Assembly (NCBI GenBank): GCA_015233115.1
Contig: JADFYJ010000003.1
Span: 104,536 to 168,535 of the forward strand
Source: Candidatus Omnitrophota bacterium
GTDB lineage: Bacteria; Omnitrophota; Gorgyraeia; Zapsychrales; Zapsychraceae
Direction: 5' to 3'
Length of the DNA stretch: 64,000 bases
Part shown: positions 1 to 64,000 of the stretch, piece after piece
Numbering within the stretch: position 1 is the stretch's first letter
How the letters are laid out: the number at the start of each line of letters is the position of its first letter
Notes under the pieces: generated by a model
The model's database searches: none
Seen by the model: only the letters and a program-made list of their open reading frames with translations
Told to the model about the DNA's origin: nothing
Position numbers and translations under genes: made by a program

Positions 1-120
1 CTTGGTAAGGCGACGGTATGAGGAGCTGGATGCCGGAGCTCCTGCGACGGCCGAAGCGCCAAGGAAACTCGCTCGGAGATTCGGTTTAAACGTAAACCTT
101 GTGTTTGGGGCACGCGGTTT
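1..120 (+). repeat. Structured ~125-bp palindromic element, copy A (long-apex variant, truncated by window edge)
   Basis: ...GCCAAGGAAACTCGCTCGGAGATTCGGTTTAAACGTAAACC...GGGGCACGCGGTTTG matches 3' arm and flank of copies B-G. Confidence 0.7.
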
Positions 121-151
121 GAAAATGAACGTTAACATTCAACTATAAAAT

Positions 152-1057
152 ATGGCAAAATTCAATTTAAAAATTTGGTTGACCGCAGTCAGACCTTTTT
201 CATTCACGGCTTCGATTATGCCGGTTATTTTGGGGGGTTGTCTGGTCTGGGGATACAAGCAGGTGTTCCATTGGGACCTGTTTTTGGCGTTTCTTTTTTC
301 TGCGCTGTTCATTCACGCGGGGACCAATTTATTCAGTGATTATTATGATTTTACGCGCGGCGTGGATAAGCCCGGGACTTTTGGGTCCAGCGGAATTTTG
401 ACGTCGGGAACATTACAGCCTGTACAAATTTTAAACGCGGCACGTTTGATGTTGGTATTGGGTTTTGTTATCGGATTGTTTTTGGTGGCCCGTTTAGGAT
501 GGCCTATTTTAGTTTTAGGATTGATAGGAATGCTCGGAGGATATTCTTATTGCGGCCGGATGTTTGGTTATAAATATCTTGGTTTAGGAGAAATTTTTGT
601 TTTTTTATTTATGGGGGTATTGTTATTTACCGGCATATATTTCGTGTTAACCGGGGCTTGGACGTGGGATGTGGTGAACGCGTCATTGCCGATTTCGTTT
701 CTAGTCGCGGCGATTTTATTTGCCAACAATATGCGGGATATCAAAACCGATAAGGCGATTGGCGTAATCACCTTAGCCGGCAGGTTAGGTTTTCGCAGGA
801 GTAAATGGCTTTATTTGTTTTTTGTCGTCGGAGCATATGCGGCGGTTTTATTTTTGATCATCAACAAAACTTTTTCATTATGGTCTTTCTTAGTTTTATT
901 GACTGCGCCTAAAGCATTAAAGAATGTAGTGACGGTTTTTGAGTGTCCTGCAAATCATGTGGATACAATCGCGTTCATGGATCAGCAAACAGCTCAATTG
1001 CATTTGAATTTTGGTTTATTTCTAAGCCTATCATTTATTTTAAGTCGAGTATTATGA
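152..1057 (+). CDS. UbiA-family polyprenyltransferase (MenA-like 1,4-dihydroxy-2-naphthoate prenyltransferase)
   Basis: 301-aa polytopic membrane protein; Asp-rich motifs NLFSDYYDFTRGVD and ANNMRDIKTD typical of UbiA/MenA; stop overlaps next start (ATGA at 1054-1057). Confidence 0.6.
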   Translation: MAKFNLKIWLTAVRPFSFTASIMPVILGGCLVWGYKQVFHWDLFLAFLFSALFIHAGTNLFSDYYDFTRGVDKPGTFGSSGILTSGTLQPVQILNAARLMLVLGFVIGLFLVARLGWPILVLGLIGMLGGYSYCGRMFGYKYLGLGEIFVFLFMGVLLFTGIYFVLTGAWTWDVVNASLPISFLVAAILFANNMRDIKTDKAIGVITLAGRLGFRRSKWLYLFFVVGAYAAVLFLIINKTFSLWSFLVLLTAPKALKNVVTVFECPANHVDTIAFMDQQTAQLHLNFGLFLSLSFILSRVL

Positions 1058-1671
1058 AGAAAATTTTCTTAAGCCTTGCCGCTGCTTTTGGTTTCTGGTT
1101 TTTGATGTTCTCCCCGTGGACCAGTCATAAAATTAATTTTTGGTTCGTGATGATGTGCGCGTCTGGCGCTTTGGCTGGCTGGGGCTGCTGGGCTCAACGA
1201 TTCGAAGTGAAAAAAATTTTTCCATTCGAAGGCAAGCATGCCTGGATAGGATTGATCTCAGCGATTGTTTTATATAGTATATTTTGGCTGGGAAAAGCTG
1301 TGATTCTGCGCCTGGTGCCATTCGGCGCGGGCGAGATCAGCCGGGTTTATTTTACAAAACTAGGCGCTGATCCAAGGTGGATCGCAGCGGCATTATTGTT
1401 TTGGATCGGGCCGGGTGAAGAAATTTTTTGGCGCGGTTATATTCAACGGAAGTTGTCGTCGATAATGGGGTCAGGAAAAGGCTATTGGGTTACGTCTTTA
1501 ATTTATGCTCTGGTGCATATTTGGTCGTTTAATCTTTCTCTTTTTTTAGCGGCTTTGATTTGCGGCTTGTTCTGGGGTTTTCTATTCCGGAAATTTAATT
1601 CCATATGGCCGTCATTGATTTCGCACAGCCTGTGGGATGTGCTGATTTTTATAATATTCCCTTTAGGATAA
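1054..1671 (+). CDS. CPBP-family intramembrane metalloprotease (CAAX protease-like)
   Basis: Motifs GPGEEIFWRGY (EExxxR), LIYALVHIW and HSLWDVL (HxxxD/N) in a multi-TM protein; start chosen at ATG 1054 (MKKIFLSLAAAF) rather than the upstream 943 ORF. Confidence 0.55.
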   Translation: MKKIFLSLAAAFGFWFLMFSPWTSHKINFWFVMMCASGALAGWGCWAQRFEVKKIFPFEGKHAWIGLISAIVLYSIFWLGKAVILRLVPFGAGEISRVYFTKLGADPRWIAAALLFWIGPGEEIFWRGYIQRKLSSIMGSGKGYWVTSLIYALVHIWSFNLSLFLAALICGLFWGFLFRKFNSIWPSLISHSLWDVLIFIIFPLG

Positions 1672-1676
1672 TCAAA

Positions 1677-1994
1677 GTAACAGAGTGACAGAGTAACAAA
1701 GTGACAGAGAAAAGGCGAATGTTGAAAAAGGCGATTGATGCTGGAAAAATATCAGACAAAAAATATAAAACACAAAGTTACAAGAAAGATTGGCTATAAA
1801 AAAATATAATAAATATCTAAATTTTTGGCTATTACATTTTAGTTGTTAATTTTTTTGTTTTTTGCTTTGATACTTAGTTGCTCGGTTACCTTGTCACTTA
1901 ACATGCATTATTAGTTTTATGTTATTTGTTTTTAGGTTTTTTTGTTTGGTGTTTTTTTACTTTGTTACTCTGTCACTCTGTTACTCGGTTACTT
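1677..1994 (+). repeat. Intergenic inverted-repeat cassette (GTRACMRA octamer family)
   Basis: L array 1677-1709 AGTAACAGAGTGACAGAGTAACAAAGTGACAGAG + AAAAGGCGAATG; R array 1960-1994 CTTTGTTACTCTGTCACTCTGTTACTCGGTTACTT (reverse complement); AT-rich spacer. Confidence 0.8.
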
Positions 1995-2003
1995 TAAAAA
2001 GTA

Positions 2004-3262
2004 TGTTACAGAACATTAAAGAAATAATTAAAGCCTTGCCCCTGACCAGCGGCGTTTATTTAATGAAGAATGCCGCGGGTGAAATTATTTATATCGGGAA
2101 AGCTGTTTCCCTGCGTAAGCGTGTTCAATCATATTTTCGTCCAGCTTCAGCTGTTTTGAGCAAAACCGACCTTTTGGTCGCGGATATCCGCGACATTGAT
2201 TATATTCCTACGCTGAGTGAGGCCGAAGCCCTTATCCTTGAGGCCGGACTAATAAAAAAACATCAGCCTCGTTACAATATTGATTTGCGGGATGATAAAT
2301 CTTATCCTTTTATTGAAATTACCAAAGAAACTTTTCCGAGGATTATGGTTACCCGTCCGAAGGAAAAGCGGAAAGACGCGGTTTATTATGGGCCGTATGT
2401 CAACGCGGGTTTGGTGAGGGAAGCATTAGGTTTGTTGCGGAAAATTTTTCCGTATTGTAATAAAAAGACCTGCGGGCCGAAAGAATGTTTGGATTTCCAT
2501 TTAGGATTGTGTCCGGGGCCATGCGCGGGCAAGATCTGCGCGAAAGACTATCAAGATAATATTAAGAACATTTGTTTTGTGTTAGACGGAGAAAAGGATC
2601 AGTTATACCGCGGGTTGCAGGGAAAAATGGCAGAGCTGGGCAGCCGCAAAGAATATGAAGAAGCGGCAAAAGTGCGGGACCAGCTGCGCGCGGTGTCAGC
2701 ATTATATTCTGGATCAGCCAATGTTAATTTTTATAAAGAGGCTGAACAATTGCAAAGATTATTGGAATTGCCGAGAATCCCGGAGCGCATCGAGGCTTTT
2801 GATATTTCCAATATTATGGGTGAACAGGCGGTTGGGTCTATGGTGTCATTTTTAAATGGGAGGCCGGACAAGAAAAATTACCGGAGATTTAAAATTAAAA
2901 CAGTGGAAGGGATTGATGATTTTCAGATGATGGCCGAAGTGGTGCACCGCAGGTATAAACGTTTGAAAGAGGAGAAAACTGTTTTTCCGGATTTGATTTT
3001 GGTTGACGGGGGAAAGGGGCAATTGTCAGCGGCTGTGGGGCAATTAAAGATTTTGAACGTGGATGTTCCGATTGCTTCGCTGGCCAAGAAAGCAGAAGAA
3101 ATATTTTTGCCGCGGAAACGAAATCCTGTCAAGTTATCGCCGGAATCATTGGCCTTACAATTATTGCAAAGGATCAGGGATGAGGCCCATAGGTTTGCCG
3201 TAACCTATCATCGTCTAAGGAGAACAAAAAATGCGTTTCGAAATCGCGATGAAAAAACATAA
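2004..3262 (+). CDS. uvrC: UvrC-like excinuclease subunit (GIY-YIG + UVR + endonuclease domains, no C-terminal HhH)
   Basis: GIY-YIG motif SGVYLMKNAAGEIIYIGKA, UVR motif EYEEAAKVRDQLRAV, DISNIMG...LILVDGGKGQL endonuclease region; ends at ...HRFAVTYHRL without the (HhH)2 domain; start 2004 (MLQNIKE) chosen because 1919-2003 is a repeat array. Confidence 0.6.
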
Positions 3263-3536
3263 ATTAACAAAATTTCAATGGCGAGTTTTAGAGGCCGCCC
3301 TTACAATACCGTTAGGCGAGACAAGGACGTATCAATGGGTAGCGGATCAATTGGGAAAACCAAAAGCTGTGCGCGCGGTAGGGCAAGCGTTGCGGCGCAA
3401 TCCATATCCGCTTATCATCCCGTGTCATCGCGTGATTAAAAGCGACGGCCAGCTCGGTGGATACGAAGGTGGCCCGTGCGATAGGAAAGCAGAATTGTTG
3501 GAGATTGAGAAGTATATCGTTAAAGAAATGGAGTAG
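3231..3536 (+). CDS. Methylated-DNA-protein-cysteine methyltransferase C-terminal (DNA-binding) domain protein
   Basis: PCHRVI active-site motif, Ogt/MGMT C-domain-like 101 aa; RBS AAGGAG 8 nt upstream; overlaps uvrC 3' end. Confidence 0.55.
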   Translation: MRFEIAMKKHKLTKFQWRVLEAALTIPLGETRTYQWVADQLGKPKAVRAVGQALRRNPYPLIIPCHRVIKSDGQLGGYEGGPCDRKAELLEIEKYIVKEME

Positions 3537-3539
3537 GGC

Positions 3540-4616
3540 ATGAACATCAGGGAAATGTTTGTAAAAATGGTGAATTTAAAAGCCTCGGATATTTATTTGA
3601 GAATTAAAGCCTATCCGCGGGCAAGAATTAACGGGACGATTGAGGTGATAGGTGATTCGCTGATTACAAGTGAAGAAATGATGAGTTTAACGCATGTGCT
3701 GCTGGGAAATGATGAGCGGCGTAAAATGTTTCAGGAAAAATGGAGTGTGGATTTTATTCATTTTGAGCCGGATATCGGCCGTTTTCGGGTTAATGTATTT
3801 ATGCAGCGGAATACCCCTTCCATTGTGGCCCGGCATGTCTTCGCGGCAGTAGATACTTTTTTTGATTTACATCTGCCGGAAATTGTTTGCAAAAAATTTG
3901 CGGATTTAACCCAAGGGCTATGTTTGGTTTGCGGCCCGGCTGGGAATGGTAAATCCACGACTGTCGCGAGTATCATTGAGCATATTAACCGGAATAAGTC
4001 AAAACATATCATAACGCTGGAAGATCCGATCGAGTTTTTATTCGAAGATAAAAAAGCTTTTATCAATCAGCGGGAGATTGGAAAGGATGTGGCCACATAT
4101 CCGGACGCGCTACGGTCTGTGACTTTGCAGAGCCCGGATATTATTTATATCGGAAATATCCGGGATTATTCGACCATGAAAGCGGCCATTACCGCGACGG
4201 AATTAGGCGCCGGCGTATTTACTACGTTTCATACGGTTAATGCGGTTCAAACAATTATACGGATTATTAATTTTTTTCCGCCGCACTTGCATGATGAAGT
4301 GAGGATGCAATTATCGTTGATTTTAAAAGGTTCCATATCTTTGAGGCTGATACCGCGTAAAGACGGGAAAGGTCGTATCCCGGCGTGTGAAACCTTGGTC
4401 ATCACTCCAACGATTGCTAGGTTAATTCATGAAAATAAAATTAAAGAAATTCAAAATTTTATTGATGAAGGCGCTATGTTTGGTATGTGTTCTTTTCAGC
4501 AGTCTTTAGTGGCTTTGGTAAAAGAGGGATTGGTGGATGTGGATGTAGCCCGGACTTATGCTGACAGCGCGGATGATTTTGATTTGGAAATCAGGGGAAT
4601 CAAAAGAGTTAGATAG
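3540..4616 (+). CDS. pilT: Type IV pilus retraction ATPase PilT family
   Basis: Walker A GPAGNGKSTT, ITLEDPIEF, PilT-type N-terminus ASDIYLRIKAYPRARINGTI; no other pilus genes adjacent. Confidence 0.75.
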   Translation: MNIREMFVKMVNLKASDIYLRIKAYPRARINGTIEVIGDSLITSEEMMSLTHVLLGNDERRKMFQEKWSVDFIHFEPDIGRFRVNVFMQRNTPSIVARHVFAAVDTFFDLHLPEIVCKKFADLTQGLCLVCGPAGNGKSTTVASIIEHINRNKSKHIITLEDPIEFLFEDKKAFINQREIGKDVATYPDALRSVTLQSPDIIYIGNIRDYSTMKAAITATELGAGVFTTFHTVNAVQTIIRIINFFPPHLHDEVRMQLSLILKGSISLRLIPRKDGKGRIPACETLVITPTIARLIHENKIKEIQNFIDEGAMFGMCSFQQSLVALVKEGLVDVDVARTYADSADDFDLEIRGIKRVR

Positions 4617-4617
4617 A

Positions 4618-4668
4618 AGATGTCAGAAGGTCAGAAGTCAGATGTCAGATGTCAGAAGAAAAAGCTTA
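4618..4668 (+). repeat. Unpaired left-type array (GTCAGAAG family) after pilT
   Basis: GTCAGAAGGTCAGAAGTCAGATGTCAGATGTCAGAAG + AAAAAGCTTAGGG. Confidence 0.7.
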
Positions 4669-4693
4669 GGGCGGTTTACGAACCGCCTTTATA
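4669..4693 (+). terminator. Candidate intrinsic terminator after pilT
   Basis: GGCGGTT-TACG-AACCGCC hairpin followed by TTTATAAT; lies just 3' of the GTCAGAAG repeat array. Confidence 0.35.
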
Positions 4694-4900
4694 ATAAAAA
4701 ATGTCGTTGGTTTTTTGCGAAGGTCTTGTTTATATATATATATGTAATTTTTATTTGTAATTAAATTATCATATAAACTATATAATTTGTAAATCAATCC
4801 AACGCCCTGCGTTTCTTTTGTTTTTCATTAATTATAATAATTTAATTGGATCGTAAGTTATTGATAATAAATAATTTATGGTTTTGAGGCGAAATTTTAT

Positions 4901-4929
4901 TTGACCTTAAAAAATGATTTTGATATAGT
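4901..4929 (+). promoter_or_regulatory. Candidate sigma-70/sigma-A promoter for purB
   Basis: TTGACC (4901-4906), 17-nt spacer, TATAGT (4924-4929); GAGGGAAA RBS precedes ATG 4980. Confidence 0.45.
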
Positions 4930-4979
4930 AGTGCGTTCAATAAACTTACCATCCAACCCACAAACCAGAGAGGGAAATT

Positions 4980-6275
4980 ATGTTAGATAGATATACACTA
5001 TCGAAAATGGGGAATATATGGACGGAAAAAAGGAAGTGCGAAATTTTCCTTGAAATTGAAGTGCTGGCTTGTGAGGCAAATTGCAAATTAGGGCATATCC
5101 CCAAAAAATCCTTTGAAAAAATAAAAAAGAACGCGAGTTTTGACATTGAAGAGATCAAACGTTTGGAAGAAAAAACCAAGCACGATGTGGTCGCGTTTAT
5201 CAATAATGTCGGGCAATCATTAGGGACGGATGCTCAATATCTTCATGTGGGTTTAACCTCATCTGATCTATTGGATACAACTTTATCTGTACAGTGCGTG
5301 GAAGCCAGTGAACTGTTGATTGGCAACGTGAAAAAATTACTTTTCGCTTTGAAACAAAAAGCTAAGAAGTATAAAGATACTCCCTGCGTCGCGCGGACTC
5401 ATGGTGTGCACGCTGAACCAACGACCTTTGGTTTAAAGATCGCGGTTTGGTACGATGAAATGAGACGGAATTTAGACCGTTTGGAACAAGCCAAAGAAAT
5501 GATGCGGATCGGAAAATTATCCGGCGCAGTTGGAACTTACGCGAATATTGACCCGTCAGTGGAAGAATTTGTTTGCGAAAAATTAGGCTTGAAACCCGCG
5601 AATATCGCGACGCAAATTATTCAACGCGATCATCATTGTCAATTTATCTCTACGATCGCATTGGTTGGATCAACTTTAAATAAAATTGTCACCGAGATTC
5701 GTTTACTTCAGAAAACCGAAGTGCTGGAGGTGGAAGAGCCATTCTTTAAAGGGCAGGTTGGTTCATCAGCGATGCCTCACAAACGTAACCCGGTCACTTG
5801 TGAACGTATTTCCGGTTTGTCCCGCATTTTACGTTCTAATGCCCAGGCGGCATTTGAAAACATTTGTTTGTGGCATGAACGCGATATCAGCCATTCATCG
5901 GTGGAACGGATTATTATTCCGGATAGCACGATCGCTTTGGATTATATGCTGCAAAAATTGATTCCTTTGATTGAAGGATTATTGGTTTATCCGAAAAATA
6001 TGATCAAGAGTTTAGGGATTACACGCGGACTGATTTATTCTCAGCGTGTTCTGCTTGAATTGATGAAAAAGGGATTAACTCGCGAAGCGGCGTATGATGT
6101 GATTCAACGCTGTGCCATGCAGGTATGGCAGGAAACTTCAGATTTTAAAGAAGTTCTTATGCGCGATCGTCACGTTCGAAAATATCTCAAAGAGTCTGAG
6201 ATCGAATATTGTTTTGATATTAAATATTATACTCGTCATACCGATAAAATTTTTAAACGCGTGGGGTTAAGATAA
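4980..6275 (+). CDS. purB: Adenylosuccinate lyase
   Basis: N-terminus MLDRYTLSKMGNIW and fumarate-lyase signature GSSAMPHKRNP. Confidence 0.85.
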   Translation: MLDRYTLSKMGNIWTEKRKCEIFLEIEVLACEANCKLGHIPKKSFEKIKKNASFDIEEIKRLEEKTKHDVVAFINNVGQSLGTDAQYLHVGLTSSDLLDTTLSVQCVEASELLIGNVKKLLFALKQKAKKYKDTPCVARTHGVHAEPTTFGLKIAVWYDEMRRNLDRLEQAKEMMRIGKLSGAVGTYANIDPSVEEFVCEKLGLKPANIATQIIQRDHHCQFISTIALVGSTLNKIVTEIRLLQKTEVLEVEEPFFKGQVGSSAMPHKRNPVTCERISGLSRILRSNAQAAFENICLWHERDISHSSVERIIIPDSTIALDYMLQKLIPLIEGLLVYPKNMIKSLGITRGLIYSQRVLLELMKKGLTREAAYDVIQRCAMQVWQETSDFKEVLMRDRHVRKYLKESEIEYCFDIKYYTRHTDKIFKRVGLR

Positions 6276-6979
6276 TGGAAAAGCGAAATCGTATTTATGA
6301 AGGCAAAGCCAAGATTGTTTATTTAACTGATGATCCGGATTTGGTTATTCAGTACTTCAAAGACGATGCCACAGCATTCAACGCGGCTAAACGGGGTACT
6401 GTCGCTGAAAAAGGGATTGCGAATAACCGCATTTCTTCCAAAATGTTTGAATACCTTGAATCGAACGGTATTCATACGCATTTTGTGAAACGGTTAAGTG
6501 ACCGGGAAATGCTGATCAAGAAAGTGCAGATAGTGCCGTTGGAAGTAATTATCCGCAATAAAGCGGCAGGAACATTTTGCCGCCGTTATGGCGCGGAAGA
6601 AGGCTTGAAATTAGAGACGACAGTTTTTGAATTGTCATATAAACGTGATGATCTCGGCGATCCCTTGATCAATGAATACCATGCTTTAGCTTTAAAATTA
6701 GCGACTGAAGAAGAGATTAAAAAAATTAAGGACATGACGTTTAAGATCAATGAATTGATGAAAAAATTCTTTGATAATTTGGGTTTGGAATTGATTGATT
6801 TCAAGTTAGAGTTCGGACGATTTAAGGGCGACATTATTTTGGCGGATGAAATATCGCCGGACACTTGCCGCATTTGGGAAAAAGGTACTGGCCGCAAACT
6901 CGACAAAGACCGTTTCCGTCATGATTTAGGCGACATTGAACAGGCGTATCAGGAAGTTTTGAGTAGAATTGAGAAGTAA
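6275..6979 (+). CDS. purC: Phosphoribosylaminoimidazole-succinocarboxamide synthase
   Basis: SAICAR synthetase N-terminus IYEGKAKIVY; start overlaps purB stop (TAATG). Confidence 0.85.
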   Translation: MEKRNRIYEGKAKIVYLTDDPDLVIQYFKDDATAFNAAKRGTVAEKGIANNRISSKMFEYLESNGIHTHFVKRLSDREMLIKKVQIVPLEVIIRNKAAGTFCRRYGAEEGLKLETTVFELSYKRDDLGDPLINEYHALALKLATEEEIKKIKDMTFKINELMKKFFDNLGLELIDFKLEFGRFKGDIILADEISPDTCRIWEKGTGRKLDKDRFRHDLGDIEQAYQEVLSRIEK

Positions 6980-6989
6980 AGTTTAAAAC

Positions 6990-7040
6990 GTGACAATGTA
7001 ATAGTGTAACAATGTGACAATGAAAAAGAGAAAAACGAAG
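6990..7040 (+). repeat. Left-type array (GTGACAATG family) after purC
   Basis: GTGACAATGTAATAGTGTAACAATGTGACAATG + AAAAAGAGAAAAACGAAG; partial inverse copies TTCATTGTCACG (7091-7102) and GCATTGTCACATT (7277-7289) flank structured-element copy B. Confidence 0.7.
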
Positions 7041-7140
7041 AGCAAAATAGAAATATAAATTTTATCTTTTTCACAATCATGTTTTCCTATTTCATTGTCA
7101 CGTTTTAATTCGTTTTGTTAAATTTTTGCGTTTTTAATAA

Positions 7141-7262
7141 AGCGCGCGGCAGGGCGGTTTGCATTTAAACCGAATCCTTCGCTCAAACAGCAGCTCCGAA
7201 GCGGAGCTGAACTCGCTCTGGGATTCGGTTGCAACGCCAACCTTGAGTTTAAGCAAGCGGTT
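7141..7262 (+). repeat. Structured palindromic element, copy B
   Basis: AGCGCGCGGCAGGGCGGTTTGCATTTAAACCGAATCCTTCGCTCAAACAGCAGCTCC-GAAG-CGGAGCTGAACTCGCTCTGGGATTCGGTTGCAACGCCAACC; upstream of purL. Confidence 0.8.
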
Positions 7263-7309
7263 AAAGTGTTTTTTTTGCATTGTCACATTTAACATAAGGA
7301 TTTTAAATT

Positions 7310-10207
7310 ATGCTTTGGCGTATAGAAATATCTCACAAAGAAGGCGTATTTGACGCGGCGGGGGAAGGCGTCACCAAGTCAGCTATTGATTTGGGAATTG
7401 CGTCTATCCGTAAAGTCGAAGTGACCCAGGTGTATACTCTCGATTGTTCCTTGATTCATGATCAGATCGAAACTGTTTGCCGTGAATTATTGTCAGACCC
7501 GGTTACCCAAAAATTTTCGTTTATTCCTCAAAAAGATTTTGTGCCACCCGTCCAAGGGGATGATTTTCAAGTCATAGAGATAGCGTATAATCCTGGCGTT
7601 ATGGATCCGGTGGAATATTCTGTGATCAAAGGAATTCGGGATCTTGGTCTGGGCGAGGTTAAGAGTGTTAAAACCGCGAAGCAATATCAGGTTTGCGGTC
7701 CGGCTCAGCAAGTGCCGATGTTGGTGACAAAAGTGCTGGCTAATAAATTGATACAGCATCAGGTGAATTATGCTGTTTTGCGTCAGGAACATCCTCCTAC
7801 CATGGGCAACGCGGAGCATGAAGTGATTTTAGTTGATTTGATTAAGGCCAATGACAAACAATTGATGAAATTAAGCCAAGACGGCCAATTGTTTCTTAAT
7901 ATCGACGAAATGAAAGCGATTCAGGCGTATTTTAAAAATATCGGCCGCAATCCTACGGATTGTGAGCTGGAAACTGTGGCGCAGACCTGGAGCGAACATT
8001 GTTTTCATAAAACCTTCCGTGGAAATATCGAATTTGAATATACGGACAAAGGGAAAACGAAAAAACGCATTATAAAAAATTTATTAAAATCAACGATCGT
8101 AAAAGCTACGACGGAATTAGATAAAAAATGGTGTGTGTCCGTATTTCACGACAACGCGGGCGTGATTGAATTTGATAAAGATTCGCATGTGTGTTTTAAA
8201 GTGGAAACGCATAATCATCCTTCGGCATTGGAACCGTTTGGCGGCGCTAACACGGGAATCGGCGGAGTGATCCGGGATATTTTAGGAACCGGATTAGGCG
8301 CGAAACCGATTTGTTCAACAGATGTGTTTTGTTTTGCTCCGCCGGATACGGAATGGAAAGATGTGCCGGCTGGCACCCTGCATCCGAAACGGGTGATGAA
8401 AGGTGTGGTCAGCGGAGTGCGGGATTACGGTAATAAAATGGGAATTCCGACAGTGAACGGCGCTATAGTGTTTGATCCATTGTATATCGGCAATCCGTTG
8501 GTTTATTGCGGGAATGTCGGGATCATGCCGAAAAATAAAGTATTAAAAAAGGTTTATAAGGGCGATTGCATTGTTGTCGTAGGCGGGCGAACTGGCCGCG
8601 ATGGGATTCATGGCGCCACTTTTTCATCTGGCGAATTAACCACGCAATCCGAAGTTGTATCGTCCGGAGCAGTGCAGATCGGCGATCCGATTCAGGAGAA
8701 AAAAGTTTTAGACGCGATGTTGATCGCGCGGGATCGCGGCCTTTATTCAGCTGTGACAGATTGCGGCGCAGGCGGTTTATCGAGCGCAGTCGGTGAGATG
8801 GGACAGGAACTGGGCGCGTGGGTTGATCTGGATAAAGTGCCTTTAAAATATACCGGGCTCAATTATGATGAGATTTGGATTTCCGAGTCGCAAGAACGTA
8901 TGGTTTTCAGCGTGCCGGAAAAAAATGTGGATGAGATGCTGAAAGTGTTCGCGTCGGAAAATGTGGAAGCTGTGGTGATCGGATATTTTACCGGCAAAAA
9001 AAAGCTGGAATTATTTTACAAGGAAACACAAGTTTGTGAATTGGACATGGCTTTTTTACATGACGGAAATCCGCGTATTACCAAGAAGGCACAATGGACC
9101 GCGCCGAAATTAAAAATTAAAAAAAGGCCGGCTAAAATTGATTTAAATGAAAAATTGCTGGAAGTCATGGGGCATTATAATATTTGTTCCAAAGAATGGG
9201 TGATCCGGCAGTATGACCATGAAGTGCAGGGCGGCAGTATTATCAAGCCGTTGGTCGGGCCGCAGTGTGACGGGCCGTCGGACGCGAGTGTGATTACGCC
9301 GAAACTGGGGTCGAAAAAAGGGCTTGCGATTTCTAACGGGATTAATCCGCGTTACAGCATGGTTGATCCATACTGGATGGCGGGCGCGTGCATTGATGAA
9401 GCAGTCCGGCAGATTGTCTGCGTGGGCGGGGCGGTTGACCGCATCGCGATTTTGGATAATTTTTGCTGGGGCAATCCGGATAAGCCGGATCGGTTAGGCT
9501 CTTTGGTCCGCGCCGCTGAAGGGTGTTATAAATTCGCGGTAGCTTATGGTGTGCCGTTTATTTCCGGTAAAGATAGTTTGTACAACGAATACGCGCAAAA
9601 TAAAAAGACTATCGCGATCCCCGGGACGCTTTTGATTTCCGCCATCGGTATTGTTGAGGATGTGACCAAAACTGTGACCATGAATTTTAAAAAACCCGGC
9701 AGTTTGATTTATGCTGTGGGCCTCACTCAGGATGAATTGGGCGGTTCAGTTTATTTGGACACGTTGGGAGACCTTGGTGTTGATGTGCCAAAGGTTAATC
9801 CAAAGCAAGCCATGAAAACATTTAAAGCTTTAAACCAGGCCGTATCAAAAGGGTTAGTGAATGCCATGCATGATTGTTCAGACGGCGGTTTGGCGGTTAC
9901 GCTCGCGGAAATGGCGTTTGGTGGAAAATTAGGGGTGACCGCGCGCTTGGATTACGTGCCGTATCGCGGTACAGACAAACGGGATGACACCATTTTGTTT
10001 TCCGAGACAGCATCAAGATTTGTGGCAGAAGTATTGCCTGAAAATAAAAAGGCATTTGAAGCAGCGTTAAAAGGGGTGCCATGCAAAGTGATTGGCAAGG
10101 TCGAGAGCACTCCGGAATTTGTGATTTATGGGCTTAAACATAATGTGGTGGTTAACCTTTTTATCCAAGACCTTTGTGAGGCTTGGAAACAACCCTTAAG
10201 GTGGTAA
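7310..10207 (+). CDS. purL: Phosphoribosylformylglycinamidine synthase, PurS-PurL fusion
   Basis: 965 aa; N-terminal ~80 aa PurS-like, then FGAM synthase II core (AIR-synthase-like repeated domains, GDPIQEKK). Confidence 0.85.
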   Translation: MLWRIEISHKEGVFDAAGEGVTKSAIDLGIASIRKVEVTQVYTLDCSLIHDQIETVCRELLSDPVTQKFSFIPQKDFVPPVQGDDFQVIEIAYNPGVMDPVEYSVIKGIRDLGLGEVKSVKTAKQYQVCGPAQQVPMLVTKVLANKLIQHQVNYAVLRQEHPPTMGNAEHEVILVDLIKANDKQLMKLSQDGQLFLNIDEMKAIQAYFKNIGRNPTDCELETVAQTWSEHCFHKTFRGNIEFEYTDKGKTKKRIIKNLLKSTIVKATTELDKKWCVSVFHDNAGVIEFDKDSHVCFKVETHNHPSALEPFGGANTGIGGVIRDILGTGLGAKPICSTDVFCFAPPDTEWKDVPAGTLHPKRVMKGVVSGVRDYGNKMGIPTVNGAIVFDPLYIGNPLVYCGNVGIMPKNKVLKKVYKGDCIVVVGGRTGRDGIHGATFSSGELTTQSEVVSSGAVQIGDPIQEKKVLDAMLIARDRGLYSAVTDCGAGGLSSAVGEMGQELGAWVDLDKVPLKYTGLNYDEIWISESQERMVFSVPEKNVDEMLKVFASENVEAVVIGYFTGKKKLELFYKETQVCELDMAFLHDGNPRITKKAQWTAPKLKIKKRPAKIDLNEKLLEVMGHYNICSKEWVIRQYDHEVQGGSIIKPLVGPQCDGPSDASVITPKLGSKKGLAISNGINPRYSMVDPYWMAGACIDEAVRQIVCVGGAVDRIAILDNFCWGNPDKPDRLGSLVRAAEGCYKFAVAYGVPFISGKDSLYNEYAQNKKTIAIPGTLLISAIGIVEDVTKTVTMNFKKPGSLIYAVGLTQDELGGSVYLDTLGDLGVDVPKVNPKQAMKTFKALNQAVSKGLVNAMHDCSDGGLAVTLAEMAFGGKLGVTARLDYVPYRGTDKRDDTILFSETASRFVAEVLPENKKAFEAALKGVPCKVIGKVESTPEFVIYGLKHNVVVNLFIQDLCEAWKQPLRW

Positions 10208-10211
10208 AATT

Positions 10212-10916
10212 ATGGTCGAGTCTAAGTTGGCTAAGAAAGTACCTGATTTTCAGATGGAAGATCCCTGGCGTGTATTTCGTATTATGTCAGAATTTGTTTA
10301 TGGATTTGAGCATTTGTCCATGCTGGGGCCGGCTGTCACGGTATTTGGTTCGGCGAGGACAAAAAGCGAAGATAAAATGTATAAATTAGCGGAAAAGGTA
10401 TCCAAGCAATTAGCGGAAAAAGGTTATACGATAATTACCGGCGGAGGCCCGGGCATTATGGAAGCCGGAAATAAAGGCGCTTGCGAGGGCGGCGGCATTT
10501 CTGTGGGCTTAAATATTGAACTTCCGTTTGAACAAAAACCAAATCCTTATATCAACCACTTGGTCAATTTTCATTACTTCTTTTGCCGAAAAGTGATGTT
10601 TTTAAAATACGCGTGGGCCGTTATTATTTTCCCCGGCGGTTATGGGACTATGGATGAGCTGTTTGAATGTTTGACTTTGGTGCAGACGGAGCGTATTGAG
10701 ACTGTGCCGGTTATTTTTATGGGTCGGGATTTTTGGACCGGACTTATTAGCTGGATGGATGAACAACTGGTGGGGAATCAGAAGATCGAAGCCAAGGATC
10801 TGAAAGTGTTTAACGTGGTCGACACGGCTGAAGAAGCTGTTCTTATAGTCGATAAATTTTGTAAGCAAGAAGCAAAACGCAGAAAAATCAAAAAAAGCAC
10901 ATGGAAAAACATATAA
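10212..10916 (+). CDS. LOG-family protein (TIGR00730 Rossmann fold; nucleotide 5'-monophosphate nucleosidase-like)
   Basis: Motifs GGGPGIMEAGNKGA and PGGYGTMDELFE; embedded between purL and purQ. Confidence 0.7.
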   Translation: MVESKLAKKVPDFQMEDPWRVFRIMSEFVYGFEHLSMLGPAVTVFGSARTKSEDKMYKLAEKVSKQLAEKGYTIITGGGPGIMEAGNKGACEGGGISVGLNIELPFEQKPNPYINHLVNFHYFFCRKVMFLKYAWAVIIFPGGYGTMDELFECLTLVQTERIETVPVIFMGRDFWTGLISWMDEQLVGNQKIEAKDLKVFNVVDTAEEAVLIVDKFCKQEAKRRKIKKSTWKNI

Positions 10917-11734
10917 AAGTTTTAGTCCTGCGCACAGCAGGCACAAATTGCAACGGTGAAATGGCCAATGCTTTTGAGCATTTTGGCGCTCAAGTGGACC
11001 AGGTTCATATCAAGCGCTTGCGTCAGCATGAAATTTTGCTGAAGGATTATCATATTTTAGCTATTCCCGGCGGATTTACTTACGGCGATGATATTGAATC
11101 AGGCCGGATTTTGGCTAATGAATTGCGCTTGCATCTGGGAAAAGATTTGGCTCAATTTATTCAGGATAAAAAATTGATTATCGGCATATGCAACGGATTT
11201 CAGATTTTAGTTAAAGCGGGAATATTGCCCGGAAATTTGGATAAAGGACAATCTTCCATGGAAGAAGGATTTAAGCAGTCTTCGACTTTGACGAATAATG
11301 ATTCCGGAAAATTTGAAGATCGTTGGACTTATTTGAAGGTTGCCGGCGAAAGTGTATGGACGAAAAATTTATCGCCTGTCGTATATTTTCCGGTCGCGCA
11401 CGCGGAAGGCAAATTTATTCCCATGAGTGAGGACGTATTACAGGGATTAAAGCATAATCAGCAGATCGCGTTTACTTATTGTTCGGCTCAGGGAGGAGAG
11501 CCTGTTTATCCGGAAAACCCCAATGGATCGACTCTGCATATCGCGGGCATTACAGATGTGACTGGGAGGATCTTAGGCTTGATGCCGCATCCGGAACGCC
11601 ATTTTTATTTTGAAAACAGTCCTAATTGGAATGGACAGGCTAAAAAAAATAAATTAGGCGATGGCGCGCAGATTTTTAAAAATGGCGTGGAGTACGTGCG
11701 CAATACTTTATTAAGTAACCGAGTAACCGAGTGA
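10901..11734 (+). CDS. purQ: Phosphoribosylformylglycinamidine synthase glutaminase subunit
   Basis: KVLVLRTAGTNCNGE, catalytic GICNGFQIL, HPER; last codons (LSNRVTE-TGA) lie inside the GTAACCGA repeat array. Confidence 0.8.
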   Translation: MEKHIKVLVLRTAGTNCNGEMANAFEHFGAQVDQVHIKRLRQHEILLKDYHILAIPGGFTYGDDIESGRILANELRLHLGKDLAQFIQDKKLIIGICNGFQILVKAGILPGNLDKGQSSMEEGFKQSSTLTNNDSGKFEDRWTYLKVAGESVWTKNLSPVVYFPVAHAEGKFIPMSEDVLQGLKHNQQIAFTYCSAQGGEPVYPENPNGSTLHIAGITDVTGRILGLMPHPERHFYFENSPNWNGQAKKNKLGDGAQIFKNGVEYVRNTLLSNRVTE

Positions 11735-12037
11735 CAGAGAAAAAGCGTTTGGTGTAAAAAAAGCCGATGCGAGATAACAATAAAAAACGACTGCAAAAAG
11801 TAATAATCAATACTTAAGAGCAGAGACTAGTAATTTTTTCTGAAAAGTGTTTTAATGACATCCATTTTTATAATTTAGTTTATATTGTTATAAATTTATC
11901 GAATTTTTTTGTTATTGTTTTTTTTCGTCTATTTGTTTTAACTTTTTATTTTTAAATTTTATGTTTTTAAATAGCATTTTATTTTTTTGTTTTTACTCTG
12001 TTACTTGGTTACTCGGTTACTCGGTTACTCTGTCACT
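11714..12037 (+). repeat. Intergenic inverted-repeat cassette (GTRACMRA family), purQ-purM
   Basis: L 11714-11739 AGTAACCGAGTAACCGAGTGACAGAG + AAAAAGCGTTTGG; R 11993-12037 TACTCTGTTACTTGGTTACTCGGTTACTCGGTTACTCTGTCACTT. Confidence 0.8.
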
Positions 12038-12063
12038 TAACTGTAATGATTAAAGGAATTTCT

Positions 12064-13068
12064 ATGACTACCAGTATTACATATAAAACCAGCGGTGTAG
12101 ATATTGATAAGGCCAATCAATTTGTCGATAATATTGGGACGCATGTGAAAAGTACGTTTGTGAAAGGCGTGATGACCCGAAAGGGGTCATTCGGCGCTTT
12201 GTTTGGGCTGGATACTAAAAAATATAAAGAGCCGGTTATGGTGTCCTCGACAGATGGGGTTGGAACGAAACTACTGATTGCCAAAGCATTGAACAAGCAT
12301 GATACTGTCGGCATTGATCTCGTGGCTATGAATGTGAATGATATTTTGTGTGTCGGCGCAAAGCCCTTGTTCTTTTTGGATTATATCGCGTGCGGTAAAG
12401 TTGATGTTAAGATTTTGACGGATGTGGTTAAGGGAATTGCGGATGGCTGCCGTCAATCAGGGTGCGCTTTAATCGGTGGAGAAACCGCGGAAATGCCGGG
12501 GATGTACGCGGCGGATGATTATGATTTGGCTGGATTTACCGTGGGCGTGGTTGAGAAAGCTAAGATTGTGGATGGTTCGAAAATTAAAGCCGGAGATGTT
12601 TTATTCGGATTGCCTTCTACCGGCGCGCATTCGAACGGATATTCTATGGTGCGAAAAGTTTTGTCTTTGTCTGACATGAAAAAGATGAGGGACGCGGTTT
12701 TGGCGCCCACAAAAATATATGCCAAGGAAGTGGAAGCGGCGTGTGCGAAGTTTAATGTGAAGGGGATGGCGCATATTACCGGCGGCGCGTATTATGAAAA
12801 ATTGCCTCGAATATTGCCTAAGGGTTTGTGCGCGAAGGTGAATACGTCCAGTTGGGATGTGCCAGAGCTATTTAAAATGATTCAGAAAAAAGGCAATGTG
12901 GCCAAGAGTGAGATGTATCGCACATTTAATATGGGTATTGGGTATGTGTTTGTGATCGCTAAAAAAGACGCGGAGCAATTTGGCAAATTTTTGAAAGCGA
13001 AAAAAATTGTGTATCATATTATTGGTGAAGTTATTAAAGATAGTAAACAAAGGGTTATTTTAGAGTAA
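12064..13068 (+). CDS. purM: Phosphoribosylformylglycinamidine cyclo-ligase (AIR synthase)
   Basis: SGVDIDKANQFV..., AIR synthase fold; start 12064 chosen (AAAGGA RBS 6 nt upstream) over ORF-track 12046. Confidence 0.85.
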   Translation: MTTSITYKTSGVDIDKANQFVDNIGTHVKSTFVKGVMTRKGSFGALFGLDTKKYKEPVMVSSTDGVGTKLLIAKALNKHDTVGIDLVAMNVNDILCVGAKPLFFLDYIACGKVDVKILTDVVKGIADGCRQSGCALIGGETAEMPGMYAADDYDLAGFTVGVVEKAKIVDGSKIKAGDVLFGLPSTGAHSNGYSMVRKVLSLSDMKKMRDAVLAPTKIYAKEVEAACAKFNVKGMAHITGGAYYEKLPRILPKGLCAKVNTSSWDVPELFKMIQKKGNVAKSEMYRTFNMGIGYVFVIAKKDAEQFGKFLKAKKIVYHIIGEVIKDSKQRVILE

Positions 13069-13329
13069 CCAAGTAACCAAGTAACCGAGTAACCGAGTGA
13101 CAGAGAAAAAGCGGTTGGATTGAGAAATTAATAAATAAAAACTACGGGAAAAATAAAAAATTTAGAACAAGAGAAGCAGATAAAAAATGTGTGATTTTGT
13201 TGGTTTATTGGCATTAAATTTTATGCTTTATCGTTGTTAATGTGTTGTGCTGTTACGGTTTTTTTATTTTTTTAGCATTCGTTTTTTGTTTTTACTTTGT
13301 TACTCGGTTACTTGGTTACTCTGTCACTT
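13064..13329 (+). repeat. Intergenic inverted-repeat cassette (GTRACMRA family), purM-purD
   Basis: L 13064-13105 (GTAACCAA x2, GTAACCGA x2, GTGACAGA) + AAAAAGCGGTTGG; R 13295-13329 CTTTGTTACTCGGTTACTTGGTTACTCTGTCACTT; right side also has CATTCGTTTTTT (reverse complement of box variant). Confidence 0.8.
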
Positions 13330-13347
13330 AATGATTAAAGGATTTAT

Positions 13348-14634
13348 ATGAAGATAATGGTAATTGGCTCTGGCGGTCGGGAGCATACGATAGTTTGGAA
13401 ATTGAAGCAAAGCCTTAAGGTGGAGCAGATTTTTTGCGCGCCGGGAAATGGCGGCATTGCGCAGTTAGCTACTTGCGTTGATATTAAGGTGGAGGATATT
13501 AACGGGCTTTTAAATTTTGCTCAGAAAGAAAAGATTGATCTAACCGTCGTGGGTCCGGAAACGCCTTTGGTGGCTGGGATTGTTGATGCGTTTGAGAAAA
13601 AGGGGTTTAAAATTTTTGGGCCTTCGAAGTCGGCGGCGCAGTTGGAGGGGAGTAAGATTTTCGCGAAGATGTTTATGGCGGAAGAGGATATTCCGACAGC
13701 TATATTTGCGACATTTGATCAGATCAAAGACGCAAAGATATATTTGAAAAAAAATAAATTTCCGGTAGTGTTAAAGGCGGATGGGTTGGCGGCAGGCAAA
13801 GGTGTAGTGATTTGTCAGAATGAGCAGGAGGCTTTTGCGGCGTTAGATCAGATCATGGGAGAAAAAATTTTCAAAGATGCCGGGTCTAAAGTTGTCATTG
13901 AGGAATTTTTGCAAGGCGAAGAAGTTTCGGTTTTAGCGATCTGTGATGGTGATCATTTCGTTATGCTGGAATCTTCCCAGGATCATAAAAGGGCATTTGA
14001 TCAGGATCAGGGCCCGAATACCGGAGGGATGGGCGCGTATTCGCCGGCACCGGTTTTGAAAGAAGGCTCGAATGAAAAAGAAGCCTATGCTATTATTGAA
14101 CAAACGATCAAGGGGATGAAAAAAAGCGGCAGGCCGTTTAAAGGTGTGTTGTACGCGGGTTTAATGATTACAGCCAAGGGCGTAAAAGTTTTGGAATATA
14201 ATGTGCGGTTTGGTGATCCGGAGACTCAGGTGATTTTGCCGCGCTTGAAAAATGATTTTGTGGATTTGATGCTGGCTTCGTGTGAAGGACATTTGGACCA
14301 AATAAAATTGGAATGGGATCCTCGTTCTGCGGTGTGTGTGGTGATGGCCGCGAAAGGATACCCCGGCGATTACGCGAAAGGTTTGAAGATTAGCGGGTTG
14401 GATCAGGCGGCCTTAGTGAATGATGCTATGGTATTTCACGCTGGGACAGTGAAAAAGGGCGATGATATTTTAACGGCAGGCGGACGGGTTTTGGGTGTGA
14501 CGGCATTGGGTGATGGCATTAAAAAAGCGATAGATAGCGCTTACGAAGCGGTGCAGATGATTCAATGGGATGGGTGTTTTTATCGTCGAGATATAGGATA
14601 TCGCGCATTGGAACGTCTGAAAAATGGTATGTAG
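13348..14634 (+). CDS. purD: Phosphoribosylamine-glycine ligase
   Basis: MKIMVIGSGGREHTIVWKL, ATP-grasp; AAAGGA RBS. Confidence 0.85.
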   Translation: MKIMVIGSGGREHTIVWKLKQSLKVEQIFCAPGNGGIAQLATCVDIKVEDINGLLNFAQKEKIDLTVVGPETPLVAGIVDAFEKKGFKIFGPSKSAAQLEGSKIFAKMFMAEEDIPTAIFATFDQIKDAKIYLKKNKFPVVLKADGLAAGKGVVICQNEQEAFAALDQIMGEKIFKDAGSKVVIEEFLQGEEVSVLAICDGDHFVMLESSQDHKRAFDQDQGPNTGGMGAYSPAPVLKEGSNEKEAYAIIEQTIKGMKKSGRPFKGVLYAGLMITAKGVKVLEYNVRFGDPETQVILPRLKNDFVDLMLASCEGHLDQIKLEWDPRSAVCVVMAAKGYPGDYAKGLKISGLDQAALVNDAMVFHAGTVKKGDDILTAGGRVLGVTALGDGIKKAIDSAYEAVQMIQWDGCFYRRDIGYRALERLKNGM

Positions 14635-14655
14635 TATGTGTGATTCATTCTGTAA

Positions 14656-14782
14656 GGCGCGCGGTAGGGCGGTTTGCATTTAAACCAAATCATTCGCTCA
14701 AACAGCAGCTCCTAAGCGGAGCTGAACTCGCTCGGTGATTCGGTTTAAACACAAACCTTGTGTATGGGGCACGCGGTTTGGA
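14656..14782 (+). repeat. Structured palindromic element, copy C
   Basis: Same family; apex CAGCTCC-TAAGC-GGAGCTG; upstream of purE. Confidence 0.8.
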
Positions 14783-14836
14783 GATGTACGCGAAGATTAA
14801 TGATTACAGGAAATATTTGAAGATAGAGGAGGGCGT

Positions 14837-15325
14837 ATGGGCGACATCAAAGTGGCTGTACTTATGGGAAGTAAGAATGACCTGACTATTATGGAGGACA
14901 CGATTAAAACTTTGAAGGAGTTTGGGGTCGGGTATGAAGCCAAAGTTCTGTCCGCGCACCGCACTCCTAAGGAAACAGTGGATTACGCGGAAAAATTAAA
15001 AAACCGCGGAGTTAAGGTGGTTATTTGCGGGGCAGGCGCTTCAGCGGCTTTGGCTGGTACAGTGGCTGCGCATACTGATCTTCCCGTATTTGGAGTGCCA
15101 ATTGACGCGACTTGTTTTCATGGCTGGGACGCGTTATTATCAACTGTTCAAATGCCGCCAGGAGTTCCGGTCGCGGCTTTAGGGGTCGGAAAAATGGGAG
15201 CTAAAAATGCGGCTTTGATGGCGTTACGAATTTTAGCTTTACAGGATGTTAAGATAGCTGATAAGTTAGGAGTATTTAAAGAAGAACAGCGTAAGAGTAT
15301 TCTGGATACTCAGATTGATCTGTGA
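14837..15325 (+). CDS. purE: N5-CAIR mutase / AIR carboxylase catalytic subunit
   Basis: VAVLMGSKNDL...LSAHRTP PurE signature; GAGGAGGG RBS. Confidence 0.85.
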   Translation: MGDIKVAVLMGSKNDLTIMEDTIKTLKEFGVGYEAKVLSAHRTPKETVDYAEKLKNRGVKVVICGAGASAALAGTVAAHTDLPVFGVPIDATCFHGWDALLSTVQMPPGVPVAALGVGKMGAKNAALMALRILALQDVKIADKLGVFKEEQRKSILDTQIDL

Positions 15326-16380
15326 AAACTAAAGTATTAAAAATCCATTCAGATTTTCCGGAAAAAGCTGCGATCGCAGAGGCGGCGCAGGCGTTACGCG
15401 CGGGAAAAGTGGTCATTTTTCCGACGGAAACTGTATACGGCGTTGGAGTGGATTGCCGCAATCCGCAAGCTGTGAGGCGGTTAAGAACGATCAAGCGCAG
15501 GGCCGATGATAAACCGTTCGCCCTCTTGCTTCCGTATGTGGAAAGCGCGGGACGGCATACAGCGGAATCAGCTGGTTTGTATAAGCTATTGTCAAAATAT
15601 TGGCCGGGACCATTGACTGTGGTTGTGCCGGATAAGCATGGTGGAACAATAGGGCTGAGGATGCCGAGGCACGCGGTCGCTTTGAGTTTAATCCGTGAAG
15701 CCGGGTGTGATATTGCGGCTCCGTCCGCTAATTTTGAAGGGCATCCTCCGCCGGTCAATTGTAGTCAAGCCTTACGGGACCTGGACGGGTTGGTAGATTT
15801 GGCGATTGATGGCGGAGAAGCAGAAGAGGGGCAAAGTTCTACTGTAGTGGATCTGACTTTATCAGCACCAAAGATTTTACGGACAGGCGGCATAACGCTA
15901 GAGGACATTCAGCTGACCATGAAAACGAAAATTATTTTGTTTGTCTGCACCGGAAACAGTTGCCGATCGGTGATGGCGGAATATTTGCTTAAGGATGCTT
16001 TGAAAAAAGCCGGCCGTAAGGATGTGGAGGTTTTATCAGCCGGGACCAGCGTTTTTTTGCGGGCACCGGCTACACAGCATACGTTAGATGTACTCAATAC
16101 GCAGGGAATCGATGCCAGCGAACATATTTCTCAGCCAGTGGATAGTTTACTTTTGAAGAAAGCGGATCTTATTTTGACTATGACGAATAGTCATCGCCAG
16201 CAAATTATTGAAAAAATTCCGGAAGTAGCGGCCAGAGTTTATTTGTTAAGGGAATTTTCAGAGCGGGTTCAGGGCGGGCCGTTGGATGTCGAAGATCCTA
16301 TGGGCGGAACTGTTCAAGACTACGCGATGTGTATGAGCATGATTAAGGACGCGGTAAATAAGATTGTGGGACTAATTTAG
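15322..16380 (+). CDS. Fusion of L-threonylcarbamoyladenylate synthase (TsaC/YrdC) and LMW protein phosphatase (YwlE-like)
   Basis: N-terminal YrdC motif VIFPTETVYGVGVD; C-terminal LMW-PTP P-loop FVCTGNSCRSVMAEYL with downstream DVEDPMGG (DP motif); followed by rpiB and glyA as in Firmicute ywlC-ywlE-ywlF-glyA. Confidence 0.7.
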   Translation: MKTKVLKIHSDFPEKAAIAEAAQALRAGKVVIFPTETVYGVGVDCRNPQAVRRLRTIKRRADDKPFALLLPYVESAGRHTAESAGLYKLLSKYWPGPLTVVVPDKHGGTIGLRMPRHAVALSLIREAGCDIAAPSANFEGHPPPVNCSQALRDLDGLVDLAIDGGEAEEGQSSTVVDLTLSAPKILRTGGITLEDIQLTMKTKIILFVCTGNSCRSVMAEYLLKDALKKAGRKDVEVLSAGTSVFLRAPATQHTLDVLNTQGIDASEHISQPVDSLLLKKADLILTMTNSHRQQIIEKIPEVAARVYLLREFSERVQGGPLDVEDPMGGTVQDYAMCMSMIKDAVNKIVGLI

Positions 16381-16381
16381 G

Positions 16382-16569
16382 GTATGTAGTATGTGGTATG
16401 TGGTGGAAAAAAGAGTATAAAAAAGAGAAACGCATAAAAGGAGTTATTGATGAGAAGGGAATTGGCTAAAAATTTTAAATAAGATGTAAATAAAGTATAT
16501 CTAATAACTTTTTTTGTGTTTATAAATAAATTTTGTTTACTACATACGACATACTACGAACTACATACT
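16382..16569 (+). repeat. Intergenic inverted-repeat cassette (GTATGTN heptamer family), tsaC-fusion to rpiB
   Basis: L 16382-16407 GTATGTAGTATGTGGTATGTGGTGG; R 16538-16569 TACTACATACGACATACTACGAACTACATACT. Confidence 0.8.
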
Positions 16570-16585
16570 TGTCGAAAGGAATATT

Positions 16586-17038
16586 ATGAAGGTTTATATT
16601 GGCGCGGATCACCGCGGGTTTGATTATAAAGAAAAAATTAAAAAAATTCTCGAGAATTTGGGGAATGAGGTATTTGATGTTGGCACGAATGACCCGGAAT
16701 GTAGTTGTGATTATCCGCGGTTTGCGTATGAAGTCGCGTCTAAGGTGGCGAAATTCAAGAATTCCCGTGGCGTGTTGATTTGCATGTCTGGCATTGGCCA
16801 GTCTATCGCGGCGAACAAAGTTAAAGGCGCGTACGCGGCTTTGGTTTATAGTATTGAATCGGCTCGATTATCACGGATGCATAACAATGCTAATATTTTG
16901 GTGATCGGAGTAAATTCGATTAAAGCGAAAGATTTAAAAACAGTGGTCGAAGTATGGATGAACGAAAAATTTGAAGGTGGCCGCCATCTGCGCCGTTTTA
17001 ATTTGGTTAAGAAAATTGAAGCAGGAAAAATAATTTAG
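16586..17038 (+). CDS. rpiB: Ribose-5-phosphate isomerase B
   Basis: MKVYIGADHRGFDYKE, RpiB/LacAB fold; AAAGGA RBS. Confidence 0.85.
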   Translation: MKVYIGADHRGFDYKEKIKKILENLGNEVFDVGTNDPECSCDYPRFAYEVASKVAKFKNSRGVLICMSGIGQSIAANKVKGAYAALVYSIESARLSRMHNNANILVIGVNSIKAKDLKTVVEVWMNEKFEGGRHLRRFNLVKKIEAGKII

Positions 17039-17041
17039 TTA

Positions 17042-17292
17042 AGTAACAGAGTAACCGAGTAACCGAGTTAAAAGAAAAAAGTGATTGGTTTAAAAGGCGA
17101 TATACACGATTGACGGGAAAACGGTAATGGCGGCTTAAAATAATTGATTACGTAGACGATTAAAGAAAATTTTAACGATATAATACAAATTACTTTTTGT
17201 TCGTCTTTTGTCTTTTTAAAATTATATTTGTGATTTGTGTTTTATTTATTTTGTTACTCTGTCACTCGGTTACTCGGTCACTTTGTTACTTT
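17042..17292 (+). repeat. Intergenic inverted-repeat cassette (GTRACMRA family), rpiB-glyA
   Basis: L 17042-17068 + AAAAGAAAAAAGTGATTGG; R 17251-17292 TTGTTACTCTGTCACTCGGTTACTCGGTCACTTTGTTACTT. Confidence 0.8.
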
Positions 17293-17320
17293 ATAAAGTT
17301 AATTTAAAACGGAGAATTAT

Positions 17321-18571
17321 ATGTCATTGAAAAATGTTGATCCCGAGGTGTTTCAGGCGATCAGTCAAGAACTCGACCGCCAGAAAAATAATTTGGAATT
17401 GATCGCTTCCGAGAATATCGTGTCTGAAGCGGTTTTGGCGGCGCAAGGTTCAGTCTTGACGAACAAATACGCGGAAGGGTATCCGGCGGCGCGCTGGTAT
17501 GGTGGATGTGAATATGTAGATATCGTCGAGCAACTGGCCATTGACCGGGCTAAAGAATTATTTGGCGCGGAGCATGTGAATGTTCAGCCGCATTCTGGTT
17601 CTCAGGCGAACACGGCGGTATATTTAGCCGCTTTAGAATATGGGGATACTGTGCTGGCTATGGATTTAGCTTGCGGCGGTCATTTAACGCATGGGTTAAA
17701 TATTAATTTTTCCGGCAAATCATATAAGTTCATCGGATATAAAGTTAATCATGCTACTGAACAATTGGACTATGATGAGATTGAGGCTTTAGCTAAACAG
17801 CATAAACCTAAGATGATTGTCGCTGGAGCATCGGCTTATTCCCGGACCATTGACTTTAAAAAATTCCGCGCGATTTGTGATTCTGTCGGCGCCATGTTGT
17901 TTGTGGATATGGCTCATATTGCCGGACTGGTCGCGGCGGGTTTACATCCTTCGCCTGTTCCTTACGCGGAATTTGTGACCACGACCACGCATAAGACTTT
18001 ACGCGGTCCGCGCGGCGGCATGATTCTCTGTAAAGAAGCATTCGCAAAAAAAATCAATTCCCGTATTTTTCCAGGGATTCAAGGCGGGCCTTTAATGCAT
18101 GTGATCGCGGCTAAAGCCGTCGCGTTTAAAGAAGCGCTGGAGCCGTCGTTTAAAGTGTATCAAGCCCAGATCATAGCTAACGCTAAAATTTTTGCGCAAG
18201 AATTAGAAAAATTAGGGTATCGTATAGTCGCTGGCGGGACAGATAATCATTTGTTTATGGTTGATCTCCGTCCTAAAAATATTACCGGGAAAGAAGCCGC
18301 GCATGTGCTGGATTTGGTGCGGATTACGGTTAATAAAAATTTGATTCCCTTTGATCCCCAGCCGCCGACAGTAACCAGCGGCATCCGAATAGGAACACCG
18401 GCTGTGACCACCCGCGGCATGAAAGAAAAAGAAATGCTGCAAATCGCGCATCTTATGGATCAAGCGATTATAAATCGTAATGATCAAAAAGTGTTGGCGA
18501 GCGTCAAAACAGAAGTAGAAAAATTAACGAAACAGTTTCCGATTTATGAAAATCTTAAAAGCGGTATGTAG
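17321..18571 (+). CDS. glyA: Serine hydroxymethyltransferase
   Basis: SHMT motifs, PLP region [15 protein letters not shown]; stop TAG sits inside the GTATGTAG repeat. Confidence 0.9.
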
Positions 18572-18668
18572 TATGTGGCATGTCGTATGTAGTGAAAAAT
18601 AAAAAATCAAATAAAACCTTGCTGGTTTATAGTTTTGCTACATACGACATACTACGAACCACATACTT
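18564..18668 (+). repeat. Intergenic inverted-repeat cassette (GTATGTN family), glyA-nrdR
   Basis: L 18564-18593 GTATGTAGTATGTGGCATGTCGTATGTAGTG (contains glyA stop); R 18637-18668 GCTACATACGACATACTACGAACCACATACTT; spacer only ~45 bp. Confidence 0.8.
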
Positions 18669-18683
18669 TACATAATTTAATCT

Positions 18684-19148
18684 ATGAAATGTCCTTCTTG
18701 TCATTACAGCGATACAAAAGTCGTGGACTCCCGTTTAGGCGGAGACGGGAACTCAATCCGACGGAGGCGAGAGTGTTTAAAATGCCAGCATCGTTTTACG
18801 ACTTATGAATATGTGGAACATGTTCCTTTGTTGGTTGTCAAACGGGACGGCCGGCGTCAGCCGTTTGACCGTGAAAAAATTATTTCTGGTTTGATTAAGG
18901 CATGTGAAAAGCGGCCGGTGAGTATTGAAAAAATTGAATCCATCACCAATGAAATTGAGCGGTCGATCCAGAAAAGTTATGATCAGGAAGTAAATTCTAA
19001 AGATATCGGCGAAATGGTCATGGAACAGTTGATGCTGACCGATGAAGTGGCATATGTCCGTTTCGCGTCCGTGTACCGGCAGTTTAGAGACGTGAATCAA
19101 TTTATGAAAGAATTAAAAGGCATGATGGACAAAGGAAAAAATGATTAG
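18684..19148 (+). CDS. nrdR: Transcriptional repressor NrdR
   Basis: Zn-ribbon [17 protein letters not shown]...[12 protein letters not shown] plus ATP-cone. Confidence 0.9.
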
Positions 19149-19551
19149 GGTTGAGCTAAGTAAAATTATTATTGATGAAAAAAGACAGGATCAGGTGATC
19201 GTTTTGAAAGAAAAAGACGGCGATCGTCAGTTTCCGATCATCATTGGGTTGATGGAGGCGTCTAGTATTAAGATGGAGCTCGCTAAAGTTAAGTCGCCCC
19301 GTCCTTTGGCTCATGATCTATTATACAGTGTGACAGTCGCGTTAGACGCTAAAGTTGAGTCATTAGCTATTGATAAAATGGTGAAAGGTACGTTTTACGC
19401 CAAATTAATCTTGATCGCTAAAGATGGTACCCGTAAAGTTATTGATTGCCGACCGTCGGACGGAATTGCTCTCGCGGGCCGTGCCAGCGCGCCGATTTTT
19501 GTTTCCGAAGAAGTCATGAAAAACGCGGATATTTATAGAATAGAAGAGTAA
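19141..19551 (+). CDS. Bifunctional nuclease (BFN, DUF151) family protein
   Basis: 136 aa, DUF151-like core [18 protein letters not shown]...HDLL. Confidence 0.55.
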
Positions 19552-19558
19552 TAAAACA

Positions 19559-19748
19559 GTATGTCGTATGTGGTATGTAGAATGTAGTAAAGAAAAGGCG
19601 AATGGTAAAAAACAAAAAATAAGTAAATTGGAGAGAATGGCTTCTGACTTGCCTAAATCTAAAACATTTCGTTTTACTGACGTCTGCTTTTCGAGTCTTT
19701 ATTAATTATTTCTCAACCACATGCGACATGCAACATACTACATACGAT
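19559..19748 (+). repeat. Intergenic inverted-repeat cassette (GTATGTN family), BFN gene-cca
   Basis: L 19559-19587 + AAAGAAAAGGCGAATGG; R 19717-19748 CCACATGCGACATGCAACATACTACATACGAT. Confidence 0.75.
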
Positions 19749-19764
19749 TAAATTAGGACAACAA

Positions 19765-21195
19765 ATGTCTCGTCTTACCGATTTCCCATATTTAGTTTCT
19801 CTTCGAGAATTATCCATCCAAAAAGGCTGTAAAATTTATTTAGTCGGCGGTTTTGTTCGCGACTTATTTCTAAATCGGTTCAATAATGATTTTGACTTTG
19901 CCGTTGAGAAGAATGCTCTTAAGCTAGCTGAAGCGTTTGCCCAAAAAATTAAAGGGGCATACGTGTTGCTTGACGCAGAAAATGTGTGCGGCCGGGTGGT
20001 TAAAAAACAAAAAGGGCAGATTTATACTTTTGACTTCGCGCAGTTTCGCGCGCCTACGCTCAAACAAGATATCAGCCACCGGGATTTCGCGATCAATACG
20101 CTTTTGATCAACCTGAATGAGTCTGATTTAGAAAAAAATTTTAAAGACTCAGTTGAAGATTATAAAAAAGGGCGAGATGACCTGAAAGCAAAAAAAATCC
20201 GGATGGTTTCTTCCAAAGTTTTCCAGGAAGATCCTTTGCGGATCATGCGGGCTTACAGCATTCGGGCCGTTTTAAATTTCAAAATTGATCCGCAAACTTT
20301 AAAACAAATTCAAAAAGATCTTAAGCTTCTGCACAGCGTTTCCGCGGAACGTATCCGGGAAGAATTATTCAAAATTCTGGAATCTCCCCGGTCCGCTATC
20401 GTGTTGAAGGAAATGGACCGCATGGGATTGTTGAGAGAAGTGATCCCGCAAATACAGGTCATGAGCGGCTGCCGGCAGGGTGGATATCATCATTTGGATG
20501 TTTGGAAGCATTCTCTGGAAACTCTTCGCCAATATGAAAAAAATCTAAACAATTTTGCTGGTTTTCCGCTGGAAATATATTTGAAAGAATCAGTCAGCGG
20601 GATACATACTAAAAATGGCTTGATCAAGCTGGCATGTTTGTTGCATGATATTGGAAAACCGGATACGCGAAAAAAAGAGGGTGACAGATTTGTGTTTCAT
20701 GGACATGAACATGTTGGCAAAGGCATTAGCCGGCATGTGGCAAAAATGTTAAAATTATCGACGGAAGAACGGCATTGGCTGGAAGATTTAGTCCTGTTGC
20801 ATTTGCGTCCTGGATATTTAGCGAATTTTAAAGTTCCCAGTTCTAGAGCGGTATTTCGTTTTATGCGGGACGCGGGTGAAAAAGCTCCGGCAGTAGCGGT
20901 TCTGGCTATGGCAGATCAATTAGCGACCGGCGGACCCATGACTACGAAAGAAGCCACAGAGCATCACGCCCAGATCTGCCGGCGTTTGATCAACGGATAC
21001 TTTAAAAAATTGTCTGAAAAGCCGGTGGTGAAATTAGTTAACGGGAATGATGTCATGAAAGCCTTGAAAATTAAGCCTTCGCCGTTAGTCGGGAAAATTT
21101 TGCGGGAAATTGACGAGGCGCAGGCATTGGGAAAAATTACAGATAAAAAAATGGCCTTGGAATTAGCCGTGAAAATATTAAACAAAACTTCTTGA
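19765..21195 (+). CDS. cca: CCA-adding tRNA nucleotidyltransferase with HD domain
   Basis: PolyA-polymerase head motif IYLVGGFVRDLFL...NDFDFAV; HD region HLLHDIGK. Confidence 0.75.
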   Translation: MSRLTDFPYLVSLRELSIQKGCKIYLVGGFVRDLFLNRFNNDFDFAVEKNALKLAEAFAQKIKGAYVLLDAENVCGRVVKKQKGQIYTFDFAQFRAPTLKQDISHRDFAINTLLINLNESDLEKNFKDSVEDYKKGRDDLKAKKIRMVSSKVFQEDPLRIMRAYSIRAVLNFKIDPQTLKQIQKDLKLLHSVSAERIREELFKILESPRSAIVLKEMDRMGLLREVIPQIQVMSGCRQGGYHHLDVWKHSLETLRQYEKNLNNFAGFPLEIYLKESVSGIHTKNGLIKLACLLHDIGKPDTRKKEGDRFVFHGHEHVGKGISRHVAKMLKLSTEERHWLEDLVLLHLRPGYLANFKVPSSRAVFRFMRDAGEKAPAVAVLAMADQLATGGPMTTKEATEHHAQICRRLINGYFKKLSEKPVVKLVNGNDVMKALKIKPSPLVGKILREIDEAQALGKITDKKMALELAVKILNKTS

Positions 21196-21210
21196 AATGA
21201 ATTGTCAAAC

Positions 21211-21370
21211 TGCGCGCGGGCTGGGACGGTTTGCATTCAAACCAAATCCCTCGCTCAAACAACCTTGGCGAAGCGAGAGCATGACGAAGCTGGGATCACG
21301 ACCGAACCGCCAAGGAAACTCGCTCTGGGATTCGGTTTAAACGCAAACCTATTTATTGGGCACGCGATTT
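21211..21370 (+). repeat. Structured palindromic element, copy D (long-apex variant)
   Basis: Arms GGTTTGCATTCAAACCAAATCC / GGATTCGGTTTAAACGCAAACC; apex CCTTGGCG...GCCAAGG with 40-nt insertion; between cca and macro-nudix gene. Confidence 0.8.
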
Positions 21371-21410
21371 TTTAATTTTTTGTGTTTTGAATTGAAGAGG
21401 ATTAAGGGAT

Positions 21411-22199
21411 ATGAAAATAAAAAATTGCGAACTTGAAATCATTAAAGGGGATATCACGAAATTGTTGGTTGACGTGATCGTTAATCCGGCGGCAATGGGG
21501 ATGGATTGTAATCCCGATGAGCATAAGATTCGCTTGGCTTGCGCGAGCGCATTAACTTCGGCAGATCAATTGAAAGTTTCAACGATTGCCTTTCCCGCTC
21601 TCGGCTGCGGTGAAGGTGGCTTTCCTTTGATTGGCGCGGCTAAAATCATGGCTCAGGAGGTATTGAAATTTTTGAAGTTAAATCAGAAAACTTCACTTAC
21701 TAAAATTCAATTTTGTCTGTATGATGAAGAGGCATATAAAATATTTTTTAACACAGTCACAGGCTATGTGACACATTTTCAGGATACGTTAGGCGATGGG
21801 CCGTATGTGACGACAGATATTATTATTGAGATGGACGGCGGGATTGTTTTGATTGAGCGTTCTAATCCACCGTTTGGTTTCGCGCTGCCTGGCGGTTTTG
21901 TGGATTATGGTGAAGAATTGGAAACGGCAGCTCGGCGGGAAGCAAAAGAAGAAACGAATTTAGATCTGGAAGACTTGCGTCAATTTCATGTGTACTCAGC
22001 GCCGGAACGCGATCCGAGATTCCACACTGTCACTTTAGTTTTTTCCGCGAAAGGCCTTGGTCAGCTTCGAGCGGGTGATGACGCGGCGGCTGCAAAGATA
22101 GTAAAATTTGCGGATCTAATGAAATACGAATACGCGTTCGACCATAAAAAGGTGATTAAAGATTATTTGAATTATAGGCAAAGAGGCGACAAATTATAG
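21411..22199 (+). CDS. Macro-domain / NUDIX hydrolase fusion protein
   Basis: N-terminal macro-like LLVDVIVNPAAMGMD...ALGCGEGGFP; C-terminal Nudix box GGFVDYGEELETAARREAKEETNL. Confidence 0.55.
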   Translation: MKIKNCELEIIKGDITKLLVDVIVNPAAMGMDCNPDEHKIRLACASALTSADQLKVSTIAFPALGCGEGGFPLIGAAKIMAQEVLKFLKLNQKTSLTKIQFCLYDEEAYKIFFNTVTGYVTHFQDTLGDGPYVTTDIIIEMDGGIVLIERSNPPFGFALPGGFVDYGEELETAARREAKEETNLDLEDLRQFHVYSAPERDPRFHTVTLVFSAKGLGQLRAGDDAAAAKIVKFADLMKYEYAFDHKKVIKDYLNYRQRGDKL

Positions 22200-22261
22200 G
22201 TTATAGTTGATGTCATTCCCGCGGAGGCGGGAATCCAGTTTAAAATATTATGAAGAATATT

Positions 22262-22291
22262 TATGGATCCCCGATAAAGGCTCTCGGGGAT
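22262..22291 (+). repeat. GGATCCCCGA hairpin repeat, copy 1
   Basis: GGATCCCCGATAAAGGCTCTCGGGGATGAC; second copy at 37613-37642; adjacent separate hairpin TTCCCGC-GGA-GCGGGAA at ~22213-22234. Confidence 0.55.
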
Positions 22292-22345
22292 GACAATTTT
22301 TATTTTTTGACATACTACGGGCCACATATTTGTAGAAACAAATTT

Positions 22346-23233
22346 ATGAATAAAACCACCAATAACGAAAAACAACAGGCTGCCGGGAGTTCCGTCATTG
22401 CGGCGTTCGGGTTGACTGCTTTTAAAATTATAGTCGGCTTTATGACCGGAAGTTTAGGGATTATTGCCGAAGCCGCGCATTCGGGGTTAGATTTGGTGTC
22501 AGCGGTGATTACAGCTTTCGCCGTAAAAAAATCTGCTGAACCGGCAGATCGGGAACATCCTTATGGTCATGGAAAATTTGAAAATCTCTCCGCGTTCACG
22601 GAAACCATTTTACTGTTGTTTACGGCCGGATGGATTATTATCACGGCCATGAAACATATTCTTACGGGGAAAGTTGAAATAGAGGTCACGATATGGTCTT
22701 TTTTAGTTATGATCACGTCGATTATAGTTGACGTTAACCGTTCCCGCATGCTTTATCGGGTAGCAAAAAAATATAACAGCCAGGCGTTAGAAGCAGATGC
22801 CCTGCATTTTAGTACGGACATTTGGAGCTCGGCAGTGGTTATTTTTGGTTTGTTTTGTGTGTTATTGAGTCAATGGATTAAAGGATGTGAGTTTTTGTAT
22901 TATGCGGATTCTGTGGCCGCGATCATTATCGGGCTTATTGTCATTCGGATCAGTATGAAATTAGGAAAACAAACCATTGATTCTTTATTGGATGCCGCGC
23001 CCAAAGGGCTGGATATCAAGATTAAATCCGTCGTAGAAGTTTTGCCATACGTTAAAAATTGTCATCATATCCGCATCCGTTCTCTTGGGCATCAGTATTT
23101 TATAGATTTGCATGTGGTTATGGATGGAAGTATTACTTTGCGTGAAGCCCACTCGTTAACAGAAGGGATTGAGCTGGCCATCCAGGCAATAATCCCTCAA
23201 GCCGATGTTACGGTTCATCCTGAACCAAAATAA
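22346..23233 (+). CDS. Cation diffusion facilitator family transporter
   Basis: CDF motifs AAHSGLDLVS, HPYGHGKFE, six TM; start 22346 preferred over in-frame 22250 because 22250-22345 is hairpin-rich. Confidence 0.75.
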   Translation: MNKTTNNEKQQAAGSSVIAAFGLTAFKIIVGFMTGSLGIIAEAAHSGLDLVSAVITAFAVKKSAEPADREHPYGHGKFENLSAFTETILLLFTAGWIIITAMKHILTGKVEIEVTIWSFLVMITSIIVDVNRSRMLYRVAKKYNSQALEADALHFSTDIWSSAVVIFGLFCVLLSQWIKGCEFLYYADSVAAIIIGLIVIRISMKLGKQTIDSLLDAAPKGLDIKIKSVVEVLPYVKNCHHIRIRSLGHQYFIDLHVVMDGSITLREAHSLTEGIELAIQAIIPQADVTVHPEPK

Positions 23234-23356
23234 AATAGCCTCTTCGATTGGCAAAGCCGCCTATATATATGGCATACTTGTCATACTTCTTAAAAAAGTA
23301 AAAAGTAAAAATTCAAAGTAAAAGTAAAGCAAATCAGAAATAACATAAACAAAGTT

Positions 23357-26300
23357 ATGTTTAAGAAAAGTATTGTCTATTTTTTAATTTGTATATTTGT
23401 ATTACAAAATATTGTGATACCGGTGAGGGCTCATGCCCAGGTTTCGTCTGTGTCTGCGAGTGCAAATGTCCCGTTTGTCCCCCCATTGTTAAGCGGCATC
23501 ATAGTTGATTCGCAGAAACCATTTAAGTTCGATTTCCTGCTTGATACAGGCAATCGAAAATTAAATCAAGAAGAAATGAAGAGCATATCAAATCAACTTA
23601 TTAAATATTTTCTCGCCGCCTTAACCATTCCTGAAAATAAATTATGGGTCAATTTATCGCCGGCCGAACCAAAAAGAATCGTTGACACTCAATTAGGCCA
23701 GACCGCCATGGGCCAGGAAATGCTCGCAGAAGATTTTCTTTTGAAAAAATTAACTGCGTCAGTCCTGTCCCCAGAGAATGAGGCAGGAAGAAAGTTTTGG
23801 GATGCTGTTTATGAAAAAATATATGAAAATAGAAGAGAGAAAACAGAAGAAAGACAAGCCACAAAAAATAAAGCAACACCATCAATCGTTTCTAATCTAT
23901 CAGCTCTCGTCTATCCTCTATCGTCTGATAATTTTGATATTCCCGTCGACATTCTCTCCCGCGTCTGGATCGTTCCATCCGAAGCAGAAATATATCAAAA
24001 TGGCAATAAGGCCTATGTCGTTAAAGCAAGATTGAAGGTTATGACGGAGAGGGATTATTTAAGGACACAAAGGGACGAAAAAAATAAATTGATTCAAGAA
24101 AATATCATTCCTGTCCTCGAAAAAGAAGTCAACGAAGGCGAGCAATTCGCGCCTTTGCGTCAAATTTATTACTCTTACATTCTGGCCATGTGGTACAAAA
24201 AAACTTTGCATAACAGCATTGTAGCTAATTACGCGGATAAACAAAAAATTTCAGGAATAGAGAATGGCTCTCCTGCTAACATTCAAAAAATCTACGATCA
24301 ATATTTAACCGCTTTCCGCAAAGGCACCCAAGGCATTATAAAAGAGGAGTACGACCTCAATTCCCAGCAAATCGTCCCGCGGAAATATCTGACCGGTGGG
24401 GTCATATTACAAGGTAAATACAAAGTTAATCCAGACGGTGCCATGTTGCTTAAACCGTATGGTCAAATTTTTCAGGTTGCGGGAAATTTTGAGAATTCTA
24501 ATCTGACTGATCACGCGATGATTAATAATCTTACCGCGACGAACGATGTTCCCGCTATGTCATTGGATTATTGGAAATTGAAGCAAATGGGATTAAGACA
24601 AATTGGCGGCGGTGAGCAGACCCAAGTTGAATCAATGGAGGGCTGGCCCTTTGTGGTGAAATCTTTCTGGCCTTATTTGACGGATCGAGAAAAAAACGTT
24701 GCGATTTATGGTTATGATGTCACAGGGAAATCTGCTGGAGGATTAGTGGCTGAATTCGTTTATGTTAAAAATTATTTGAATGAGGTAGAAAAAATTATCA
24801 TGCGAAAAGCGGAAAGGACTGTTGATGGTGAACTGACTCGTTTAATAAAAGAAAAACATATAAAAGAATCCAAAAAAATATTGGATGAATATTTTGATTT
24901 GTTAAGCAATTTAATAAGACGAGGGCTTTTTCCTTGGGACGCAGGGTTCCAACATATAGGTATAATTGAGGGAAAACAAGTGGTAATTGATCCTGGGGTA
25001 TTTGTAAAAATTAATGATCCCCTGCGGTGGAATAGTCTGGCATTGCAGCTTGAGTCAAGAAAAGAAACATTGGAAGATCAATTTCATAGTCCTGAACTGG
25101 CAGATTATTTTCAAACCTTGATTGATGCGAAGGGGTTTACTTTAAATAAAATTGCAGAATCAGTTGGAAAAATATATGGGTTAGACTCCCCGCAAAGCAT
25201 GCCGGATATCAGTCAGGACATAGCAGAATCGATAACGGCAGCAGATTTGGAAAATGACCGGGCGATGATGGTCAAAAAATCTGTTGAAGCGGCATCCGCT
25301 GCCCAGGGCCGTTCTATTCAGGAAATACCACTTATATCGCAAGTCCAGAAGCGTAAGCCGATTCCAGATGACGTTAAAATTTTTGTGTTTGACTGGGATG
25401 ACACCATCTCGAAAGCTGTCTCTGAAGCTGCCTCTTACATTCAAGCGCCGGTTTTAGCTATGCTGATGACAGGAAAAGAAAATTCCGCGGATTTGACCGC
25501 TGAAGAAATCGAACATGGCCGGCAATTTTTTATGAATACTTTAGGCCGCACGGATGAGCAGCGTTATCAAGACGCCATAGCTTTTTCGAGCGGCAAGTCG
25601 GAACATTTTCAAATTAAAGAGCTTTTAAAACAATATTATAAAAATCAAGCAGACTTTATTGCTTCGCATTTGGCAGATTGGCGTCGGGAAATGAACAAGC
25701 ATTTGGTTCCTGGCGTATTGGACTTCATTTTAACTTTACGAGAATATGGTTATAAAATGTATATTTTATCCGCAAACGCTTATTTGAACGAACTCAAAGT
25801 CGTTGATGCTTTGGGTATGGGTAGTTATTTTTTTGAACTCAAAAATGTTACTAACGCGGGTGAGAATAATGCGGATTTTTCTAAAGGTGCAGAGCTGGAA
25901 AAATTGGCGCTGCGTGAGGAAGTGCGGCCGGACCAAATTGTGATGATTGGCGATGGTTCAAGTGATATGCGGGGCGCGCGGGAAGCCGGAACAATCTCCT
26001 TAGCTGTGGCGGAAGAATTCAATAAACAACTATCCATGGCAGAAAAATTTGATCCCCATATCATAATTCCGGATTTTCGTGATGTAGGCACATTAGTAAA
26101 AATTTTACAGCTGAAAGCCCAACAACCTCTGGTGGCTGGGGATGAAAAAATAATTTCTTCTTCTGTGGTACTGCCGGAAACAAGAGAGTTGTTTCATTGG
26201 CTAAATATTTCTATGGAAAGGACAGACGTTTCCCTGCCTTATCAATTGGTGTTGAGGCCATTTTTTCTTAATAAAAGAAAAACAGATTTTGAAGATGTCA

Positions 26301-29300
26301 TGGCGCCTAAACCAGCAGGGGTTAAAGAAAGATATCTTGCGGCATTGCCAGTCCCGGTACCGCAGCGAATTTCAATAGAAAAATTTTCGACACAAATCAA
26401 AGATCCCCAAACCGCAAAAACTGGTATTGAATTGGTTTTACGCCGGGTAAGACAGTTAATCAACGCTGGCCAATGGATTGGCCCGTTTGGCGGTTATGCG
26501 AAAATTAAAGAATATGCGGTAAATGTTATTAATGATTCCGCAATGATAGGTGATAATTCAAAGGCCCGGTCATATCTTAAAGCGGCAAGAGGACGGGTTT
26601 TGGAATATGATCCGTTTTTGGCGGCATTGATTATCGGTCATGGTGGACCATTGGATTTTGAACGCGATTTGTCAAAGTATTTTAAGTCATTTATAAAAAT
26701 CAAAGATCATTATAATTTACAGTCTTTTAACTTTGGTGAAGAAGTAGCTATAAAAGAATTTGATCGCTACCAGACTATGTCTATTGATGAATTGGGGAGT
26801 GTCGTGAGCGCATCTTTGGGTGCTATAACGCGGTTACAGAATGTTTTAGAATCGGAAGCAAAAAATTTGTCATTGAAAACTTTGAATAAAAACCTTAATG
26901 ATGATGCTGTAAGAAGGGAAAGATATTTCAAAGAATTACAACGGCGCTATACTTCTTTGTTTGCTAATAAAAATTTTTATGAGGATAATAAAGCCGAGAT
27001 TGCGGACTATATAAAACAATATTACGTTAATACAACGATTATGATGCGGGCTTTCTGGTCTAAAATAGAAGCAAAGGGTTGGTTAAATGATGATGACCCG
27101 GAAGTTAAAGAAGCCTGGCGTGACATCAAAGGTTTCTTTGATAAATGGATTCCAAATTTCGAACATTTGGCTATGTTTCTTGACGAAAATTTTGTCAACA
27201 CCTGGAAAAAAGAGGGCGTGACTATTGATAACTTAAATAATTGGTTAGATCCCAAAGATCAAATTTGGGATTCCAAAGGGAATAAATATCAGGTAACTTT
27301 TCATGGAACGCAGAATAAGCTAGAGGCGTTTTGGCCGGACAAATTAGTCCATTTAGCGATCGAACGGTTGATTTCAAATGGATATCATGCCATTGAAAAA
27401 AATGCCGCGGAATTAGATGATCAACTTGAGCATGTTGATTTATATTTAGAACAAAATGAGGAATTGGCACAAAAAGGACAAGTAAAGATTAGTATTGAAA
27501 ATCCCGGACGCATTTCCTATAAAGTTGTCACCAAAGATCAGATTAGTCCGATTATGGATTGGGAGCTGTTTTGTAAATATGTAATTATGAGCGGGTGGGG
27601 ATGGCAAATTAATGAAAATGAAGTGCGTTTAGGGCAATGGGATCAAGAACATTTGAAAGCATATTTTGAAAGTAAGGCTGAACAGCTTTTGCCTATTTTG
27701 GAACATGCCCAAGAACGAAGCGGGTTAGAACTTGATCCTGAAAAGGGTTTGCCGCAGATTTTGTTGTTAGATCACACCAGATTTAATTATTCCCATGGTA
27801 TAGGTTTGCCGTTCGCGGTGCGGGTATTTCAACGCATGGGGGGAAAGGTGGAGATAAAAAATACCGAACACGGAAAAATTCCTTACACCCGTTTTGAAAT
27901 TACCCTGCCTTTATCGCCGGAAAATGTTTTTAATGATCATGCCATGATGGGTAGAGGGCATGATGCGTCATTGGAAGAGATGTATCGTCCAACTCTATGG
28001 TCGGAAAAAGAAAGTCAGTTAATCGGCGCGGAAATCGCGGAAGAAACAGGCTGGGTTGAAAGCACCCCTAAAAACGTCTTTATCCCTCCGGATCTAAAAA
28101 AGCAATTTTCATGGATGGGTGACAATCCTATTACGGTTTATTCGTCTGCTTTCGCGCGTAACATTAAATGCATGGTAAAAATCGGGTATTTATTTTTTAT
28201 GGCTGAGGCGGATTATGACGATTTACCTGCTGACATCCAAACTCAGATTAAACACAATGTCATTTGGACTCAAGAATATTTGCCTAAAACATTATTAGAT
28301 CATCCGCAAGCGTGGGCGACGATTTTAAGTATGATGATGGCTGACTTATCAGCATTTCATACTATCGTTGAAGATCAAGGGGAAGGAATATTATCCGCCG
28401 TAGCCTTGAAATTGGGCGTAGCCAAAGCGTTAATTGTGTCCTCACAGGGTGACCAAAAGGCGACAATTAATAAAAATTTGTACGTCAATGGAATAAACGA
28501 AGAACAGGTTGAAATAGCGGCCGGAACAATGGCGCGGCCTGAATTTTTAGGGGAATATTTAGATGATAGTTTAGGAAAAGTCATTGTTGTATCCAATGGT
28601 GAGGCGCATGGCTCAGAAAAAAGGCAGCAAATTTTTAATTTTATTGAACGGTTTAAGGATGATTTAAATACTAAAGCCGTTATTTTGGGAAGCTATGCTG
28701 TTGATGATGAAGGTGCTCAAGCCATGCGTTTTGATCTGAATTTTGCTTTAAGAAAGGGGCTGGTTACAGACAATATTTTTTTCAAAAGTCCGCTGGTGCA
28801 GGTTGATAATATGGCCGCTCTTTTTATTCCAGTTCATACGTTAGAAATGCCGGCTGGTCTAGAGTCGAAAAATTTTCCCTATGAACAAGATAAAGCCATG
28901 ATTTCAGACGGGCAAACGTTGAGTCAAATAAGCGCTTCTTTGGATAAATTAAATTATGTTTATCAGGCCATGATCCAGCGCAAGGCAGATATGTCTAGAG
29001 TAAAAGCGGCGGATATTCTGGCTGAGGACATATTGCGGCATGATATTCATAAGGTCGTAGTCGTGGGGACGGGATTGACTTATTTACCGGTTTTGTTATC
29101 TTTATCCGGGTTGGAGGTTATTTTTATTGATAATGACGAGGCAAAGAAAGAAGCCATAGATATTTATGTTCATTACTGGGCAGAACAATTTCATGTTAAC
29201 GTAAATTACCGATCTTACAAAGTGGCATTTGGTAGTTCTGAAGCTGCGGCAGCCTTGAAAGAGGATTTAAATAGATTTGATTTGGTTACTATGGTTGATT

Positions 29301-30376
29301 TTTCGGGCGAATATCCGGAAAATTGGGCGGGACAAGTTAAAGCGTTGCTGGAAGGCGGCCAAGGTTATGTGGTTTTAGATGCGGCGGATCAAGACTCGAA
29401 AATAAGTTCTCGGTTTAACCGGGCTTTTAAAAGAGTTGAAGATATAAATGCGCGGTCTTTTTCCGGTGAATTTTCCGTTTACCCCGGAAGCTTGAATAAA
29501 CTTTTTTATGTCAGAGATGAGGCGATGATTTCAGATGAGGGAGACAGAAGTCAGGGATTGAATTCGTTCAGCGCTCCTGAGGAAAAATTGGAATTTGTTT
29601 ATAAAAAAATGATGGCGGAAAACGCTGGTCCAGTCAAAATGAAAGACAAAGCCTATCAACTGTCCAAAGAAATACTACAGCATCATATTCAGAAGGTCGC
29701 GGTAGTGGGAAAAGGATTATATTATCTGCCAATTTTTTTAGCTTTATCCGGATTGGAAGTTGTTTTTATAGACATGGATGCTTCGGTTAAAAATAATATG
29801 GATGCTTATATCAAATATTGCGAGGAAATATTTGGAGTTAGCGCGTTGAACTATCGGTCATATCAATTGGAATTTGGGAGCAGGGAAGGCGGGGTGGCAT
29901 TGCGCGGTGAAATGAATAAATTTGATTTGGTTACTATGGTTGATTTAGTCGGCGGCATCCCTCACGGCGTTGCTGGTTGGGCGGAACAAACCAAGGCATT
30001 ATTAAAAAATGGGAAGGGTTACGCGGTTTTAGATGTCGCGGAATTTTCGAATGAAAAAGCTCAATTAGAGTCTCGCTTTGCGGAGGTTTTTCCAAAATTG
30101 GCAAAAATATCCGGCGCTTATCAGGGAGAATATCTGACATTTCCCAGAAGTACAAATGTCCTTTTTTCCACCGGAGATGAAGAAGTAAACCCGGCTCAGG
30201 AGCGGGCTCCCGGCGGGATTGATTTTAATTCACAGTATTTAAATTTAAAAACCCGCGGCCAATCCGTGGATTTGAGTGTTGACCCCGCTCAACTGCAGCA
30301 AATTAATATTGAAGGTTTAATACCGGTCATCACTTCTATTGCCCTGGTCCCAAATCTTTCAGAAGTCCTTCGTTAG
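23357..30376 (+). CDS. Giant secreted multidomain protein (HAD-like hydrolase domain, His-kinase-type ATPase-like segment, two tandem ~190-aa Rossmann-like repeats)
   Basis: 2339-aa uninterrupted ORF; signal peptide MFKKSIVYFLICIFVLQNIVIPVRAHA; HAD motifs FVFDWDDT and IGDGSSDMRGAREAG; HATPase_c-like HGIGLPFAVRVFQRMGGKVEI; internal duplication with identical 26-mer tttgatttggttactatggttgattt at ~29275 and ~29921. Confidence 0.6.
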   Translation: MFKKSIVYFLICIFVLQNIVIPVRAHAQVSSVSASANVPFVPPLLSGIIVDSQKPFKFDFLLDTGNRKLNQEEMKSISNQLIKYFLAALTIPENKLWVNLSPAEPKRIVDTQLGQTAMGQEMLAEDFLLKKLTASVLSPENEAGRKFWDAVYEKIYENRREKTEERQATKNKATPSIVSNLSALVYPLSSDNFDIPVDILSRVWIVPSEAEIYQNGNKAYVVKARLKVMTERDYLRTQRDEKNKLIQENIIPVLEKEVNEGEQFAPLRQIYYSYILAMWYKKTLHNSIVANYADKQKISGIENGSPANIQKIYDQYLTAFRKGTQGIIKEEYDLNSQQIVPRKYLTGGVILQGKYKVNPDGAMLLKPYGQIFQVAGNFENSNLTDHAMINNLTATNDVPAMSLDYWKLKQMGLRQIGGGEQTQVESMEGWPFVVKSFWPYLTDREKNVAIYGYDVTGKSAGGLVAEFVYVKNYLNEVEKIIMRKAERTVDGELTRLIKEKHIKESKKILDEYFDLLSNLIRRGLFPWDAGFQHIGIIEGKQVVIDPGVFVKINDPLRWNSLALQLESRKETLEDQFHSPELADYFQTLIDAKGFTLNKIAESVGKIYGLDSPQSMPDISQDIAESITAADLENDRAMMVKKSVEAASAAQGRSIQEIPLISQVQKRKPIPDDVKIFVFDWDDTISKAVSEAASYIQAPVLAMLMTGKENSADLTAEEIEHGRQFFMNTLGRTDEQRYQDAIAFSSGKSEHFQIKELLKQYYKNQADFIASHLADWRREMNKHLVPGVLDFILTLREYGYKMYILSANAYLNELKVVDALGMGSYFFELKNVTNAGENNADFSKGAELEKLALREEVRPDQIVMIGDGSSDMRGAREAGTISLAVAEEFNKQLSMAEKFDPHIIIPDFRDVGTLVKILQLKAQQPLVAGDEKIISSSVVLPETRELFHWLNISMERTDVSLPYQLVLRPFFLNKRKTDFEDVMAPKPAGVKERYLAALPVPVPQRISIEKFSTQIKDPQTAKTGIELVLRRVRQLINAGQWIGPFGGYAKIKEYAVNVINDSAMIGDNSKARSYLKAARGRVLEYDPFLAALIIGHGGPLDFERDLSKYFKSFIKIKDHYNLQSFNFGEEVAIKEFDRYQTMSIDELGSVVSASLGAITRLQNVLESEAKNLSLKTLNKNLNDDAVRRERYFKELQRRYTSLFANKNFYEDNKAEIADYIKQYYVNTTIMMRAFWSKIEAKGWLNDDDPEVKEAWRDIKGFFDKWIPNFEHLAMFLDENFVNTWKKEGVTIDNLNNWLDPKDQIWDSKGNKYQVTFHGTQNKLEAFWPDKLVHLAIERLISNGYHAIEKNAAELDDQLEHVDLYLEQNEELAQKGQVKISIENPGRISYKVVTKDQISPIMDWELFCKYVIMSGWGWQINENEVRLGQWDQEHLKAYFESKAEQLLPILEHAQERSGLELDPEKGLPQILLLDHTRFNYSHGIGLPFAVRVFQRMGGKVEIKNTEHGKIPYTRFEITLPLSPENVFNDHAMMGRGHDASLEEMYRPTLWSEKESQLIGAEIAEETGWVESTPKNVFIPPDLKKQFSWMGDNPITVYSSAFARNIKCMVKIGYLFFMAEADYDDLPADIQTQIKHNVIWTQEYLPKTLLDHPQAWATILSMMMADLSAFHTIVEDQGEGILSAVALKLGVAKALIVSSQGDQKATINKNLYVNGINEEQVEIAAGTMARPEFLGEYLDDSLGKVIVVSNGEAHGSEKRQQIFNFIERFKDDLNTKAVILGSYAVDDEGAQAMRFDLNFALRKGLVTDNIFFKSPLVQVDNMAALFIPVHTLEMPAGLESKNFPYEQDKAMISDGQTLSQISASLDKLNYVYQAMIQRKADMSRVKAADILAEDILRHDIHKVVVVGTGLTYLPVLLSLSGLEVIFIDNDEAKKEAIDIYVHYWAEQFHVNVNYRSYKVAFGSSEAAAALKEDLNRFDLVTMVDFSGEYPENWAGQVKALLEGGQGYVVLDAADQDSKISSRFNRAFKRVEDINARSFSGEFSVYPGSLNKLFYVRDEAMISDEGDRSQGLNSFSAPEEKLEFVYKKMMAENAGPVKMKDKAYQLSKEILQHHIQKVAVVGKGLYYLPIFLALSGLEVVFIDMDASVKNNMDAYIKYCEEIFGVSALNYRSYQLEFGSREGGVALRGEMNKFDLVTMVDLVGGIPHGVAGWAEQTKALLKNGKGYAVLDVAEFSNEKAQLESRFAEVFPKLAKISGAYQGEYLTFPRSTNVLFSTGDEEVNPAQERAPGGIDFNSQYLNLKTRGQSVDLSVDPAQLQQINIEGLIPVITSIALVPNLSEVLR

Positions 30377-30492
30377 TTAAATAATGGCTAAAATCTTTAA
30401 TTGCGCTAATTGATTGGCTTAATTATGGCTAATTAAGTTGACAGGTTGGCTTAATTATGGCAAAATTATCCTGGATTATATGAAAGGAAATT

Positions 30493-31632
30493 ATGTTTAT
30501 TCAACGTGCCATAGCTGATTCTATTGAAAAACGGATTTTCCAAGATAATAAAATTATTATTCTTTATGGGCCCCGTCAATCAGGAAAAACAACGCTGGTT
30601 AAAAAAATTCTTGAGAATTTTTCTCATTTGAAAATTTTATCAATCAGCGGTGATGAATTAAAATATACAAATATTTTGTCTTCCCAGGATTTCGATAAAC
30701 TAAAATTATTGGTAACCGGTTATGACCTTCTTTTCCTCGATGAAGCTCAGCGGATACCCAACATCGGCATTAACCTAAAAATTCTTCACGATAATTTGCC
30801 TGATTTAAAAATTATTGCCACTGGCTCGTCTTCGTTTGATTTGGCTAATAAAATTAAAGAGCCGTTAACCGGTAGGACTTGGACGTACACGTTATTTCCG
30901 ATTTCAGTTCAAGAGCTGGCAGTTAAAAACAATTCTTTTGAAATTGACCAACTTAAAGAACAACTTTTGGTTTTTGGATCCTATCCCAATATTTTTTCTA
31001 TTGAAAATATTAACAATAAAAAGCAATATTTGATAGAACTCGCGACTTCATATCTTTATAAAGATGTCTTAGAATTCGCGGCGATTAAACACGCTAGTAA
31101 AATTCACGATCTTTTAAAACTGCTGGCTTTTCAAATAGGATCAGAAGTGTCTATCACTGAACTCGCCCTGAATTTAGGCATCAATAAAGATACCGTTAAT
31201 ACATATATTGATTTACTTGAGAAAGCTTTTGTGGTGTTTCGTTTATCCGGATTCAGCCGCAACTTGCGTAAAGAAATTACTAAAATGGATAAAATTTATT
31301 TTTATGATCTTGGCGTGCGAAATATTATCATTGAAAATCTAAATTTTTTAGACAGCCGCGACGATGTCGGTAAATTATGGGAAAATTTTTTGATGATTGA
31401 ACGGAAAAAACATTCCATTTACAATCAAATATTTTCTGGCCAGTATTTTTGGCGTACCTATTCGGGAAGTGAGTTAGACTATATTGAAGAACGGGATGGT
31501 AAATTATTCGGATATGAATTTAAATATTCGTTTAAAAAACATTCGAAAGCCCCTGCGGCTTGGATCAAAACTTATCCGGAAAGTTCGTTTGAGTGTGTTG
31601 ATCAAAATAATTGGCAAAAATTTGTGATTTAA
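30493..31632 (+). CDS. AAA+ ATPase with DUF4143 domain
   Basis: Walker A IIILYGPRQSGKTTL, Walker B LLFLDEAQRIPN, DUF4143-like C-terminus. Confidence 0.65.
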   Translation: MFIQRAIADSIEKRIFQDNKIIILYGPRQSGKTTLVKKILENFSHLKILSISGDELKYTNILSSQDFDKLKLLVTGYDLLFLDEAQRIPNIGINLKILHDNLPDLKIIATGSSSFDLANKIKEPLTGRTWTYTLFPISVQELAVKNNSFEIDQLKEQLLVFGSYPNIFSIENINNKKQYLIELATSYLYKDVLEFAAIKHASKIHDLLKLLAFQIGSEVSITELALNLGINKDTVNTYIDLLEKAFVVFRLSGFSRNLRKEITKMDKIYFYDLGVRNIIIENLNFLDSRDDVGKLWENFLMIERKKHSIYNQIFSGQYFWRTYSGSELDYIEERDGKLFGYEFKYSFKKHSKAPAAWIKTYPESSFECVDQNNWQKFVI

Positions 31633-31734
31633 TTCAAAGTATTATTTAAAATTAAAGTTAATTTATTATATTGCGGTCAGTTTACTTTTCGATACCATGT
31701 TACCCGGTATCCATTTAAAATAAGAGGAGAGAGC

Positions 31735-32046
31735 ATGCCACAAGATTTAGGAAAAACTTCTTTGGGGCTGGACCCCAAAATGGTTGCGGTCATGGGATAC
31801 AGCGTCGGATGGGTGACGGGTATAGTTTTTTATCTTTTGGAATCAGAGAACAAATACGTCAGATTTCACGCGGCGCAATCGATGGTCGTGTTCGGGGTTT
31901 TTAATATTCTGATATATTTGCCTTTTGTGGGTTTGTTGGTGGGAGCGGCTGGAGTTGTGGTGTGGATTTTGCTTATGGTGAAAGCTTACCAAGGGGTGTA
32001 CTATAAACTGCCGTTTGCGGGGGATATGGCAGAGAAATATAAATAA
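31735..32046 (+). CDS. Small membrane protein, DUF4870-like
   Basis: 103 aa, 2-3 TM, conserved-looking RFHAAQSMVVFGVF; AAGAGGAGAGAG RBS. Confidence 0.4.
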   Translation: MPQDLGKTSLGLDPKMVAVMGYSVGWVTGIVFYLLESENKYVRFHAAQSMVVFGVFNILIYLPFVGLLVGAAGVVVWILLMVKAYQGVYYKLPFAGDMAEKYK

Positions 32047-32055
32047 TAGATAAGC

Positions 32056-32183
32056 GTCGTAGGGGCGATCTCCCGATCGCCCGTTAATAAATTTTTTATT
32101 TTTGGCTTTTGTTTTTAAAATTAATTTATTGAAAAAAGCGATAATTTTGTGACGGGCGATCGGGCGATCTCCCCTACGAACGA
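32056..32183 (+). repeat. GC-rich hairpin element pair in TIR arrangement (GGGCGATC-TCCC-GATCGCCC family)
   Basis: 32056-32087 GTCGTAGGGGCGATCTCCCGATCGCCCGTTAA and inverted copy 32150-32183 flank a 62-bp AT-rich core containing GAAAAAAGCGATAA. Confidence 0.75.
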
Positions 32184-32207
32184 AAAAAAATATATAAGGA
32201 CCAGTTT

Positions 32208-33716
32208 ATGTATTTTAAATTTTTAATTTTTTTTTGTGCCGGCTTATTGAATGTCGGACATACGTTCGCTTCGGATGAAAGCCGTTTATATAATCCGGTG
32301 TCCGTGCCGTATTTTCGGGTATTGGCTCAAGTCCGGGAATCCGAAAGGAAATTGGTTTTTTCTCCTTCCGCGGATTCTTTATTTGATGTTTTAACTCAAG
32401 TGGATGGGTTGCAAAAAGAATTTTTAAAAATTCATTCTAAAGCGGAAGAAGTGGTTGATCCTTCCTTGTTGGAAAAATTAAATCAGGGAATTATTCGGTT
32501 TCAGCAGGATTTAACCAATAACAAAAATATTATTGAGCAAAATAGTGAGCTGGCCCAGGCCCAGGCTAACGCGTTCGCGAGAATATTGGTAGAGTTGAAA
32601 CAATGGCGCAAAGATGTTAAAGGCCGTGCGGAGCAAGTGATCGCTTCATCAAGGAAATCCGGCGGGGATATGGATCCGGTGGCGTTATGGGTTAACCGGA
32701 CAAATGTTTTAAATCTTTTGGTTGAATCTGTACAGGAAATTCAGATCGGAGCGGGTAAAGCATTTTCGAGTGAACAGAAAAAAAATTCGGAAGTTAAAGT
32801 CCATTTGGACCAGGTGGTTGAAACTATTAAAGTATTAAGCGTTAACTTTGATCAACCTGAAGACTTGAAACGTGTTGAAAAAATTAAGTACGCGTTTAAT
32901 GAATTTGACCGGGCGACTGTTCAATATTTAGCTTCATCTCAAAAATTTCAGGAAAAACTCAGCGGCACCTGGGATAGTCTCAATGATTTGGAACGGTTGA
33001 GCGCTGTCGTATTTTCGTCGAAAAAGATCAATGCCTCAGCCGTTGGACCCAACAGTTCCGGCCTTTTGATGACATTATTTATTCCGCTAGCCGTTGGCAT
33101 CGCGATTATTTTGATTGTCATGGCCATTGTCATTAAACCCATGCGTAAAATAGAGCAAATGATAAAAAACACATCTATTTCTCCTGCTGTGAAAGTAGAA
33201 TCGTTGGAGAGATCATCCCCTGCGGTTTTGGCAGCGGAAGGACATTTTCCGACGCCAGAACAGATTAAGATGGTTGAACAGCCTAAATTCGCGCCTATCC
33301 GTGGTTTGCCGCCAGCGGCTAAAAATCAGATTAAGGCCCTTAAAGAAATTGTTTTTCAGGCGAATTTGTTTCCGTTAAGCAAAGTGGTTGATAACGCGCG
33401 ATTAGGAATATATGGAACTGCTTTGGAGAAAGAAGCTCAGGGATTATGCCTGTCAGCGAAAAAATTAACTCAATTAGAACATCAGGCAGAACAAGGGATC
33501 TATGCTGAAACGGAATATTTGAAAAAAGGCGAAGATTATTCTGTTCAGACCCGTGAAGTTTTTGAAGGAATAGTTATTTTAGCCCAAGCGATAAGGGAAA
33601 GTTTTGACCGTTTAGTCAAAGGGGTTAAAGAACAAAGTCATGGCGGGGAGGAAAAATTTCCCTCATCAGAAAATTTAGAGAGAGCCATCGGACAATTCTA
33701 TGAACAGAGGCGATGA
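32208..33716 (+). CDS. Hypothetical bitopic membrane protein (signal peptide, ~270-aa coiled-coil periplasmic part, TM, ~200-aa cytoplasmic part)
   Basis: Signal peptide MYFKFLIFFCAGLLNVGHTFA; central TM LLMTLFIPLAVGIAIILIVMAIVI; overlaps ptsP start by 17 nt. Confidence 0.5.
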   Translation: MYFKFLIFFCAGLLNVGHTFASDESRLYNPVSVPYFRVLAQVRESERKLVFSPSADSLFDVLTQVDGLQKEFLKIHSKAEEVVDPSLLEKLNQGIIRFQQDLTNNKNIIEQNSELAQAQANAFARILVELKQWRKDVKGRAEQVIASSRKSGGDMDPVALWVNRTNVLNLLVESVQEIQIGAGKAFSSEQKKNSEVKVHLDQVVETIKVLSVNFDQPEDLKRVEKIKYAFNEFDRATVQYLASSQKFQEKLSGTWDSLNDLERLSAVVFSSKKINASAVGPNSSGLLMTLFIPLAVGIAIILIVMAIVIKPMRKIEQMIKNTSISPAVKVESLERSSPAVLAAEGHFPTPEQIKMVEQPKFAPIRGLPPAAKNQIKALKEIVFQANLFPLSKVVDNARLGIYGTALEKEAQGLCLSAKKLTQLEHQAEQGIYAETEYLKKGEDYSVQTREVFEGIVILAQAIRESFDRLVKGVKEQSHGGEEKFPSSENLERAIGQFYEQRR

Positions 33717-35964
33717 CGCAAAATTGATTTGTGATATAGCCGAACTTACTGCCTTATTTTCCGACGCGCAGAGTTTAGAAACATTGTTTGAACGGACAGT
33801 CAAGATGATCGCGCAGCATATGCATTCGGAAGTCTGTTCGATTTATTTGTTCTCTGACGCGGAGCAGGAATTAATTTTAAAAGCGAATACGGGGTTAAAC
33901 CCGGATTTGATCGGCAAGGTGCGCATGAAGCTGGGGGAAGGATTAACCGGTTTGGCGTTGAAAGATTTTACTCCCGTCTGCGAACGTCAGGCCAGCAAGA
34001 ACCCCAATTTTAAATTTTTTGTCGGCCTGGGAGAAGAGTTGTTTGAATCGTTTTTAGCTGTACCTATCGCCCGCGGCCGCGTGCGGATTGGCGTATTGGT
34101 GGTTCAAAATAAACAAAGTCATTATTTTACTGAGCGGGATATTACGGTTTTAAAAGCGATCAGTTCTCAATTAGGGAATACCATTGAGATGGTACGGCTG
34201 ATTATGGCTGTAGATGAGCCGGAGGCCCAGTCTCAGGCTTTGGAACAAAAACCAGAATTAAAATTTGTAAAAGGGAAAGTCGGGTCTAAAGGTTTTGGGT
34301 ATGCACCAGTTTTTGTTTTAGATGTAAAGCAAAGTTTATGGGACCGGTATCGGACTTATTTTGATAAGGTGTATACACGGGAAGATGTTTTGACTGCGGT
34401 GAAGACGACTGAGGATCAGTTGCGGCACATGCAAAAACAGGTTGAAGTGGCGCTGTTCGATGTGGCGTCTTTGATTTTTTCCGCGCAGATTTTAATGCTT
34501 AAAGATCAGGTATTTATTAACGCGATCACGGAGCGGGTTAAGCAGGGCGCTCCAGCGGTCCGCGCGATTATTGATGTTCTCAATGATTATGTTAAAAAAT
34601 TCGAGGCTGTTCCGAACGCGTATTTACGGGAAAAAAGCCGGGATGTGATTGATATTGGCCGGCGCTTTTTGAATAATTTAGTAGGGGTTGATAAAAAAGA
34701 AAATGATTTTCATGATCGGATTGTGGTCGCGGATGAGCTTTATCCGTCGGATATTCTAAAGCTGTATTCGCAAAAAGTTCAGGGCGTTGTGGTTTTACAT
34801 GGCGGGGAAACCGCGCATGTTTCGATTCTCGCACAGTCCCTGCAGATTCCTCTGATTATCGCGGATGTCAGAGATTTATTGAGATTAAACAGGGATGACC
34901 GGATTTTGCTTGACGCGGAACAAGGAAATATTTACGTTAATCCTTCTGAAGAAGTTGTGGGGAATTTTAAGGCCAAGATGCGGCTGGAAGATGAGCTTAA
35001 AACTGTAAAAAATTTATTAGTGGATCAGGTGAGCACGTCTGACGGAATACAGATTCATTTGATGGCGAATATTAATTTGTTGGGAGAAGTTCCCCGTGCC
35101 TTAGAATTTAAAGCGGAAGGCGTGGGATTGTACCGTACCGAATTTCCGTTTATCGTTAGAAGTGATTTTCCGTCGGAAGAAGAACAATATGTGATCTACC
35201 GTAAACTCGTTGAACAGATGCAGGGTAAAGAAATTACGTTCCGTACTCTGGACATAGGGGGAGATAAAGTATTGTCGTATTTTGATGATCATCAGAAGGA
35301 AAAAAATCCTTATCTGGGTTTGCGGTCAATCCGTTTTTCTTTACGCCATAAAGATATTTTTAATCAGCAGATCCGGGCTATTTTACGGGCTGGAGTTAAC
35401 GGAAATGTCCGGATCATGTTTCCTATGGTGGGATCTTTGGATGAATTCATGGATGCGAAACAGCTTGTTTTAGACGGTATTCATTCGTTTAAAGCGGCCC
35501 ATATTCCGCATAATGCGGCGCCGCGGATTGGGATGATGGTAGAAATACCGTCGGTGATCAGCATTATAGATGATTTCGTGAAAGTCGCGGATTTTTTAAG
35601 TATTGGCACGAATGATTTTATTCAGTACATGCTCGCGGTAGACCGTTCAAATGAAAAAGTCGCGGATCTATATATTCCTTATCATCCGGCAGTGTTGCGT
35701 GGGTTCCAAACTATTGTCGTAGCGGCACAGAAACAGCATAAGGATGTTTCGGTGTGCGGGGATATGGCACATGATCCGCGGTTCGTCCCATTTTTTATCG
35801 GCATAGGAGTAAGAAAATTAAGTATTAATCCCAACAACATGTACAAAATTCAACAAGCGGTTAAAAATGTTTCGTTAAAAGGCGCGGAACTTTTTGCGCA
35901 GGAAGTTTTAGCATTAAGCCGTATTGATGATTTGGCTAAAAAATTTGGAGAAAGGATCGCATGA
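33700..35964 (+). CDS. ptsP: GAF-domain phosphoenolpyruvate-protein phosphotransferase (EI-Ntr type)
   Basis: N-terminal GAF, then PEP-utilising enzyme I with LGLRSIRF and PEP-binding domain. Confidence 0.8.
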   Translation: MNRGDDAKLICDIAELTALFSDAQSLETLFERTVKMIAQHMHSEVCSIYLFSDAEQELILKANTGLNPDLIGKVRMKLGEGLTGLALKDFTPVCERQASKNPNFKFFVGLGEELFESFLAVPIARGRVRIGVLVVQNKQSHYFTERDITVLKAISSQLGNTIEMVRLIMAVDEPEAQSQALEQKPELKFVKGKVGSKGFGYAPVFVLDVKQSLWDRYRTYFDKVYTREDVLTAVKTTEDQLRHMQKQVEVALFDVASLIFSAQILMLKDQVFINAITERVKQGAPAVRAIIDVLNDYVKKFEAVPNAYLREKSRDVIDIGRRFLNNLVGVDKKENDFHDRIVVADELYPSDILKLYSQKVQGVVVLHGGETAHVSILAQSLQIPLIIADVRDLLRLNRDDRILLDAEQGNIYVNPSEEVVGNFKAKMRLEDELKTVKNLLVDQVSTSDGIQIHLMANINLLGEVPRALEFKAEGVGLYRTEFPFIVRSDFPSEEEQYVIYRKLVEQMQGKEITFRTLDIGGDKVLSYFDDHQKEKNPYLGLRSIRFSLRHKDIFNQQIRAILRAGVNGNVRIMFPMVGSLDEFMDAKQLVLDGIHSFKAAHIPHNAAPRIGMMVEIPSVISIIDDFVKVADFLSIGTNDFIQYMLAVDRSNEKVADLYIPYHPAVLRGFQTIVVAAQKQHKDVSVCGDMAHDPRFVPFFIGIGVRKLSINPNNMYKIQQAVKNVSLKGAELFAQEVLALSRIDDLAKKFGERIA

Positions 35965-36581
35965 TCATGCAACACCTGGAGTACATTGTCATGGATGTGG
36001 AGACGACCGGACTTTATCCGGATAAGGGAGATCGGATTCTGGAGATAGCGGCAATCAAATGGACGAATGGCAAGATTAAGGGTGAATTTCATTCGATGAT
36101 CAATCCGCAGCGGCCATTGTCTTTTGAAGCCCAGCGGATTAATCATATTACCGACGACATGATTAAAGGCGCGCCCGTATCGAGTGAAATTTTACCGCAA
36201 TTAATTGAATTTGTGGGCGGGGGATGTGTGGTCGGGCATAATATTAAATTTGATCTTAATTTTATTTGTTACGAATTATCAAAGTGTTCACGGAAACTTA
36301 GGGATGAGACGCCGTCACTGGATACTTTAAAAATGGCGAGATATCTGATGCCGCATTTAAAAACATTTAAGCTTTCTGTATTGGCACAATATTTTGGAAT
36401 TCCTCTCGGAGAAACCCACCGGGCTTTGGCGGACGTAAAATTAACCGCGGATTTGTTTGGCCGGCTGGCAGAGATCGCGGGGGAGCAAAATATTTCAACG
36501 GCGAGCGAATTTGTAAAATTATTTGGCGTGGATAAACCTAAATTCGCTATGCAGTGTGTGGAACAGGGGAGCTTGTTTTAA
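35961..36581 (+). CDS. DnaQ-like 3'-5' exonuclease (DEDDh)
   Basis: Exo I VMDVETTGL, Exo II VVGHNIKFDLNF, Exo III HRALADVKLTADLF. Confidence 0.7.
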   Translation: MIMQHLEYIVMDVETTGLYPDKGDRILEIAAIKWTNGKIKGEFHSMINPQRPLSFEAQRINHITDDMIKGAPVSSEILPQLIEFVGGGCVVGHNIKFDLNFICYELSKCSRKLRDETPSLDTLKMARYLMPHLKTFKLSVLAQYFGIPLGETHRALADVKLTADLFGRLAEIAGEQNISTASEFVKLFGVDKPKFAMQCVEQGSLF

Positions 36582-36582
36582 A

Positions 36583-36625
36583 AGAGGTAAACGGGGTAAA
36601 GGTGATAAAGGTAGTAAAGGAACAA
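36583..36625 (+). repeat. Unpaired left-type array (GGTAAAG family) after exonuclease gene
   Basis: GTAAACGGGGTAAAGGTGATAAAGGTAGTAAAGG + AACAAGCGATTGG. Confidence 0.6.
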
Positions 36626-36694
36626 GCGATTGGTTAAAAAATTGTTGACCAAAAACCAACAACTAAAAACCATCAACCAATAAACAATTTATTT

Positions 36695-37423
36695 ATGAAT
36701 TTAATTCTGTTATTTGATGATGATTTTATTTCTGACCGGCGAGTCAGGTTGACGGGTAGACGACATCGGCATATTTATGAAATCCATAAGCCAGTTTTGG
36801 GTGAGACCTTAAAAGTCGGATTGTTGAATGGGAAAATGGGACAGGGTGTTGTAACCGGTATTTCTGATGAGACTGTGGACATGGCGGTTGTGTTAGACTA
36901 TGATCCTCCCCAGCCATTGGAGGCCACTCTTATGATCGCCATGCATCGGCCGATTGTACTGAAAAGAGTTTTGTACACAGCGGCGATGATGGGTGTGAAA
37001 AAAATCATTGTGTTTCATTCATACCGGGTGGAAAAAAGTTTTTGGAATAGTTCATTGTTGAAAAATGAAGAATGGAAAGACCAGCTGATTTTGGGATTAG
37101 AACAAGCGTGCGATACCGTGATGCCGGAAGTGATTTTTCAAAGAAAATTCAAGCCATTTTTTGAAGATGAGGTTCCCTCCTTAATCCGCGGCACAACAGC
37201 TTTAGTCGCGCATCCGGGCGGAAAATTATTTTGTCCTTCGACGTTATCCGTTCCTTTGACCATAGCTGTGGGACCGGAAGGTGGTTTTATTGACTATGAA
37301 GTTGACCTGTTAAAAAAAATTGGTTTTATGCCGATAGGACTGGGGCCGAGGATTTTGCGGGTTGAAACAGCTGTACCGGTGCTACTAGGAGGAATTTTAT
37401 GTGGGAATTTTATTGGTCATTAG
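36695..37423 (+). CDS. rsmE: 16S rRNA (uracil1498-N3)-methyltransferase
   Basis: RsmE/SPOUT fold; AVGPEGGF motif. Confidence 0.75.
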   Translation: MNLILLFDDDFISDRRVRLTGRRHRHIYEIHKPVLGETLKVGLLNGKMGQGVVTGISDETVDMAVVLDYDPPQPLEATLMIAMHRPIVLKRVLYTAAMMGVKKIIVFHSYRVEKSFWNSSLLKNEEWKDQLILGLEQACDTVMPEVIFQRKFKPFFEDEVPSLIRGTTALVAHPGGKLFCPSTLSVPLTIAVGPEGGFIDYEVDLLKKIGFMPIGLGPRILRVETAVPVLLGGILCGNFIGH

Positions 37424-37612
37424 CGTATATCGCGGTATTTGTGGTTTGTATTACATCCAGGATGGAACGCGGCCTAAAATTGTTTTCATTGTTGGTCATA
37501 TCATTAACTTTGCTGTGGATCCAGCACCCGGTGTGGCTGGCACGGGCAATTTATCATGTTAAAATGTTTTTCTGTTCTAAAGGGCTCTGTCATTAAAATA
37601 AATATTGGTATT

Positions 37613-37642
37613 CATGGATCCCCGATTTAAGCGTTCGGGGAT
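37613..37642 (+). repeat. GGATCCCCGA hairpin repeat, copy 2
   Basis: GGATCCCCGATTTAAGCGTTCGGGGATGACAC. Confidence 0.55.
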
Positions 37643-37655
37643 GACACGTTTAATT

Positions 37656-37685
37656 TATTTTTACATTGTCACACTGTTACGTTGT
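37656..37685 (+). repeat. Unpaired right-type array (GTGACAATG family, reverse-complement orientation)
   Basis: TTACATTGTCACACTGTTACGTTGTTACAG just upstream of small ORF. Confidence 0.6.
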
Positions 37686-37707
37686 TACAGTTAAAAAGGA
37701 TAAAAGA

Positions 37708-37920
37708 ATGCCAAAGAAAAGTGATAGTGGTTCTGGTTTTAAATTGTTTATAATGGGGGTGGTTTTGTTTGTTGGGGGGTATTATTTGGGCGTTTACCGG
37801 CAACCGGTATTTACTAAATTTAAAGAAGTTGTACCGCCGTTAGTGAAAAAAGCGGAGATCAAAGTGCGGGGAATGTTTGGAATAGAAAAAGATAAAGAGG
37901 CGAAAGGCAATAGGCAATAG
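37708..37920 (+). CDS. Small hypothetical membrane protein
   Basis: MPKKSDSGSGFKLFIMGVVLFVGGYYLGV single TM; AAAAAGGATAAAAGA RBS-like upstream; ORF-track 37666 start runs through a repeat array. Confidence 0.35.
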   Translation: MPKKSDSGSGFKLFIMGVVLFVGGYYLGVYRQPVFTKFKEVVPPLVKKAEIKVRGMFGIEKDKEAKGNRQ

Positions 37921-37945
37921 CCGTCATTGATGAAAGGATTTTTTA

Positions 37946-38707
37946 ATGAGAAAATTTTTAATTTTGATCACTTTGGTTTTCACGGGTTTTGTGCTGAGTG
38001 CTGCGGCTAATGAGCTTTCGGATATTGAGATGGCCGTGTTGGCAAAAGATTGGAAGCGGGTGGTGCAACTAACGGATAATGTCAGATCTTGCCCTACGGA
38101 CGCTTCCCGCCAGGCACGGTTATTGTATTGGCAGGCTTTAAGCGCGATGGAAAACCGTAGTTTTACTAAAGCCCGTTCAATTATTGATGAAAACATTAAA
38201 AATCAAAAAGTCGATCAACGCTGGCGCGAACGGTTTTATCTTCTACGCATTGACGCGTATTATTTAGATGAGAAATACGATCAGGCTCTTGTGTCTGCGC
38301 AGGATTTTTTAAAGGTGAACCCTAAATCGGATTTTTTGTCTTTGGGATATTTAAAATTGGCGCGCGCCCATTTAAAATTAGCGCATTGGGTTGAAGCTCG
38401 GCAATATTTGAATAAAACAATTTCGGAGTTTCCTGGCAGTATGGACAGTCAAACGGCTCGACAATTATTGGAAGAAAAAGATTATTTTTCTGTGCAGATA
38501 GGTTCATTCGGAGAAAGAGACAAGGCTTCGCAATTGGTTTCTGCCATGAAAGAAGAAGGCGAGTATGCTTATATAATTGAGAAAGCGGATAAAATTGGGA
38601 AAAAATTGTACCGAGTGCGAGTGGGTCGGCTGGGGTCTATCATTGAGGCGCAGGCTTTGAAGGATAAATTATCAAAAAAGGGTTATCCAACTAATATTTT
38701 TCCGTAA
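37946..38707 (+). CDS. SPOR-domain (peptidoglycan-binding) lipoprotein/secreted protein with TPR-like region
   Basis: Signal peptide; C-terminal SPOR-like FSVQIGSFGERDKASQLV...YRVRVGRLG. Confidence 0.6.
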   Translation: MRKFLILITLVFTGFVLSAAANELSDIEMAVLAKDWKRVVQLTDNVRSCPTDASRQARLLYWQALSAMENRSFTKARSIIDENIKNQKVDQRWRERFYLLRIDAYYLDEKYDQALVSAQDFLKVNPKSDFLSLGYLKLARAHLKLAHWVEARQYLNKTISEFPGSMDSQTARQLLEEKDYFSVQIGSFGERDKASQLVSAMKEEGEYAYIIEKADKIGKKLYRVRVGRLGSIIEAQALKDKLSKKGYPTNIFP

Positions 38708-38710
38708 AAA

Positions 38711-38740
38711 TAGGTGATAGGTGATAGCTGATAGGGAAAA
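38711..38740 (+). repeat. Compact left-type array (GGTGATAG family) in 13-bp SPOR gene to miaA junction
   Basis: TAGGTGATAGGTGATAGCTGATAGG + GAAAAGCGAATTG overlapping the inferred miaA start. Confidence 0.55.
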
Positions 38741-39659
38741 GCGAATTGTTTTTATAGTCGGTCCGACAGGCGTGGGGAAATCGGCTGTGGCTATTGATTT
38801 GGCACAACAGATCAATGGCTCAATTATTTCCTGCGATGCCATGCAAGTTTATGATCATATCCGGATTGCGAGTAACCGTCCCAGTCCGATTGAGGAACAA
38901 AGCATTAAGCACCATTTAACTGGGTGTGTCCCCATTGAAGCGGATTTTGATGTGTCGCGCTTCTACAAGTTAGCTCTAGGCGCGATCGAAGAAATTAGGG
39001 AAGCAAAAAAAATCCCTGTTGTGTGCGGAGGCAGCGGCATGTACGCGCAGATTTTATTGGATGGCATTTTTGAAGAATCTGGCAAAGATGACGTCTTGCG
39101 TCAGGAACTTTTTGGCCTGGCGCAGGAAAAAGGACTGGATGCGTTATATCAAATGCTGGTTGAAAAAGATCCAGATGCGGCTAAAAAAATTCATCCGCAT
39201 GATCTGAAGCGCATTGTCCGAGGCCTGGAAGTGGGTATTAAAGAAAAAAAACCGATTTCTCAGCTTCAGAAACAGCGTTCAGGATTGTGGGATCAATATG
39301 CGATAAAAATTTTTGGTTTAAGAATGGAGAGGGAAGCTTTGTATGACCGGATTAATAGGCGGGTTGATCAAATGCTGAAGGACGGTTTGGTAGAAGAAAT
39401 TTCCGCGCTAAAAAATATTTCGTTAAGTTCGACGGCTGAAAAAATTATTGGAGTTCAAGAAATTCGGAAATATTTATCCGGGCAATGTTCTTTAGAACAG
39501 GCAGCTGAGGAAATGAAGCAAAATACCCGGCGTTACGCTAAACGACAAATGACGTGGTTTAGAAAAGAAAAACGCATCGAATGGATTGACTTAGAAAATA
39601 ATTATAATGTGGAAAAAGTTGGCGAAAAAATATACGCAGCATGGGAACTAGTCCTTTGA
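38721..39659 (+). CDS. miaA: tRNA dimethylallyltransferase
   Basis: P-loop IVFIVGPTGVGKSAVAIDLA..., MiaA fold; GTG start at 38721 is inferred and uncertain. Confidence 0.75.
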   Translation: MIADREKRIVFIVGPTGVGKSAVAIDLAQQINGSIISCDAMQVYDHIRIASNRPSPIEEQSIKHHLTGCVPIEADFDVSRFYKLALGAIEEIREAKKIPVVCGGSGMYAQILLDGIFEESGKDDVLRQELFGLAQEKGLDALYQMLVEKDPDAAKKIHPHDLKRIVRGLEVGIKEKKPISQLQKQRSGLWDQYAIKIFGLRMEREALYDRINRRVDQMLKDGLVEEISALKNISLSSTAEKIIGVQEIRKYLSGQCSLEQAAEEMKQNTRRYAKRQMTWFRKEKRIEWIDLENNYNVEKVGEKIYAAWELVL

Positions 39660-39675
39660 TGTTTTAATTTAGTTA

Positions 39676-39930
39676 AGTAACCGAGTAACAGAGTAACCGA
39701 GTGACAGAGCAAAACGATTTATGAGAATAAAAATGGTGATTTACTTATAAAAAATGATTGAGTGAAAAAGCGAAAAAGATAAATTAAACGAGAATGAAAA
39801 GATGTAATAAATTTAAAGGTGTTTAAGTTTTGGGATAATATTTTTGTTTATTAGTATTTGGATAATAGTTTACCGACATTTATTTTTACGTTTTTCTTTT
39901 TCGCTCTGTTACTCGGTTACTCGGTTACTT
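39676..39930 (+). repeat. Intergenic inverted-repeat cassette (GTRACMRA family), miaA-hflX
   Basis: L 39676-39709 AGTAACCGAGTAACAGAGTAACCGAGTGACAGAG + CAAAACGATTTATG; R 39904-39930 CTCTGTTACTCGGTTACTCGGTTACTT; inner flanks GAAAAAGCGAAAAAG / CTTTTTCGCTC also mirror. Confidence 0.8.
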
Positions 39931-39945
39931 AAAAGGGGAGCACCT

Positions 39946-41259
39946 ATGGATGATTTGTTGAATTTGAAAGGTTCGAAACAGCGGGTTATTGTTGTTGCCA
40001 TAGATTTTAAGCGGGAGAAAAGGATATGGCAGCCGCAGGAAATTTTGGAAGAAATGAAAGCTTTGGTTGAGGCTTGTGAGTGTGAGGTGGTGGGTGAATT
40101 TATTTGTAAGGTGGACAAGCCTTCTTCTAATAATTTAATTGGTAAAGGTAAAGCGGAAGAAATAAAATTTTTGTGTGATTCGACTGATGGCGTGGATATC
40201 ATTATTTTTAGTGAAGATATAAAAGGAAGTCAACAGCGGAATCTGGAAGAGTTTATCGGTAAATCTGTCATTGACCGCACGCGGCTGATCCTGGATATTT
40301 TCGCGCGCCGAGCGACGACGCGGGAAGGAAAAACTCAAGTGGAGCTGGCTCAGCTTCAATATTTGATGCCGCGTTTAGTCGGCCATGGTGTGGAAATGTC
40401 CCGCTTAGGCGGAGGAATCGGCACCTTGGGGCCAGGCGAAACGAAATTGGAAATTGACCGCCGCAGGATCAGTCAGCGCATTGATAAATTGAAGCGCGAA
40501 TTGAAGGAATTGGTCGCGAACCGCAGTATCACTCGTATTCGCCGGAAAGATAATAAAGTTCCGCTGATCGCTTTAGTCGGTTATACCAACGCGGGTAAGT
40601 CAACATTGATGAATCGTTTGACGGGCGCAGGACAAAGCACTCAAGACGGGTTATTTACGACGCTCGCGTCAGTATCCCGCCAATGGTTGTTACCCAACAA
40701 TCAAAAAACTATTCTTTCAGACACCATCGGTTTTATGCACGACTTGCCTCACCATTTGATTGAATCATTTAAGGCGACTTTAGAAGAAGTGCAACAGGCT
40801 GATCTTTTACTGCATATGGTTGATTTAAGTAATCCCAATTTTAAACATATGTACGAGGCAGTAATTGAGGTGCTGGTTCAATTAAATGCTAATGATAAAT
40901 CCACTATTGTGGTCTTTAATAAAATTGATCAATTACCTGAGCGGTTTAATTTGAAGGACTTAGGAACGAGTTTTGAAAAAGCAATAATGATCTCAGCCAA
41001 GACCGGGGAAAATGTGGACAGTTTAATCAACATGGTCTCACAAATTTTAGCCAAAACCCGCATCGAAGTAAGCGCTTTAATCCCTTTAAATCGTGCTGAT
41101 CTGATAGGCTGGCTTCATGAGAATTCCGACGTGATCACTAAAGAATATAGGGAAGATGGCTGCCATGTCGTATGCCGGATTCCTGAACCAAAAATCGGCC
41201 ATGTAAAGGAATATATTATTGATAATCCATTATTAGACAAGGATTTGGAATCGTATTAA
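39946..41259 (+). CDS. hflX: GTPase HflX
   Basis: G1 LVGYTNAGKSTLMN, G3 DTIGFM, HflX N-domain; start 39946 with AAGGGGAG RBS, upstream ORF-track extension runs through repeat. Confidence 0.8.
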   Translation: MDDLLNLKGSKQRVIVVAIDFKREKRIWQPQEILEEMKALVEACECEVVGEFICKVDKPSSNNLIGKGKAEEIKFLCDSTDGVDIIIFSEDIKGSQQRNLEEFIGKSVIDRTRLILDIFARRATTREGKTQVELAQLQYLMPRLVGHGVEMSRLGGGIGTLGPGETKLEIDRRRISQRIDKLKRELKELVANRSITRIRRKDNKVPLIALVGYTNAGKSTLMNRLTGAGQSTQDGLFTTLASVSRQWLLPNNQKTILSDTIGFMHDLPHHLIESFKATLEEVQQADLLLHMVDLSNPNFKHMYEAVIEVLVQLNANDKSTIVVFNKIDQLPERFNLKDLGTSFEKAIMISAKTGENVDSLINMVSQILAKTRIEVSALIPLNRADLIGWLHENSDVITKEYREDGCHVVCRIPEPKIGHVKEYIIDNPLLDKDLESY

Positions 41260-41365
41260 GTGTGTTGTAAGCGGTTTCTCAAAAATGGAAAAATCTATTG
41301 TCTTTTACCCTGTTTATGGGGGATACTTTAATTAGGATAAGGTTGTCTTTTAATAAGGAGGAGCT

Positions 41366-43498
41366 ATGAAAAAAGGTATGATGAGGGCGATGTTCATTCT
41401 AGGGTTAGGAGTTGCTTTTTTATATTCGGCCTCTTTCGCGTATGCTGATGGAGGGTCATTCACACTATTTTCAACCGTACCATCGGCCATGGCGTCATAC
41501 GATCAAATTAAAATAGTGCCAGCTGTTCATCCGATAGGAACAGACTGTACTAGTGATGGTGTAGGGACTATTTATACAGATTCTAATGGAAATTTATTAA
41601 AATGCGGATCAGCAAAAAAAATTGAGGATATTGATAATGTCTGGACATTTGATTCCGCAAGTCAATTAGTGAATTTGAAATCAGGAGTTCTCAATTATAA
41701 GCTGGGGATTGGGACATCTTCTCCTGGAGCCATACTCGATATTTATAAAAACTCTGCCGGATATTCTGCGCCGATGTTGTTAGTCAATAATCCTGCAGTG
41801 GGAGCAGTTCCGCGTTTACGCTTACAGAGTGCGGATGGCACCGGAGTTAATAAATATGCGGATATTTTTTGGTCAGCAGGTGATTATTCTTTAAATTTGT
41901 CCAACCATGATACTTTTGGTAATTCTGGCATCAATTTTTTAACCTCTGCTGGGCAAAAGATGGTTATTCATAATGACGGCAATGTTGGAATTGGAACGAC
42001 CGCGCCAACTCAAACTTTAAATGTGTTAAATGCTAGTTTTATTCAAGGAGAATTTTCAAGTTCAACAAGTTCTGGTGGGATAAAATTAACTCCATACGCA
42101 GGAGGGCACAGCTGGGAATTTCAAGCTATTGCCAGTGATAGTTCGCCTGCGAATTCACTCATTGTTTATGACCGAGGTGCAGCGGCGTATAGAATGATGA
42201 TTAATAGTTCGGGGAATGTTGGTATCGGGACAACTGCTCCAAGGGGGGGGTTTGATTTGGCAGGAACAGGGGATGTTTATCTGGCTAATAATACAGTAGC
42301 TGGACCTGCAGCCGTACAAAGTATTTATCTTCCTGGTCATATTTATATAGCTCCCTTAAATAATTCGTCAAATGTTTCTTATTTGCAGGCCAGACGGTCA
42401 GATAATAGTGGAAGTACAGAATTACAGGTACGGACATATAATGCGGGTACTTTAGTTGATGCTATGAGAATTAGTAGTTTAGGTAATGTCGGCATTGGAA
42501 CGACTATGCCTCAGAATCAATTACATATCCATAATCCTAATTCGGCAGGCTTGCGTCTGAGCGGTCTTAATAATAATAGCGGTTCTAATTATAACGGAAT
42601 AATATTCGCTAATAGTGAGACAAGCATTAATAATGCTTGGCTTTTAAATCAAATTTCTTGTGTAGGCGGTAATGCGGTGGATAAACAACATATAGATGGC
42701 GGGTTTGTTTTTCAAAAGTGGGCGAATGCCTCGGGCAACCCTGTTGCCAACACATTATTGTTGGATAATTTAGGTAATATAGGAATGAGGATGGGAGAAG
42801 GTGGGCCTAATTATCCTGATACAAATTTTCATATTAACATGATAAGAGATTATACAGGTATTACTTTATCTAACGCTAATAACCCATATGGTGTGGCTGG
42901 GGCTTCAAATTTTCAATCTGGTATACGTTTTAAAGCGTACGAACCGGCTACCTTTGGGTACTGGATGGGAAGAACTGGTTATGATTTTCAGTTTGGATAT
43001 GAATCAACCAATCAACTGACGACTCCCAATATTGCCGCAGCACCGATTATGTCGTTTAAGCATAACAATGGTAGCGGAGTTTGGGATGTGGTGGGGATAG
43101 GAACGCTTGCGCCTTTTGGTCCTTATAAATTGTACGTGCAGGGGAACATAAACGCGCAAGGGGCTTTTTATTCGTGGGGAGGTTGGGTTGCATCGGATAT
43201 GCGTTTGAAAAAGGATGTTCAAACTGTTCCTAATGCGTTACAACGGGTGACACAATTGCGCGGGGTGAATTATAAATGGATTGATGAAGCCCGGGGTAAA
43301 GAAACACAAATGGGCGTGATCGCTCAGGAAGTGGAAAAAGTTTTTCCTGAAGTGGTGCAGACCGATGCCCAAGGGTTTAAATCTGTAGCTTATCAGAATA
43401 TGGTTGGTGCATTGATTGAAGCCGTCAAAGAATTAAATGTTAAAGTGGATAAATTGAGCAAAGAAAACGAGGAGCTCAAAAAGAAAATGGTTAAGTAG
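41366..43498 (+). CDS. Secreted tail-fibre-domain protein with C-terminal S74-type intramolecular chaperone domain
   Basis: Signal peptide MKKGMMRAMFILGLGVAFLYSASFAYA; repeated GNVGIGTTAP motifs; C-terminal SDMRLKKDVQTV...LRGVNYKWID...GVIAQEVEKVFPEVV like endosialidase/tailspike chaperone domains; strong RBS AAGGAGGAG. Confidence 0.65.
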   Translation: MKKGMMRAMFILGLGVAFLYSASFAYADGGSFTLFSTVPSAMASYDQIKIVPAVHPIGTDCTSDGVGTIYTDSNGNLLKCGSAKKIEDIDNVWTFDSASQLVNLKSGVLNYKLGIGTSSPGAILDIYKNSAGYSAPMLLVNNPAVGAVPRLRLQSADGTGVNKYADIFWSAGDYSLNLSNHDTFGNSGINFLTSAGQKMVIHNDGNVGIGTTAPTQTLNVLNASFIQGEFSSSTSSGGIKLTPYAGGHSWEFQAIASDSSPANSLIVYDRGAAAYRMMINSSGNVGIGTTAPRGGFDLAGTGDVYLANNTVAGPAAVQSIYLPGHIYIAPLNNSSNVSYLQARRSDNSGSTELQVRTYNAGTLVDAMRISSLGNVGIGTTMPQNQLHIHNPNSAGLRLSGLNNNSGSNYNGIIFANSETSINNAWLLNQISCVGGNAVDKQHIDGGFVFQKWANASGNPVANTLLLDNLGNIGMRMGEGGPNYPDTNFHINMIRDYTGITLSNANNPYGVAGASNFQSGIRFKAYEPATFGYWMGRTGYDFQFGYESTNQLTTPNIAAAPIMSFKHNNGSGVWDVVGIGTLAPFGPYKLYVQGNINAQGAFYSWGGWVASDMRLKKDVQTVPNALQRVTQLRGVNYKWIDEARGKETQMGVIAQEVEKVFPEVVQTDAQGFKSVAYQNMVGALIEAVKELNVKVDKLSKENEELKKKMVK

Positions 43499-43511
43499 TT
43501 TTTAATATGGG

Positions 43512-43560
43512 CCGCCTTCTTGTGTTCGGAGTATACCAGAGCAGGAAGGCGGTTCTGTTT
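43512..43560 (+). terminator. Candidate intrinsic terminator after tail-fibre-like gene
   Basis: CCGCCTTCTTG ... CAGGAAGGCGG 11-bp stem (one G.U) followed by TTCTGTTTTA. Confidence 0.4.
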
Positions 43561-43567
43561 TATGGAA

Positions 43568-43612
43568 TATAATGTGACAATTTAACAATGTGACAGTGTG
43601 ACAATGTGACAA
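43568..43612 (+). repeat. Unpaired left-type array (GTGACAATG family) after tail-fibre-like gene
   Basis: AATGTGACAATTTAACAATGTGACAGTGTGACAATGTGACAACG + AAAAAACTAAGG. Confidence 0.65.
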
Positions 43613-43696
43613 CGAAAAAACTAAGGCTTGAAAAACAACCGAAACCAAACTAAAAATTGATAACTAAAATTTTAAATTCATGGTAAAATTTTTTTA

Positions 43697-44608
43697 ATGA
43701 AACGAACAGTTTTAATTTCAGTTTTATTCTTATCCTTATCCTTGAGCTCCTCAGTCTTTGCTATTGAAGACGGGATTTATAAAAAATTATATCCTACCGG
43801 CGAAGTGCAAGCCAGATATCATTACAGCCAGGGAGTATTGCACGGACATTTTAATACATATTATAAAAGCGGGCGGTTAGAGAGCGAGGGGACTTTCCAA
43901 AGCGGGGTTATGCAGGCAAGAGCTCGGATCTATTATCCCAGCGGGTACTTGAAATTTGACGGATATTATAAAGATGGTTTACTTGACGGGAAAGCATTGT
44001 TATATTATCCGGCCAAGACCGTTAAAATGGAAATGGTTTACGTTAAGGGCCGGTTGAATGGCAAAGCCCTTGAATATCGGGAAGATGGTTCTTTGGAGTA
44101 TGAGCGGCATTATGTTGATGGGCAGGAACAAGGGGTTGTAAAGTATTTTTCTTCAGAAGGGCATTTGATTCGCCAAGCTCAATTTGTTAATGGAGTTCAA
44201 AAAGGCATTGTGCGTGAATATAATTTGGATGGCCGATTGAAACGGGCTTATGAAGCCATGGATGGAGTGCCGCGCGGAGCAGTAAAAGAATATAGTTTTG
44301 ATGGGGTGACGAAAAGCGCGAATATGAATCAGGGCAAATTGATTGATGGCCCAGTCAAAGAATATTATGAAAACGGCGCGGTGTCGCGGGCGGCACAGAT
44401 TAAAGATGGAGAGCGCAACGGGTCATATGAAGAATTTTATCGTTCTGGGCATTTGATGGTAAAGGGATTTTTAAAACAAGATAAACGGGACGGGATTTTC
44501 ACGTCTTATTATGAAGATGGAAAAGTAAAAAATAAAACGCAATTTGAAATGGGGAAGAAAATTATCAGTAAGAATTATGATGAATCAGGAAAGTTGATAT
44601 TTAAATAA
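43697..44608 (+). CDS. Secreted MORN-variant repeat protein (YwqK-like)
   Basis: Signal peptide; tandem YYxSGxLxxEGxYxxG repeats throughout. Confidence 0.55.
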   Translation: MKRTVLISVLFLSLSLSSSVFAIEDGIYKKLYPTGEVQARYHYSQGVLHGHFNTYYKSGRLESEGTFQSGVMQARARIYYPSGYLKFDGYYKDGLLDGKALLYYPAKTVKMEMVYVKGRLNGKALEYREDGSLEYERHYVDGQEQGVVKYFSSEGHLIRQAQFVNGVQKGIVREYNLDGRLKRAYEAMDGVPRGAVKEYSFDGVTKSANMNQGKLIDGPVKEYYENGAVSRAAQIKDGERNGSYEEFYRSGHLMVKGFLKQDKRDGIFTSYYEDGKVKNKTQFEMGKKIISKNYDESGKLIFK

Positions 44609-45300
44609 TGTTGATTGTTATTTTAGTCATAATAGCGGTGATATCCATTGTCGGATTGCTCGTGGTCAGCGTACCAAGCCTGGGTGACAAAAAAAACCGT
44701 ATGGTTTTTTTGAATGAAATGGCTGAGCTTTTGGATGGCCAGCTGAAGCCGTGGGAAGAGAGGGAAGGAGCGTTTCGGATTTTTTTTAAGTTTCAGGATC
44801 GGGATTTTATTTTGGAAGATATTTTAGAGCATGGGTTGAAAATAGATGTGAATCGTGCTTATGTTCGTTTGGCTGTCGAGGGTAGCTTTTTGATGACTTT
44901 CGCGGAAATGGAAAAAGCCAGAATTATCCGTCAGGAAAAACCGGAATCTGTTCCAGCTCTTCATGCCATGTTAAGAAAAATCGAAGTGGTAGCGACTTTG
45001 CCTGGGGAGCTGGCAGGTTTGGAAATTCACACAAATGATCATTTTATCGTTAATCAATTATTAAAAGAAAAAAAATTTCTTAAAATTCTATCCCAATTAA
45101 AAAATAAAGATACCCGCGGTATCGTTTCTATGCCGGTCAGGTTTTACGAAGGATTTTTATCTTTGGATATTTATGCCAAAGGCCCCCGCCAGCCGAATTT
45201 ATTAACTTTTTATACCCGCCCTCATGAGATCAACAAGTATTTTGCCATCATGATTGAGTTGGCCAATATTGCTCAAGTAATTTCCAAAAAGTATGAATAG
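44608..45300 (+). CDS. Hypothetical protein with N-terminal TM anchor
   Basis: 230 aa, start overlaps previous stop (TAATG); no recognisable motifs. Confidence 0.45.
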   Translation: MLIVILVIIAVISIVGLLVVSVPSLGDKKNRMVFLNEMAELLDGQLKPWEEREGAFRIFFKFQDRDFILEDILEHGLKIDVNRAYVRLAVEGSFLMTFAEMEKARIIRQEKPESVPALHAMLRKIEVVATLPGELAGLEIHTNDHFIVNQLLKEKKFLKILSQLKNKDTRGIVSMPVRFYEGFLSLDIYAKGPRQPNLLTFYTRPHEINKYFAIMIELANIAQVISKKYE

Positions 45301-45308
45301 AAATTTTA

Positions 45309-45336
45309 TTGACAAGACGGATTTTCTTATTATAAT
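45309..45336 (+). promoter_or_regulatory. Consensus sigma-A promoter of hrcA operon
   Basis: TTGACA (45309-45314), 16-nt spacer, TATAAT (45331-45336). Confidence 0.6.
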
Positions 45337-45342
45337 TCTTTT

Positions 45343-45369
45343 TTAGCAAACTAGTGTAAGGAGTGCTAA
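45343..45369 (+). promoter_or_regulatory. CIRCE operator (HrcA binding site)
   Basis: TTAGCAAAC-N9-GAGTGCTAA vs consensus TTAGCACTC-N9-GAGTGCTAA (7/9 + 9/9), placed just downstream of the -10. Confidence 0.7.
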
Positions 45370-45420
45370 TATGCCCTAATTCCGGATTAGAAGTATGAAT
45401 TAGGGCAGTAGGTCGGGCGT

Positions 45421-45577
45421 GGTATGTAGTATGTAGAAAAAACGAATGATTTAAAAAAATAACAATCAAAAATTCTCAATACTAATATAAGATTTTCATT
45501 TACGTTTTTTGATTTTGCATTTATTTAATTTTTACGATTTTTTTGCCACATGTTATATGCTACATACTACATGTTAT
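45421..45577 (+). repeat. Intergenic inverted-repeat cassette (GTATGTN family) between CIRCE and hrcA
   Basis: L 45421-45436 GGTATGTAGTATGTAG + AAAAAACGAATGA; R 45545-45577 GCCACATGTTATATGCTACATACTACATGTTAT. Confidence 0.7.
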
Positions 45578-45590
45578 AAAGGATTATATT

Positions 45591-46328
45591 GTGGTTACGA
45601 AAAAAGAAGAAATACAAGTAAGAAAAGACCGGGTGCTGGGCGTTACTGTGGAAGAATATATCCATAGTGTGACACCGGTGAGTTCATCTTATATTACGGA
45701 ACATCACTTCTTTGATTTGAGCTCTGCTACGATCCGTAATATTTTGGCGGAATTGGAAGAGGATGGCTTTTTAACCCATCCCCACACTTCAGCCGGCCGT
45801 GTTCCAACGCAAAAAGGTTATCGCTATTACGTGGATTATTTAATGGATCAAATCCAGATTTTGGAGAATGAAAAAGCGGAAATTAAAGCTCAATATGAAG
45901 CGCAAACCCAAGAACTGGAAGATCTTTTAGACCAGACCTCAAAAATTTTATCGGATTCAACGCATTATACCAGTATTGTTTCTGTGGATGGCTGGGATCG
46001 AAAGTTGTACTGCTGCGGAACGAATTTTGTGGTACAGTATCCGGAATATCAAGACCTGAAAAAGATCCAGGATATCCTTTATGCTTTAGATGAAAAAGAA
46101 AAATTATTGAAGGTTATTAACCGTGAATTGTTGAAACGGATTAATGTTTTTATCGGTTCGGAAATTAAATTAAAAGAAGTTGAGTCGTGTTCTATGGTGG
46201 TTACGCAATATAAAACCCATCATGGAACCAGCGGCCGTATTGCCGTGCTGGGGCCGACGCGCATGGATTATGAGCGGGTGGTGTCGACGCTAAATTATGT
46301 GACTAATTTGCTTGAAGAATGTTATTAA
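45591..46328 (+). CDS. hrcA: Heat-inducible transcription repressor HrcA (short form)
   Basis: Winged-helix LSSATIRNILAELEEDGFLTHPHTSAGRVPTQKGYRYYVDYL; GTG start 45591 with AAAGGA RBS inferred. Confidence 0.65.
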   Translation: MVTKKEEIQVRKDRVLGVTVEEYIHSVTPVSSSYITEHHFFDLSSATIRNILAELEEDGFLTHPHTSAGRVPTQKGYRYYVDYLMDQIQILENEKAEIKAQYEAQTQELEDLLDQTSKILSDSTHYTSIVSVDGWDRKLYCCGTNFVVQYPEYQDLKKIQDILYALDEKEKLLKVINRELLKRINVFIGSEIKLKEVESCSMVVTQYKTHHGTSGRIAVLGPTRMDYERVVSTLNYVTNLLEECY

Positions 46329-46376
46329 ACCCTGAACCACGTTGGGTTCAGGGCCATAAACCCCACGTGGTTTATG
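46329..46376 (+). repeat. Twin hairpins between hrcA and grpE
   Basis: CCCTGAACC-ACGT-TGGGTTCAGGG then CCATAAACC-CCACGTG-GTTTATGG. Confidence 0.5.
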
Positions 46377-46400
46377 GGAAAAAAAGATCGATGCAAAAGT

Positions 46401-46934
46401 ATGCAAGAAAAAGAGAATAGTCCGGAAGAGAAGCCGGAAGCTGTAGAGGCTATGGTGACGATTAAGCAGGCAGAGCTGGAGGCTTTAAAGGCTCAGTTGG
46501 CTGAGTGTCAAAACGGGACTTTGCGTTTATACGCTGATTTTGAGAATACTCGTAAACGCATGGAGCGGGATAAGCAGGAATTTGTTAAATACGCGAATGA
46601 AAAAGTGATTGTGGAATTTTTGAATATTCTTGACGATTTGGAACGCTCTGTTTTGGTGGCGAGGTCGAAACACCAGGATTATGAAAATTTTTTAAAGGGC
46701 GTGGAAATGATCATGTCCCGGATTTTAGATATGTTAAAAAAACACGGGGTCAAATCTATGGAAGTCGTCCCAGGTTTATCTTTTGATCCGCATTGTCACG
46801 AGGTTTTGATGCAGGAAGCGACCAATGAGATGCCGGATGGATCCGTGATGGAAGAATTGCAAAAAGGATATTATTTAGGCGATAGAGTAGTAAGAACAGC
46901 GAAAGTTAAAGTTGCAAAAGAAAAAACGGAATAA
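46401..46934 (+). CDS. grpE: Nucleotide exchange factor GrpE
   Basis: GrpE coiled-coil and C-terminal domain; start 46401 preferred over 46374, which overlaps a hairpin. Confidence 0.8.
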   Translation: MQEKENSPEEKPEAVEAMVTIKQAELEALKAQLAECQNGTLRLYADFENTRKRMERDKQEFVKYANEKVIVEFLNILDDLERSVLVARSKHQDYENFLKGVEMIMSRILDMLKKHGVKSMEVVPGLSFDPHCHEVLMQEATNEMPDGSVMEELQKGYYLGDRVVRTAKVKVAKEKTE

Positions 46935-46936
46935 TA

Positions 46937-47062
46937 AAGCGCGCGGTAGGGCGGTTAGCATTTAAACCAAATCATTCGCTCAAACAGCAGCTCCTAAGCG
47001 GAGCTGAACTCGCTCGGTGATTTGGTTTCAACGCAAACCTTCTGTAGGGGGCACGCGGGTTG
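46937..47062 (+). repeat. Structured palindromic element, copy E
   Basis: Same family; between grpE and dnaK. Confidence 0.8.
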
Positions 47063-47109
47063 AAGATGTGTATGAAAATTTAGGGTTTTTGTTTTTTGTT
47101 TAGTTTTTT

Positions 47110-47382
47110 ACTTTGTTACTCTGTTACTCGGTTACTTTGTTACTTAATGATTACAGGAAATATATGAAGATAGAGTAGGGGGCACGCGGGTTGAGGATGT
47201 ACGCGATAAAAAATATAGATAATATGTTAAAGAAGATGATGGCTTTTGTAGAAAAATTGACTTAGTTTTTTTGTTTAATAATCTTAGCTTTAAATTTTTA
47301 GTTTTTGATTTTTTGTATTTGATTTTGTATAGCTTTTTTACGTTTTTACTCTGTCACTCGGTTACTTGGTTACTCTGTTACT
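47110..47382 (+). repeat. Two right-type GTRACMRA arrays in the mosaic grpE-dnaK spacer
   Basis: 47110-47145 CTTTGTTACTCTGTTACTCGGTTACTTTGTTACTT and 47346-47382 TTTACTCTGTCACTCGGTTACTTGGTTACTCTGTTACT; between them 47146-47205 copies the purE leader (TTAATGATTACAGGAAATAT.TGAAGATAGAG...GGGGCACGCGG.TTG.GGATGTACGCG, cf. 14766-14835). Confidence 0.7.
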
Positions 47383-47410
47383 AATAATTTAATAACAAGA
47401 AGGAGAATAT

Positions 47411-49336
47411 ATGGCTAGAGCAATTGGAATTGATTTAGGGACTTCGAATTCAGCGGCTGCGGTGATGGAAGGCGGCCGGCCGGTGATTATTCCGTCTGCG
47501 GAAGGCGCGGGTGTGGCTTCGGGAAAGGCATTTCCGTCTTTTGTTTCATTTACGAAGGATGGTCAGCGTTTGGTGGGTGAACCTGCCCGGCGTCAAGCTC
47601 CGGTGAATTCAGAAGGAACGGTTTACGCGGCGAAACGTAAAATGGGAACAGATCATAAATTTAAAGTATATGGGAAAGAATACACTCCTCAGCAGATCAG
47701 CGCGTTTATTTTGCAGAAGATCAAGGCTGACGCGGAAAAATATTTAGGCGAGACTGTGGACGAAGCTGTGATTACAGTCCCGGCTTATTTTAATGACAAT
47801 CAGCGTCAAGCCACTAAAGATGCCGGCGAAATTGCTGGTTTAAAAGTGCTTCGTATTATCAATGAACCGACTGCCGCGTGTTTGGCGTATGGTTTGGACA
47901 AAGCGGGTAAAGAGCAGAAGATTATGGTCTTTGATCTCGGCGGCGGCACTTTGGACGTCACGATTTTGGACATGGGCTGGGATGAAGAACATAAAGCCGC
48001 TACCTTTGAAGTTTTGTCGACCAGTGGAGATAATTTGCTCGGTGGTACGGATATGGACAATGTGCTCATTGATTATATTATCGGTGAGTTCAAAAAAGAA
48101 TCAGGTATTGATCTTAAGAACGATAAAATGGCTTTTCAACGTTTGCGTGAAGCGGCCGAGAAAGCTAAAGTGGAATTATCCAGCACTGTTTCGACGGAAA
48201 TTAATTTGCCTTTTATTACGGCGGACGCGTCTGGTCCAAAGCATTTGACCATGACTTTGGAGAGATCGAAACTGGAAGATTTAGTGTCCAGTATCATTGA
48301 CCGTTGTTCTTCGCCGATTCGTAATGCCATGAAAGACGCTGGCGCAAAATATGGCGAGCAGGTTAAGATTGACCGTGTGATTATGGTCGGCGGACCGACC
48401 CGTATGCCGATTGTCCAGCGCTTCGTGGAAAAAGAAGTGGGACAAAAGATTGAAGGCGGCATTGATCCGATGGAATGCGTGGCTTTAGGCGCAGCTGTCC
48501 AGGCGGGAATTGTGCGCGGCGAAGCGAAAGAAGTTTTATTGCTCGACGTAACGCCTTTGGCCTTAGGGATTGAAACCTTAGGCGGAGTGTTCACTAAATT
48601 GATTGAACGCAATACCACCATCCCAACAAGAAAAAGTCAGGTATTTTCAACCGCTGAAGACAGTCAGTCCGCGGTGACCATCCGGGTTTTGCAAGGTGAA
48701 CGTCAAATGGCGAATGATAACACGGAACTAGGCCGTTTTGATTTGGTTGGCATTCCTCCAGCGCCACGAGGGATTCCGCAAGTTGAAGTCACGTTTGATA
48801 TTGATCAAAACGGGATTGTCCATGTTTCCGCCAAGGATAAGGGAACAGGAAAAGAACAATCGATCAAAATTACAGCTCCGACTAAATTGTCCAAAGAAGA
48901 GATTGAAAAGATGGTCAAGCAAGCGGAACAATTTGCGGAGACAGATAAAAAAATCCGTGAAGAAGCTGAGCTCTTGAATCAGGCTAACTCACTGGTGTAT
49001 ACAACTGAAAAATCATTAAAAGAATACGGTGATAAAGTTTCTGTAGAAGATAAAACCACGATCGAAAAAGCCATCGCGAGTTTGAAAGATTCCATTAAGG
49101 CTAAAGCGGCTGATAAGATCAAGTCTGACATGGAAGCTTTGCAAAAAGCCAGTTATAAATTAGCGGAAGAACTTTATAAAGCAACTAATGCCCAGCAACA
49201 GCCAGGAGCTGCTCCAGGAGCAGAGCCGGGTGCAGAACATACGCAGGAACAAAAATCTGAAGAACCGCAAAAGCCGTCAGAAGGAAAAAAAGATGATGTC
49301 ATAGACGCGGATTTTAAAGCGGAAAATGATAAATGA
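47411..49336 (+). CDS. dnaK: Molecular chaperone DnaK
   Basis: [23 protein letters not shown], full Hsp70; AGGAGA RBS. Confidence 0.95.
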
Positions 49337-50496
49337 AAAAAGATTATTACGAAATTTTAGGCGTGGAAAGAGGAACGGAGCAGGCGGATATCAAGAAAAA
49401 ATACCGTTCCCTTGCCTTGAAGCATCATCCTGACCGCGTGCCGGAAAATGAAAAAAAAGCAGCTGAGGAAAAGTTTAAAGAGATTTCCGAAGCTTACGCT
49501 GTTTTAAGTGATCCGAAAAAGCGGGAAATGTATGACAAGTTTGGTCATTCAGGCATTGACCAGCAATATACGTCGGAAGACATATTTCGTGGCGCTGATT
49601 TTAGCAGTGTCTTTGGCGGAGACATGGGTTTGGAAGATGTGTTCAGCCAATTTTTTGGCGGCGGTGGCGGCGGATTTGAAAATATTTTTGGTTCTTCGTC
49701 CAGGCGCGGCGGTAGTCAACGCGGGGGGCCGAAGCGGGGAAGAGATATTCAGTATCAATTGGATGTTTCATTAGAGGAAGCATATAAAGGGGTGAAAAGA
49801 GAAGTTAAAGTACCCCGGTATGAATATTGTAAAACTTGCGACGGATCTGGAGCGAAATCCTCCAGCCACATCAAAACATGTACCACGTGTAATGGAGCCG
49901 GAGCAGTTATGACTTCAGCTGGTTTTTTCCGGATGCAGCAAACTTGTCCGGCGTGTCATGGTCAGGGAAAAGTTATCACGGAAGCCTGCAATCAATGCAA
50001 TGGCCAAGGTATGACTAAAGTGACCCGCAAGATTGATGTTAATGTTCCGGCAGGGGTTGATGATTCATCCCAGTTGCGGATTAAAAATGAAGGTGAGATT
50101 GGCAAAGGCGGCTCTGGTGATTTATACTTATTTATCCATGTGATGAATCATGATAAATTTGAACGCCAGGGAAGCGATCTATATATGAACCTGGGTCTGA
50201 GTTTTACCAGGGCAGCTTTGGGCGGTGAGGTAAAAATTTCAGCATTAAGCGGCCATGTAGATTTAAAAATTCCAGCAGGCATTCAAAGCGGTAAAGTGTT
50301 ACGCTTAAGAGGTGAAGGGATGCCGGATGTGCATAGTGGGTCTAAGGGAGACTTGTATGTACGTGTGATGATTGAAGTTCCAACTCGCTTAACGGAAGAA
50401 CAGCGCAAATTGTTAGAAGATTTCGCGCGTTTAAGCGGTGAAGAAGTTAAAAAAGAAGAGAAGTTTACAGATAAAATAAAAAAAGTGTTTAAATAA
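49333..50496 (+). CDS. dnaJ: Molecular chaperone DnaJ
   Basis: J domain with HPD, G/F region, four CxxCxGxG zinc-finger repeats. Confidence 0.9.
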
Positions 50497-50504
50497 TGGA
50501 AAGA

Positions 50505-50606
50505 GTCGTAGGGGCGATCTCCTGATCGCCCGTTAAAAAATTAGCGCTTTTGTTTTTTGGTTTTGCTTTTGCTTTGTTACTCTGTTACTTGGTTACTCTG
50601 TTACTA
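50505..50606 (+). repeat. Solo GC-rich hairpin element plus right-type GTRACMRA array upstream of FmdB-family gene
   Basis: 50505-50536 GTCGTAGGGGCGATCTCCTGATCGCCCGTTAA; 50571-50606 CTTTGTTACTCTGTTACTTGGTTACTCTGTTACT. Confidence 0.7.
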
Positions 50607-50631
50607 TCAAAATTAATTAAAAGGAATTATT

Positions 50632-50913
50632 ATGCCAACGTATCAATATCAATGTGATGGTTGTGGATATTCTTTTGAGAAATATCAGTCTATAATGGAT
50701 GATAAGCTTAAAAAATGCCCCCATTGTCATAAAAGTAAGCTATGTCGCCTGGTGGGAAGCGGCGGCGCGATTACTTTTAAAGGCTCTGGTTTCTATCAAA
50801 CGGATTATAAAGGAACCAGTTGTCCGGCTGCAGATAATTCTTCCAGTAAAGATACGTCAAAGCCTGCTGATTGTCCGGTCGCTAAGAGTGGAGCCTGTCA
50901 TTGCTGCAAATAA
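50632..50913 (+). CDS. FmdB-family zinc-ribbon protein
   Basis: YQCDGCGYSFE...CPHC pattern; AAAGGA RBS. Confidence 0.55.
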   Translation: MPTYQYQCDGCGYSFEKYQSIMDDKLKKCPHCHKSKLCRLVGSGGAITFKGSGFYQTDYKGTSCPAADNSSSKDTSKPADCPVAKSGACHCCK

Positions 50914-51269
50914 GAAAATTTCTCAGTTTTTGGTTCCCTGTCCTGCTTTATTCTGCTATTATCTTTGCTGCTTCATCAATACAGAATGTCGCACTGCCTG
51001 GGAGCGTTCCTAATTTTGATAAAGTATTGCATATTGGGGAATATGTTGTTTTGGGCTTATTGTTAGCTAGGGCGTTGAATAGCATAGAGTTTAAGCTTTC
51101 CTTAAAACAGATTTGGCTATTGGCAGCAGTGCTTTGTTTTATTTACGGCTTAACCGATGAATGGCATCAATCATTTGTTCCTGGGAGAACAGCAGATATA
51201 TGGGATGCCATAGCTGATTTCATTGGCGGTGGTTTGGGGGGGTGGATATGGCTTTTTATCAAGAGGTAA
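50901..51269 (+). CDS. VanZ-family membrane protein
   Basis: FPVLLYSAIIFAASS, DEWHQSFVPGRTADIWD; probable TTG start overlapping the FmdB-family gene. Confidence 0.5.
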   Translation: MLQIRKFLSFWFPVLLYSAIIFAASSIQNVALPGSVPNFDKVLHIGEYVVLGLLLARALNSIEFKLSLKQIWLLAAVLCFIYGLTDEWHQSFVPGRTADIWDAIADFIGGGLGGWIWLFIKR

Positions 51270-51273
51270 TCGT

Positions 51274-51300
51274 GGTAAAGGTTGTAAAAGAACCTGCGAT
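51274..51300 (+). repeat. Unpaired left-type array (GGTAAAG family) after VanZ gene
   Basis: GTGGTAAAGGTTGTAAAAG + AACCTGCGATTGATAGAAAAACGATCGG. Confidence 0.5.
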
Positions 51301-51351
51301 TGATAGAAAAACGATCGGTGAAAAAAAATTAAAAGTTAGGTAAAAATTTAT

Positions 51352-52617
51352 ATGCAAAACACGATTAAACCATTTAAAGCATATTATTATAATCCGGAGA
51401 AAGTAGATTTCGCTAAGGTGGTTTGTCCGCCTTATGATGTGATATCTGCTGATGATCAAGTAAAACTACATGAACGCAGCCCCTATAATTTTACCCATAT
51501 TGATCTGGGAAAAGATAAACCTTCCGATAGCAAAGACAATAATAAGTATACCCGTGCGAAGACTATTTTTGATACTTGGGTTGAAAAAAATATCATTATG
51601 CAGGATGAAATGCCCAGTATTTATTTTTACAAGCAGGAATATAAAATCGTTGGACAGAAACACTGCCGCGTAGGATTTATTTCTTTAATGCATCTTAAAA
51701 ACGATCAGGAGTCCAAAGTTTTTCCGCATGAAAATACTCATGCCCATGCTGTGGATGACCGGTTACAATTGACCAAAGCTTTAGACGCGAATTTGAGCTG
51801 TATTTTTGTGTGTTATGCTGACCAGCAGAAAAAAGTGGAAAATATTTTTAACCACAAAGTGGCAGCGTCGATGCCTATGGTGGACGTGAAAGATGATGAT
51901 GGCGTGCGGCATATTTTATGGAGGTTGTCTGATCCGGTATTAATTAAACAAGTTCAGCAGACATTGGAAGGCCAGCAATTATTTATTGCTGATGGTCACC
52001 ACAGATTTAAGGTGGCTAACGAATATCGTCAGTTCCGCAGTGGGAGTAAAAAAAGTATATCTGGCGAAGAACCGTTTAATTATGTCATGACTTATTTTAC
52101 AAATATTGATTCAAAAGACCTTAAGATTTTTCCCATGCATCGGATTGTGAAAAAATTTAAAGCAGATCTTACTTCTTTAGAAGAGTTTTTTAGAATAGAC
52201 CGCATCAAAAATAAAGCAGAATTGCCAATTCTTTTAGCTCAAGCCGGCCGCAATGAACACACCTTTGTTTTATATACTAAAGAGGGGAGCCGCCTGCTTC
52301 GGCTGAAAAACCGTTTGCTTATTGATGAAGTGGTGAAAGATGGTTCCAGCGAATACAAACGGTTGGATGCCGTCATCCTGAAAAATTTTATGTTTGATAA
52401 ATTAGGCATCAAATCTGAAGATATTATTTATACTAAAGATATGAATGAGGTCATGAGTGCTGTGGATAATGGACAGGCTGAAGCGGGTTTTATTTTAAAT
52501 CCGGTCAGAATTGAACAATTGAAAGCTATCGCTCTTAACGGCGAAAAAATGCCGCCTAAGACGACTTATTTTTATCCAAAAGTTTTATCTGGTTTGACTG
52601 TTTATAAAATGGAATAG
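51352..52617 (+). CDS. DUF1015 domain protein
   Basis: YYYNPEKVDFAKVVCPPYDVIS N-terminus typical of DUF1015. Confidence 0.55.
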   Translation: MQNTIKPFKAYYYNPEKVDFAKVVCPPYDVISADDQVKLHERSPYNFTHIDLGKDKPSDSKDNNKYTRAKTIFDTWVEKNIIMQDEMPSIYFYKQEYKIVGQKHCRVGFISLMHLKNDQESKVFPHENTHAHAVDDRLQLTKALDANLSCIFVCYADQQKKVENIFNHKVAASMPMVDVKDDDGVRHILWRLSDPVLIKQVQQTLEGQQLFIADGHHRFKVANEYRQFRSGSKKSISGEEPFNYVMTYFTNIDSKDLKIFPMHRIVKKFKADLTSLEEFFRIDRIKNKAELPILLAQAGRNEHTFVLYTKEGSRLLRLKNRLLIDEVVKDGSSEYKRLDAVILKNFMFDKLGIKSEDIIYTKDMNEVMSAVDNGQAEAGFILNPVRIEQLKAIALNGEKMPPKTTYFYPKVLSGLTVYKME

Positions 52618-52622
52618 GAGAA

Positions 52623-52750
52623 CTGCGCGCGGGTTGGGACGGTTTGCATTCAAACCAAATCCTTCGCTCAAACAACCTTGGCGAAGCGCCAAGGAAACTC
52701 GCTCGGGGATTCGGTTTAAACGCAAACCTATATTTTGAGCGCGCGATTAA
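52623..52750 (+). repeat. Structured palindromic element, copy F
   Basis: Apex CCTTGGCG-AAG-CGCCAAGG; upstream of accD. Confidence 0.8.
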
Positions 52751-52775
52751 TGAATTTTTTAGGAGACAGTACCTC

Positions 52776-53621
52776 ATGGTCTTATTCGGAAGAAAAGAAT
52801 ATACTTTGGTGAATGTAAAAAAACGCGGGATCCCTGCGGGTTTGTGGGAAAAATGTCCGGAGTGTGACGCGCCTATTTACAAAAAAGAGCTGGATAATAA
52901 TTGGAATGTTTGTTTAAAATGCGGCTATCATATGACGCTGTCTGCCAGGCAAAGGATTCAGCTTTTGGTTGATCAAGGCACTTTTGAAGAACATGACGCG
53001 GAAATGTTATCTAAAGATCCATTGCATTTTAAGGGGCCTAAGACTTATCAAGCAAAATTAGAAGCAGATCAAAGGGCAACGGGTTTGTTAGACGCAGCCA
53101 TAACTGGTAAAGGAAATATCGATGGCCGTCCCTGCGCGATTGCGGTTACGGATTCGCAGTTTATTATGGGGTCGATGGGTTCGGTGGTGGGTGAAAAGAT
53201 TACGCGTGCGATTGAATATGCGACGAAAAACAGTTTGCCGGTGCTTATTGTGTCCGGTTCCGGCGGAGGCGCGCGGATGTATGAAGGTGCTATTTCGTTG
53301 ATGCAGATGGCCAAGACTTGTGCCGCTTTGGCCAAACATGCGGAAGCTAAACTCTTATATATTTCGCTTTTAACCAACCCGACCATGGGCGGTATCATGG
53401 CTTCATTTGCCGGCGTGGGGGATATCATTATGGCAGAACCGCGCGCGTTAATTGGTTTTGCCGGGCCGCGGGTTATTGAACAGACCATACGCCAAAAATT
53501 ACCGGACGGATTTCAAAGCTCCGAATTTATGCTGGCGCATGGGCTTTTGGATCTCATCACGCACCGGTCAGAACTTAAAAAACAAATCAGCCTCTTGATC
53601 AGTTATGCCACAAAGAGGTAA
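52776..53621 (+). CDS. accD: Acetyl-CoA carboxylase carboxyltransferase beta subunit
   Basis: Zn ribbon CPECDAPIY...CLKCGYH, CT-beta domain; start 52776 with AGGAGA RBS, because ORF-track 52644 start lies inside the structured repeat. Confidence 0.8.
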   Translation: MVLFGRKEYTLVNVKKRGIPAGLWEKCPECDAPIYKKELDNNWNVCLKCGYHMTLSARQRIQLLVDQGTFEEHDAEMLSKDPLHFKGPKTYQAKLEADQRATGLLDAAITGKGNIDGRPCAIAVTDSQFIMGSMGSVVGEKITRAIEYATKNSLPVLIVSGSGGGARMYEGAISLMQMAKTCAALAKHAEAKLLYISLLTNPTMGGIMASFAGVGDIIMAEPRALIGFAGPRVIEQTIRQKLPDGFQSSEFMLAHGLLDLITHRSELKKQISLLISYATKR

Positions 53622-53702
53622 TGGTTGCTTTTGATCAGTGTTGTGTATAAATTATAGATTGTAATTATATTAATCGTTTTTGCATTGTTACGTTTTTAAT
53701 AA

Positions 53703-53826
53703 AGCGCGTGGGTAGGGCGGTTGGCATTTAAACCAAATCCTTCGCTCAAACAGCAGCGACTCGGCGTCGCTGAACTCGCTCGGGGATTCGGTTTTAACGC
53801 CAACCTTGAGTATGGGCACGCGGTTA
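53703..53826 (+). repeat. Structured palindromic element, copy G
   Basis: Apex CAGCGAC-TCGGC-GTCGCTG; arms GGTTGGCATTT... / ...AACGCCAACC co-vary; upstream of ABC ATPase gene. Confidence 0.8.
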
Positions 53827-53848
53827 CCAGATTTGCTTTGCAGTTTTT

Positions 53849-53879
53849 TTGCACTGTCACACTGTTACATTGTTACTTA
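53849..53879 (+). repeat. Unpaired right-type array (GTGACAATG family) upstream of ABC ATPase gene
   Basis: TGCACTGTCACACTGTTACATTGTTACTT. Confidence 0.6.
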
Positions 53880-53895
53880 ATAAGGCGAAAGACCT

Positions 53896-54999
53896 ATGGC
53901 ACAAATTAGTTTAGAAAATGTTTCAAAAACATATAAAACCGGCTTTGAGGCAGTTAAACACTTTAAGCTGGGTGTCGAAAACAGGGAATTTATGGTTATG
54001 GTCGGCCCGTCGGGCTGCGGGAAGTCTACGACTTTGCGTATGATTGCCGGGTTGGAAGAAATTTCAGAAGGCAAAATTTGGATCGGTAACCGGCTGGTGA
54101 ATGATGTTCCGGCTAAAGACCGCAATATTGCTATGGTGTTTCAAAATTATTCTTTGTATCCTCACATGACGGTTTATGAAAACATGTCGTTTGGTTTACG
54201 TCTGAGAAAATATCCTAAAATCGAAATTGACCGCCGGGTGTATGAAGCAGCTGAAATTTTGGGAATTCGGAGCATGATCGAACGCCGGCCGCGTCAGCTT
54301 TCCGGCGGGGAACGTCAGCGTGTGGCGTTAGGACGGGCCATTGTCCGCAAACCGGAAGTTTTTTTATTTGATGAGCCTTTGAGCAATTTAGACGCGAAAA
54401 TGCGCGTACAGATGCGGACCGAAATTCATAAATTGCGGACCCGCTTGCAGACGACGTTTGTTTATGTCACCCATGATCAGACGGAAGCGTTAACTTTAGG
54501 GGATCGTATCTGTGTTATGAAAGGCGGTGTTATCCAGCAGTGTGCTGATCCGATAACGATTTATGACCGTCCAGTCAATTTATTTGTAGCGGGTTTTATC
54601 GGTACTCCACCTATCAGTACCATGGTCGGGCGGATCATTAAAAAAGAACGCAGATATTATTTTGATGAAGGTAAATTTAAGGTTAAACTTGTTGAAGACA
54701 TGTTTAAAGCCCTATCCGCGTATGAAGATAAAGATGTCGTGCTGGGGATACGAGCGGAAGATATTTATGATAAATTGTTTGTTTCAGAAGCGCCTCCAGA
54801 TAATATTGTCCGCGCTACTTGTGAAGTGGTAGAACCGATGGGCTCGGATGTTTATCTCCACTTAAATACCGGGAAAAGTCATTTTATAGCGCGCGTTGGT
54901 TCACACAATCGTCCGGAAGTCAATCGTGACATGGACGTGGTGTTTGACATGAACAAGGTGCATTTTTTTGACACGAGCAGCGAACTCACAATTATTTAG
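53896..54999 (+). CDS. ABC transporter ATP-binding protein, MalK/UgpC type (no permease nearby)
   Basis: Walker A GPSGCGKSTT, LSGGERQRVALGRA, Walker B FLFDEPLSNLD, C-terminal TOBE-like domain. Confidence 0.8.
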   Translation: MAQISLENVSKTYKTGFEAVKHFKLGVENREFMVMVGPSGCGKSTTLRMIAGLEEISEGKIWIGNRLVNDVPAKDRNIAMVFQNYSLYPHMTVYENMSFGLRLRKYPKIEIDRRVYEAAEILGIRSMIERRPRQLSGGERQRVALGRAIVRKPEVFLFDEPLSNLDAKMRVQMRTEIHKLRTRLQTTFVYVTHDQTEALTLGDRICVMKGGVIQQCADPITIYDRPVNLFVAGFIGTPPISTMVGRIIKKERRYYFDEGKFKVKLVEDMFKALSAYEDKDVVLGIRAEDIYDKLFVSEAPPDNIVRATCEVVEPMGSDVYLHLNTGKSHFIARVGSHNRPEVNRDMDVVFDMNKVHFFDTSSELTII

Positions 55000-56266
55000 C
55001 CGTGACACGTTAACCGCGTGGAGCCTACTGGGTTTTTTAGCAGTATTTTTTCTTTACGCGGCAGTCTTTGAATTGCGTTTTTTTGGCGTGCTTGCTTTCG
55101 GTGCGTTGGCAATCTTCGCATTTATTTTTCCTTTCCATTTCTATATTCAAAAAAAACAATCATCCTCATCGCTTCATTTGGAACAAAAACAAGAAGAAGT
55201 CAATCTGGCCCAGGCTGAAATTAATAAATTGGAACTGGCCTCTCAATCTTACCGTACAAAAATTATTAATTATTCTCAACTTAAAGGCTTAACTGAAAAA
55301 TTAAGCATGTGTTTATATGTTGAAGACACTTCGCGGGTTTTGTCGTCAGAGGCTAATCGGCTATTCGGCGGTCAGGACACGACCATCATTCTGTATTTAT
55401 TCCACTCGAGAACGGGTGATTTGGGAATATCTGCGTCCCATAAAGGACAGATGAAAGTCAATTTGAAATCAAAAAAAGGCGATATTTATGATCAATGGGT
55501 GATCAAGGCTATGCAGCCTCTTTTGGTGGAAGATACTAAAGCGGATTACCGGTTTGACGTTGATAAGTTTGAAAAGGAAGATTCTCGGCCAATCCGTTCT
55601 CTGGTCAGCGTGCCCTTGATGGGGGGACAAAAGGCGCTGGGTATTTTGCGAATTGATAGTCCGAAAGAAAATTATTTTGACACGGAAGATCTTCGGTTCT
55701 TAAAAACGATTGGTGATTTGGGCGCGATTGGTATTGAGAATGCCCAGCTTTATGAGCGGGTGGAACAATTAGCTATTCGTGACGGATTAACCGGGCTTTA
55801 TTTGCGCAAATATTTGTATGACCGTATACCAGAAGAATTTAGCCGTCATTTGCGCACGAAAGCTTCCGTGTCTTTGTTGATGGCCGATTTGGATAACTTC
55901 AAGCAGTATAATGATAAATTCGGGCACATGGCTGGAGATATTGTCCTCAGGACTTTCGCGATGTTTATGACTGAATTGTTCAAAGATTTACCCGGTTCTG
56001 TAGTTTGTCGGTATGGAGGAGAAGAATTCTGCGTTCTTGTGCCATATTGTGATAAGGCTCAGGCGGGAGATCTAGCCGAAAAATTACGGAAAAAAATTGA
56101 AGGTCAGCCGATCTTACTCCGCCGCGAAAAAACGCAAATCACCATATCTATCGGGATTGCGACTTTTCCGGATGATGCGGTGCTTAAAGAAGAATTGATC
56201 TTAAAGGCGGATCAGGCTTTGTATTCAGCAAAAGCAAAGGGGCGGAATCGGGTGGGGTTTGCTTGA
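54968..56266 (+). CDS. Membrane-anchored GAF-like/GGDEF diguanylate cyclase
   Basis: N-terminal TM helices; RYGGEEFCV active-site motif with no RxxD I-site in front; TTG start overlapping ABC gene is uncertain. Confidence 0.7.
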   Translation: MTRAANSQLFSRDTLTAWSLLGFLAVFFLYAAVFELRFFGVLAFGALAIFAFIFPFHFYIQKKQSSSSLHLEQKQEEVNLAQAEINKLELASQSYRTKIINYSQLKGLTEKLSMCLYVEDTSRVLSSEANRLFGGQDTTIILYLFHSRTGDLGISASHKGQMKVNLKSKKGDIYDQWVIKAMQPLLVEDTKADYRFDVDKFEKEDSRPIRSLVSVPLMGGQKALGILRIDSPKENYFDTEDLRFLKTIGDLGAIGIENAQLYERVEQLAIRDGLTGLYLRKYLYDRIPEEFSRHLRTKASVSLLMADLDNFKQYNDKFGHMAGDIVLRTFAMFMTELFKDLPGSVVCRYGGEEFCVLVPYCDKAQAGDLAEKLRKKIEGQPILLRREKTQITISIGIATFPDDAVLKEELILKADQALYSAKAKGRNRVGFA

Positions 56267-56269
56267 TAA

Positions 56270-56470
56270 GCATGTAGTATGTGGTATGTCGTATGTGGTG
56301 AAAAAGCCGTTGTTGAAAATCGATAGGTGTAGTGAAGGATGTGACAGTAGGCAGTAAAAAAATATAAAATAAAGATAAAATTTTTTTAAGAATTTTGGGC
56401 TAGAATTATTTGTGAATGTTTTTTATTTTTCGGTTTTTCTACATGCCACATACTACATACGACATACTAG
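56270..56470 (+). repeat. Intergenic inverted-repeat cassette (GTATGTN family) between the two GGDEF genes
   Basis: L 56270-56300 GCATGTAGTATGTGGTATGTCGTATGTGGTG + AAAAAGCCGTTG; R 56439-56470 CTACATGCCACATACTACATACGACATACTAG. Confidence 0.8.
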
Positions 56471-56487
56471 TTGATTAGGAGTTATTA

Positions 56488-57519
56488 ATGGTATTCACAA
56501 TTTTTACGATTTTATTTGTTATATTTCTCATTATCTCTGGGTGGCTAGCCCGCCGGATCGTCCGCTTGGTTGATGATGAGTTAACACGTAAGTTAGCCGT
56601 GGAAGATGAGAGCTATCGTAAATATCTTGACCAAAAAATTGTCGCGGTTAAGAAACGAAAAGAATTGGAATCTGAATCAGCGGAGATTTTCACTTTATAT
56701 GAAATGACCAAAGATATTGTGGTGGCGTTTAATGAGGCAGAAGCGTTACAGATTTTCAAGAATAAAATAGCTCAGCATGTACGGGTTGAACAATGTGAAT
56801 TTTTTGAAATGGAAACAACCGCAGAAATGCGGTCATCCAAAAAAGACGCGGAGCATTGTGTTTTTACTCTGCAGGGGAAAAATAGTAAGCTGGGTTATTT
56901 GGATTTTATCGGTATTCATCCGGATGATAAAGAAAAAGCCGCTATTCTTGTCCAACAATTTGCGCTAGCGTTAAGACGGGTACGGTTACGGGAAGAAATT
57001 GAACGTTTGGCCATCACGGACAGTTTGACGGAGGTATATACACGGCGTTACGTTTTAGAACGGTTCAATGAAGATATCAAACGGTCTAAACATCGCAATA
57101 TGCAGACATCATTGTTAATGATAGATGTGGATTTTTTTAAGAAATATAATGATGATTTTGGGCATCTGGTCGGAGACCGGATCTTGCGCGAAATAGGGCA
57201 GATTATCAAAACGCATATCCGTGAAATTGATATTGCGGGGCGTTATGGCGGAGAAGAATTTTGTGTCGTCCTGCCGGATACAGATAAAGACGGTGCCGCG
57301 TTTGTCGCAGAACGTATTCGTGCTGCTGCGGAACAGGCAGAGATTGATGCCTATGATGCCAGAATCAATGTGACGTTGAGTATAGGAACTTCGTCTTTTC
57401 CAAAAGATGGCAAAACTATTGATGAGTTGGTAGATAAGGCAGATTGGGCATTGTATCGGGCAAAAAAAATTGGCCGGAATAAAGTCTGCGCCTTTGGAGT
57501 ATACGAAGACTCCGTTTAG
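56488..57519 (+). CDS. Membrane-anchored GGDEF diguanylate cyclase with I-site
   Basis: N-terminal TM; REIDIAGRYGGEEF (RxxD I-site + GGEEF); TAGGAG RBS. Confidence 0.8.
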   Translation: MVFTIFTILFVIFLIISGWLARRIVRLVDDELTRKLAVEDESYRKYLDQKIVAVKKRKELESESAEIFTLYEMTKDIVVAFNEAEALQIFKNKIAQHVRVEQCEFFEMETTAEMRSSKKDAEHCVFTLQGKNSKLGYLDFIGIHPDDKEKAAILVQQFALALRRVRLREEIERLAITDSLTEVYTRRYVLERFNEDIKRSKHRNMQTSLLMIDVDFFKKYNDDFGHLVGDRILREIGQIIKTHIREIDIAGRYGGEEFCVVLPDTDKDGAAFVAERIRAAAEQAEIDAYDARINVTLSIGTSSFPKDGKTIDELVDKADWALYRAKKIGRNKVCAFGVYEDSV

Positions 57520-57642
57520 GAACTGTTTGAAAACGCCCATCTGCGGCGTTATTCTCTCGTTCGCTTGTGCGGCGTACTTACTGCTGTACGCCTCCGCGTT
57601 CACTCGGGAATGCCTTGCATCTGGGCATTTTGAAACAGTTCC
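57520..57642 (+). ncRNA. Candidate structured RNA element (closed ~123-nt domain) between GGDEF gene and glucokinase
   Basis: GAACTGTTTGAAAACGCCCA (57520-57539) pairs 18/20 with TGGGCATTTTGAAACAGTTC (57623-57642); internal GGCGTAC-TTACTGCT-GTACGCC hairpin; visibly more GC-rich than flanks. Confidence 0.35.
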
Positions 57643-57681
57643 ACTATAATCTTACCTTTTATATAATTAATAAAACAATTA

Positions 57682-57710
57682 TTGAATGACGAGTACATAT
57701 CATGTAAAAT
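57682..57710 (+). promoter_or_regulatory. Candidate promoter for glucokinase gene
   Basis: TTGAAT (57682-57687), 17-nt spacer, TAAAAT (57705-57710) with TG immediately upstream. Confidence 0.35.
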
Positions 57711-57748
57711 GCTCAAAATATAAAAAAGTGATTATTATTATGAATAAG

Positions 57749-58699
57749 TATTATATTGGTATTGATGTGGGCGGGACAAATATTAAGTTTGGACTGCTTA
57801 ACGAATCCGGAACGATTATCGCTAGAAATCGTTTATCAACAGTGAGTTGCGCTTCTTCTAAAAAAAAGCTTATCAATGCTCTTACCGGTATTATCCATCA
57901 GTTAATGAATGAAAATAATTTAAAAAACAATCAAATGGCAGGAATAGGATTTGGTTTACCGGGACTCATTGATGCTGAAGCTGGTGAGGTCAAGATATTA
58001 ACGAATATTTTTGGCTGGAAAAATGTTCCGCTCAAGAAAATGATGGAGGATGCCACAGGTATTCCTACTTTCATAGATAATGATGTTAATGTGATTACTT
58101 TGGGAGAATGGAAATACGGGGCAGGACGGGGTTATGACAATTTGGTGTGTATTACAGTTGGTACAGGTGTGGGCGGAGGGTTAATTTTAAACGGGGAGAT
58201 CTATCGCGGTCCCGGCTTTACTGCTGGAGAAATTGGACATATTCCATTAAATGAAAAAGGGCCGGCTTGCAATTGCGGAGGTTCTGGATGTCTAGAAGCG
58301 TATGTGGGGAATCGTCATTTGATTGCCAAAGCTGCTAAGCTTTTTAAAAATAAAAATATTCGATTGGAAGATGTATCAGAATTGGCGAAAAAAGAAAATT
58401 CCCGGGCTATTGAATTTTGGGAAGAAGCTGGCTTTCATATAGGTATGGGTTTAGTGAGCGTGATTAATGTTTTAAATCCCCAGTTAATTGTGATCGGCGG
58501 TGGAGTTTCGAATGGCCTGCCATTTATGAAAAAATCATTAGAAAAAACGATTCAAAGCAGGGCTATGAAGATTCCGGCTGGTATGGTCAAAATTGTAAAA
58601 GCCAAGCTGGGCGATGACGCGGGATTAATTGGGGCAATGGTACTTGTTAAAAGTCAGAAGGTCAGAAGTCAGAAGTCAGAAGAAAAAACGATTGGTTAG
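57749..58699 (+). CDS. ROK-family glucokinase
   Basis: YYIGIDVGGTNIKFGLL, CNCGGSGCLEAYV zinc motif; C-terminal 15 aa (SQKVRSQKSEEKTIG) encoded by the GTCAGAAG repeat array. Confidence 0.75.
   Translation, partial: YYIGIDVGGTNIKFGLLNESGTIIARNRLSTVSCASSKKKLINALTGIIHQLMNENNLKNNQMAGIGFGLPGLIDAEAGEVKILTNIFGWKNVPLKKMMEDATGIPTFIDNDVNVITLGEWKYGAGRGYDNLVCITVGTGVGGGLILNGEIYRGPGFTAGEIGHIPLNEKGPACNCGGSGCLEAYVGNRHLIAKAAKLFKNKNIRLEDVSELAKKENSRAIEFWEEAGFHIGMGLVSVINVLNPQLIVIGGGVSNGLPFMKKSLEKTIQSRAMKIPAGMVKIVKAKLGDDAGLIGAMVLVKSQKVRSQKSEEKTIG
58651..58693 (+). repeat. Left-type array (GTCAGAAG family) + conserved box, inside glucokinase 3' coding end
   Basis: GTCAGAAGGTCAGAAGTCAGAAGTCAGAAG + AAAAAACGATTGG, all translated in frame. 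Confidence 0.7.
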
Positions 58700-58743
58700 A
58701 AAAACAAATAAACCAAATTATCAACTATTTATTAAGCGATCTG

Positions 58744-60849
58744 ATGAAATTTTTATTCAATAAAAAAATATTTTTGGCCTCGATTGTTGCCCTTTTTGGT
58801 TTAGGTCTTTCTTCCGCCTTTGCCCAAGAAACTGTGGAATTAAATGGCGATACGCTTGAATATTCTATGAGCGGAAACATCGCTACCGCTAAAGGGCATG
58901 TGGTGGTTAAATACCGCGGCGCGGTTTTGATGTGCGACGAGGCAGAGATGGATCGCAATACCAAGATTGCTAAAGCAAAAGGACATGTTCATTTACATGG
59001 CGGGTCAAGCGACATTTATGGGGATAACATTATTTTTAATTTTGACACTATGACGGGTGAGTTCATGAATGCGAATATTTTTGCTGATCCGTATTATGGC
59101 AAAGCAAAAAAAATTATTAAGGCCGGCCCGGATAAAATTATCATGGAAGACGGATATATGACGACGTCGGATTACGATAAACCGGGTTATCGTTTACGCT
59201 CATCAAAAATCGAGGTTTATCCTGGAAAAAAACTTGTGGCGCATGATATGACAACCGTGATCGGACAGGTGCCATTGATGTATGTCCCCCGTTTTGCTAA
59301 ACGTTTAGATCAGCGGCGTCCTTTCATAACCATTGTTCCCGGCTATAAAAACGCCTGGGGCCCAACTTTATTGACCAGAATACGTGTGCCGCTTAATGAT
59401 TATTTACAAACCACCTTACATTTAGATTATCGTGAACGGCGCGGTATGTCAGAAGGGTTTGATTCTCAGTATCAAATCCCCGGCTTTGGAAAAGGGATGC
59501 TTCGTGGATATTATATGGATGAGTATACACTGGCTCAAAATCATATTTGGGATCCTAAAATCGGTCATACCACATGGCGGGAACGGTATAAATTGTCCTG
59601 GCGTCATAGCTGGAATATTAATTCAAAAACTAACGCGATTTGGCAATATTATAAAATTAGCGATGCCAATTATCTTAAAGACTATTTCCAAAAAGAGAAT
59701 GATGTTGATTCCGCTCCTAAAAGTTATTTTGTAATGACCCGATCTTTGCCGGTGGGCATGATGACGCTCCGTGCCGATGGACATGTGAACCGCTGGATGG
59801 ATGAGGTCACCCGGCTGCCGGAAGTCACGTATGATTTAGCAGAGAAAAAATTAGGCGACACTAATTTTTATTTTAAAGATACGACCGCGTACGTGAATTT
59901 AGCACATGAACATGCCGCTCCTTCTTCGACTAAAGAAAAGACTATCCGGCTGGATACGGAAAATGAGTTCTCCTATTTGACCAAAGTAGGTATTTTTGAA
60001 GTTAAACCTTTTGTGGGCGGCGAATGGACGTATTATAGCCGGACGATTGATCCGGAGAATACGGACGCTATCCGGGGTATTTTTAAGACGGGGACCAGTA
60101 TCAGTACGAAATTTTATAAATTGTATGACGCGCATTGGGATGCTCTGGGCATCAAAATTAATCAAATACGACATGTCATCACGCCGACTATTACTTATGA
60201 TTATGAGCACCGTCCAACATTATTGGCTGATCGTTTGAATCAATTTGATGGGATTGACAATCGGCAGGCTATTCATGATATTAATTTTGGTACTGAACAA
60301 AAATGGCAGACCAAGCGTAATGGAAAAACCGTGGATCTGGTGCGGTTATTGGTGTCCACGGATTATCGCTTAAAGACCGATGCTATTGGCGAAGGATTAG
60401 ATGGTATTAATTGGAGCAGTGATGTGAAACCTGCGAATTGGCTGACACTATACACGGATGGACGCTATAATACCCGCGAGGATAATTTGAGTACGGCTAA
60501 TTTTGACGCGTATATTAACGGCAAAGATGATAAATGGAGATTTGGTTTAGGAAAAAGATACAACCGTGCTGTTGATGATTTAATTACGACGGATTTTACT
60601 TATAAAGTAAACCGGAAATGGAGCGTCGGACTATATGAGCGTTTTGATGCTAAGACCGGTAAAATGAAAGAACAAGAATATCGTTTGACTCGAGATCTGC
60701 ATTCTTGGCAAGTGGACACCACATTAAATTATAAGAGCGATGGGTCTAGTGAGGTTATGTTTGTTTTCAAATTAAAAGCTTTTCCGCAGATTGGTTTTGA
60801 TTTTAATTCCGGATTAAGCAGAAGTCAGCCGGGAGCGAATCCGCAGTAA
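58744..60849 (+). CDS. lptD: LPS-assembly outer-membrane protein LptD (OstA family)
   Basis: Signal peptide; N-terminal OstA/LptA-like beta-jellyroll; ~600-aa beta-rich C-terminal region. Confidence 0.6.
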   Translation: MKFLFNKKIFLASIVALFGLGLSSAFAQETVELNGDTLEYSMSGNIATAKGHVVVKYRGAVLMCDEAEMDRNTKIAKAKGHVHLHGGSSDIYGDNIIFNFDTMTGEFMNANIFADPYYGKAKKIIKAGPDKIIMEDGYMTTSDYDKPGYRLRSSKIEVYPGKKLVAHDMTTVIGQVPLMYVPRFAKRLDQRRPFITIVPGYKNAWGPTLLTRIRVPLNDYLQTTLHLDYRERRGMSEGFDSQYQIPGFGKGMLRGYYMDEYTLAQNHIWDPKIGHTTWRERYKLSWRHSWNINSKTNAIWQYYKISDANYLKDYFQKENDVDSAPKSYFVMTRSLPVGMMTLRADGHVNRWMDEVTRLPEVTYDLAEKKLGDTNFYFKDTTAYVNLAHEHAAPSSTKEKTIRLDTENEFSYLTKVGIFEVKPFVGGEWTYYSRTIDPENTDAIRGIFKTGTSISTKFYKLYDAHWDALGIKINQIRHVITPTITYDYEHRPTLLADRLNQFDGIDNRQAIHDINFGTEQKWQTKRNGKTVDLVRLLVSTDYRLKTDAIGEGLDGINWSSDVKPANWLTLYTDGRYNTREDNLSTANFDAYINGKDDKWRFGLGKRYNRAVDDLITTDFTYKVNRKWSVGLYERFDAKTGKMKEQEYRLTRDLHSWQVDTTLNYKSDGSSEVMFVFKLKAFPQIGFDFNSGLSRSQPGANPQ

Positions 60850-60885
60850 AAATTTTTTAAAATATTTTAGAACAGGATAAACAAC

Positions 60886-62223
60886 ATGGAAATTGCCGTT
60901 GTAGGTTCGGGATATGTCGGGTTGGTGACCGGAGTTTGTTTAGCGCATTTGGGCCATCGGGTGACCTGCATTGATATCAATCTGGAAAAAATTAATAAAT
61001 TAAGAAAAGGCGTCCCTCCCATTTATGAACCTGGTTTGGACGTTATGCTTAAAGATTTGATCCGAAAAAAACGGATTACATTTTCAACCTCTATTAAGAC
61101 GGGGACAAAAAAAGCGGTGGTGATTTTTATCGCTGTGGGGACGCCGTCGAAACCCAATGGGGAAGCTGATTTGACTTATGTGGAGAATGTGGCGCGGGAA
61201 GTCGCGGAAAATATGCATTCGTATAAATTGTTAGTTGAGAAATCGACTGTCCCGGCTGAGACCGGACTTCGGATCCGCAGGACTGTACAGATGAATTTGC
61301 CGAAAAAATATCGGAATAAAAATAACGGCGGTTTGGAATTTGACGTGGCGTCTAACCCTGAATTTTTACGGGAAGGTTCAGCGATTGAAGATTTTATGAA
61401 TCCTGACCGGGTGGTTGTCGGGGTTGAGTCCAAGAGAGCGGAAGAAATTTTCCGGGAGATATACAAACCGTTAAAACCGCGGATGATTGTGACTGATTTG
61501 AAATCAGCAGAATTGATTAAACACGCGTCTAATTCTTTTTTAGCGACAAAAATCTCATTCATCAATTCTATTGCTCAGGTCTGTGACCGGGTGGGTGCTG
61601 ATGTTTTAAAGGTTTCGGAAGGAATGGGTTTTGATAAACGGATTGGCCGCCATTTTCTTGATGCAGGAATTGGTTATGGAGGGAGCTGTTTCCCGAAAGA
61701 TGTGGAAGCGTTTATTCATTTGAGTGAAAAAAGTGGATATAATTTTATTTTGTTAGACGCGGTACGCAAGGTGAATGAATCTCAGCGGCGGTATTTTATC
61801 CGGCTGATTGAAGATAAACTCTGGATTGTAAAAAATAAAGTGATTGCCGTGTTGGGATTGTCGTTTAAGCCCAATACAGATGATATGCGGTCTGCGCCTT
61901 CGGTAGATATTATTCAGGCATTGCAAAAAGAAGGGGCAACGGTTCGGGCGTATGATCCTCAAGCGATGGAAAATGCTCAAAGCCTTTTACCTGGGGTTAC
62001 TTTGACCAAAGATGTTTTCTCAGCGGTTAAAGGAGCGCATTGCCTTTTGTTGTTAACCGAATGGCCGGAATTTAAAAAAATTGATTTTAAACGGATCCAT
62101 AATTTGATGCAACAGCCATTAGTGTTTGACGGCCGTAATATGTTCGCCGATGAAAATCTGGAGCAATATGGTTTTGAATATTATGGGATCGGCAGGGGGA
62201 TTTATAAAGGAGAAAGAGGATAA
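60886..62223 (+). CDS. UDP-glucose 6-dehydrogenase
   Basis: MEIAVVGSGYVGLVTG, catalytic GGSCFPKD. Confidence 0.8.
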   Translation: MEIAVVGSGYVGLVTGVCLAHLGHRVTCIDINLEKINKLRKGVPPIYEPGLDVMLKDLIRKKRITFSTSIKTGTKKAVVIFIAVGTPSKPNGEADLTYVENVAREVAENMHSYKLLVEKSTVPAETGLRIRRTVQMNLPKKYRNKNNGGLEFDVASNPEFLREGSAIEDFMNPDRVVVGVESKRAEEIFREIYKPLKPRMIVTDLKSAELIKHASNSFLATKISFINSIAQVCDRVGADVLKVSEGMGFDKRIGRHFLDAGIGYGGSCFPKDVEAFIHLSEKSGYNFILLDAVRKVNESQRRYFIRLIEDKLWIVKNKVIAVLGLSFKPNTDDMRSAPSVDIIQALQKEGATVRAYDPQAMENAQSLLPGVTLTKDVFSAVKGAHCLLLLTEWPEFKKIDFKRIHNLMQQPLVFDGRNMFADENLEQYGFEYYGIGRGIYKGERG

Positions 62224-62226
62224 AAT

Positions 62227-63528
62227 ATGTCGATGATACTGAAAAAAAAGATCGCGGATAAGTCCGCTAAAATTGCTGTGATCGGTTTGGGATATGTCGG
62301 TCTGCCGTTAGCCGTGAATTTTGCCAAGGCTGGATATCGGGTTTTTGGTTTGGATACGGATCAGGACCGGGTCAAAAAATTAATGGCTAAGCAAAGTTAT
62401 ATTTTGGATATATCTTCGCAGGAAATCAGTAAAGTTGTAACCAGCGGTAAGCTGGATGGACGCTGCGACTTTTCCGCTCTCAAAGAGGCTGATGTGGTGA
62501 TCATTTGTGTGCCTACGCCATTGAAACGGAAATATACGCCAGATATCAGTTATATCACGGGAGCCGTTCGGACGATTCGTAAATATTTGCATAAAAATAT
62601 GCTGATTGTTTTGGAAAGCACGACTTATCCCGGCACCACAGATGAATTGATCAAGCCTGAATTGGAAAAAAGCGGCATGAAATCCGGTAAAGATTTTTAT
62701 TTAGCGTTTTCGCCGGAAAGAATTGATCCGGGCAATCCTAAATATGATGTCACCACGATTACCAAAGTTGTCGGCGGGTTAACTCTGGCGGCCGGAGAAT
62801 TGACTAAGGCCTTGTACGAAAAAATTATTTCCAAGATTCATATGGTATCGTCGGCACGAGCGGCAGAGATGACCAAATTGCTGGAAAACACGTTCCGCAT
62901 CGTTAATATTGGCTGGGCTAATGAAGCCGCTATCATGTGCGAGAAATTGGGGATTGATATCTGGGAGGTTATTGAGGCGGCAAAGACGAAACCTTTTGGG
63001 TTTATGCCATTTTATCCAGGGTTAGGCGTGGGCGGCCATTGTATTCCTGACGATCCTTTATATTTATATTGGAAAGCCAAACAATATGGTTTTAGTTCGA
63101 AATTCATTAAATTGTCGGCGGATATTAATTTGGCCATGCCTCAGCACGCGGTGAATCGCTTAGCGGACATTCTGACCAAACGGAAAAAAAGTTTGAAAAA
63201 AGCCAAAGTGTTGATCATGGGCGTGACCTATAAAAAAGACGTGAAAGATTTGCGTAAAGCTCCGCCGTTAAAATTAATTGAACTTTTACGGGAACAGTCC
63301 GCGGGTGTGGATTATTATGATCCATTTATTCCTTTTCTTAAAATTGGGAACATCAATCAGGACTCCATTGAATTTAAACCGGCTGTGCTGGCAAAATACG
63401 ACGCGGTCATGATCGCGACGGATCATACGGATGTGGATTACGGGGCATTATTAAAATCAGCCAAATTGATTTTTGATGTCAAAAATGTATATGGGAAAAT
63501 TGTAAATCCGAAAGTGGTCAGATTCTAA
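62227..63528 (+). CDS. UDP-N-acetyl-D-mannosamine/glucosamine dehydrogenase (WecC/WbpA-like)
   Basis: [25 protein letters not shown]. Confidence 0.7.
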
Positions 63529-63529
63529 G

Positions 63530-64000
63530 ATGAAAAAAGAACATGTGGTCATTACCGGCGGTGCGGGGTTTTTAGGAAGTCATTTGTGCGATCGTTTTAT
63601 TGAGGATGGTTACAAGGTGACGTGTGTGGATAATTTGATCACAGGCAACAGCGAGAATATCGCGCATCTTCATAACAATAAGGATTTTAATTTTTTAAAA
63701 CACGACGTGTCAAAACCGTTTGAAATCGCGGGAAAAGTTGATCACATTTTACATTTTGCTTCTCCAGCTAGTCCCATAGATTATTTAAAATTTCCGATCC
63801 AAACGTTAAAGGTTGGCTCATTAGGAACGCATAATGCTTTGGGTTTAGCGAAATTGAAAAAAGCGCGGTTTTTGCTGGCTTCTACGTCAGAAGTTTACGG
63901 GGATCCGGAAGTCCATCCTCAAAAAGAAACGTATTGGGGACATGTTAATCCGATCGGCCCGCGCGGAGTTTACGATGAGGCCAAACGGTTTGGAGAAGCC
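63530..64000 (+). CDS. UDP-glucuronate decarboxylase (UDP-xylose synthase), 5' partial in window
   Basis: [51 protein letters not shown]; runs off window end. Confidence 0.75.

Follow-up and report, generated by a model that had tools for sequence, protein, structure and literature searches.

An exported-type multi-enzyme protein from a large Omnitrophota-restricted family with constant termini and exchanged cargo

Introduction

Omnitrophota have been described as host-dependent nanobacteria (PMC10066038). How these widespread, tiny organisms interact with their hosts matters, and attention has so far been fixed on their record-length genes. The giant Omnitrophota proteins ('Archaeovorins', West-Roberts et al. 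2023) are listed with a mix of methyltransferase, HATPase_c and HAD domains (bioRxiv 10.1101/2023.11.21.568195), and Nielsen & Lui 2026 report, among 'multi-enzyme metabolic clusters', a Pfam co-occurrence 'Module 1' with that mix (bioRxiv 10.64898/2026.06.07.730766). Signal peptides are common in these giants, which carry cytoplasmic-type enzyme domains on one chain (methyltransferase, HATPase_c, HAD_2, NUDIX and glycolytic enzymes included); repeats within a gene occur often, with a nucleotide similarity that has since decayed. The protein considered here, MBF0478353.1, comes from the same phylum and shares the signal peptide and the string of cytoplasmic-type enzymes, but the giants measure at least 10,000 or at least 30,000 aa and mostly contain many TM helices, SecA-like or C39 domains, glycosyltransferases or dockerins, whereas MBF0478353.1 has 2,339 aa, a signal peptide only and none of those domains. 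Judged by Pfam and hydrophobicity, it shows none of the Archaeovorin-type traits (at least 30,000 aa, multiple TM helices, glycosyltransferases, glycosyl hydrolases, peptidases, SecA-like/C39); the overlap lies in the methyltransferase, HATPase and HAD domains.

In MARTX toxins, conserved N- and C-terminal arms flank effector modules that are shuffled among strains, the linkers are processing sites, and the modules act in the target cytoplasm. MARTX toxins are substrates of type I secretion (T1SS) that lack a Sec signal peptide; their arms consist of glycine-rich repeats, and a cysteine protease domain lies inside the chain. The likeness to MBF0478353.1, constant arms around variable enzyme modules, is a functional analogy: a Sec-type signal peptide is present here and the proteins are unrelated in sequence or fold, MARTX/RTX repeats, the C80 cysteine protease domain and a T1SS signal having given no Pfam/NCBIfam match at E<=1. 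Polymorphic toxins likewise join a constant trafficking part to exchangeable cassettes across a short boundary motif (CdiA VENN, Rhs PxxxxDPxGL; PMC3482391), but they bear a single toxin at the C-terminus and have an immunity gene alongside (PMC3482391), whereas MBF0478353.1 has several internal metabolic, signalling or modifying modules, a C-terminus that is conserved, and neighbours none of which resembles an immunity gene. The polyvalent proteins of phages and conjugative elements (Iyer et al. 2017, PMC5512222) carry 2-15 enzyme domains per chain (methyltransferases, hydrolases, kinases and others), are delivered into another cell and are often processed by proteases. They differ in being encoded by mobile elements and delivered with DNA, whereas the gene studied here sits among housekeeping genes and its product has a Sec signal peptide.

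Results

Constant termini define a large family

The gene is a single unbroken ORF (23357..30376, + strand, 2339 aa) of the window, that is, of the whole 64-kb stretch of DNA analysed; the uninterrupted frame of the original prediction is borne out, with no frameshift. Its product is 100% identical to GenBank MBF0478353.1 (from a Candidatus Omnitrophota MAG), although the GenBank start, a GTG at 23450, leaves out the first 31 residues and hence the signal peptide. Three features form the constant part of the protein:

23357..23437, + strand: signal peptide, aa 1-27, with n-region MFKK, h-region aa 5-23 and an AHA-Q cleavage-type site (hydrophobicity windows and relatives)
23438..24520, + strand: N-terminal frame domain, aa 28-388, with invariant WVNLSP, LRQ and RKY..GG (homologues, hmmsearch)
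30182..30373, + strand: C-terminal frame domain, aa 2276-2339, PGGIDFN ... DPAQL ... GLIPVITSIALVPNLSEVLR (family consensus, hmmsearch)

The N-terminal domain begins at aa ~28, straight after the signal peptide. It is recognized by a profile of 25 members with an hmmsearch E of 1.7e-136, contains the motif RKYFSGG and is interrupted by a 32-aa low-complexity insert (aa 159-190). All 119 listed homologues share it at 41-48% identity, and on the N-terminal side the region held in common is restricted to aa ~28-385. The domain belongs to no Pfam family, and Pfam searches with the 25 aligned members gave nothing consistent; its profile found zero matches among PDB sequences, and Foldseek searches of the AF2 model (pLDDT 71.8, pTM 0.71) returned nothing significant from PDB or BFVD. 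Five insignificant Foldseek matches to ClyA-family pore-forming toxins (E ~1, TM ~0.1) were not counted as evidence.

At the other end, 114 of 120 family proteins carry a stretch of ~55 aa (GGIDxN...PVIxxIxP...L), with BLAST matches to about 70 relatives; its consensus is pGGIDlNp..lnLqt.g.G..i.fp.dpa.le.l.ni.GfvPVIInItPvtnLplfLGl. In MBF0478353.1 it scores an hmmsearch E of 1.4e-20 over aa 2290-2354 of the stop-to-stop frame, which are the last 65 aa. The AF2 model of this domain is of low confidence and mainly coil. No C-terminal sorting signal (PEP-CTERM, LPXTG, T9SS CTD, autotransporter beta-domain) was matched in Pfam/NCBIfam searches of the whole protein at E<=1 or of the last 75 aa at E<=10.

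Together these elements place MBF0478353.1, with near certainty as regards both architecture and membership, in a very large family restricted to Omnitrophota. The family plan is a signal peptide, the ~360-aa N-terminal domain, an enzyme cargo that is swapped among members, and the ~55-aa C-terminal domain. At 50% identity the family falls into at least 6,800 clusters; 8305 cluster representatives carry the N-terminal domain, and in every one it is single and N-terminal. Independent genomes yielded 65 complete ORFs (681-3361 aa) with both frame domains. More than 589 family loci were found, the best 79 of which all lie in Omnitrophota MAGs or in MAGs whose labels are doubtful. A genome holds several copies; the source MAG of MBF0478353.1 has at least three. 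The family appears to be uncurated and is defined here, no curated model having been found. The strings WVNLSP, GGIDLN, GGIDFN, PVIINI and RKYFSGG do not occur in the literature searched.

An export signature and a depletion of cysteine

The presequence reads MFKK, then SIVYFLICIFVLQNIVIPV, then RAHA-QV. By the heuristic used for calling signal peptides here, no 19-residue window of the protein outside its h-region is strongly hydrophobic; a scan of the whole chain revealed no further TM-like stretch, the next-highest windows being Rossmann beta1-alphaA segments. The signal peptide that had been proposed is also upheld by the relatives, 112 of 119 of which place K/R, a hydrophobic core and a small-x-small site upstream of the N-terminal domain. 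We also rejected a lipoprotein, since C12 falls within the h-region, lacks a small residue at -1 and shows no conservation among relatives.

Cysteine makes up 0.17% of MBF0478353.1, 0.11% of the 119 relatives and 0.14% of 104 independent family ORFs, against 1.2-1.4% in neighbouring genes and 1.23% in the other ORFs of the window; the family is thus depleted about 10-fold. Canonical signal-peptide proteins of the 64-kb window are equally poor in cysteine (0-0.4%).

These data bear on the idea that the protein is a cytoplasmic multi-enzyme chain tethered to the inner membrane by an uncleaved N-terminal anchor, with its cargo inside the producer. The cargo types are those of classical cytoplasmic enzymes, the public annotation omits the hydrophobic segment, and the 2026 preprint reports many giants with TM segments only (10.64898/2026.06.07.730766). 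However, a positive N-terminus followed by one hydrophobic segment and an A-x-A site predicts either an N-in/C-out topology or cleavage, and the 10-fold depletion of cysteine fits the exported rather than the cytoplasmic proteins of the same genome. A tethered cytoplasmic protein is accordingly very improbable; that MBF0478353.1 acts outside the cytoplasm of its producer is, by our assessment, probable.

A short motif delimits the modules

A motif scan located seven copies of D-x-A-M-[ILM] in MBF0478353.1, all seven at module ends (M2 and so forth denote the cargo modules listed further below):

24434..24448, + strand: delimiter 1, DGAML, aa 360
24509..24523, + strand: delimiter 2, DHAMI, aa 385, end of the N-terminal domain
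25256..25270, + strand: delimiter 3, DRAMM, aa 634, between M2 and the HAD module
26534..26548, + strand: delimiter 4, DSAMI, aa 1060
27935..27949, + strand: delimiter 5, DHAMM, aa 1527, directly after the GHKL-like module
28889..28903, + strand: delimiter 6, DKAMI, aa 1845, between M5 and R1
29516..29530, + strand: delimiter 7, DEAMI, aa 2054, between R1 and R2

Across the family proteins D.AM[LIVMF] was observed 212 times, compared to 8.0 +/- 2.6 in shuffled sequences. D.AM is also the most enriched gapped 4-mer of the cargo regions (296 versus 22.9), the enrichment amounting overall to 13-26-fold, and its density is 0.82 per kaa in family ORFs versus 0.06 in neighbours. The motif is not obligatory, because 47 of 120 relatives lack it. 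Codon usage shows the apparent constraint to lie mainly at the peptide level; a role as a DNA-level recombination site was rejected, Asp codons matching the background and Ala codons being mildly skewed. Modules end in D-x-A-M-(L/I/V/M), after which comes a polar linker; we read the motif as a putative hinge or processing signal, at which the chain may be cleaved.

The cargo of MBF0478353.1

Between the frame domains lie a kinase-like module, a HAD phosphatase, a histidine-kinase-type ATPase-like module and three modules with class I methyltransferase folds, the last two of which form a tandem repeat:

24557..25243, + strand: M2, aa 401-629, kinase-like, with G-rich loop IGGGEQ, VVK, D..F.H and DPG (module profile, sub-threshold)
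25373..26101, + strand: M3, aa 673-915, HAD-superfamily phosphatase core, DxDxT = FDWDDT, GDGSSD (Pfam, NCBIfam, PDB alignment)
26102..27253, + strand: M3b, aa 916-1062, and M4a, aa 1063-1299, split by DSAMI at aa 1060; no assignment
27254..27934, + strand: M4b, aa 1300-1526, divergent histidine-kinase-type GHKL ATPase-like (Pfam sub-threshold, profile versus PDB)
27944..28897, + strand: M5, aa 1530-1847, PrmA/PRMT-like class I methyltransferase fold (phmmer, profile versus PDB)
28898..29524, + strand: R1, aa 1848-2056, class I SAM-methyltransferase fold (E 1e-48 to R2; fold inferred from R2)
29525..30181, + strand: R2, aa 2057-2275, class I SAM-methyltransferase fold (AF2 and Foldseek)

In Pfam/NCBIfam searches of the whole protein and of each segment HAD alone was significant, and models of adhesins, RTX proteins, autotransporters and sorting signals went unmatched; an adhesin or RTX-type architecture, the outcome that would have spoken against the original prediction, was not found. 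The predicted HAD core with its FDWDDT motif is well founded. PF00702 (Hydrolase) matches M3 at E 6e-14, HAD_2, HAD and Hydrolase_like also exceed their gathering scores, the HAD score is 53-55 bits against a cut-off of 26.4 (PF00702 / PF13419), and motif I (FDWDDT) and motif IV (GDGSSD) are intact and align to the solved HAD 2ybd. The NCBIfam matches are of HAD-IA type, with no model reaching its equivalog cut-off. With four Pfam HAD models above threshold at aa 673-915, M3 resembles phosphatases of HAD subfamily IA (phosphoglycolate phosphatase, PpaX, CTE7-like), but here the HAD is one of eight modules in an exported-type protein of 2,339 aa.

The remaining modules were compared by means of profiles built from 3-5 local sequences only. 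For M2, copies of which also occur in relatives P0004 and P0106, the matches in PDB were all sub-threshold; 9 of 12 were kinase folds (KSR1/2, LegK7, AceK; E 0.05-0.3). VVK and DPG are conserved in 3/3 copies, and in MBF0478353.1 a His stands in place of the catalytic-loop Asn. We tentatively regard M2 as a probable protein-kinase-like fold. M3b and M4a matched nothing in Pfam, PDB or the local homologues; the composition of M4a suggests that it is largely helical.

The predicted histidine-kinase-type ATPase stands as a likeness in profile, below the Pfam cut-off. M4b reaches 18 bits against HATPase_c (PF02518; cut-off 26.4; E 0.004 on the segment), and a profile that includes the relatives' copies (homologous modules occur in P0026 and P0020) matches the catalytic domains of VanS (2e-5), WalK (1e-4) and CheA in PDB (range 2e-5 to 0.03). 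The N-box Asn and G2 (HGIGLPF) are retained; the G1 Asp is replaced (ENPGR), and an insert of ~65 aa between the G1-like and G2 boxes splits the ATP lid. Other features of sensor histidine kinases (HisKA, HisKA_3, HAMP) were absent at E<=1 from the whole protein and at E<=10 from the segment. M5 matches modules of P0008 (phmmer E 1e-12) and P0010 (E 2e-5), and its profile finds PRMT7 (7e-10) and PrmA (6e-9) in PDB, a signal driven by the relatives' modules; its own motif I is shortened (VEDQGEGIL versus VIDVGAGEGVL). Several modules with weakened cofactor motifs (the M4b G1 Asp, M5 motif I) may be inactive.

Modules M2, M4b, M5 and R turn up again in various relatives, and their order differs. 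Cargo combinations elsewhere in the family include TIM+GAPDH+FBPase, PGK+adenylate kinase and NMNAT+nitrilase+NAD synthase, and there are HEAT and WD40 repeats among relatives. The radical-SAM motif CxxxCxxC is unbroken in P0033 and P0109; P0097 (2802 aa) has just two cysteines, both in the GAPDH active-site stretch CASCTTNS (SCTTN motif); and the sole cysteine of P0017 outside the signal peptide sits in a nitrilase-type site. Such retention in proteins otherwise purged of cysteine argues for selection on catalysis.

This evidence can be set against a reading of the protein as a non-catalytic structural protein or adhesin derived from decayed enzyme folds, the modules being binding or spacer units with a vestigial likeness to enzymes. 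The lost G1 Asp, the split ATP lid and the shortened motif I of M5 agree with decay, as does the fact that in MBF0478353.1 HAD alone clears Pfam thresholds; relatives with HEAT and WD40 repeats, and a description of the domains of Omnitrophota giants as highly divergent, point the same way. Nevertheless, the catalytic motifs of the HAD are intact, R1 and R2 keep the G-x-G loop and the acidic beta2 residue, and the few cysteines left in the purged relatives are exactly the catalytic ones. We consider general decay improbable.

An old tandem duplication

The tandem repeats of the original prediction are real (R1 versus R2, phmmer E 1e-48), but where Rossmann-like nucleotide-binding modules had been expected the folds are those of class I SAM-methyltransferases. 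Pfam gives only a weak Methyltransf_12 match to the repeats (E 0.095). Structure prediction for the duplicated module identified the fold: the AF2 model of R2 has a core pLDDT of about 90, and Foldseek returned 620 PDB matches at E<=1e-3 (best E 3e-8, prob 1.0), the best listed being methyltransferases, including protein-lysine MTases and UbiG, together with spermidine synthases, which are related aminopropyltransferases. Both repeats keep the G-x-G loop and an acidic residue where beta2 ends, and are candidates for SAM binding and methyl transfer.

The repeats share an exact stretch of 26 nt, as had been reported:

29276..29301, + strand: exact 26-nt stretch in R1, encoding FDLVTMVD (27-nt run in the codon alignment)
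29921..29946, + strand: the copy in R2 (exact-match search)

No such match arose in 100 shuffles, and if sites are taken as independent an identical run of 27 nt is exceptional (P about 6e-4). The stretch had been taken as a sign of recent duplication. Overall, R1 and R2 are 48% identical in amino acids and 62% in nucleotides, with dS about 1.19 and dN about 0.43. With this dS and only 48% amino acid identity the duplication is not recent; it is, going by synonymous sites that are close to saturation, old. The 27-nt run points to a local conversion patch, or to codon-level constraint on FDLVTMVD, rather than to youth.

It follows that a unique, recently assembled fusion of HAD, HATPase and freshly duplicated nucleotide-binding modules is hardly credible. 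The exact 26-nt match would favor it, as would the result of our homologue search, in which no full-length homologue was found beyond the identical GenBank record. Yet the repeats are diverged, and the absence of any obvious described counterpart, once claimed for this layout, does not hold: more than 8,000 cluster representatives share it, thousands combining the frame with shuffled cargo, and the domain mix is already published (10.1101/2023.11.21.568195; 10.64898/2026.06.07.730766).

Discussion

The best explanation of these observations, to which we assign a probability of roughly 0.45, is that MBF0478353.1 is a Sec-exported 'cargo carrier' of an Omnitrophota-specific family that may well reach the surface or the interior of a host cell; the original prediction had likewise raised export into a host or prey. 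A cleavable signal peptide would carry the unfolded chain over the inner membrane. [quoted passage not shown] The modules would work in a foreign cytoplasm or in the zone of contact with host or prey, as metabolic or modifying effectors, in functional analogy to MARTX toxins or to the polyvalent proteins of mobile elements. The data establish the architecture and the family membership, the fold assignments, the enriched motif, the cysteine depletion and the catalytic residues that are kept; actual export, the roles of the frame, cleavage at D-x-A-M and the target compartment are points that we infer. To our knowledge ATP, SAM, NAD and Fe-S clusters are unavailable in the periplasm or outside cells, and a cargo that needs them on a chain that looks exported is most economically explained by action in the cytoplasm of another cell or in the contact zone. 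We know of no route that takes such a Sec substrate into a foreign cytoplasm. The unmatched fold of the N-terminal domain, the low-confidence coil of the C-terminal domain, the heuristic signal-peptide call, the relatives that lack D-x-A-M and the weakened cofactor motifs of several modules also weigh against this explanation.

The same export signature would be expected of an enzyme scaffold retained on the surface or in the periplasm, outer membrane or 'coat', anchored on the producer by the N/C frame, with modules that process material from prey or the environment. For Omnitrophota giants whose domains are similar, predictions place most of the protein outside the cell or at the membrane, and a coat or the pre-processing of substrates has been proposed (10.1101/2023.11.21.568195; 10.64898/2026.06.07.730766; PMC10066038). 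A translocation apparatus was not found nearby, there being no secretion/translocation, protease or immunity partner beside the gene, here or in 79 related loci; this favors the scaffold and counts against the cargo carrier. Against this stand the need of the cargo (kinase-like, GHKL, SAM-methyltransferase, radical-SAM, GAPDH, PGK, NAD synthase) for ATP, SAM, NAD or Fe-S clusters, the selection that has nevertheless kept its catalytic cysteines, and the lack of any lipobox, PEP-CTERM, LPXTG, T9SS CTD or beta-barrel match in Pfam and NCBIfam. On balance we hold a surface scaffold to be possible, if unlikely.

To return to the cargo carrier, delivery of MBF0478353.1 itself to or into a host cell is a tentative proposal, to which we give somewhat less than even odds. 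More doubtful still is a phylum-wide system of Sec-dependent effector delivery, in which the N-terminal domain, perhaps with the C-terminal domain, would move unfolded, cysteine-free polyproteins over the envelope into the cytoplasm of the attached host or prey, where the modules would refold with host cofactors, possibly be split at D-x-A-M, and rewire host metabolism and signalling to the advantage of the nanobacterium. If true, MBF0478353.1 would be a kinase/phosphatase/ATPase/triple-methyltransferase package aimed at host proteins or metabolites. Modules that act inside host cells would reveal a new principle of effector delivery; modules that act on the surface, an unusual extracellular metabolism.

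The logic of many enzymes on one exported chain thus also exists in a compact and analysable form: family proteins of about 0.7-3 kaa can be expressed and modelled, unlike giants of 40-150 kaa, and the destination of the proteins, cleavage at D-x-A-M and the binding partners of the N/C domains become testable. The searchable texts of the two giant-protein studies make no mention of the frame domains, D-x-A-M or the depletion of cysteine; the D-x-A-M boundary motif, the ~10-fold cysteine depletion and the catalytic cysteines kept in relatives were not found in the papers searched.

The frame domains, the D-x-A-M delimiters and the depletion of cysteine, which define the protein, lay outside the original prediction. 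The gene itself is situated among the housekeeping genes pur, glyA, nrdR and dnaK, and a promoter and terminator scan of the locus gave a signal no better than shuffled controls. In the 79 related loci no neighbour is more frequent than a GAF-HD-GYP signalling protein, present at 14.

A constant frame around exchangeable cargo

The family to which the study protein belongs combines a constant frame of signal peptide, N-domain and C-domain with exchangeable modular enzyme cargo, a motif at module boundaries, exported-type composition and retained catalytic residues. We regard the architecture and the family assignment as practically certain. The protein itself is an ordinary member; interest rests in the features of the family.

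A homologue search with the whole protein returned hundreds of Omnitrophota proteins of 1.3-4 kaa, matching just ~15-17% of the query, and no second full-length relative. Local BLAST of these matches placed the common sequence at aa ~28-385 (the N-domain; 119/119 matches) and in the last ~55-70 aa (the C-domain), the latter common to ~70 relatives by BLAST and to 114/120 by motif; the middle part of the protein is not common to relatives. A profile of the N-domain recovered 8305 cluster representatives (50% identity), of which 6804 reach E<=1e-30, and in every case among the matches listed the domain is single and N-terminal. Scanning a single genome for each species yielded more than 589 family loci; the best 79 of these all come from Omnitrophota MAGs or from MAGs with doubtful labels. 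At such independent loci the two frame domains occur together in 65 complete ORFs of 681-3361 aa, and ORFs with the C-domain alone are interrupted by contig ends. Genomes hold several copies, at least eight in the isolate OFTM38 and at least three in the source MAG.

At least two further paralogues in the source MAG lie outside the window: MBF0478323.1 (HQL26_02470; 1969 aa), which shares the 169-kb contig and has an accession number lower by 30, and MBF0479490.1 (3871 aa). The MAG behind two loci, L062 and L071, bears the name 'Candidatus Elulimicrobium sp.', a member of the Patescibacteria group in NCBI taxonomy, and the label 'uncultured Planctomycetales' is attached to several more loci; unless such labels are mistaken, the family extends past Omnitrophota.

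Neither Pfam nor NCBIfam holds a curated model for either frame domain. Searches of PDB and BFVD with the N-domain model (pLDDT 71.8, pTM 0.71), in which long helices alternate with beta-hairpins, gave nothing significant, and the C-domain is modelled, with low confidence, as coil. A 32-aa low-complexity insert, RREKTEERQATKNKATPSIVSNLSALVYPLSS (aa 159-190, window 23831-23926), lies in a low-confidence loop of the N-domain and is composed of two 14-nt tandem duplications; the same peptide occurs in a relative, P0002, in two different loops.

Start site and signal peptide

As originally predicted, 23357..30376 (+) is one uninterrupted ORF of 2339 codons that opens with a putative signal peptide: the N-terminus (MFKK, SIVYFLICIFVLQNIVIPV, RAHA|QV) is the sole strongly hydrophobic 19-residue window in the protein. 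These 31 residues (window 23357-23449) are missing from MBF0478353.1 ('HAD hydrolase-like protein', from a Candidatus Omnitrophota MAG, 169-kb contig), which is 100% identical to the study protein, because its annotated start was set at GTG 23450, 31 codons downstream of ATG 23357. Starting at ATG 23357 brings back the type of signal-peptide-like presequence that stands ahead of the N-domain in 112/119 relatives; systematic errors of start site and localisation may therefore affect family members in databases.

Cargo modules

Modules of the study protein (all encoded on the forward strand)
aa 401-629, M2, kinase-like motifs
aa 673-915, M3, HAD core
aa 1300-1526, M4b, histidine-kinase-like segment
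aa 1530-1847, M5, methyltransferase-like module
aa 1848-2056, R1, first tandem repeat copy
aa 2057-2275, R2, second tandem repeat copy

M2 recurs in two relatives and carries a G-rich loop, VVK and DPG; its PDB matches are sub-threshold only, though consistently to kinase folds. The HAD-type phosphatase core expected from the earlier reading is confirmed in M3, where four HAD models exceed the Pfam cut-off (E 6e-14) and the motifs DxDxT and GDxxxD are intact. The proposed His-kinase-type ATPase-like segment holds in part: relatives that carry a histidine-kinase annotation contain copies of M4b, and the M4b profile matches the catalytic domains of VanS, WalK and CheA (2e-5 to 0.03), but the Pfam match on the segment falls below cut-off (E 0.004), M4b has no HisKA/DHp domain, and the G1 Asp is replaced. 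The homologues of M5 in relatives are PrmA/PRMT-like methyltransferase modules (PDB 7e-10); in M5 itself motif I is shortened. The fold of R2 is that of a class I SAM-methyltransferase, with an AF2 core pLDDT of ~90 and a Foldseek match at E 3e-8 (prob 1.0), and R1 is predicted to share it by homology. M3b and M4a, ~380 aa together, had no match in Pfam, PDB or local homologues. Cargo in other relatives includes TIM with GAPDH and FBPase; PGK with adenylate kinase and a cNMP-binding domain; NMNAT with nitrilase and NAD synthase; and radical SAM with histidine phosphatase.

The two tandem C-terminal repeats (E 1e-48 between R1 and R2) and their identical 26-nt stretch, at 29276 and 29921, were correctly recognised. 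The recent duplication drawn from them was not: R1 and R2 share 48% aa and 62% nt identity, with dS ~1.19 and dN ~0.43. An identical stretch of 27 nt stands out locally (P ~6e-4); a minor conversion patch could account for it, as could constraint on the codons. A homologue search with aa 1848-2275 gave no match of any kind, the identical public protein included, and an empty result of this search for an internal region of a long protein does not equal absence.

A peptide at module ends

The peptide D-x-A-M-(L/I/V/M/F) occurs 212 times in 254 kaa, compared to 8.0 +/- 2.6 in shuffles, and D.AM is the top-enriched gapped 4-mer of cargo regions (296 vs 22.9). Density in independent family ORFs is 0.82 per kaa, against 0.06 in neighbours. 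In the study protein all seven copies (7/7) lie at module ends, followed by polar linkers; a similar peptide, DPA(M/Q)L, is present within the C-domain. The motif is absent in 47/120 relatives. Codon usage places the constraint mainly on the peptide rather than on the DNA.

Cysteine depletion

Of the 2339 residues of the study protein, 4 are Cys (0.17%), and one of these lies within the signal peptide. Means are 0.11% in 119 relatives and 0.14% in 104 independent family ORFs, compared to 1.23% in other window genes and 1.3-1.4% in neighbours of related loci; the window's canonical signal-peptide proteins are just as poor (0-0.4%). The radical-SAM CxxxCxxC is intact in two relatives (P0033 and P0109), the sole two Cys of P0097 (2802 aa) fall within its GAPDH stretch CASCTTNS (SCTTN motif), and the sole Cys of P0017 outside the signal peptide is in a nitrilase-type active site. 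The family is Cys-poor like exported proteins, and the few residual Cys of relatives are catalytic; we read the pattern as probable joint selection, against Cys owing to export and for catalysis.

These four relatives, with GAPDH, NAD synthase/nitrilase or radical-SAM cargo, have almost no Cys beyond catalytic or cluster-binding ones. How a radical-SAM domain behind a Sec-type presequence would receive its Fe-S cluster inside the producer is difficult to see.

Export and possible destination

Judged from these sequence features, the protein probably acts outside the producer's cytoplasm (a probability of roughly 0.75). The chain would go out by Sec, the frame domains would perform onward secretion, anchoring or translocation, and D-x-A-M would act as a hinge or as a signal for processing. 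The cargo types require ATP, SAM, NAD or Fe-S clusters, none of which is known to be available in the periplasm or extracellularly; on that ground we favour delivery into a host or prey cell, or to the zone where the two cells touch. Such delivery is a tentative reading, to which we give somewhat less than even odds; it agrees with the proposal that Omnitrophota depend on hosts (PMC10066038). The original suggestion of an exported, possibly host-directed protein stands.

Against host delivery, genes near family loci (79 related loci and the study locus) include no dedicated translocation machinery; the commonest and sole recurrent neighbour is a GAF-HD-GYP gene, within 6 kb in 14/79 loci. Nor does anything structural in the frame point to translocation. 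The main rival supposes an enzyme scaffold retained on the surface or in the periplasm, where the cofactors are not known to be available; we consider it somewhat less likely than host delivery. The GAF-HD-GYP neighbour is membrane-bound and of c-di-GMP phosphodiesterase type (e.g., at ~14.2-15.8 kb in locus L015).

Relation to described systems

Two preprints describe giants of Omnitrophota, at least 10-30 kaa long (bioRxiv 10.1101/2023.11.21.568195; 10.64898/2026.06.07.730766). Their domains include methyltransferase, HATPase_c, HAD, NUDIX and glycolytic types; domains are often repeated within a protein, with decayed nucleotide similarity, and topologies are mostly SP/TM. The domain mix and the puzzle of 'exported enzymes' are therefore already known; with this and the 8305 cluster representatives, the claim that the protein has no described counterpart falls. 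Unlike the Archaeovorins, the study protein is without the defining size, TM helices, glycosyltransferases, SecA or C39 domains. The texts searched, an incomplete sample of the literature, make no mention of a mid-size, signal-peptide-only family with N/C frame, D-x-A-M delimiter and cysteine purge, nor of the motif strings. The closest functional analogies are MARTX toxins, in which the arms are constant, the effector modules shuffled and the linkers processed; polymorphic toxins, with boundary motifs like VENN or DPxGL; and polyvalent proteins of mobile elements (PMC5512222). The study protein is a member of none of these groups.

Surroundings and repeats

The genes around the ORF are ordinary chromosomal genes. 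Upstream lie a CCA-adding enzyme, a Macro-NUDIX protein and a CDF transporter, and downstream an AAA_14/DUF4143 ATPase, PtsP and RNase T (all by Pfam); other window ORFs, judged from N-terminal sequences alone, resemble purine-biosynthesis genes, glyA, nrdR and dnaK/dnaJ. An (AAAAGT)x5.5 repeat lies directly 5' of the gene (window 23293-23328) and a 32-nt x2 tandem repeat directly 3' (30398-30461); both are possible regulatory or terminator-replacing elements. A consensus promoter and terminator scan gave no more than shuffled controls.

A dispersed intergenic repeat of 30-90 nt, with a core of the type GTTACTC(T/G)GTTACT, occupies at least 12 window sites.

Sites of the dispersed repeat (both orientations occur)
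1676-1702
1940-1995
11703-11742
11943-12029
13079-13108
17042-17073
17227-17284
39675-39714
39891-39934
47079-47138
47284-47374
50549-50605

The repeat frequently sits directly 5' of genes, and two mechanical ORFs owe a spurious extension at the N-terminus ('SLCYSVT') to it.

What the first reader, a model, noticed from the sequence alone, without database searches (positions are those of the whole stretch)
41366..45300. Cluster of secreted surface proteins headed by a tail-fibre-like protein with a phage-type intramolecular chaperone domain
The 710-aa protein has a signal peptide, many GNVGIGTTAP-type repeats (tail-fibre/collar-like) and a C-terminal S74-type auto-cleaving chaperone domain (SDMRLKKDVQTV...GVNYKWID...GVIAQEVEKVFPEVV). 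This domain is typical of phage tailspikes and endosialidases, yet no phage genes are nearby. It is followed by a secreted MORN/YwqK-repeat protein and an N-terminally anchored hypothetical protein, with overlapping stop and start (TAATG). This could be a domesticated phage-fibre-like adhesin or a cell-cell attachment module.
Basis: partly seen in the sequence, partly recalled or inferred. Interest (0 to 1): 0.55.

Follow-up and report, generated by a model that had tools for sequence, protein, structure and literature searches.

The report
Self-cleaving phage-like surface fibre in Omnitrophota
A bacterium of the uncultured phylum Omnitrophota carries, among ordinary housekeeping genes, a secreted fibre protein built like a phage tail fibre with a self-cleaving folding domain; it belongs to a class of adhesins already described in the predator Bdellovibrio and already listed for this phylum.

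Summary
ORF 41366-43498 encodes a 710-aa protein with a Sec-type signal peptide, three exact and three degenerate GNVGIGTTAP-type loops, and a C-terminal Peptidase_S74 domain. The SDxxxK catalytic pair (S610, K615) is invariant in a 40-sequence alignment. No other gene in the 64-kb window is phage-like.

An identical NCBI protein is named 'tail fiber domain-containing protein [Candidatus Omnitrophica bacterium]'. The best solved-structure matches, by sequence and by fold, are the Bdellovibrio 'mosaic adhesive trimer' (MAT) fibres of Caulton et al. 2024. Their Supplementary Table S3 already lists a 713-aa S74-like MAT from Omnitrophica. This is therefore a new member of a known kind.

Two points go beyond the annotation:
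- The N-terminal module (28-110, with a conserved Cys pair) is not the conserved MAT N-terminal domain (hhalign probability 0.3%).
- In a sister genome with identical gene order, the neighbours are 62-77% identical, but the fibre shaft and tip are only 26-29% identical. The S74 domain is 76% identical.

The 'cluster' reading is weak. A conserved terminator hairpin separates the fibre from the MORN gene. The MORN and 230-aa proteins accompany no other fibre locus examined, and the 230-aa protein is a lineage-restricted orphan.

The parts
41355..41361 (+). Shine-Dalgarno-like AAGGAGG, 4 nt before the fibre ATG
   Evidence: Read directly from the sequence.
41366..41446 (+). Signal peptide of the fibre precursor (residues 1-27, predicted cleavage AYA|DGG)
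   Evidence: n/h/c layout and hydropathy 2.5. The sister orthologue has the same layout. No signal-peptide predictor was available.
41447..41695 (+). N-terminal module (residues 28-110) with conserved C61/C80 pair; presumed cell-proximal anchor
   Evidence: Shared with the sister orthologue and with P0124, which has two copies. C34, S36, G40, C53 and W66 of the module are invariant. It is not related to the Bdellovibrio/Bacteroidota MAT N-terminal domain: hhalign probability 0.3% and no phmmer hit. AF2 pLDDT is below 40.
41696..42565 (+). Shaft (residues 111-400): beta-rich repeat units, each closed by a GNVGIGTTAP-x3-L capping loop (111, 205, 283, 373)
   Evidence: Sequence hits to Bd2133 (8ond), Bd3182 (8ojn/8onc) and Bd2439 (8ol4/8onf). 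Foldseek top hits are the same structures, probability 1.00. PHROG tail-fibre families cover 168-703. pLDDT is 70-84 in the repeat units.
42566..43192 (+). Distal 'tip' region (residues 401-609), with degenerate loops at 470 and 574; presumed ligand-binding end exposed after cleavage
   Evidence: Outside the sister genome it has no tblastn match in the 80 loci then held. Identity to the sister is 26-41%. Its role as the binding end is inferred from S74 fibres.
43193..43498 (+). S74 intramolecular chaperone / autoprotease domain (residues 610-710) with S610/K615, ending in a long helix; includes the stop codon
   Evidence: Pfam PF13884 E 8.8e-19. S610 and K615 are invariant. Profile hits to 6f45, MyRF 7dc3, 3gud and the T5 fibre 8hqz. 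pLDDT is about 90 or higher, with helix 676-709. Identity to the sister is 76%.
43513..43562 (+). Hairpin (43513-43551) plus T-rich tail: probable intrinsic terminator of the fibre gene
   Evidence: Free energy -27.8 kcal/mol, z -4.7. 37 of 39 nt are identical in the sister genome, while the surrounding spacer is largely unalignable. It occurs once in the window. The consensus scan missed it because the loop is long.
43573..43611 (+). Four direct TGTGACA repeats in the spacer upstream of the MORN gene (possible regulator site)
   Evidence: Four of the ten plus-strand TGTGACA in the window lie within these 39 nt. They are not conserved in the sister genome. Function is unknown.
43697..44608 (+). 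Secreted MORN_2 (YwqK-type) repeat protein, 303 aa
   Evidence: Pfam MORN_2 E 1.8e-28, five stretches. Signal-peptide-like N-terminus. Identity to the sister is 64%. A link to the fibre is not established.
44608..45300 (+). 230-aa orphan protein with an N-terminal transmembrane helix; translationally coupled to the MORN gene (TAATG)
   Evidence: Only two members among 5.8 billion protein clusters. No family or fold match.

Best explanation
The 710-aa gene encodes a chromosomal, secreted, trimeric fibre adhesin of the phage-tail-fibre / Bdellovibrio MAT type.

Proposed mechanism:
1. The precursor is exported by the Sec pathway and its signal peptide is removed after A27. This is inferred from sequence.
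2. The C-terminal S74 domain (610-710) acts as an intramolecular chaperone. It nucleates trimerisation of the beta-helical shaft from the C-terminal end. This is inferred from the family.
3. The domain then cuts itself off between A609 and S610, using S610 and K615. The domain and the catalytic pair are shown here; cleavage itself is not tested.
4. This releases an 11.5-kDa fragment and leaves a 61-kDa mature fibre (28-609). Its distal tip (about 401-609) becomes exposed for ligand binding.
5. The N-terminal Cys-pair module (28-110) holds the fibre at the cell surface. This is inferred.

The shaft and tip diverge far faster than the neighbouring genes. Omnitrophota are suspected predators or parasites. 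The most likely role is therefore recognition of, and attachment to, surface glycans of other cells. The downstream MORN and 230-aa genes are most likely a separate transcription unit.
For: - Domain identity: Pfam S74, with S610/K615 invariant. The S74 profile hits solved chaperone domains, including 3gud, whose chain begins exactly at SDERHK. That fixes the cut site just before the Ser.
- Shaft identity: the repeats align by sequence to Bd2133, Bd3182 and Bd2439. The 11 best Foldseek PDB hits are all Bdellovibrio MAT fibres. 335 viral S74 fibre models match at E<=1e-3, many over 580-1000 alignment columns.
- Experimental precedent: MAT biology (surface display, S74 self-cleavage blocked by Ser-to-Ala, glycan binding) is shown for Bdellovibrio. 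An Omnitrophica 713-aa S74-like MAT is listed in their Table S3.
- Chromosomal context: the housekeeping gene order is conserved in sister MAG GCA_015233195.1, and the window holds no phage genes.
- Unequal divergence between the two genomes: HflX 77%, MiaA 64%, MORN 64%, p230 62%; fibre residues 28-500 26-29%; S74 76%.
- Transcription: a conserved terminator hairpin follows the fibre gene.
- Lifestyle: Seymour et al. 2023 propose predatory or parasitic lifestyles for most Omnitrophota.
Against: - The defining conserved N-terminal domain of Bdellovibrio MATs is absent. Anchoring to the surface is therefore unsupported by homology.
- The AF2 model is a monomer with mean pLDDT 59, and the N-terminus and tip are unmodelled. 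Trimerisation was not modelled.
- Only one copy was seen, whereas Bdellovibrio has 21. The rest of this genome could not be searched.
- The rapid-divergence argument rests on a single genome pair.
- How a Sec-exported fibre crosses the outer membrane is unknown, in Bdellovibrio too.
- No expression, localisation or ligand data exist.
- The lifestyle of this particular MAG is unknown.
Confidence: 0.65

Rival explanations
1. The fibre, the secreted MORN-repeat protein and the membrane-anchored 230-aa protein form one functional module. The 230-aa protein would be the membrane anchor or assembly factor and the MORN protein a periplasmic or surface partner. This is essentially the first reader's 'attachment module'.
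For: The three genes are adjacent, on the same strand and lineage-specific, lying between hflX and the hrcA operon. The same trio occurs in the sister genome. MORN and the 230-aa gene overlap (TAATG), so they are co-translated. A weak NCBIfam match links the MORN protein to a Leptospira adhesin family, at 58.6 bits against a cut-off of 250.
Against: A strong conserved hairpin with a T-run and a 198-bp spacer separate the fibre from MORN. None of 79 other fibre loci has MORN or p230 nearby. The sister genome is syntenic for every gene in the region, so the adjacency carries little information. p230 has no detectable relatives or fold, and its charge distribution suggests a cytoplasmic domain.
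Confidence: 0.15
2. It is a general-purpose surface fibre, for example for attachment to particles, biofilm formation, self-aggregation or as a decoy for phages. Its fast divergence would reflect phage or grazer pressure on an exposed antigen rather than prey or host range.
For: S74-terminated fibres with signal peptides are common in non-predatory lineages. The top 79 of at least 477 genome hits include about 36 Bacteroidota, plus Desulfobacterales, Parabeggiatoa/Thiomargarita and CPR. Caulton et al. also note MATs in strains 'predatory and otherwise'. Only one copy was seen here.
Against: Bdellovibrionota are strongly over-represented among the best S74 matches: 17 of 79 loci, out of 185,579 species. 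Predation or parasitism is proposed for the phylum.
Confidence: 0.17
3. It is a leftover phage tail-fibre gene (prophage remnant, tailocin or injection-system fibre) with no cellular function.
For: Many PHROG tail-fibre families match and hundreds of viral models match. The gene's GC3 of 0.32 is below that of its neighbours, 0.39-0.44.
Against: No phage, baseplate, sheath or integrase gene occurs in 64 kb. The ORF is intact and carries a signal peptide, which phage fibres such as those of L081 lack. The orthologue sits at the same housekeeping position in a genome whose HflX is only 77% identical, so the gene has been retained through speciation with its catalytic pair intact. Overall GC equals the window mean.
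Confidence: 0.03

Closest known systems
Bdellovibrio bacteriovorus MAT (mosaic adhesive trimer) fibres, S74 subgroup, e.g. Bd3182 (Caulton et al. 2024, PMC10769870)
   Same: Signal peptide. Beta-helical shaft with G-x-V-G-I-G-T-x-x-P-x3-L capping loops, with direct sequence and Foldseek matches to Bd2133, Bd3182, Bd1334 and Bd2439. C-terminal S74 domain with SDxxxK. Chromosomal, not prophage. An Omnitrophica S74-like MAT of 713 aa is in their Table S3.
   Different: It lacks the conserved ~130-aa MAT N-terminal domain (xPxxFxYQGxL...SVPYA) that follows the signal peptide in all five full-length Bdellovibrionales ORFs among them and in 30 of 79 genome loci. A Cys-pair module takes its place. 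It is shorter (710 aa against a typical ~1000). Only a single copy was seen, against 21.
Phage S74 tail fibres and tailspikes (K1F endosialidase chaperone 3GW6, T5 L-shaped fibre, S16 gp37 6F45, phi29-type neck appendage 3GUD)
   Same: The same C-terminal intramolecular chaperone/autoprotease with a Ser-Lys pair. The same repeat shaft occurs in many cyanophage and uncultured-phage fibres.
   Different: It has a Sec signal peptide and a non-phage N-terminus instead of a baseplate or tail attachment domain. It is encoded between hflX and hrcA with no virion genes nearby.
Metazoan Myelin Regulatory Factor (MyRF) ICA domain (7DC3)
   Same: Homologous S74-type self-cleaving trimerisation domain.
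   Different: MyRF is a membrane-tethered transcription factor. It shares only the chaperone domain and one capping loop.
MORN_2 / YwqK-family repeat proteins (PF07661)
   Same: The 303-aa neighbour has five MORN_2 stretches.
   Different: It is secreted (signal peptide). No toxin partner or other context indicates a function.

Membership tests
Peptidase_S74 / intramolecular chaperone auto-processing domain | Profile match above the curated threshold, at the C-terminus | tested here: met
   PF13884 at 68 bits against a cut-off of 22, residues 610-664 of 710. Profile hits to solved S74 domains.
Peptidase_S74 / intramolecular chaperone auto-processing domain | Catalytic Ser-Lys pair in an S-D-x-x-x-K motif | tested here: met
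   S610-D-M-R-L-K615. Both residues are invariant in a 40-sequence alignment. The sister orthologue has S-D-V-T-L-K.
Peptidase_S74 / intramolecular chaperone auto-processing domain | Compact domain ending in a long helix that forms the trimeric coiled coil | tested here: met
   AF2 pLDDT is about 90 or higher for 620-710, with helix 676-709. This is a monomer model only.
Peptidase_S74 / intramolecular chaperone auto-processing domain | Autocatalytic release of the domain after trimer folding | not testable with these tools
   Needs expression of wild type against an S610A mutant.
MAT superfamily (Caulton et al. 2024) | N-terminal signal peptide | tested here: met
   Sequence layout and hydropathy. 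No dedicated predictor was available.
MAT superfamily (Caulton et al. 2024) | Conserved beta-rich ~130-aa domain immediately after the signal peptide | tested here: not met
   The MAT N-terminal profile was built from 16 sequences, five of them Bdellovibrionales. Against the module of this protein, its sister and P0124, hhalign gives probability 0.3%. phmmer of residues 28-135 gives no hit to the N-terminus of any of the 79 fibres, and residues 28-111 searched against 1.84 billion representatives give only P0124 as a credible relative. A structural comparison was not possible, because no solved structure exists and this model has pLDDT below 40 there.
MAT superfamily (Caulton et al. 2024) | Beta-helical fibre shaft with capping loops, homologous to solved MAT fragments | tested here: met
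   phmmer hits to 8ond, 8ojn and 8ol4. Foldseek ranks 1-11 are all MAT structures, probability 1.00.
MAT superfamily (Caulton et al. 2024) | Trimeric assembly along the whole length | not tested
   Only a monomer prediction was run. No multimer tool was available.
MAT superfamily (Caulton et al. 2024) | Multi-gene family with a conserved base and diversified tips in one genome | tested here: inconclusive
   There is no paralogue in the 64-kb window. The genome is not in the searchable collections. The tip diverges strongly between sister genomes.
MAT superfamily (Caulton et al. 2024) | Display on the cell surface and binding to prey glycans | not testable with these tools
   Experimental.
Prophage or tailocin tail fibre | Encoded next to other virion, baseplate or lysis genes | tested here: not met
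   No phage structural gene was found in the Pfam and PHROG scans of the window's main ORFs. One ORF (32208-33716) has no hit in either library. The same housekeeping gene order occurs in the sister genome.
S-layer / housekeeping envelope protein | SLH, S-layer or other envelope-family domains | tested here: not met
   Pfam and NCBIfam give no such match.
MORN_2 (YwqK-type) repeat proteins (second gene) | Several PF07661 repeats above threshold | tested here: met
   95.7 bits against a cut-off of 29.6, five stretches.

The most novel reading that the evidence does not exclude
Omnitrophota of this lineage carry a distinct branch of the phage-derived fibre adhesins. The shaft and S74 chaperone of MAT or phage fibres are fused to a lineage-specific N-terminal Cys-pair anchor module. 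The gene sits at a fixed chromosomal site (hflX-hrcA), where the exposed part evolves several times faster than the surrounding genome. The fibre would then determine which host or prey cells these uncultured, possibly predatory or parasitic bacteria attach to, and the N-terminal module would point to a surface-anchoring partner different from the unknown one in Bdellovibrio.
Probability: 0.3. Interest if true: 0.55.

Novelty: new member of a known kind. Interest (0 to 1): 0.3.

Why it matters
Omnitrophota have no cultured isolates. Their proposed predatory or parasitic lifestyle rests on indirect evidence: Tad and type IV pili, giant ORFs and isotope uptake. A surface fibre of the same class that Bdellovibrio uses to recognise prey would be a concrete, testable candidate for host recognition. 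The mature tip (residues about 401-609) could be expressed and used as a probe on glycan arrays or on environmental cells to look for the partner organism. Its different N-terminal module may also help to find how such fibres are anchored, which is unsolved even in Bdellovibrio. As a discovery it is modest. The protein is already annotated as a tail-fibre-domain protein, the class is published, and an Omnitrophica example is already tabulated.

Tried and rejected
- **Close relatives in GTDB species genomes.** A scan with the whole fibre found none, so the genome itself is not in that collection and paralogues elsewhere in it could not be counted.
- **Full-length alignment as a locus query.** An S74-only alignment worked.
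- **Recovering full-length Bdellovibrio MATs.** A protein search with a Bd3182 fragment rebuilt from a PDB alignment found nothing and used the last such search. Bdellovibrio genes were taken from the genome loci instead.
- **Metagenome scan for lineage relatives.** A scan with the ours-plus-sister S74 alignment gave only four distant loci, one of them a phage-like triple-fibre locus.
- **The 230-aa protein.** It has no Pfam, PHROG, NCBIfam or PADLOC hit, only two members in the protein database, a poor AF2 model (pLDDT 56) and no Foldseek match below E 0.3. Its function remains unknown.
- **RNA searches.** Rfam and tRNA scans of the window were empty, so the conserved hairpin is not a known RNA family.
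- **Anti-phage defence role for the trio.** PADLOC gave no hit.
- **Prophage reading.** Rejected on context (see rival explanations).
- **Source of the MAG.** I suspected a magnetotactic-bacteria survey, but the paper text holds no matching accession, so this is not asserted.
- **Slip in one calculation.** The hflX line is out of frame and should be ignored. One search gives the correct 77%.

Full report
**Observation**

The three ORFs exist as described: 41366-43498 (710 aa), 43697-44608 (303 aa) and 44608-45300 (230 aa). The last two share one base (TAATG).

- The 710-aa protein matches Pfam Peptidase_S74 at residues 610-664 (E 8.8e-19, 68 bits against a cut-off of 22).
- More than 25 PHROG tail-fibre families match it. 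Most cover residues about 590-709, and some cover 168-703.
- The N-terminus has the charge/hydrophobic/AxA layout of a Sec signal peptide, with predicted cleavage AYA|DGG after residue 27.
- There are three exact GNVGIGTT[AM]P loops (205, 283, 373) and three degenerate ones (111, 470, 574). 'Many' is therefore slightly generous.
- The motif S610-D-M-R-L-K615 fits the SDxxxK catalytic signature. In a 40-sequence alignment of full-length relatives the only invariant columns are S610, K615, A653 and P661.
- The 303-aa protein has five MORN_2 stretches (E 1.8e-28) and a signal-peptide-like start. The 230-aa protein has an N-terminal hydrophobic helix and no family match.

**Context**

All of the main ORFs lie on the + strand. 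Upstream of the fibre are a PtsP-like enzyme, RNase T, RsmE, a SPOR/TPR protein, MiaA and HflX. Downstream are HrcA, GrpE, DnaK, DnaJ, VanZ, DUF1015, AccD, an ABC ATPase, two GGDEF proteins, a ROK kinase and LptD. Further upstream is a purine-biosynthesis block. PHROG scans of the remaining unassigned proteins found no virion genes.

The hrcA operon has its own perfect TTGACA-16-TATAAT promoter (45309-45336). An inverted repeat follows at 45343-45369 and resembles the CIRCE operator; that resemblance rests on my own knowledge of the consensus. The fibre's GC content equals the window mean (0.407 against 0.412). Its GC3 is lower, 0.32 against 0.39-0.44 in the neighbours.

**Identity**

An identical protein is in NCBI as 'MAG: tail fiber domain-containing protein [Candidatus Omnitrophica bacterium]', on a 169-kb contig.

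- A sequence search of the PDB gave a T4-like long-tail-fibre chaperone (6f45) for the C-terminus. For the repeats it gave Bdellovibrio bacteriovorus fibres: Bd2133 (8ond), Bd3182 (8ojn/8onc) and Bd2439 (8ol4/8onf).
- An AF2 monomer model has low overall confidence (mean pLDDT 59). It is confident for the S74 domain (about 90 or higher) and moderate (70-84) for the repeat units.
- The 11 best Foldseek PDB hits for that model are all Bdellovibrio fibres (E 3e-6 to 9e-3, probability 1.00). T4 gp34 and the K1F chaperone 3GW6 follow. TM-scores are low, as expected when a monomer model of an extended trimeric fibre is superposed.
- In the viral library, 335 models match at E<=1e-3. These are mostly 'intramolecular chaperone auto-processing domain' fibre proteins, aligned over most of their length.
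- An S74 profile also hits MyRF (7dc3), the T5 L-shaped fibre (8hqz) and a neck-appendage chaperone (3gud). The 3gud chain begins exactly at SDERHK, which places the cut just before the serine, here between A609 and S610.

**What is known**

Caulton et al. [quoted passage not shown]

- It has 21 secreted trimeric fibres. All share a ~130-aa beta-rich domain after the signal peptide, have a beta-helical shaft with capping loops, and carry varied tips.
- Thirteen end in an S74 domain with SDxxxK. Self-cleavage was shown for Bd3182 and abolished by S782A.
- The fibres are displayed on the predator surface, and one binds prey glycans.
- Supplementary Table S3 lists MATs from other predator-associated lineages. 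It includes a 713-aa 'S74-like' protein from a Candidatus Omnitrophica bacterium (A0A2H0LB00), with a note citing Seymour et al. 2023.
- Seymour et al. propose that most Omnitrophota are predators or parasites, but they do not mention such fibres.

**Membership test**

A scan of GTDB species genomes with an S74 alignment gave at least 477 confirmed loci. The best 79 include 17 Bdellovibrionota, among them two loci in B. bacteriovorus strain s4. They also include about 36 Bacteroidota, six CPR, one Omnitrophota and assorted others.

I reconstructed the fibre ORFs. In 30 of the 79, including the five complete Bdellovibrionales ORFs that carry the motif (L012, L014, L026, L049, L065), a conserved domain begins directly after the signal peptide (xPxxFxYQGxL ... 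SVPYA). This is the MAT N-terminal domain.

The protein here does not have that domain.

- phmmer of residues 28-135 finds nothing at the N-termini of those fibres.
- A profile-profile comparison gives probability 0.3%.
- Instead, residues 28-110 form a module with two conserved cysteines (C61, C80).
- An exhaustive search of 1.84 billion representatives found that module in only one other protein, P0124, which has two copies. It is also present in the sister orthologue.
- The start of the module (L-x-T-x-x-P-A-P) is also seen in the one other Omnitrophota fibre recovered, L073.

So the shaft and chaperone are of MAT or phage type, but the presumed anchoring end is different.

**Comparison with a sister genome**

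The 230-aa protein has only one relative in 5.8 billion protein clusters, at 62% identity. That relative lies on GCA_015233195.1, in the same gene order: ptsP, rnt, rsmE, SPOR, miaA, hflX, a 714-aa S74 fibre, a 305-aa MORN protein and a 229-aa protein.

| Protein or region | Identity between the two genomes |
|---|---|
| HflX | 77% |
| MiaA | 64% |
| MORN protein | 64% |
| 230-aa protein | 62% |
| SPOR protein | 56% |
| Fibre overall | 33-38% |
| Fibre residues 28-500 | 26-29% |
| Fibre residues 501-570 | 41% |
| Fibre residues 571-609 | 53% |
| S74 domain | 76% |

The hflX line is out of frame and should be ignored.

The two fibres are colinear, so this is in-place divergence of the exposed part with a conserved chaperone. 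That pattern is expected of a receptor-binding or antigenic surface fibre. It rests on one genome pair, and substitutions are too saturated for a dN/dS estimate.

**Is it a cluster?**

- A hairpin lies directly after the fibre stop codon (43513-43551; -27.8 kcal/mol, z -4.7) and is followed by a T-rich run. 37 of its 39 nt are identical in the sister genome, although the rest of the spacer is largely unalignable. It is most simply a terminator, which makes the fibre monocistronic.
- The MORN and 230-aa genes overlap and form a second unit. Four TGTGACA repeats lie upstream of it in this genome only.
- None of the 79 other fibre loci has a MORN or p230 homologue within 5 kb.
- The 230-aa protein has no predicted fold match. 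Its charge distribution suggests that its bulk is cytoplasmic.
- I therefore treat the trio as neighbours. A functional link is not excluded (confidence about 0.15).

**Mechanism**

The steps below are marked as shown or inferred.

1. Sec export and signal cleavage. Inferred from sequence.
2. Trimerisation driven by the S74 domain. Inferred from the family.
3. Self-cleavage at A609|S610 by S610/K615. The domain and catalytic pair are shown; the activity is not.
4. Release of an 11.5-kDa fragment, leaving a 61-kDa mature fibre (masses).
5. The N-terminal Cys-pair module sits at the cell surface and the tip (about 401-609) binds a ligand on another cell. Inferred by analogy with MATs and from the divergence pattern.

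**Verdict**

The core of its interpretation, a domesticated phage-type fibre adhesin, is supported. It is not new in kind: the gene is already annotated as a tail-fibre-domain protein, the class is published, and an Omnitrophica example is tabulated.

What this analysis adds is the different N-terminal module, the conserved chromosomal position, the marked divergence of the exposed part, and the lack of support for a three-gene module. Interest is modest (0.3).

Noticed in passing
window 23357-30376 (+): A 2339-aa ORF whose only Pfam match is a HAD-type hydrolase domain at residues 673-909. The rest has no Pfam or PHROG hit. Omnitrophota are known for very long ORFs of unknown function.
   Followed up: partly
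window 30493-31632 (+): An AAA_14/DUF4143 ATPase that matches the PADLOC candidate defence family PDC-S01 almost end to end (E 8e-147). The next ORF, 32208-33716 (502 aa), has no family hit at all and overlaps the start of the ptsP-like gene.
   Followed up: partly
window 43573-43611 (+): Four direct TGTGACA repeats within 39 nt, in the spacer upstream of the MORN gene. That is four of the ten plus-strand copies in the whole window. They are absent from the sister genome's spacer. This may be a regulator binding site.
   Followed up: partly
window 43513-43551 and L001 8763-8801: The hairpin after the fibre gene is 37 of 39 nt identical between two genomes whose fibre proteins are only about 35% identical. 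The loop is conserved as well as the stem. That is more conservation than a plain terminator needs. There is no Rfam match.
   Followed up: partly
window 45309-45369 (+): A perfect sigma-70 consensus promoter (TTGACA-16-TATAAT) is followed six bases later by the inverted repeat TTAGCAAAC-N9-GAGTGCTAA, ahead of hrcA-grpE-dnaK-dnaJ. It resembles the CIRCE heat-shock operator; the consensus is recalled from my own knowledge.
   Followed up: partly
window 1-64000: All 47 main ORFs of at least 120 aa are on the + strand. The five on the - strand all lie inside longer + strand ORFs. GC skew is positive in every 2-kb bin and the cumulative skew rises monotonically, consistent with one leading-strand replichore arm with extreme gene-strand bias. 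No tRNA or Rfam hit occurs in 64 kb.
   Followed up: no
window 39844-41259 (+): The mechanical hflX ORF starts at a TTG (471 aa). The sister orthologue aligns only from M35, so the real start is probably the ATG at 39946 (437 aa).
   Followed up: yes
window 41366-43498 (+): The fibre gene has the lowest GC3 of the nine genes compared (0.32 against 0.39-0.44), although its overall GC is average. This could reflect its Gly/Asn/Ser/Thr-rich composition or a foreign origin.
   Followed up: no
L081 17-4501 (metagenome contig MDTC01075111.1): Three tandem fibre genes without signal peptides. The last one has GNVGIGTT loops and an S74 domain with RGVNFKWIDEERG, the same local motif as the Omnitrophota fibre. 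This looks like a phage fibre locus and is an example of the viral counterpart.
   Followed up: partly
L014, L049, L012, L065, L026 and 25 other genome loci: The MAT N-terminal domain (xPxxFxYQGxL ... SVPYA) directly after the signal peptide is shared by Bdellovibrio and many Bacteroidota, Balneolaceae and Dyadobacter S74 fibres. It is therefore far more widespread than predators alone.
   Followed up: partly
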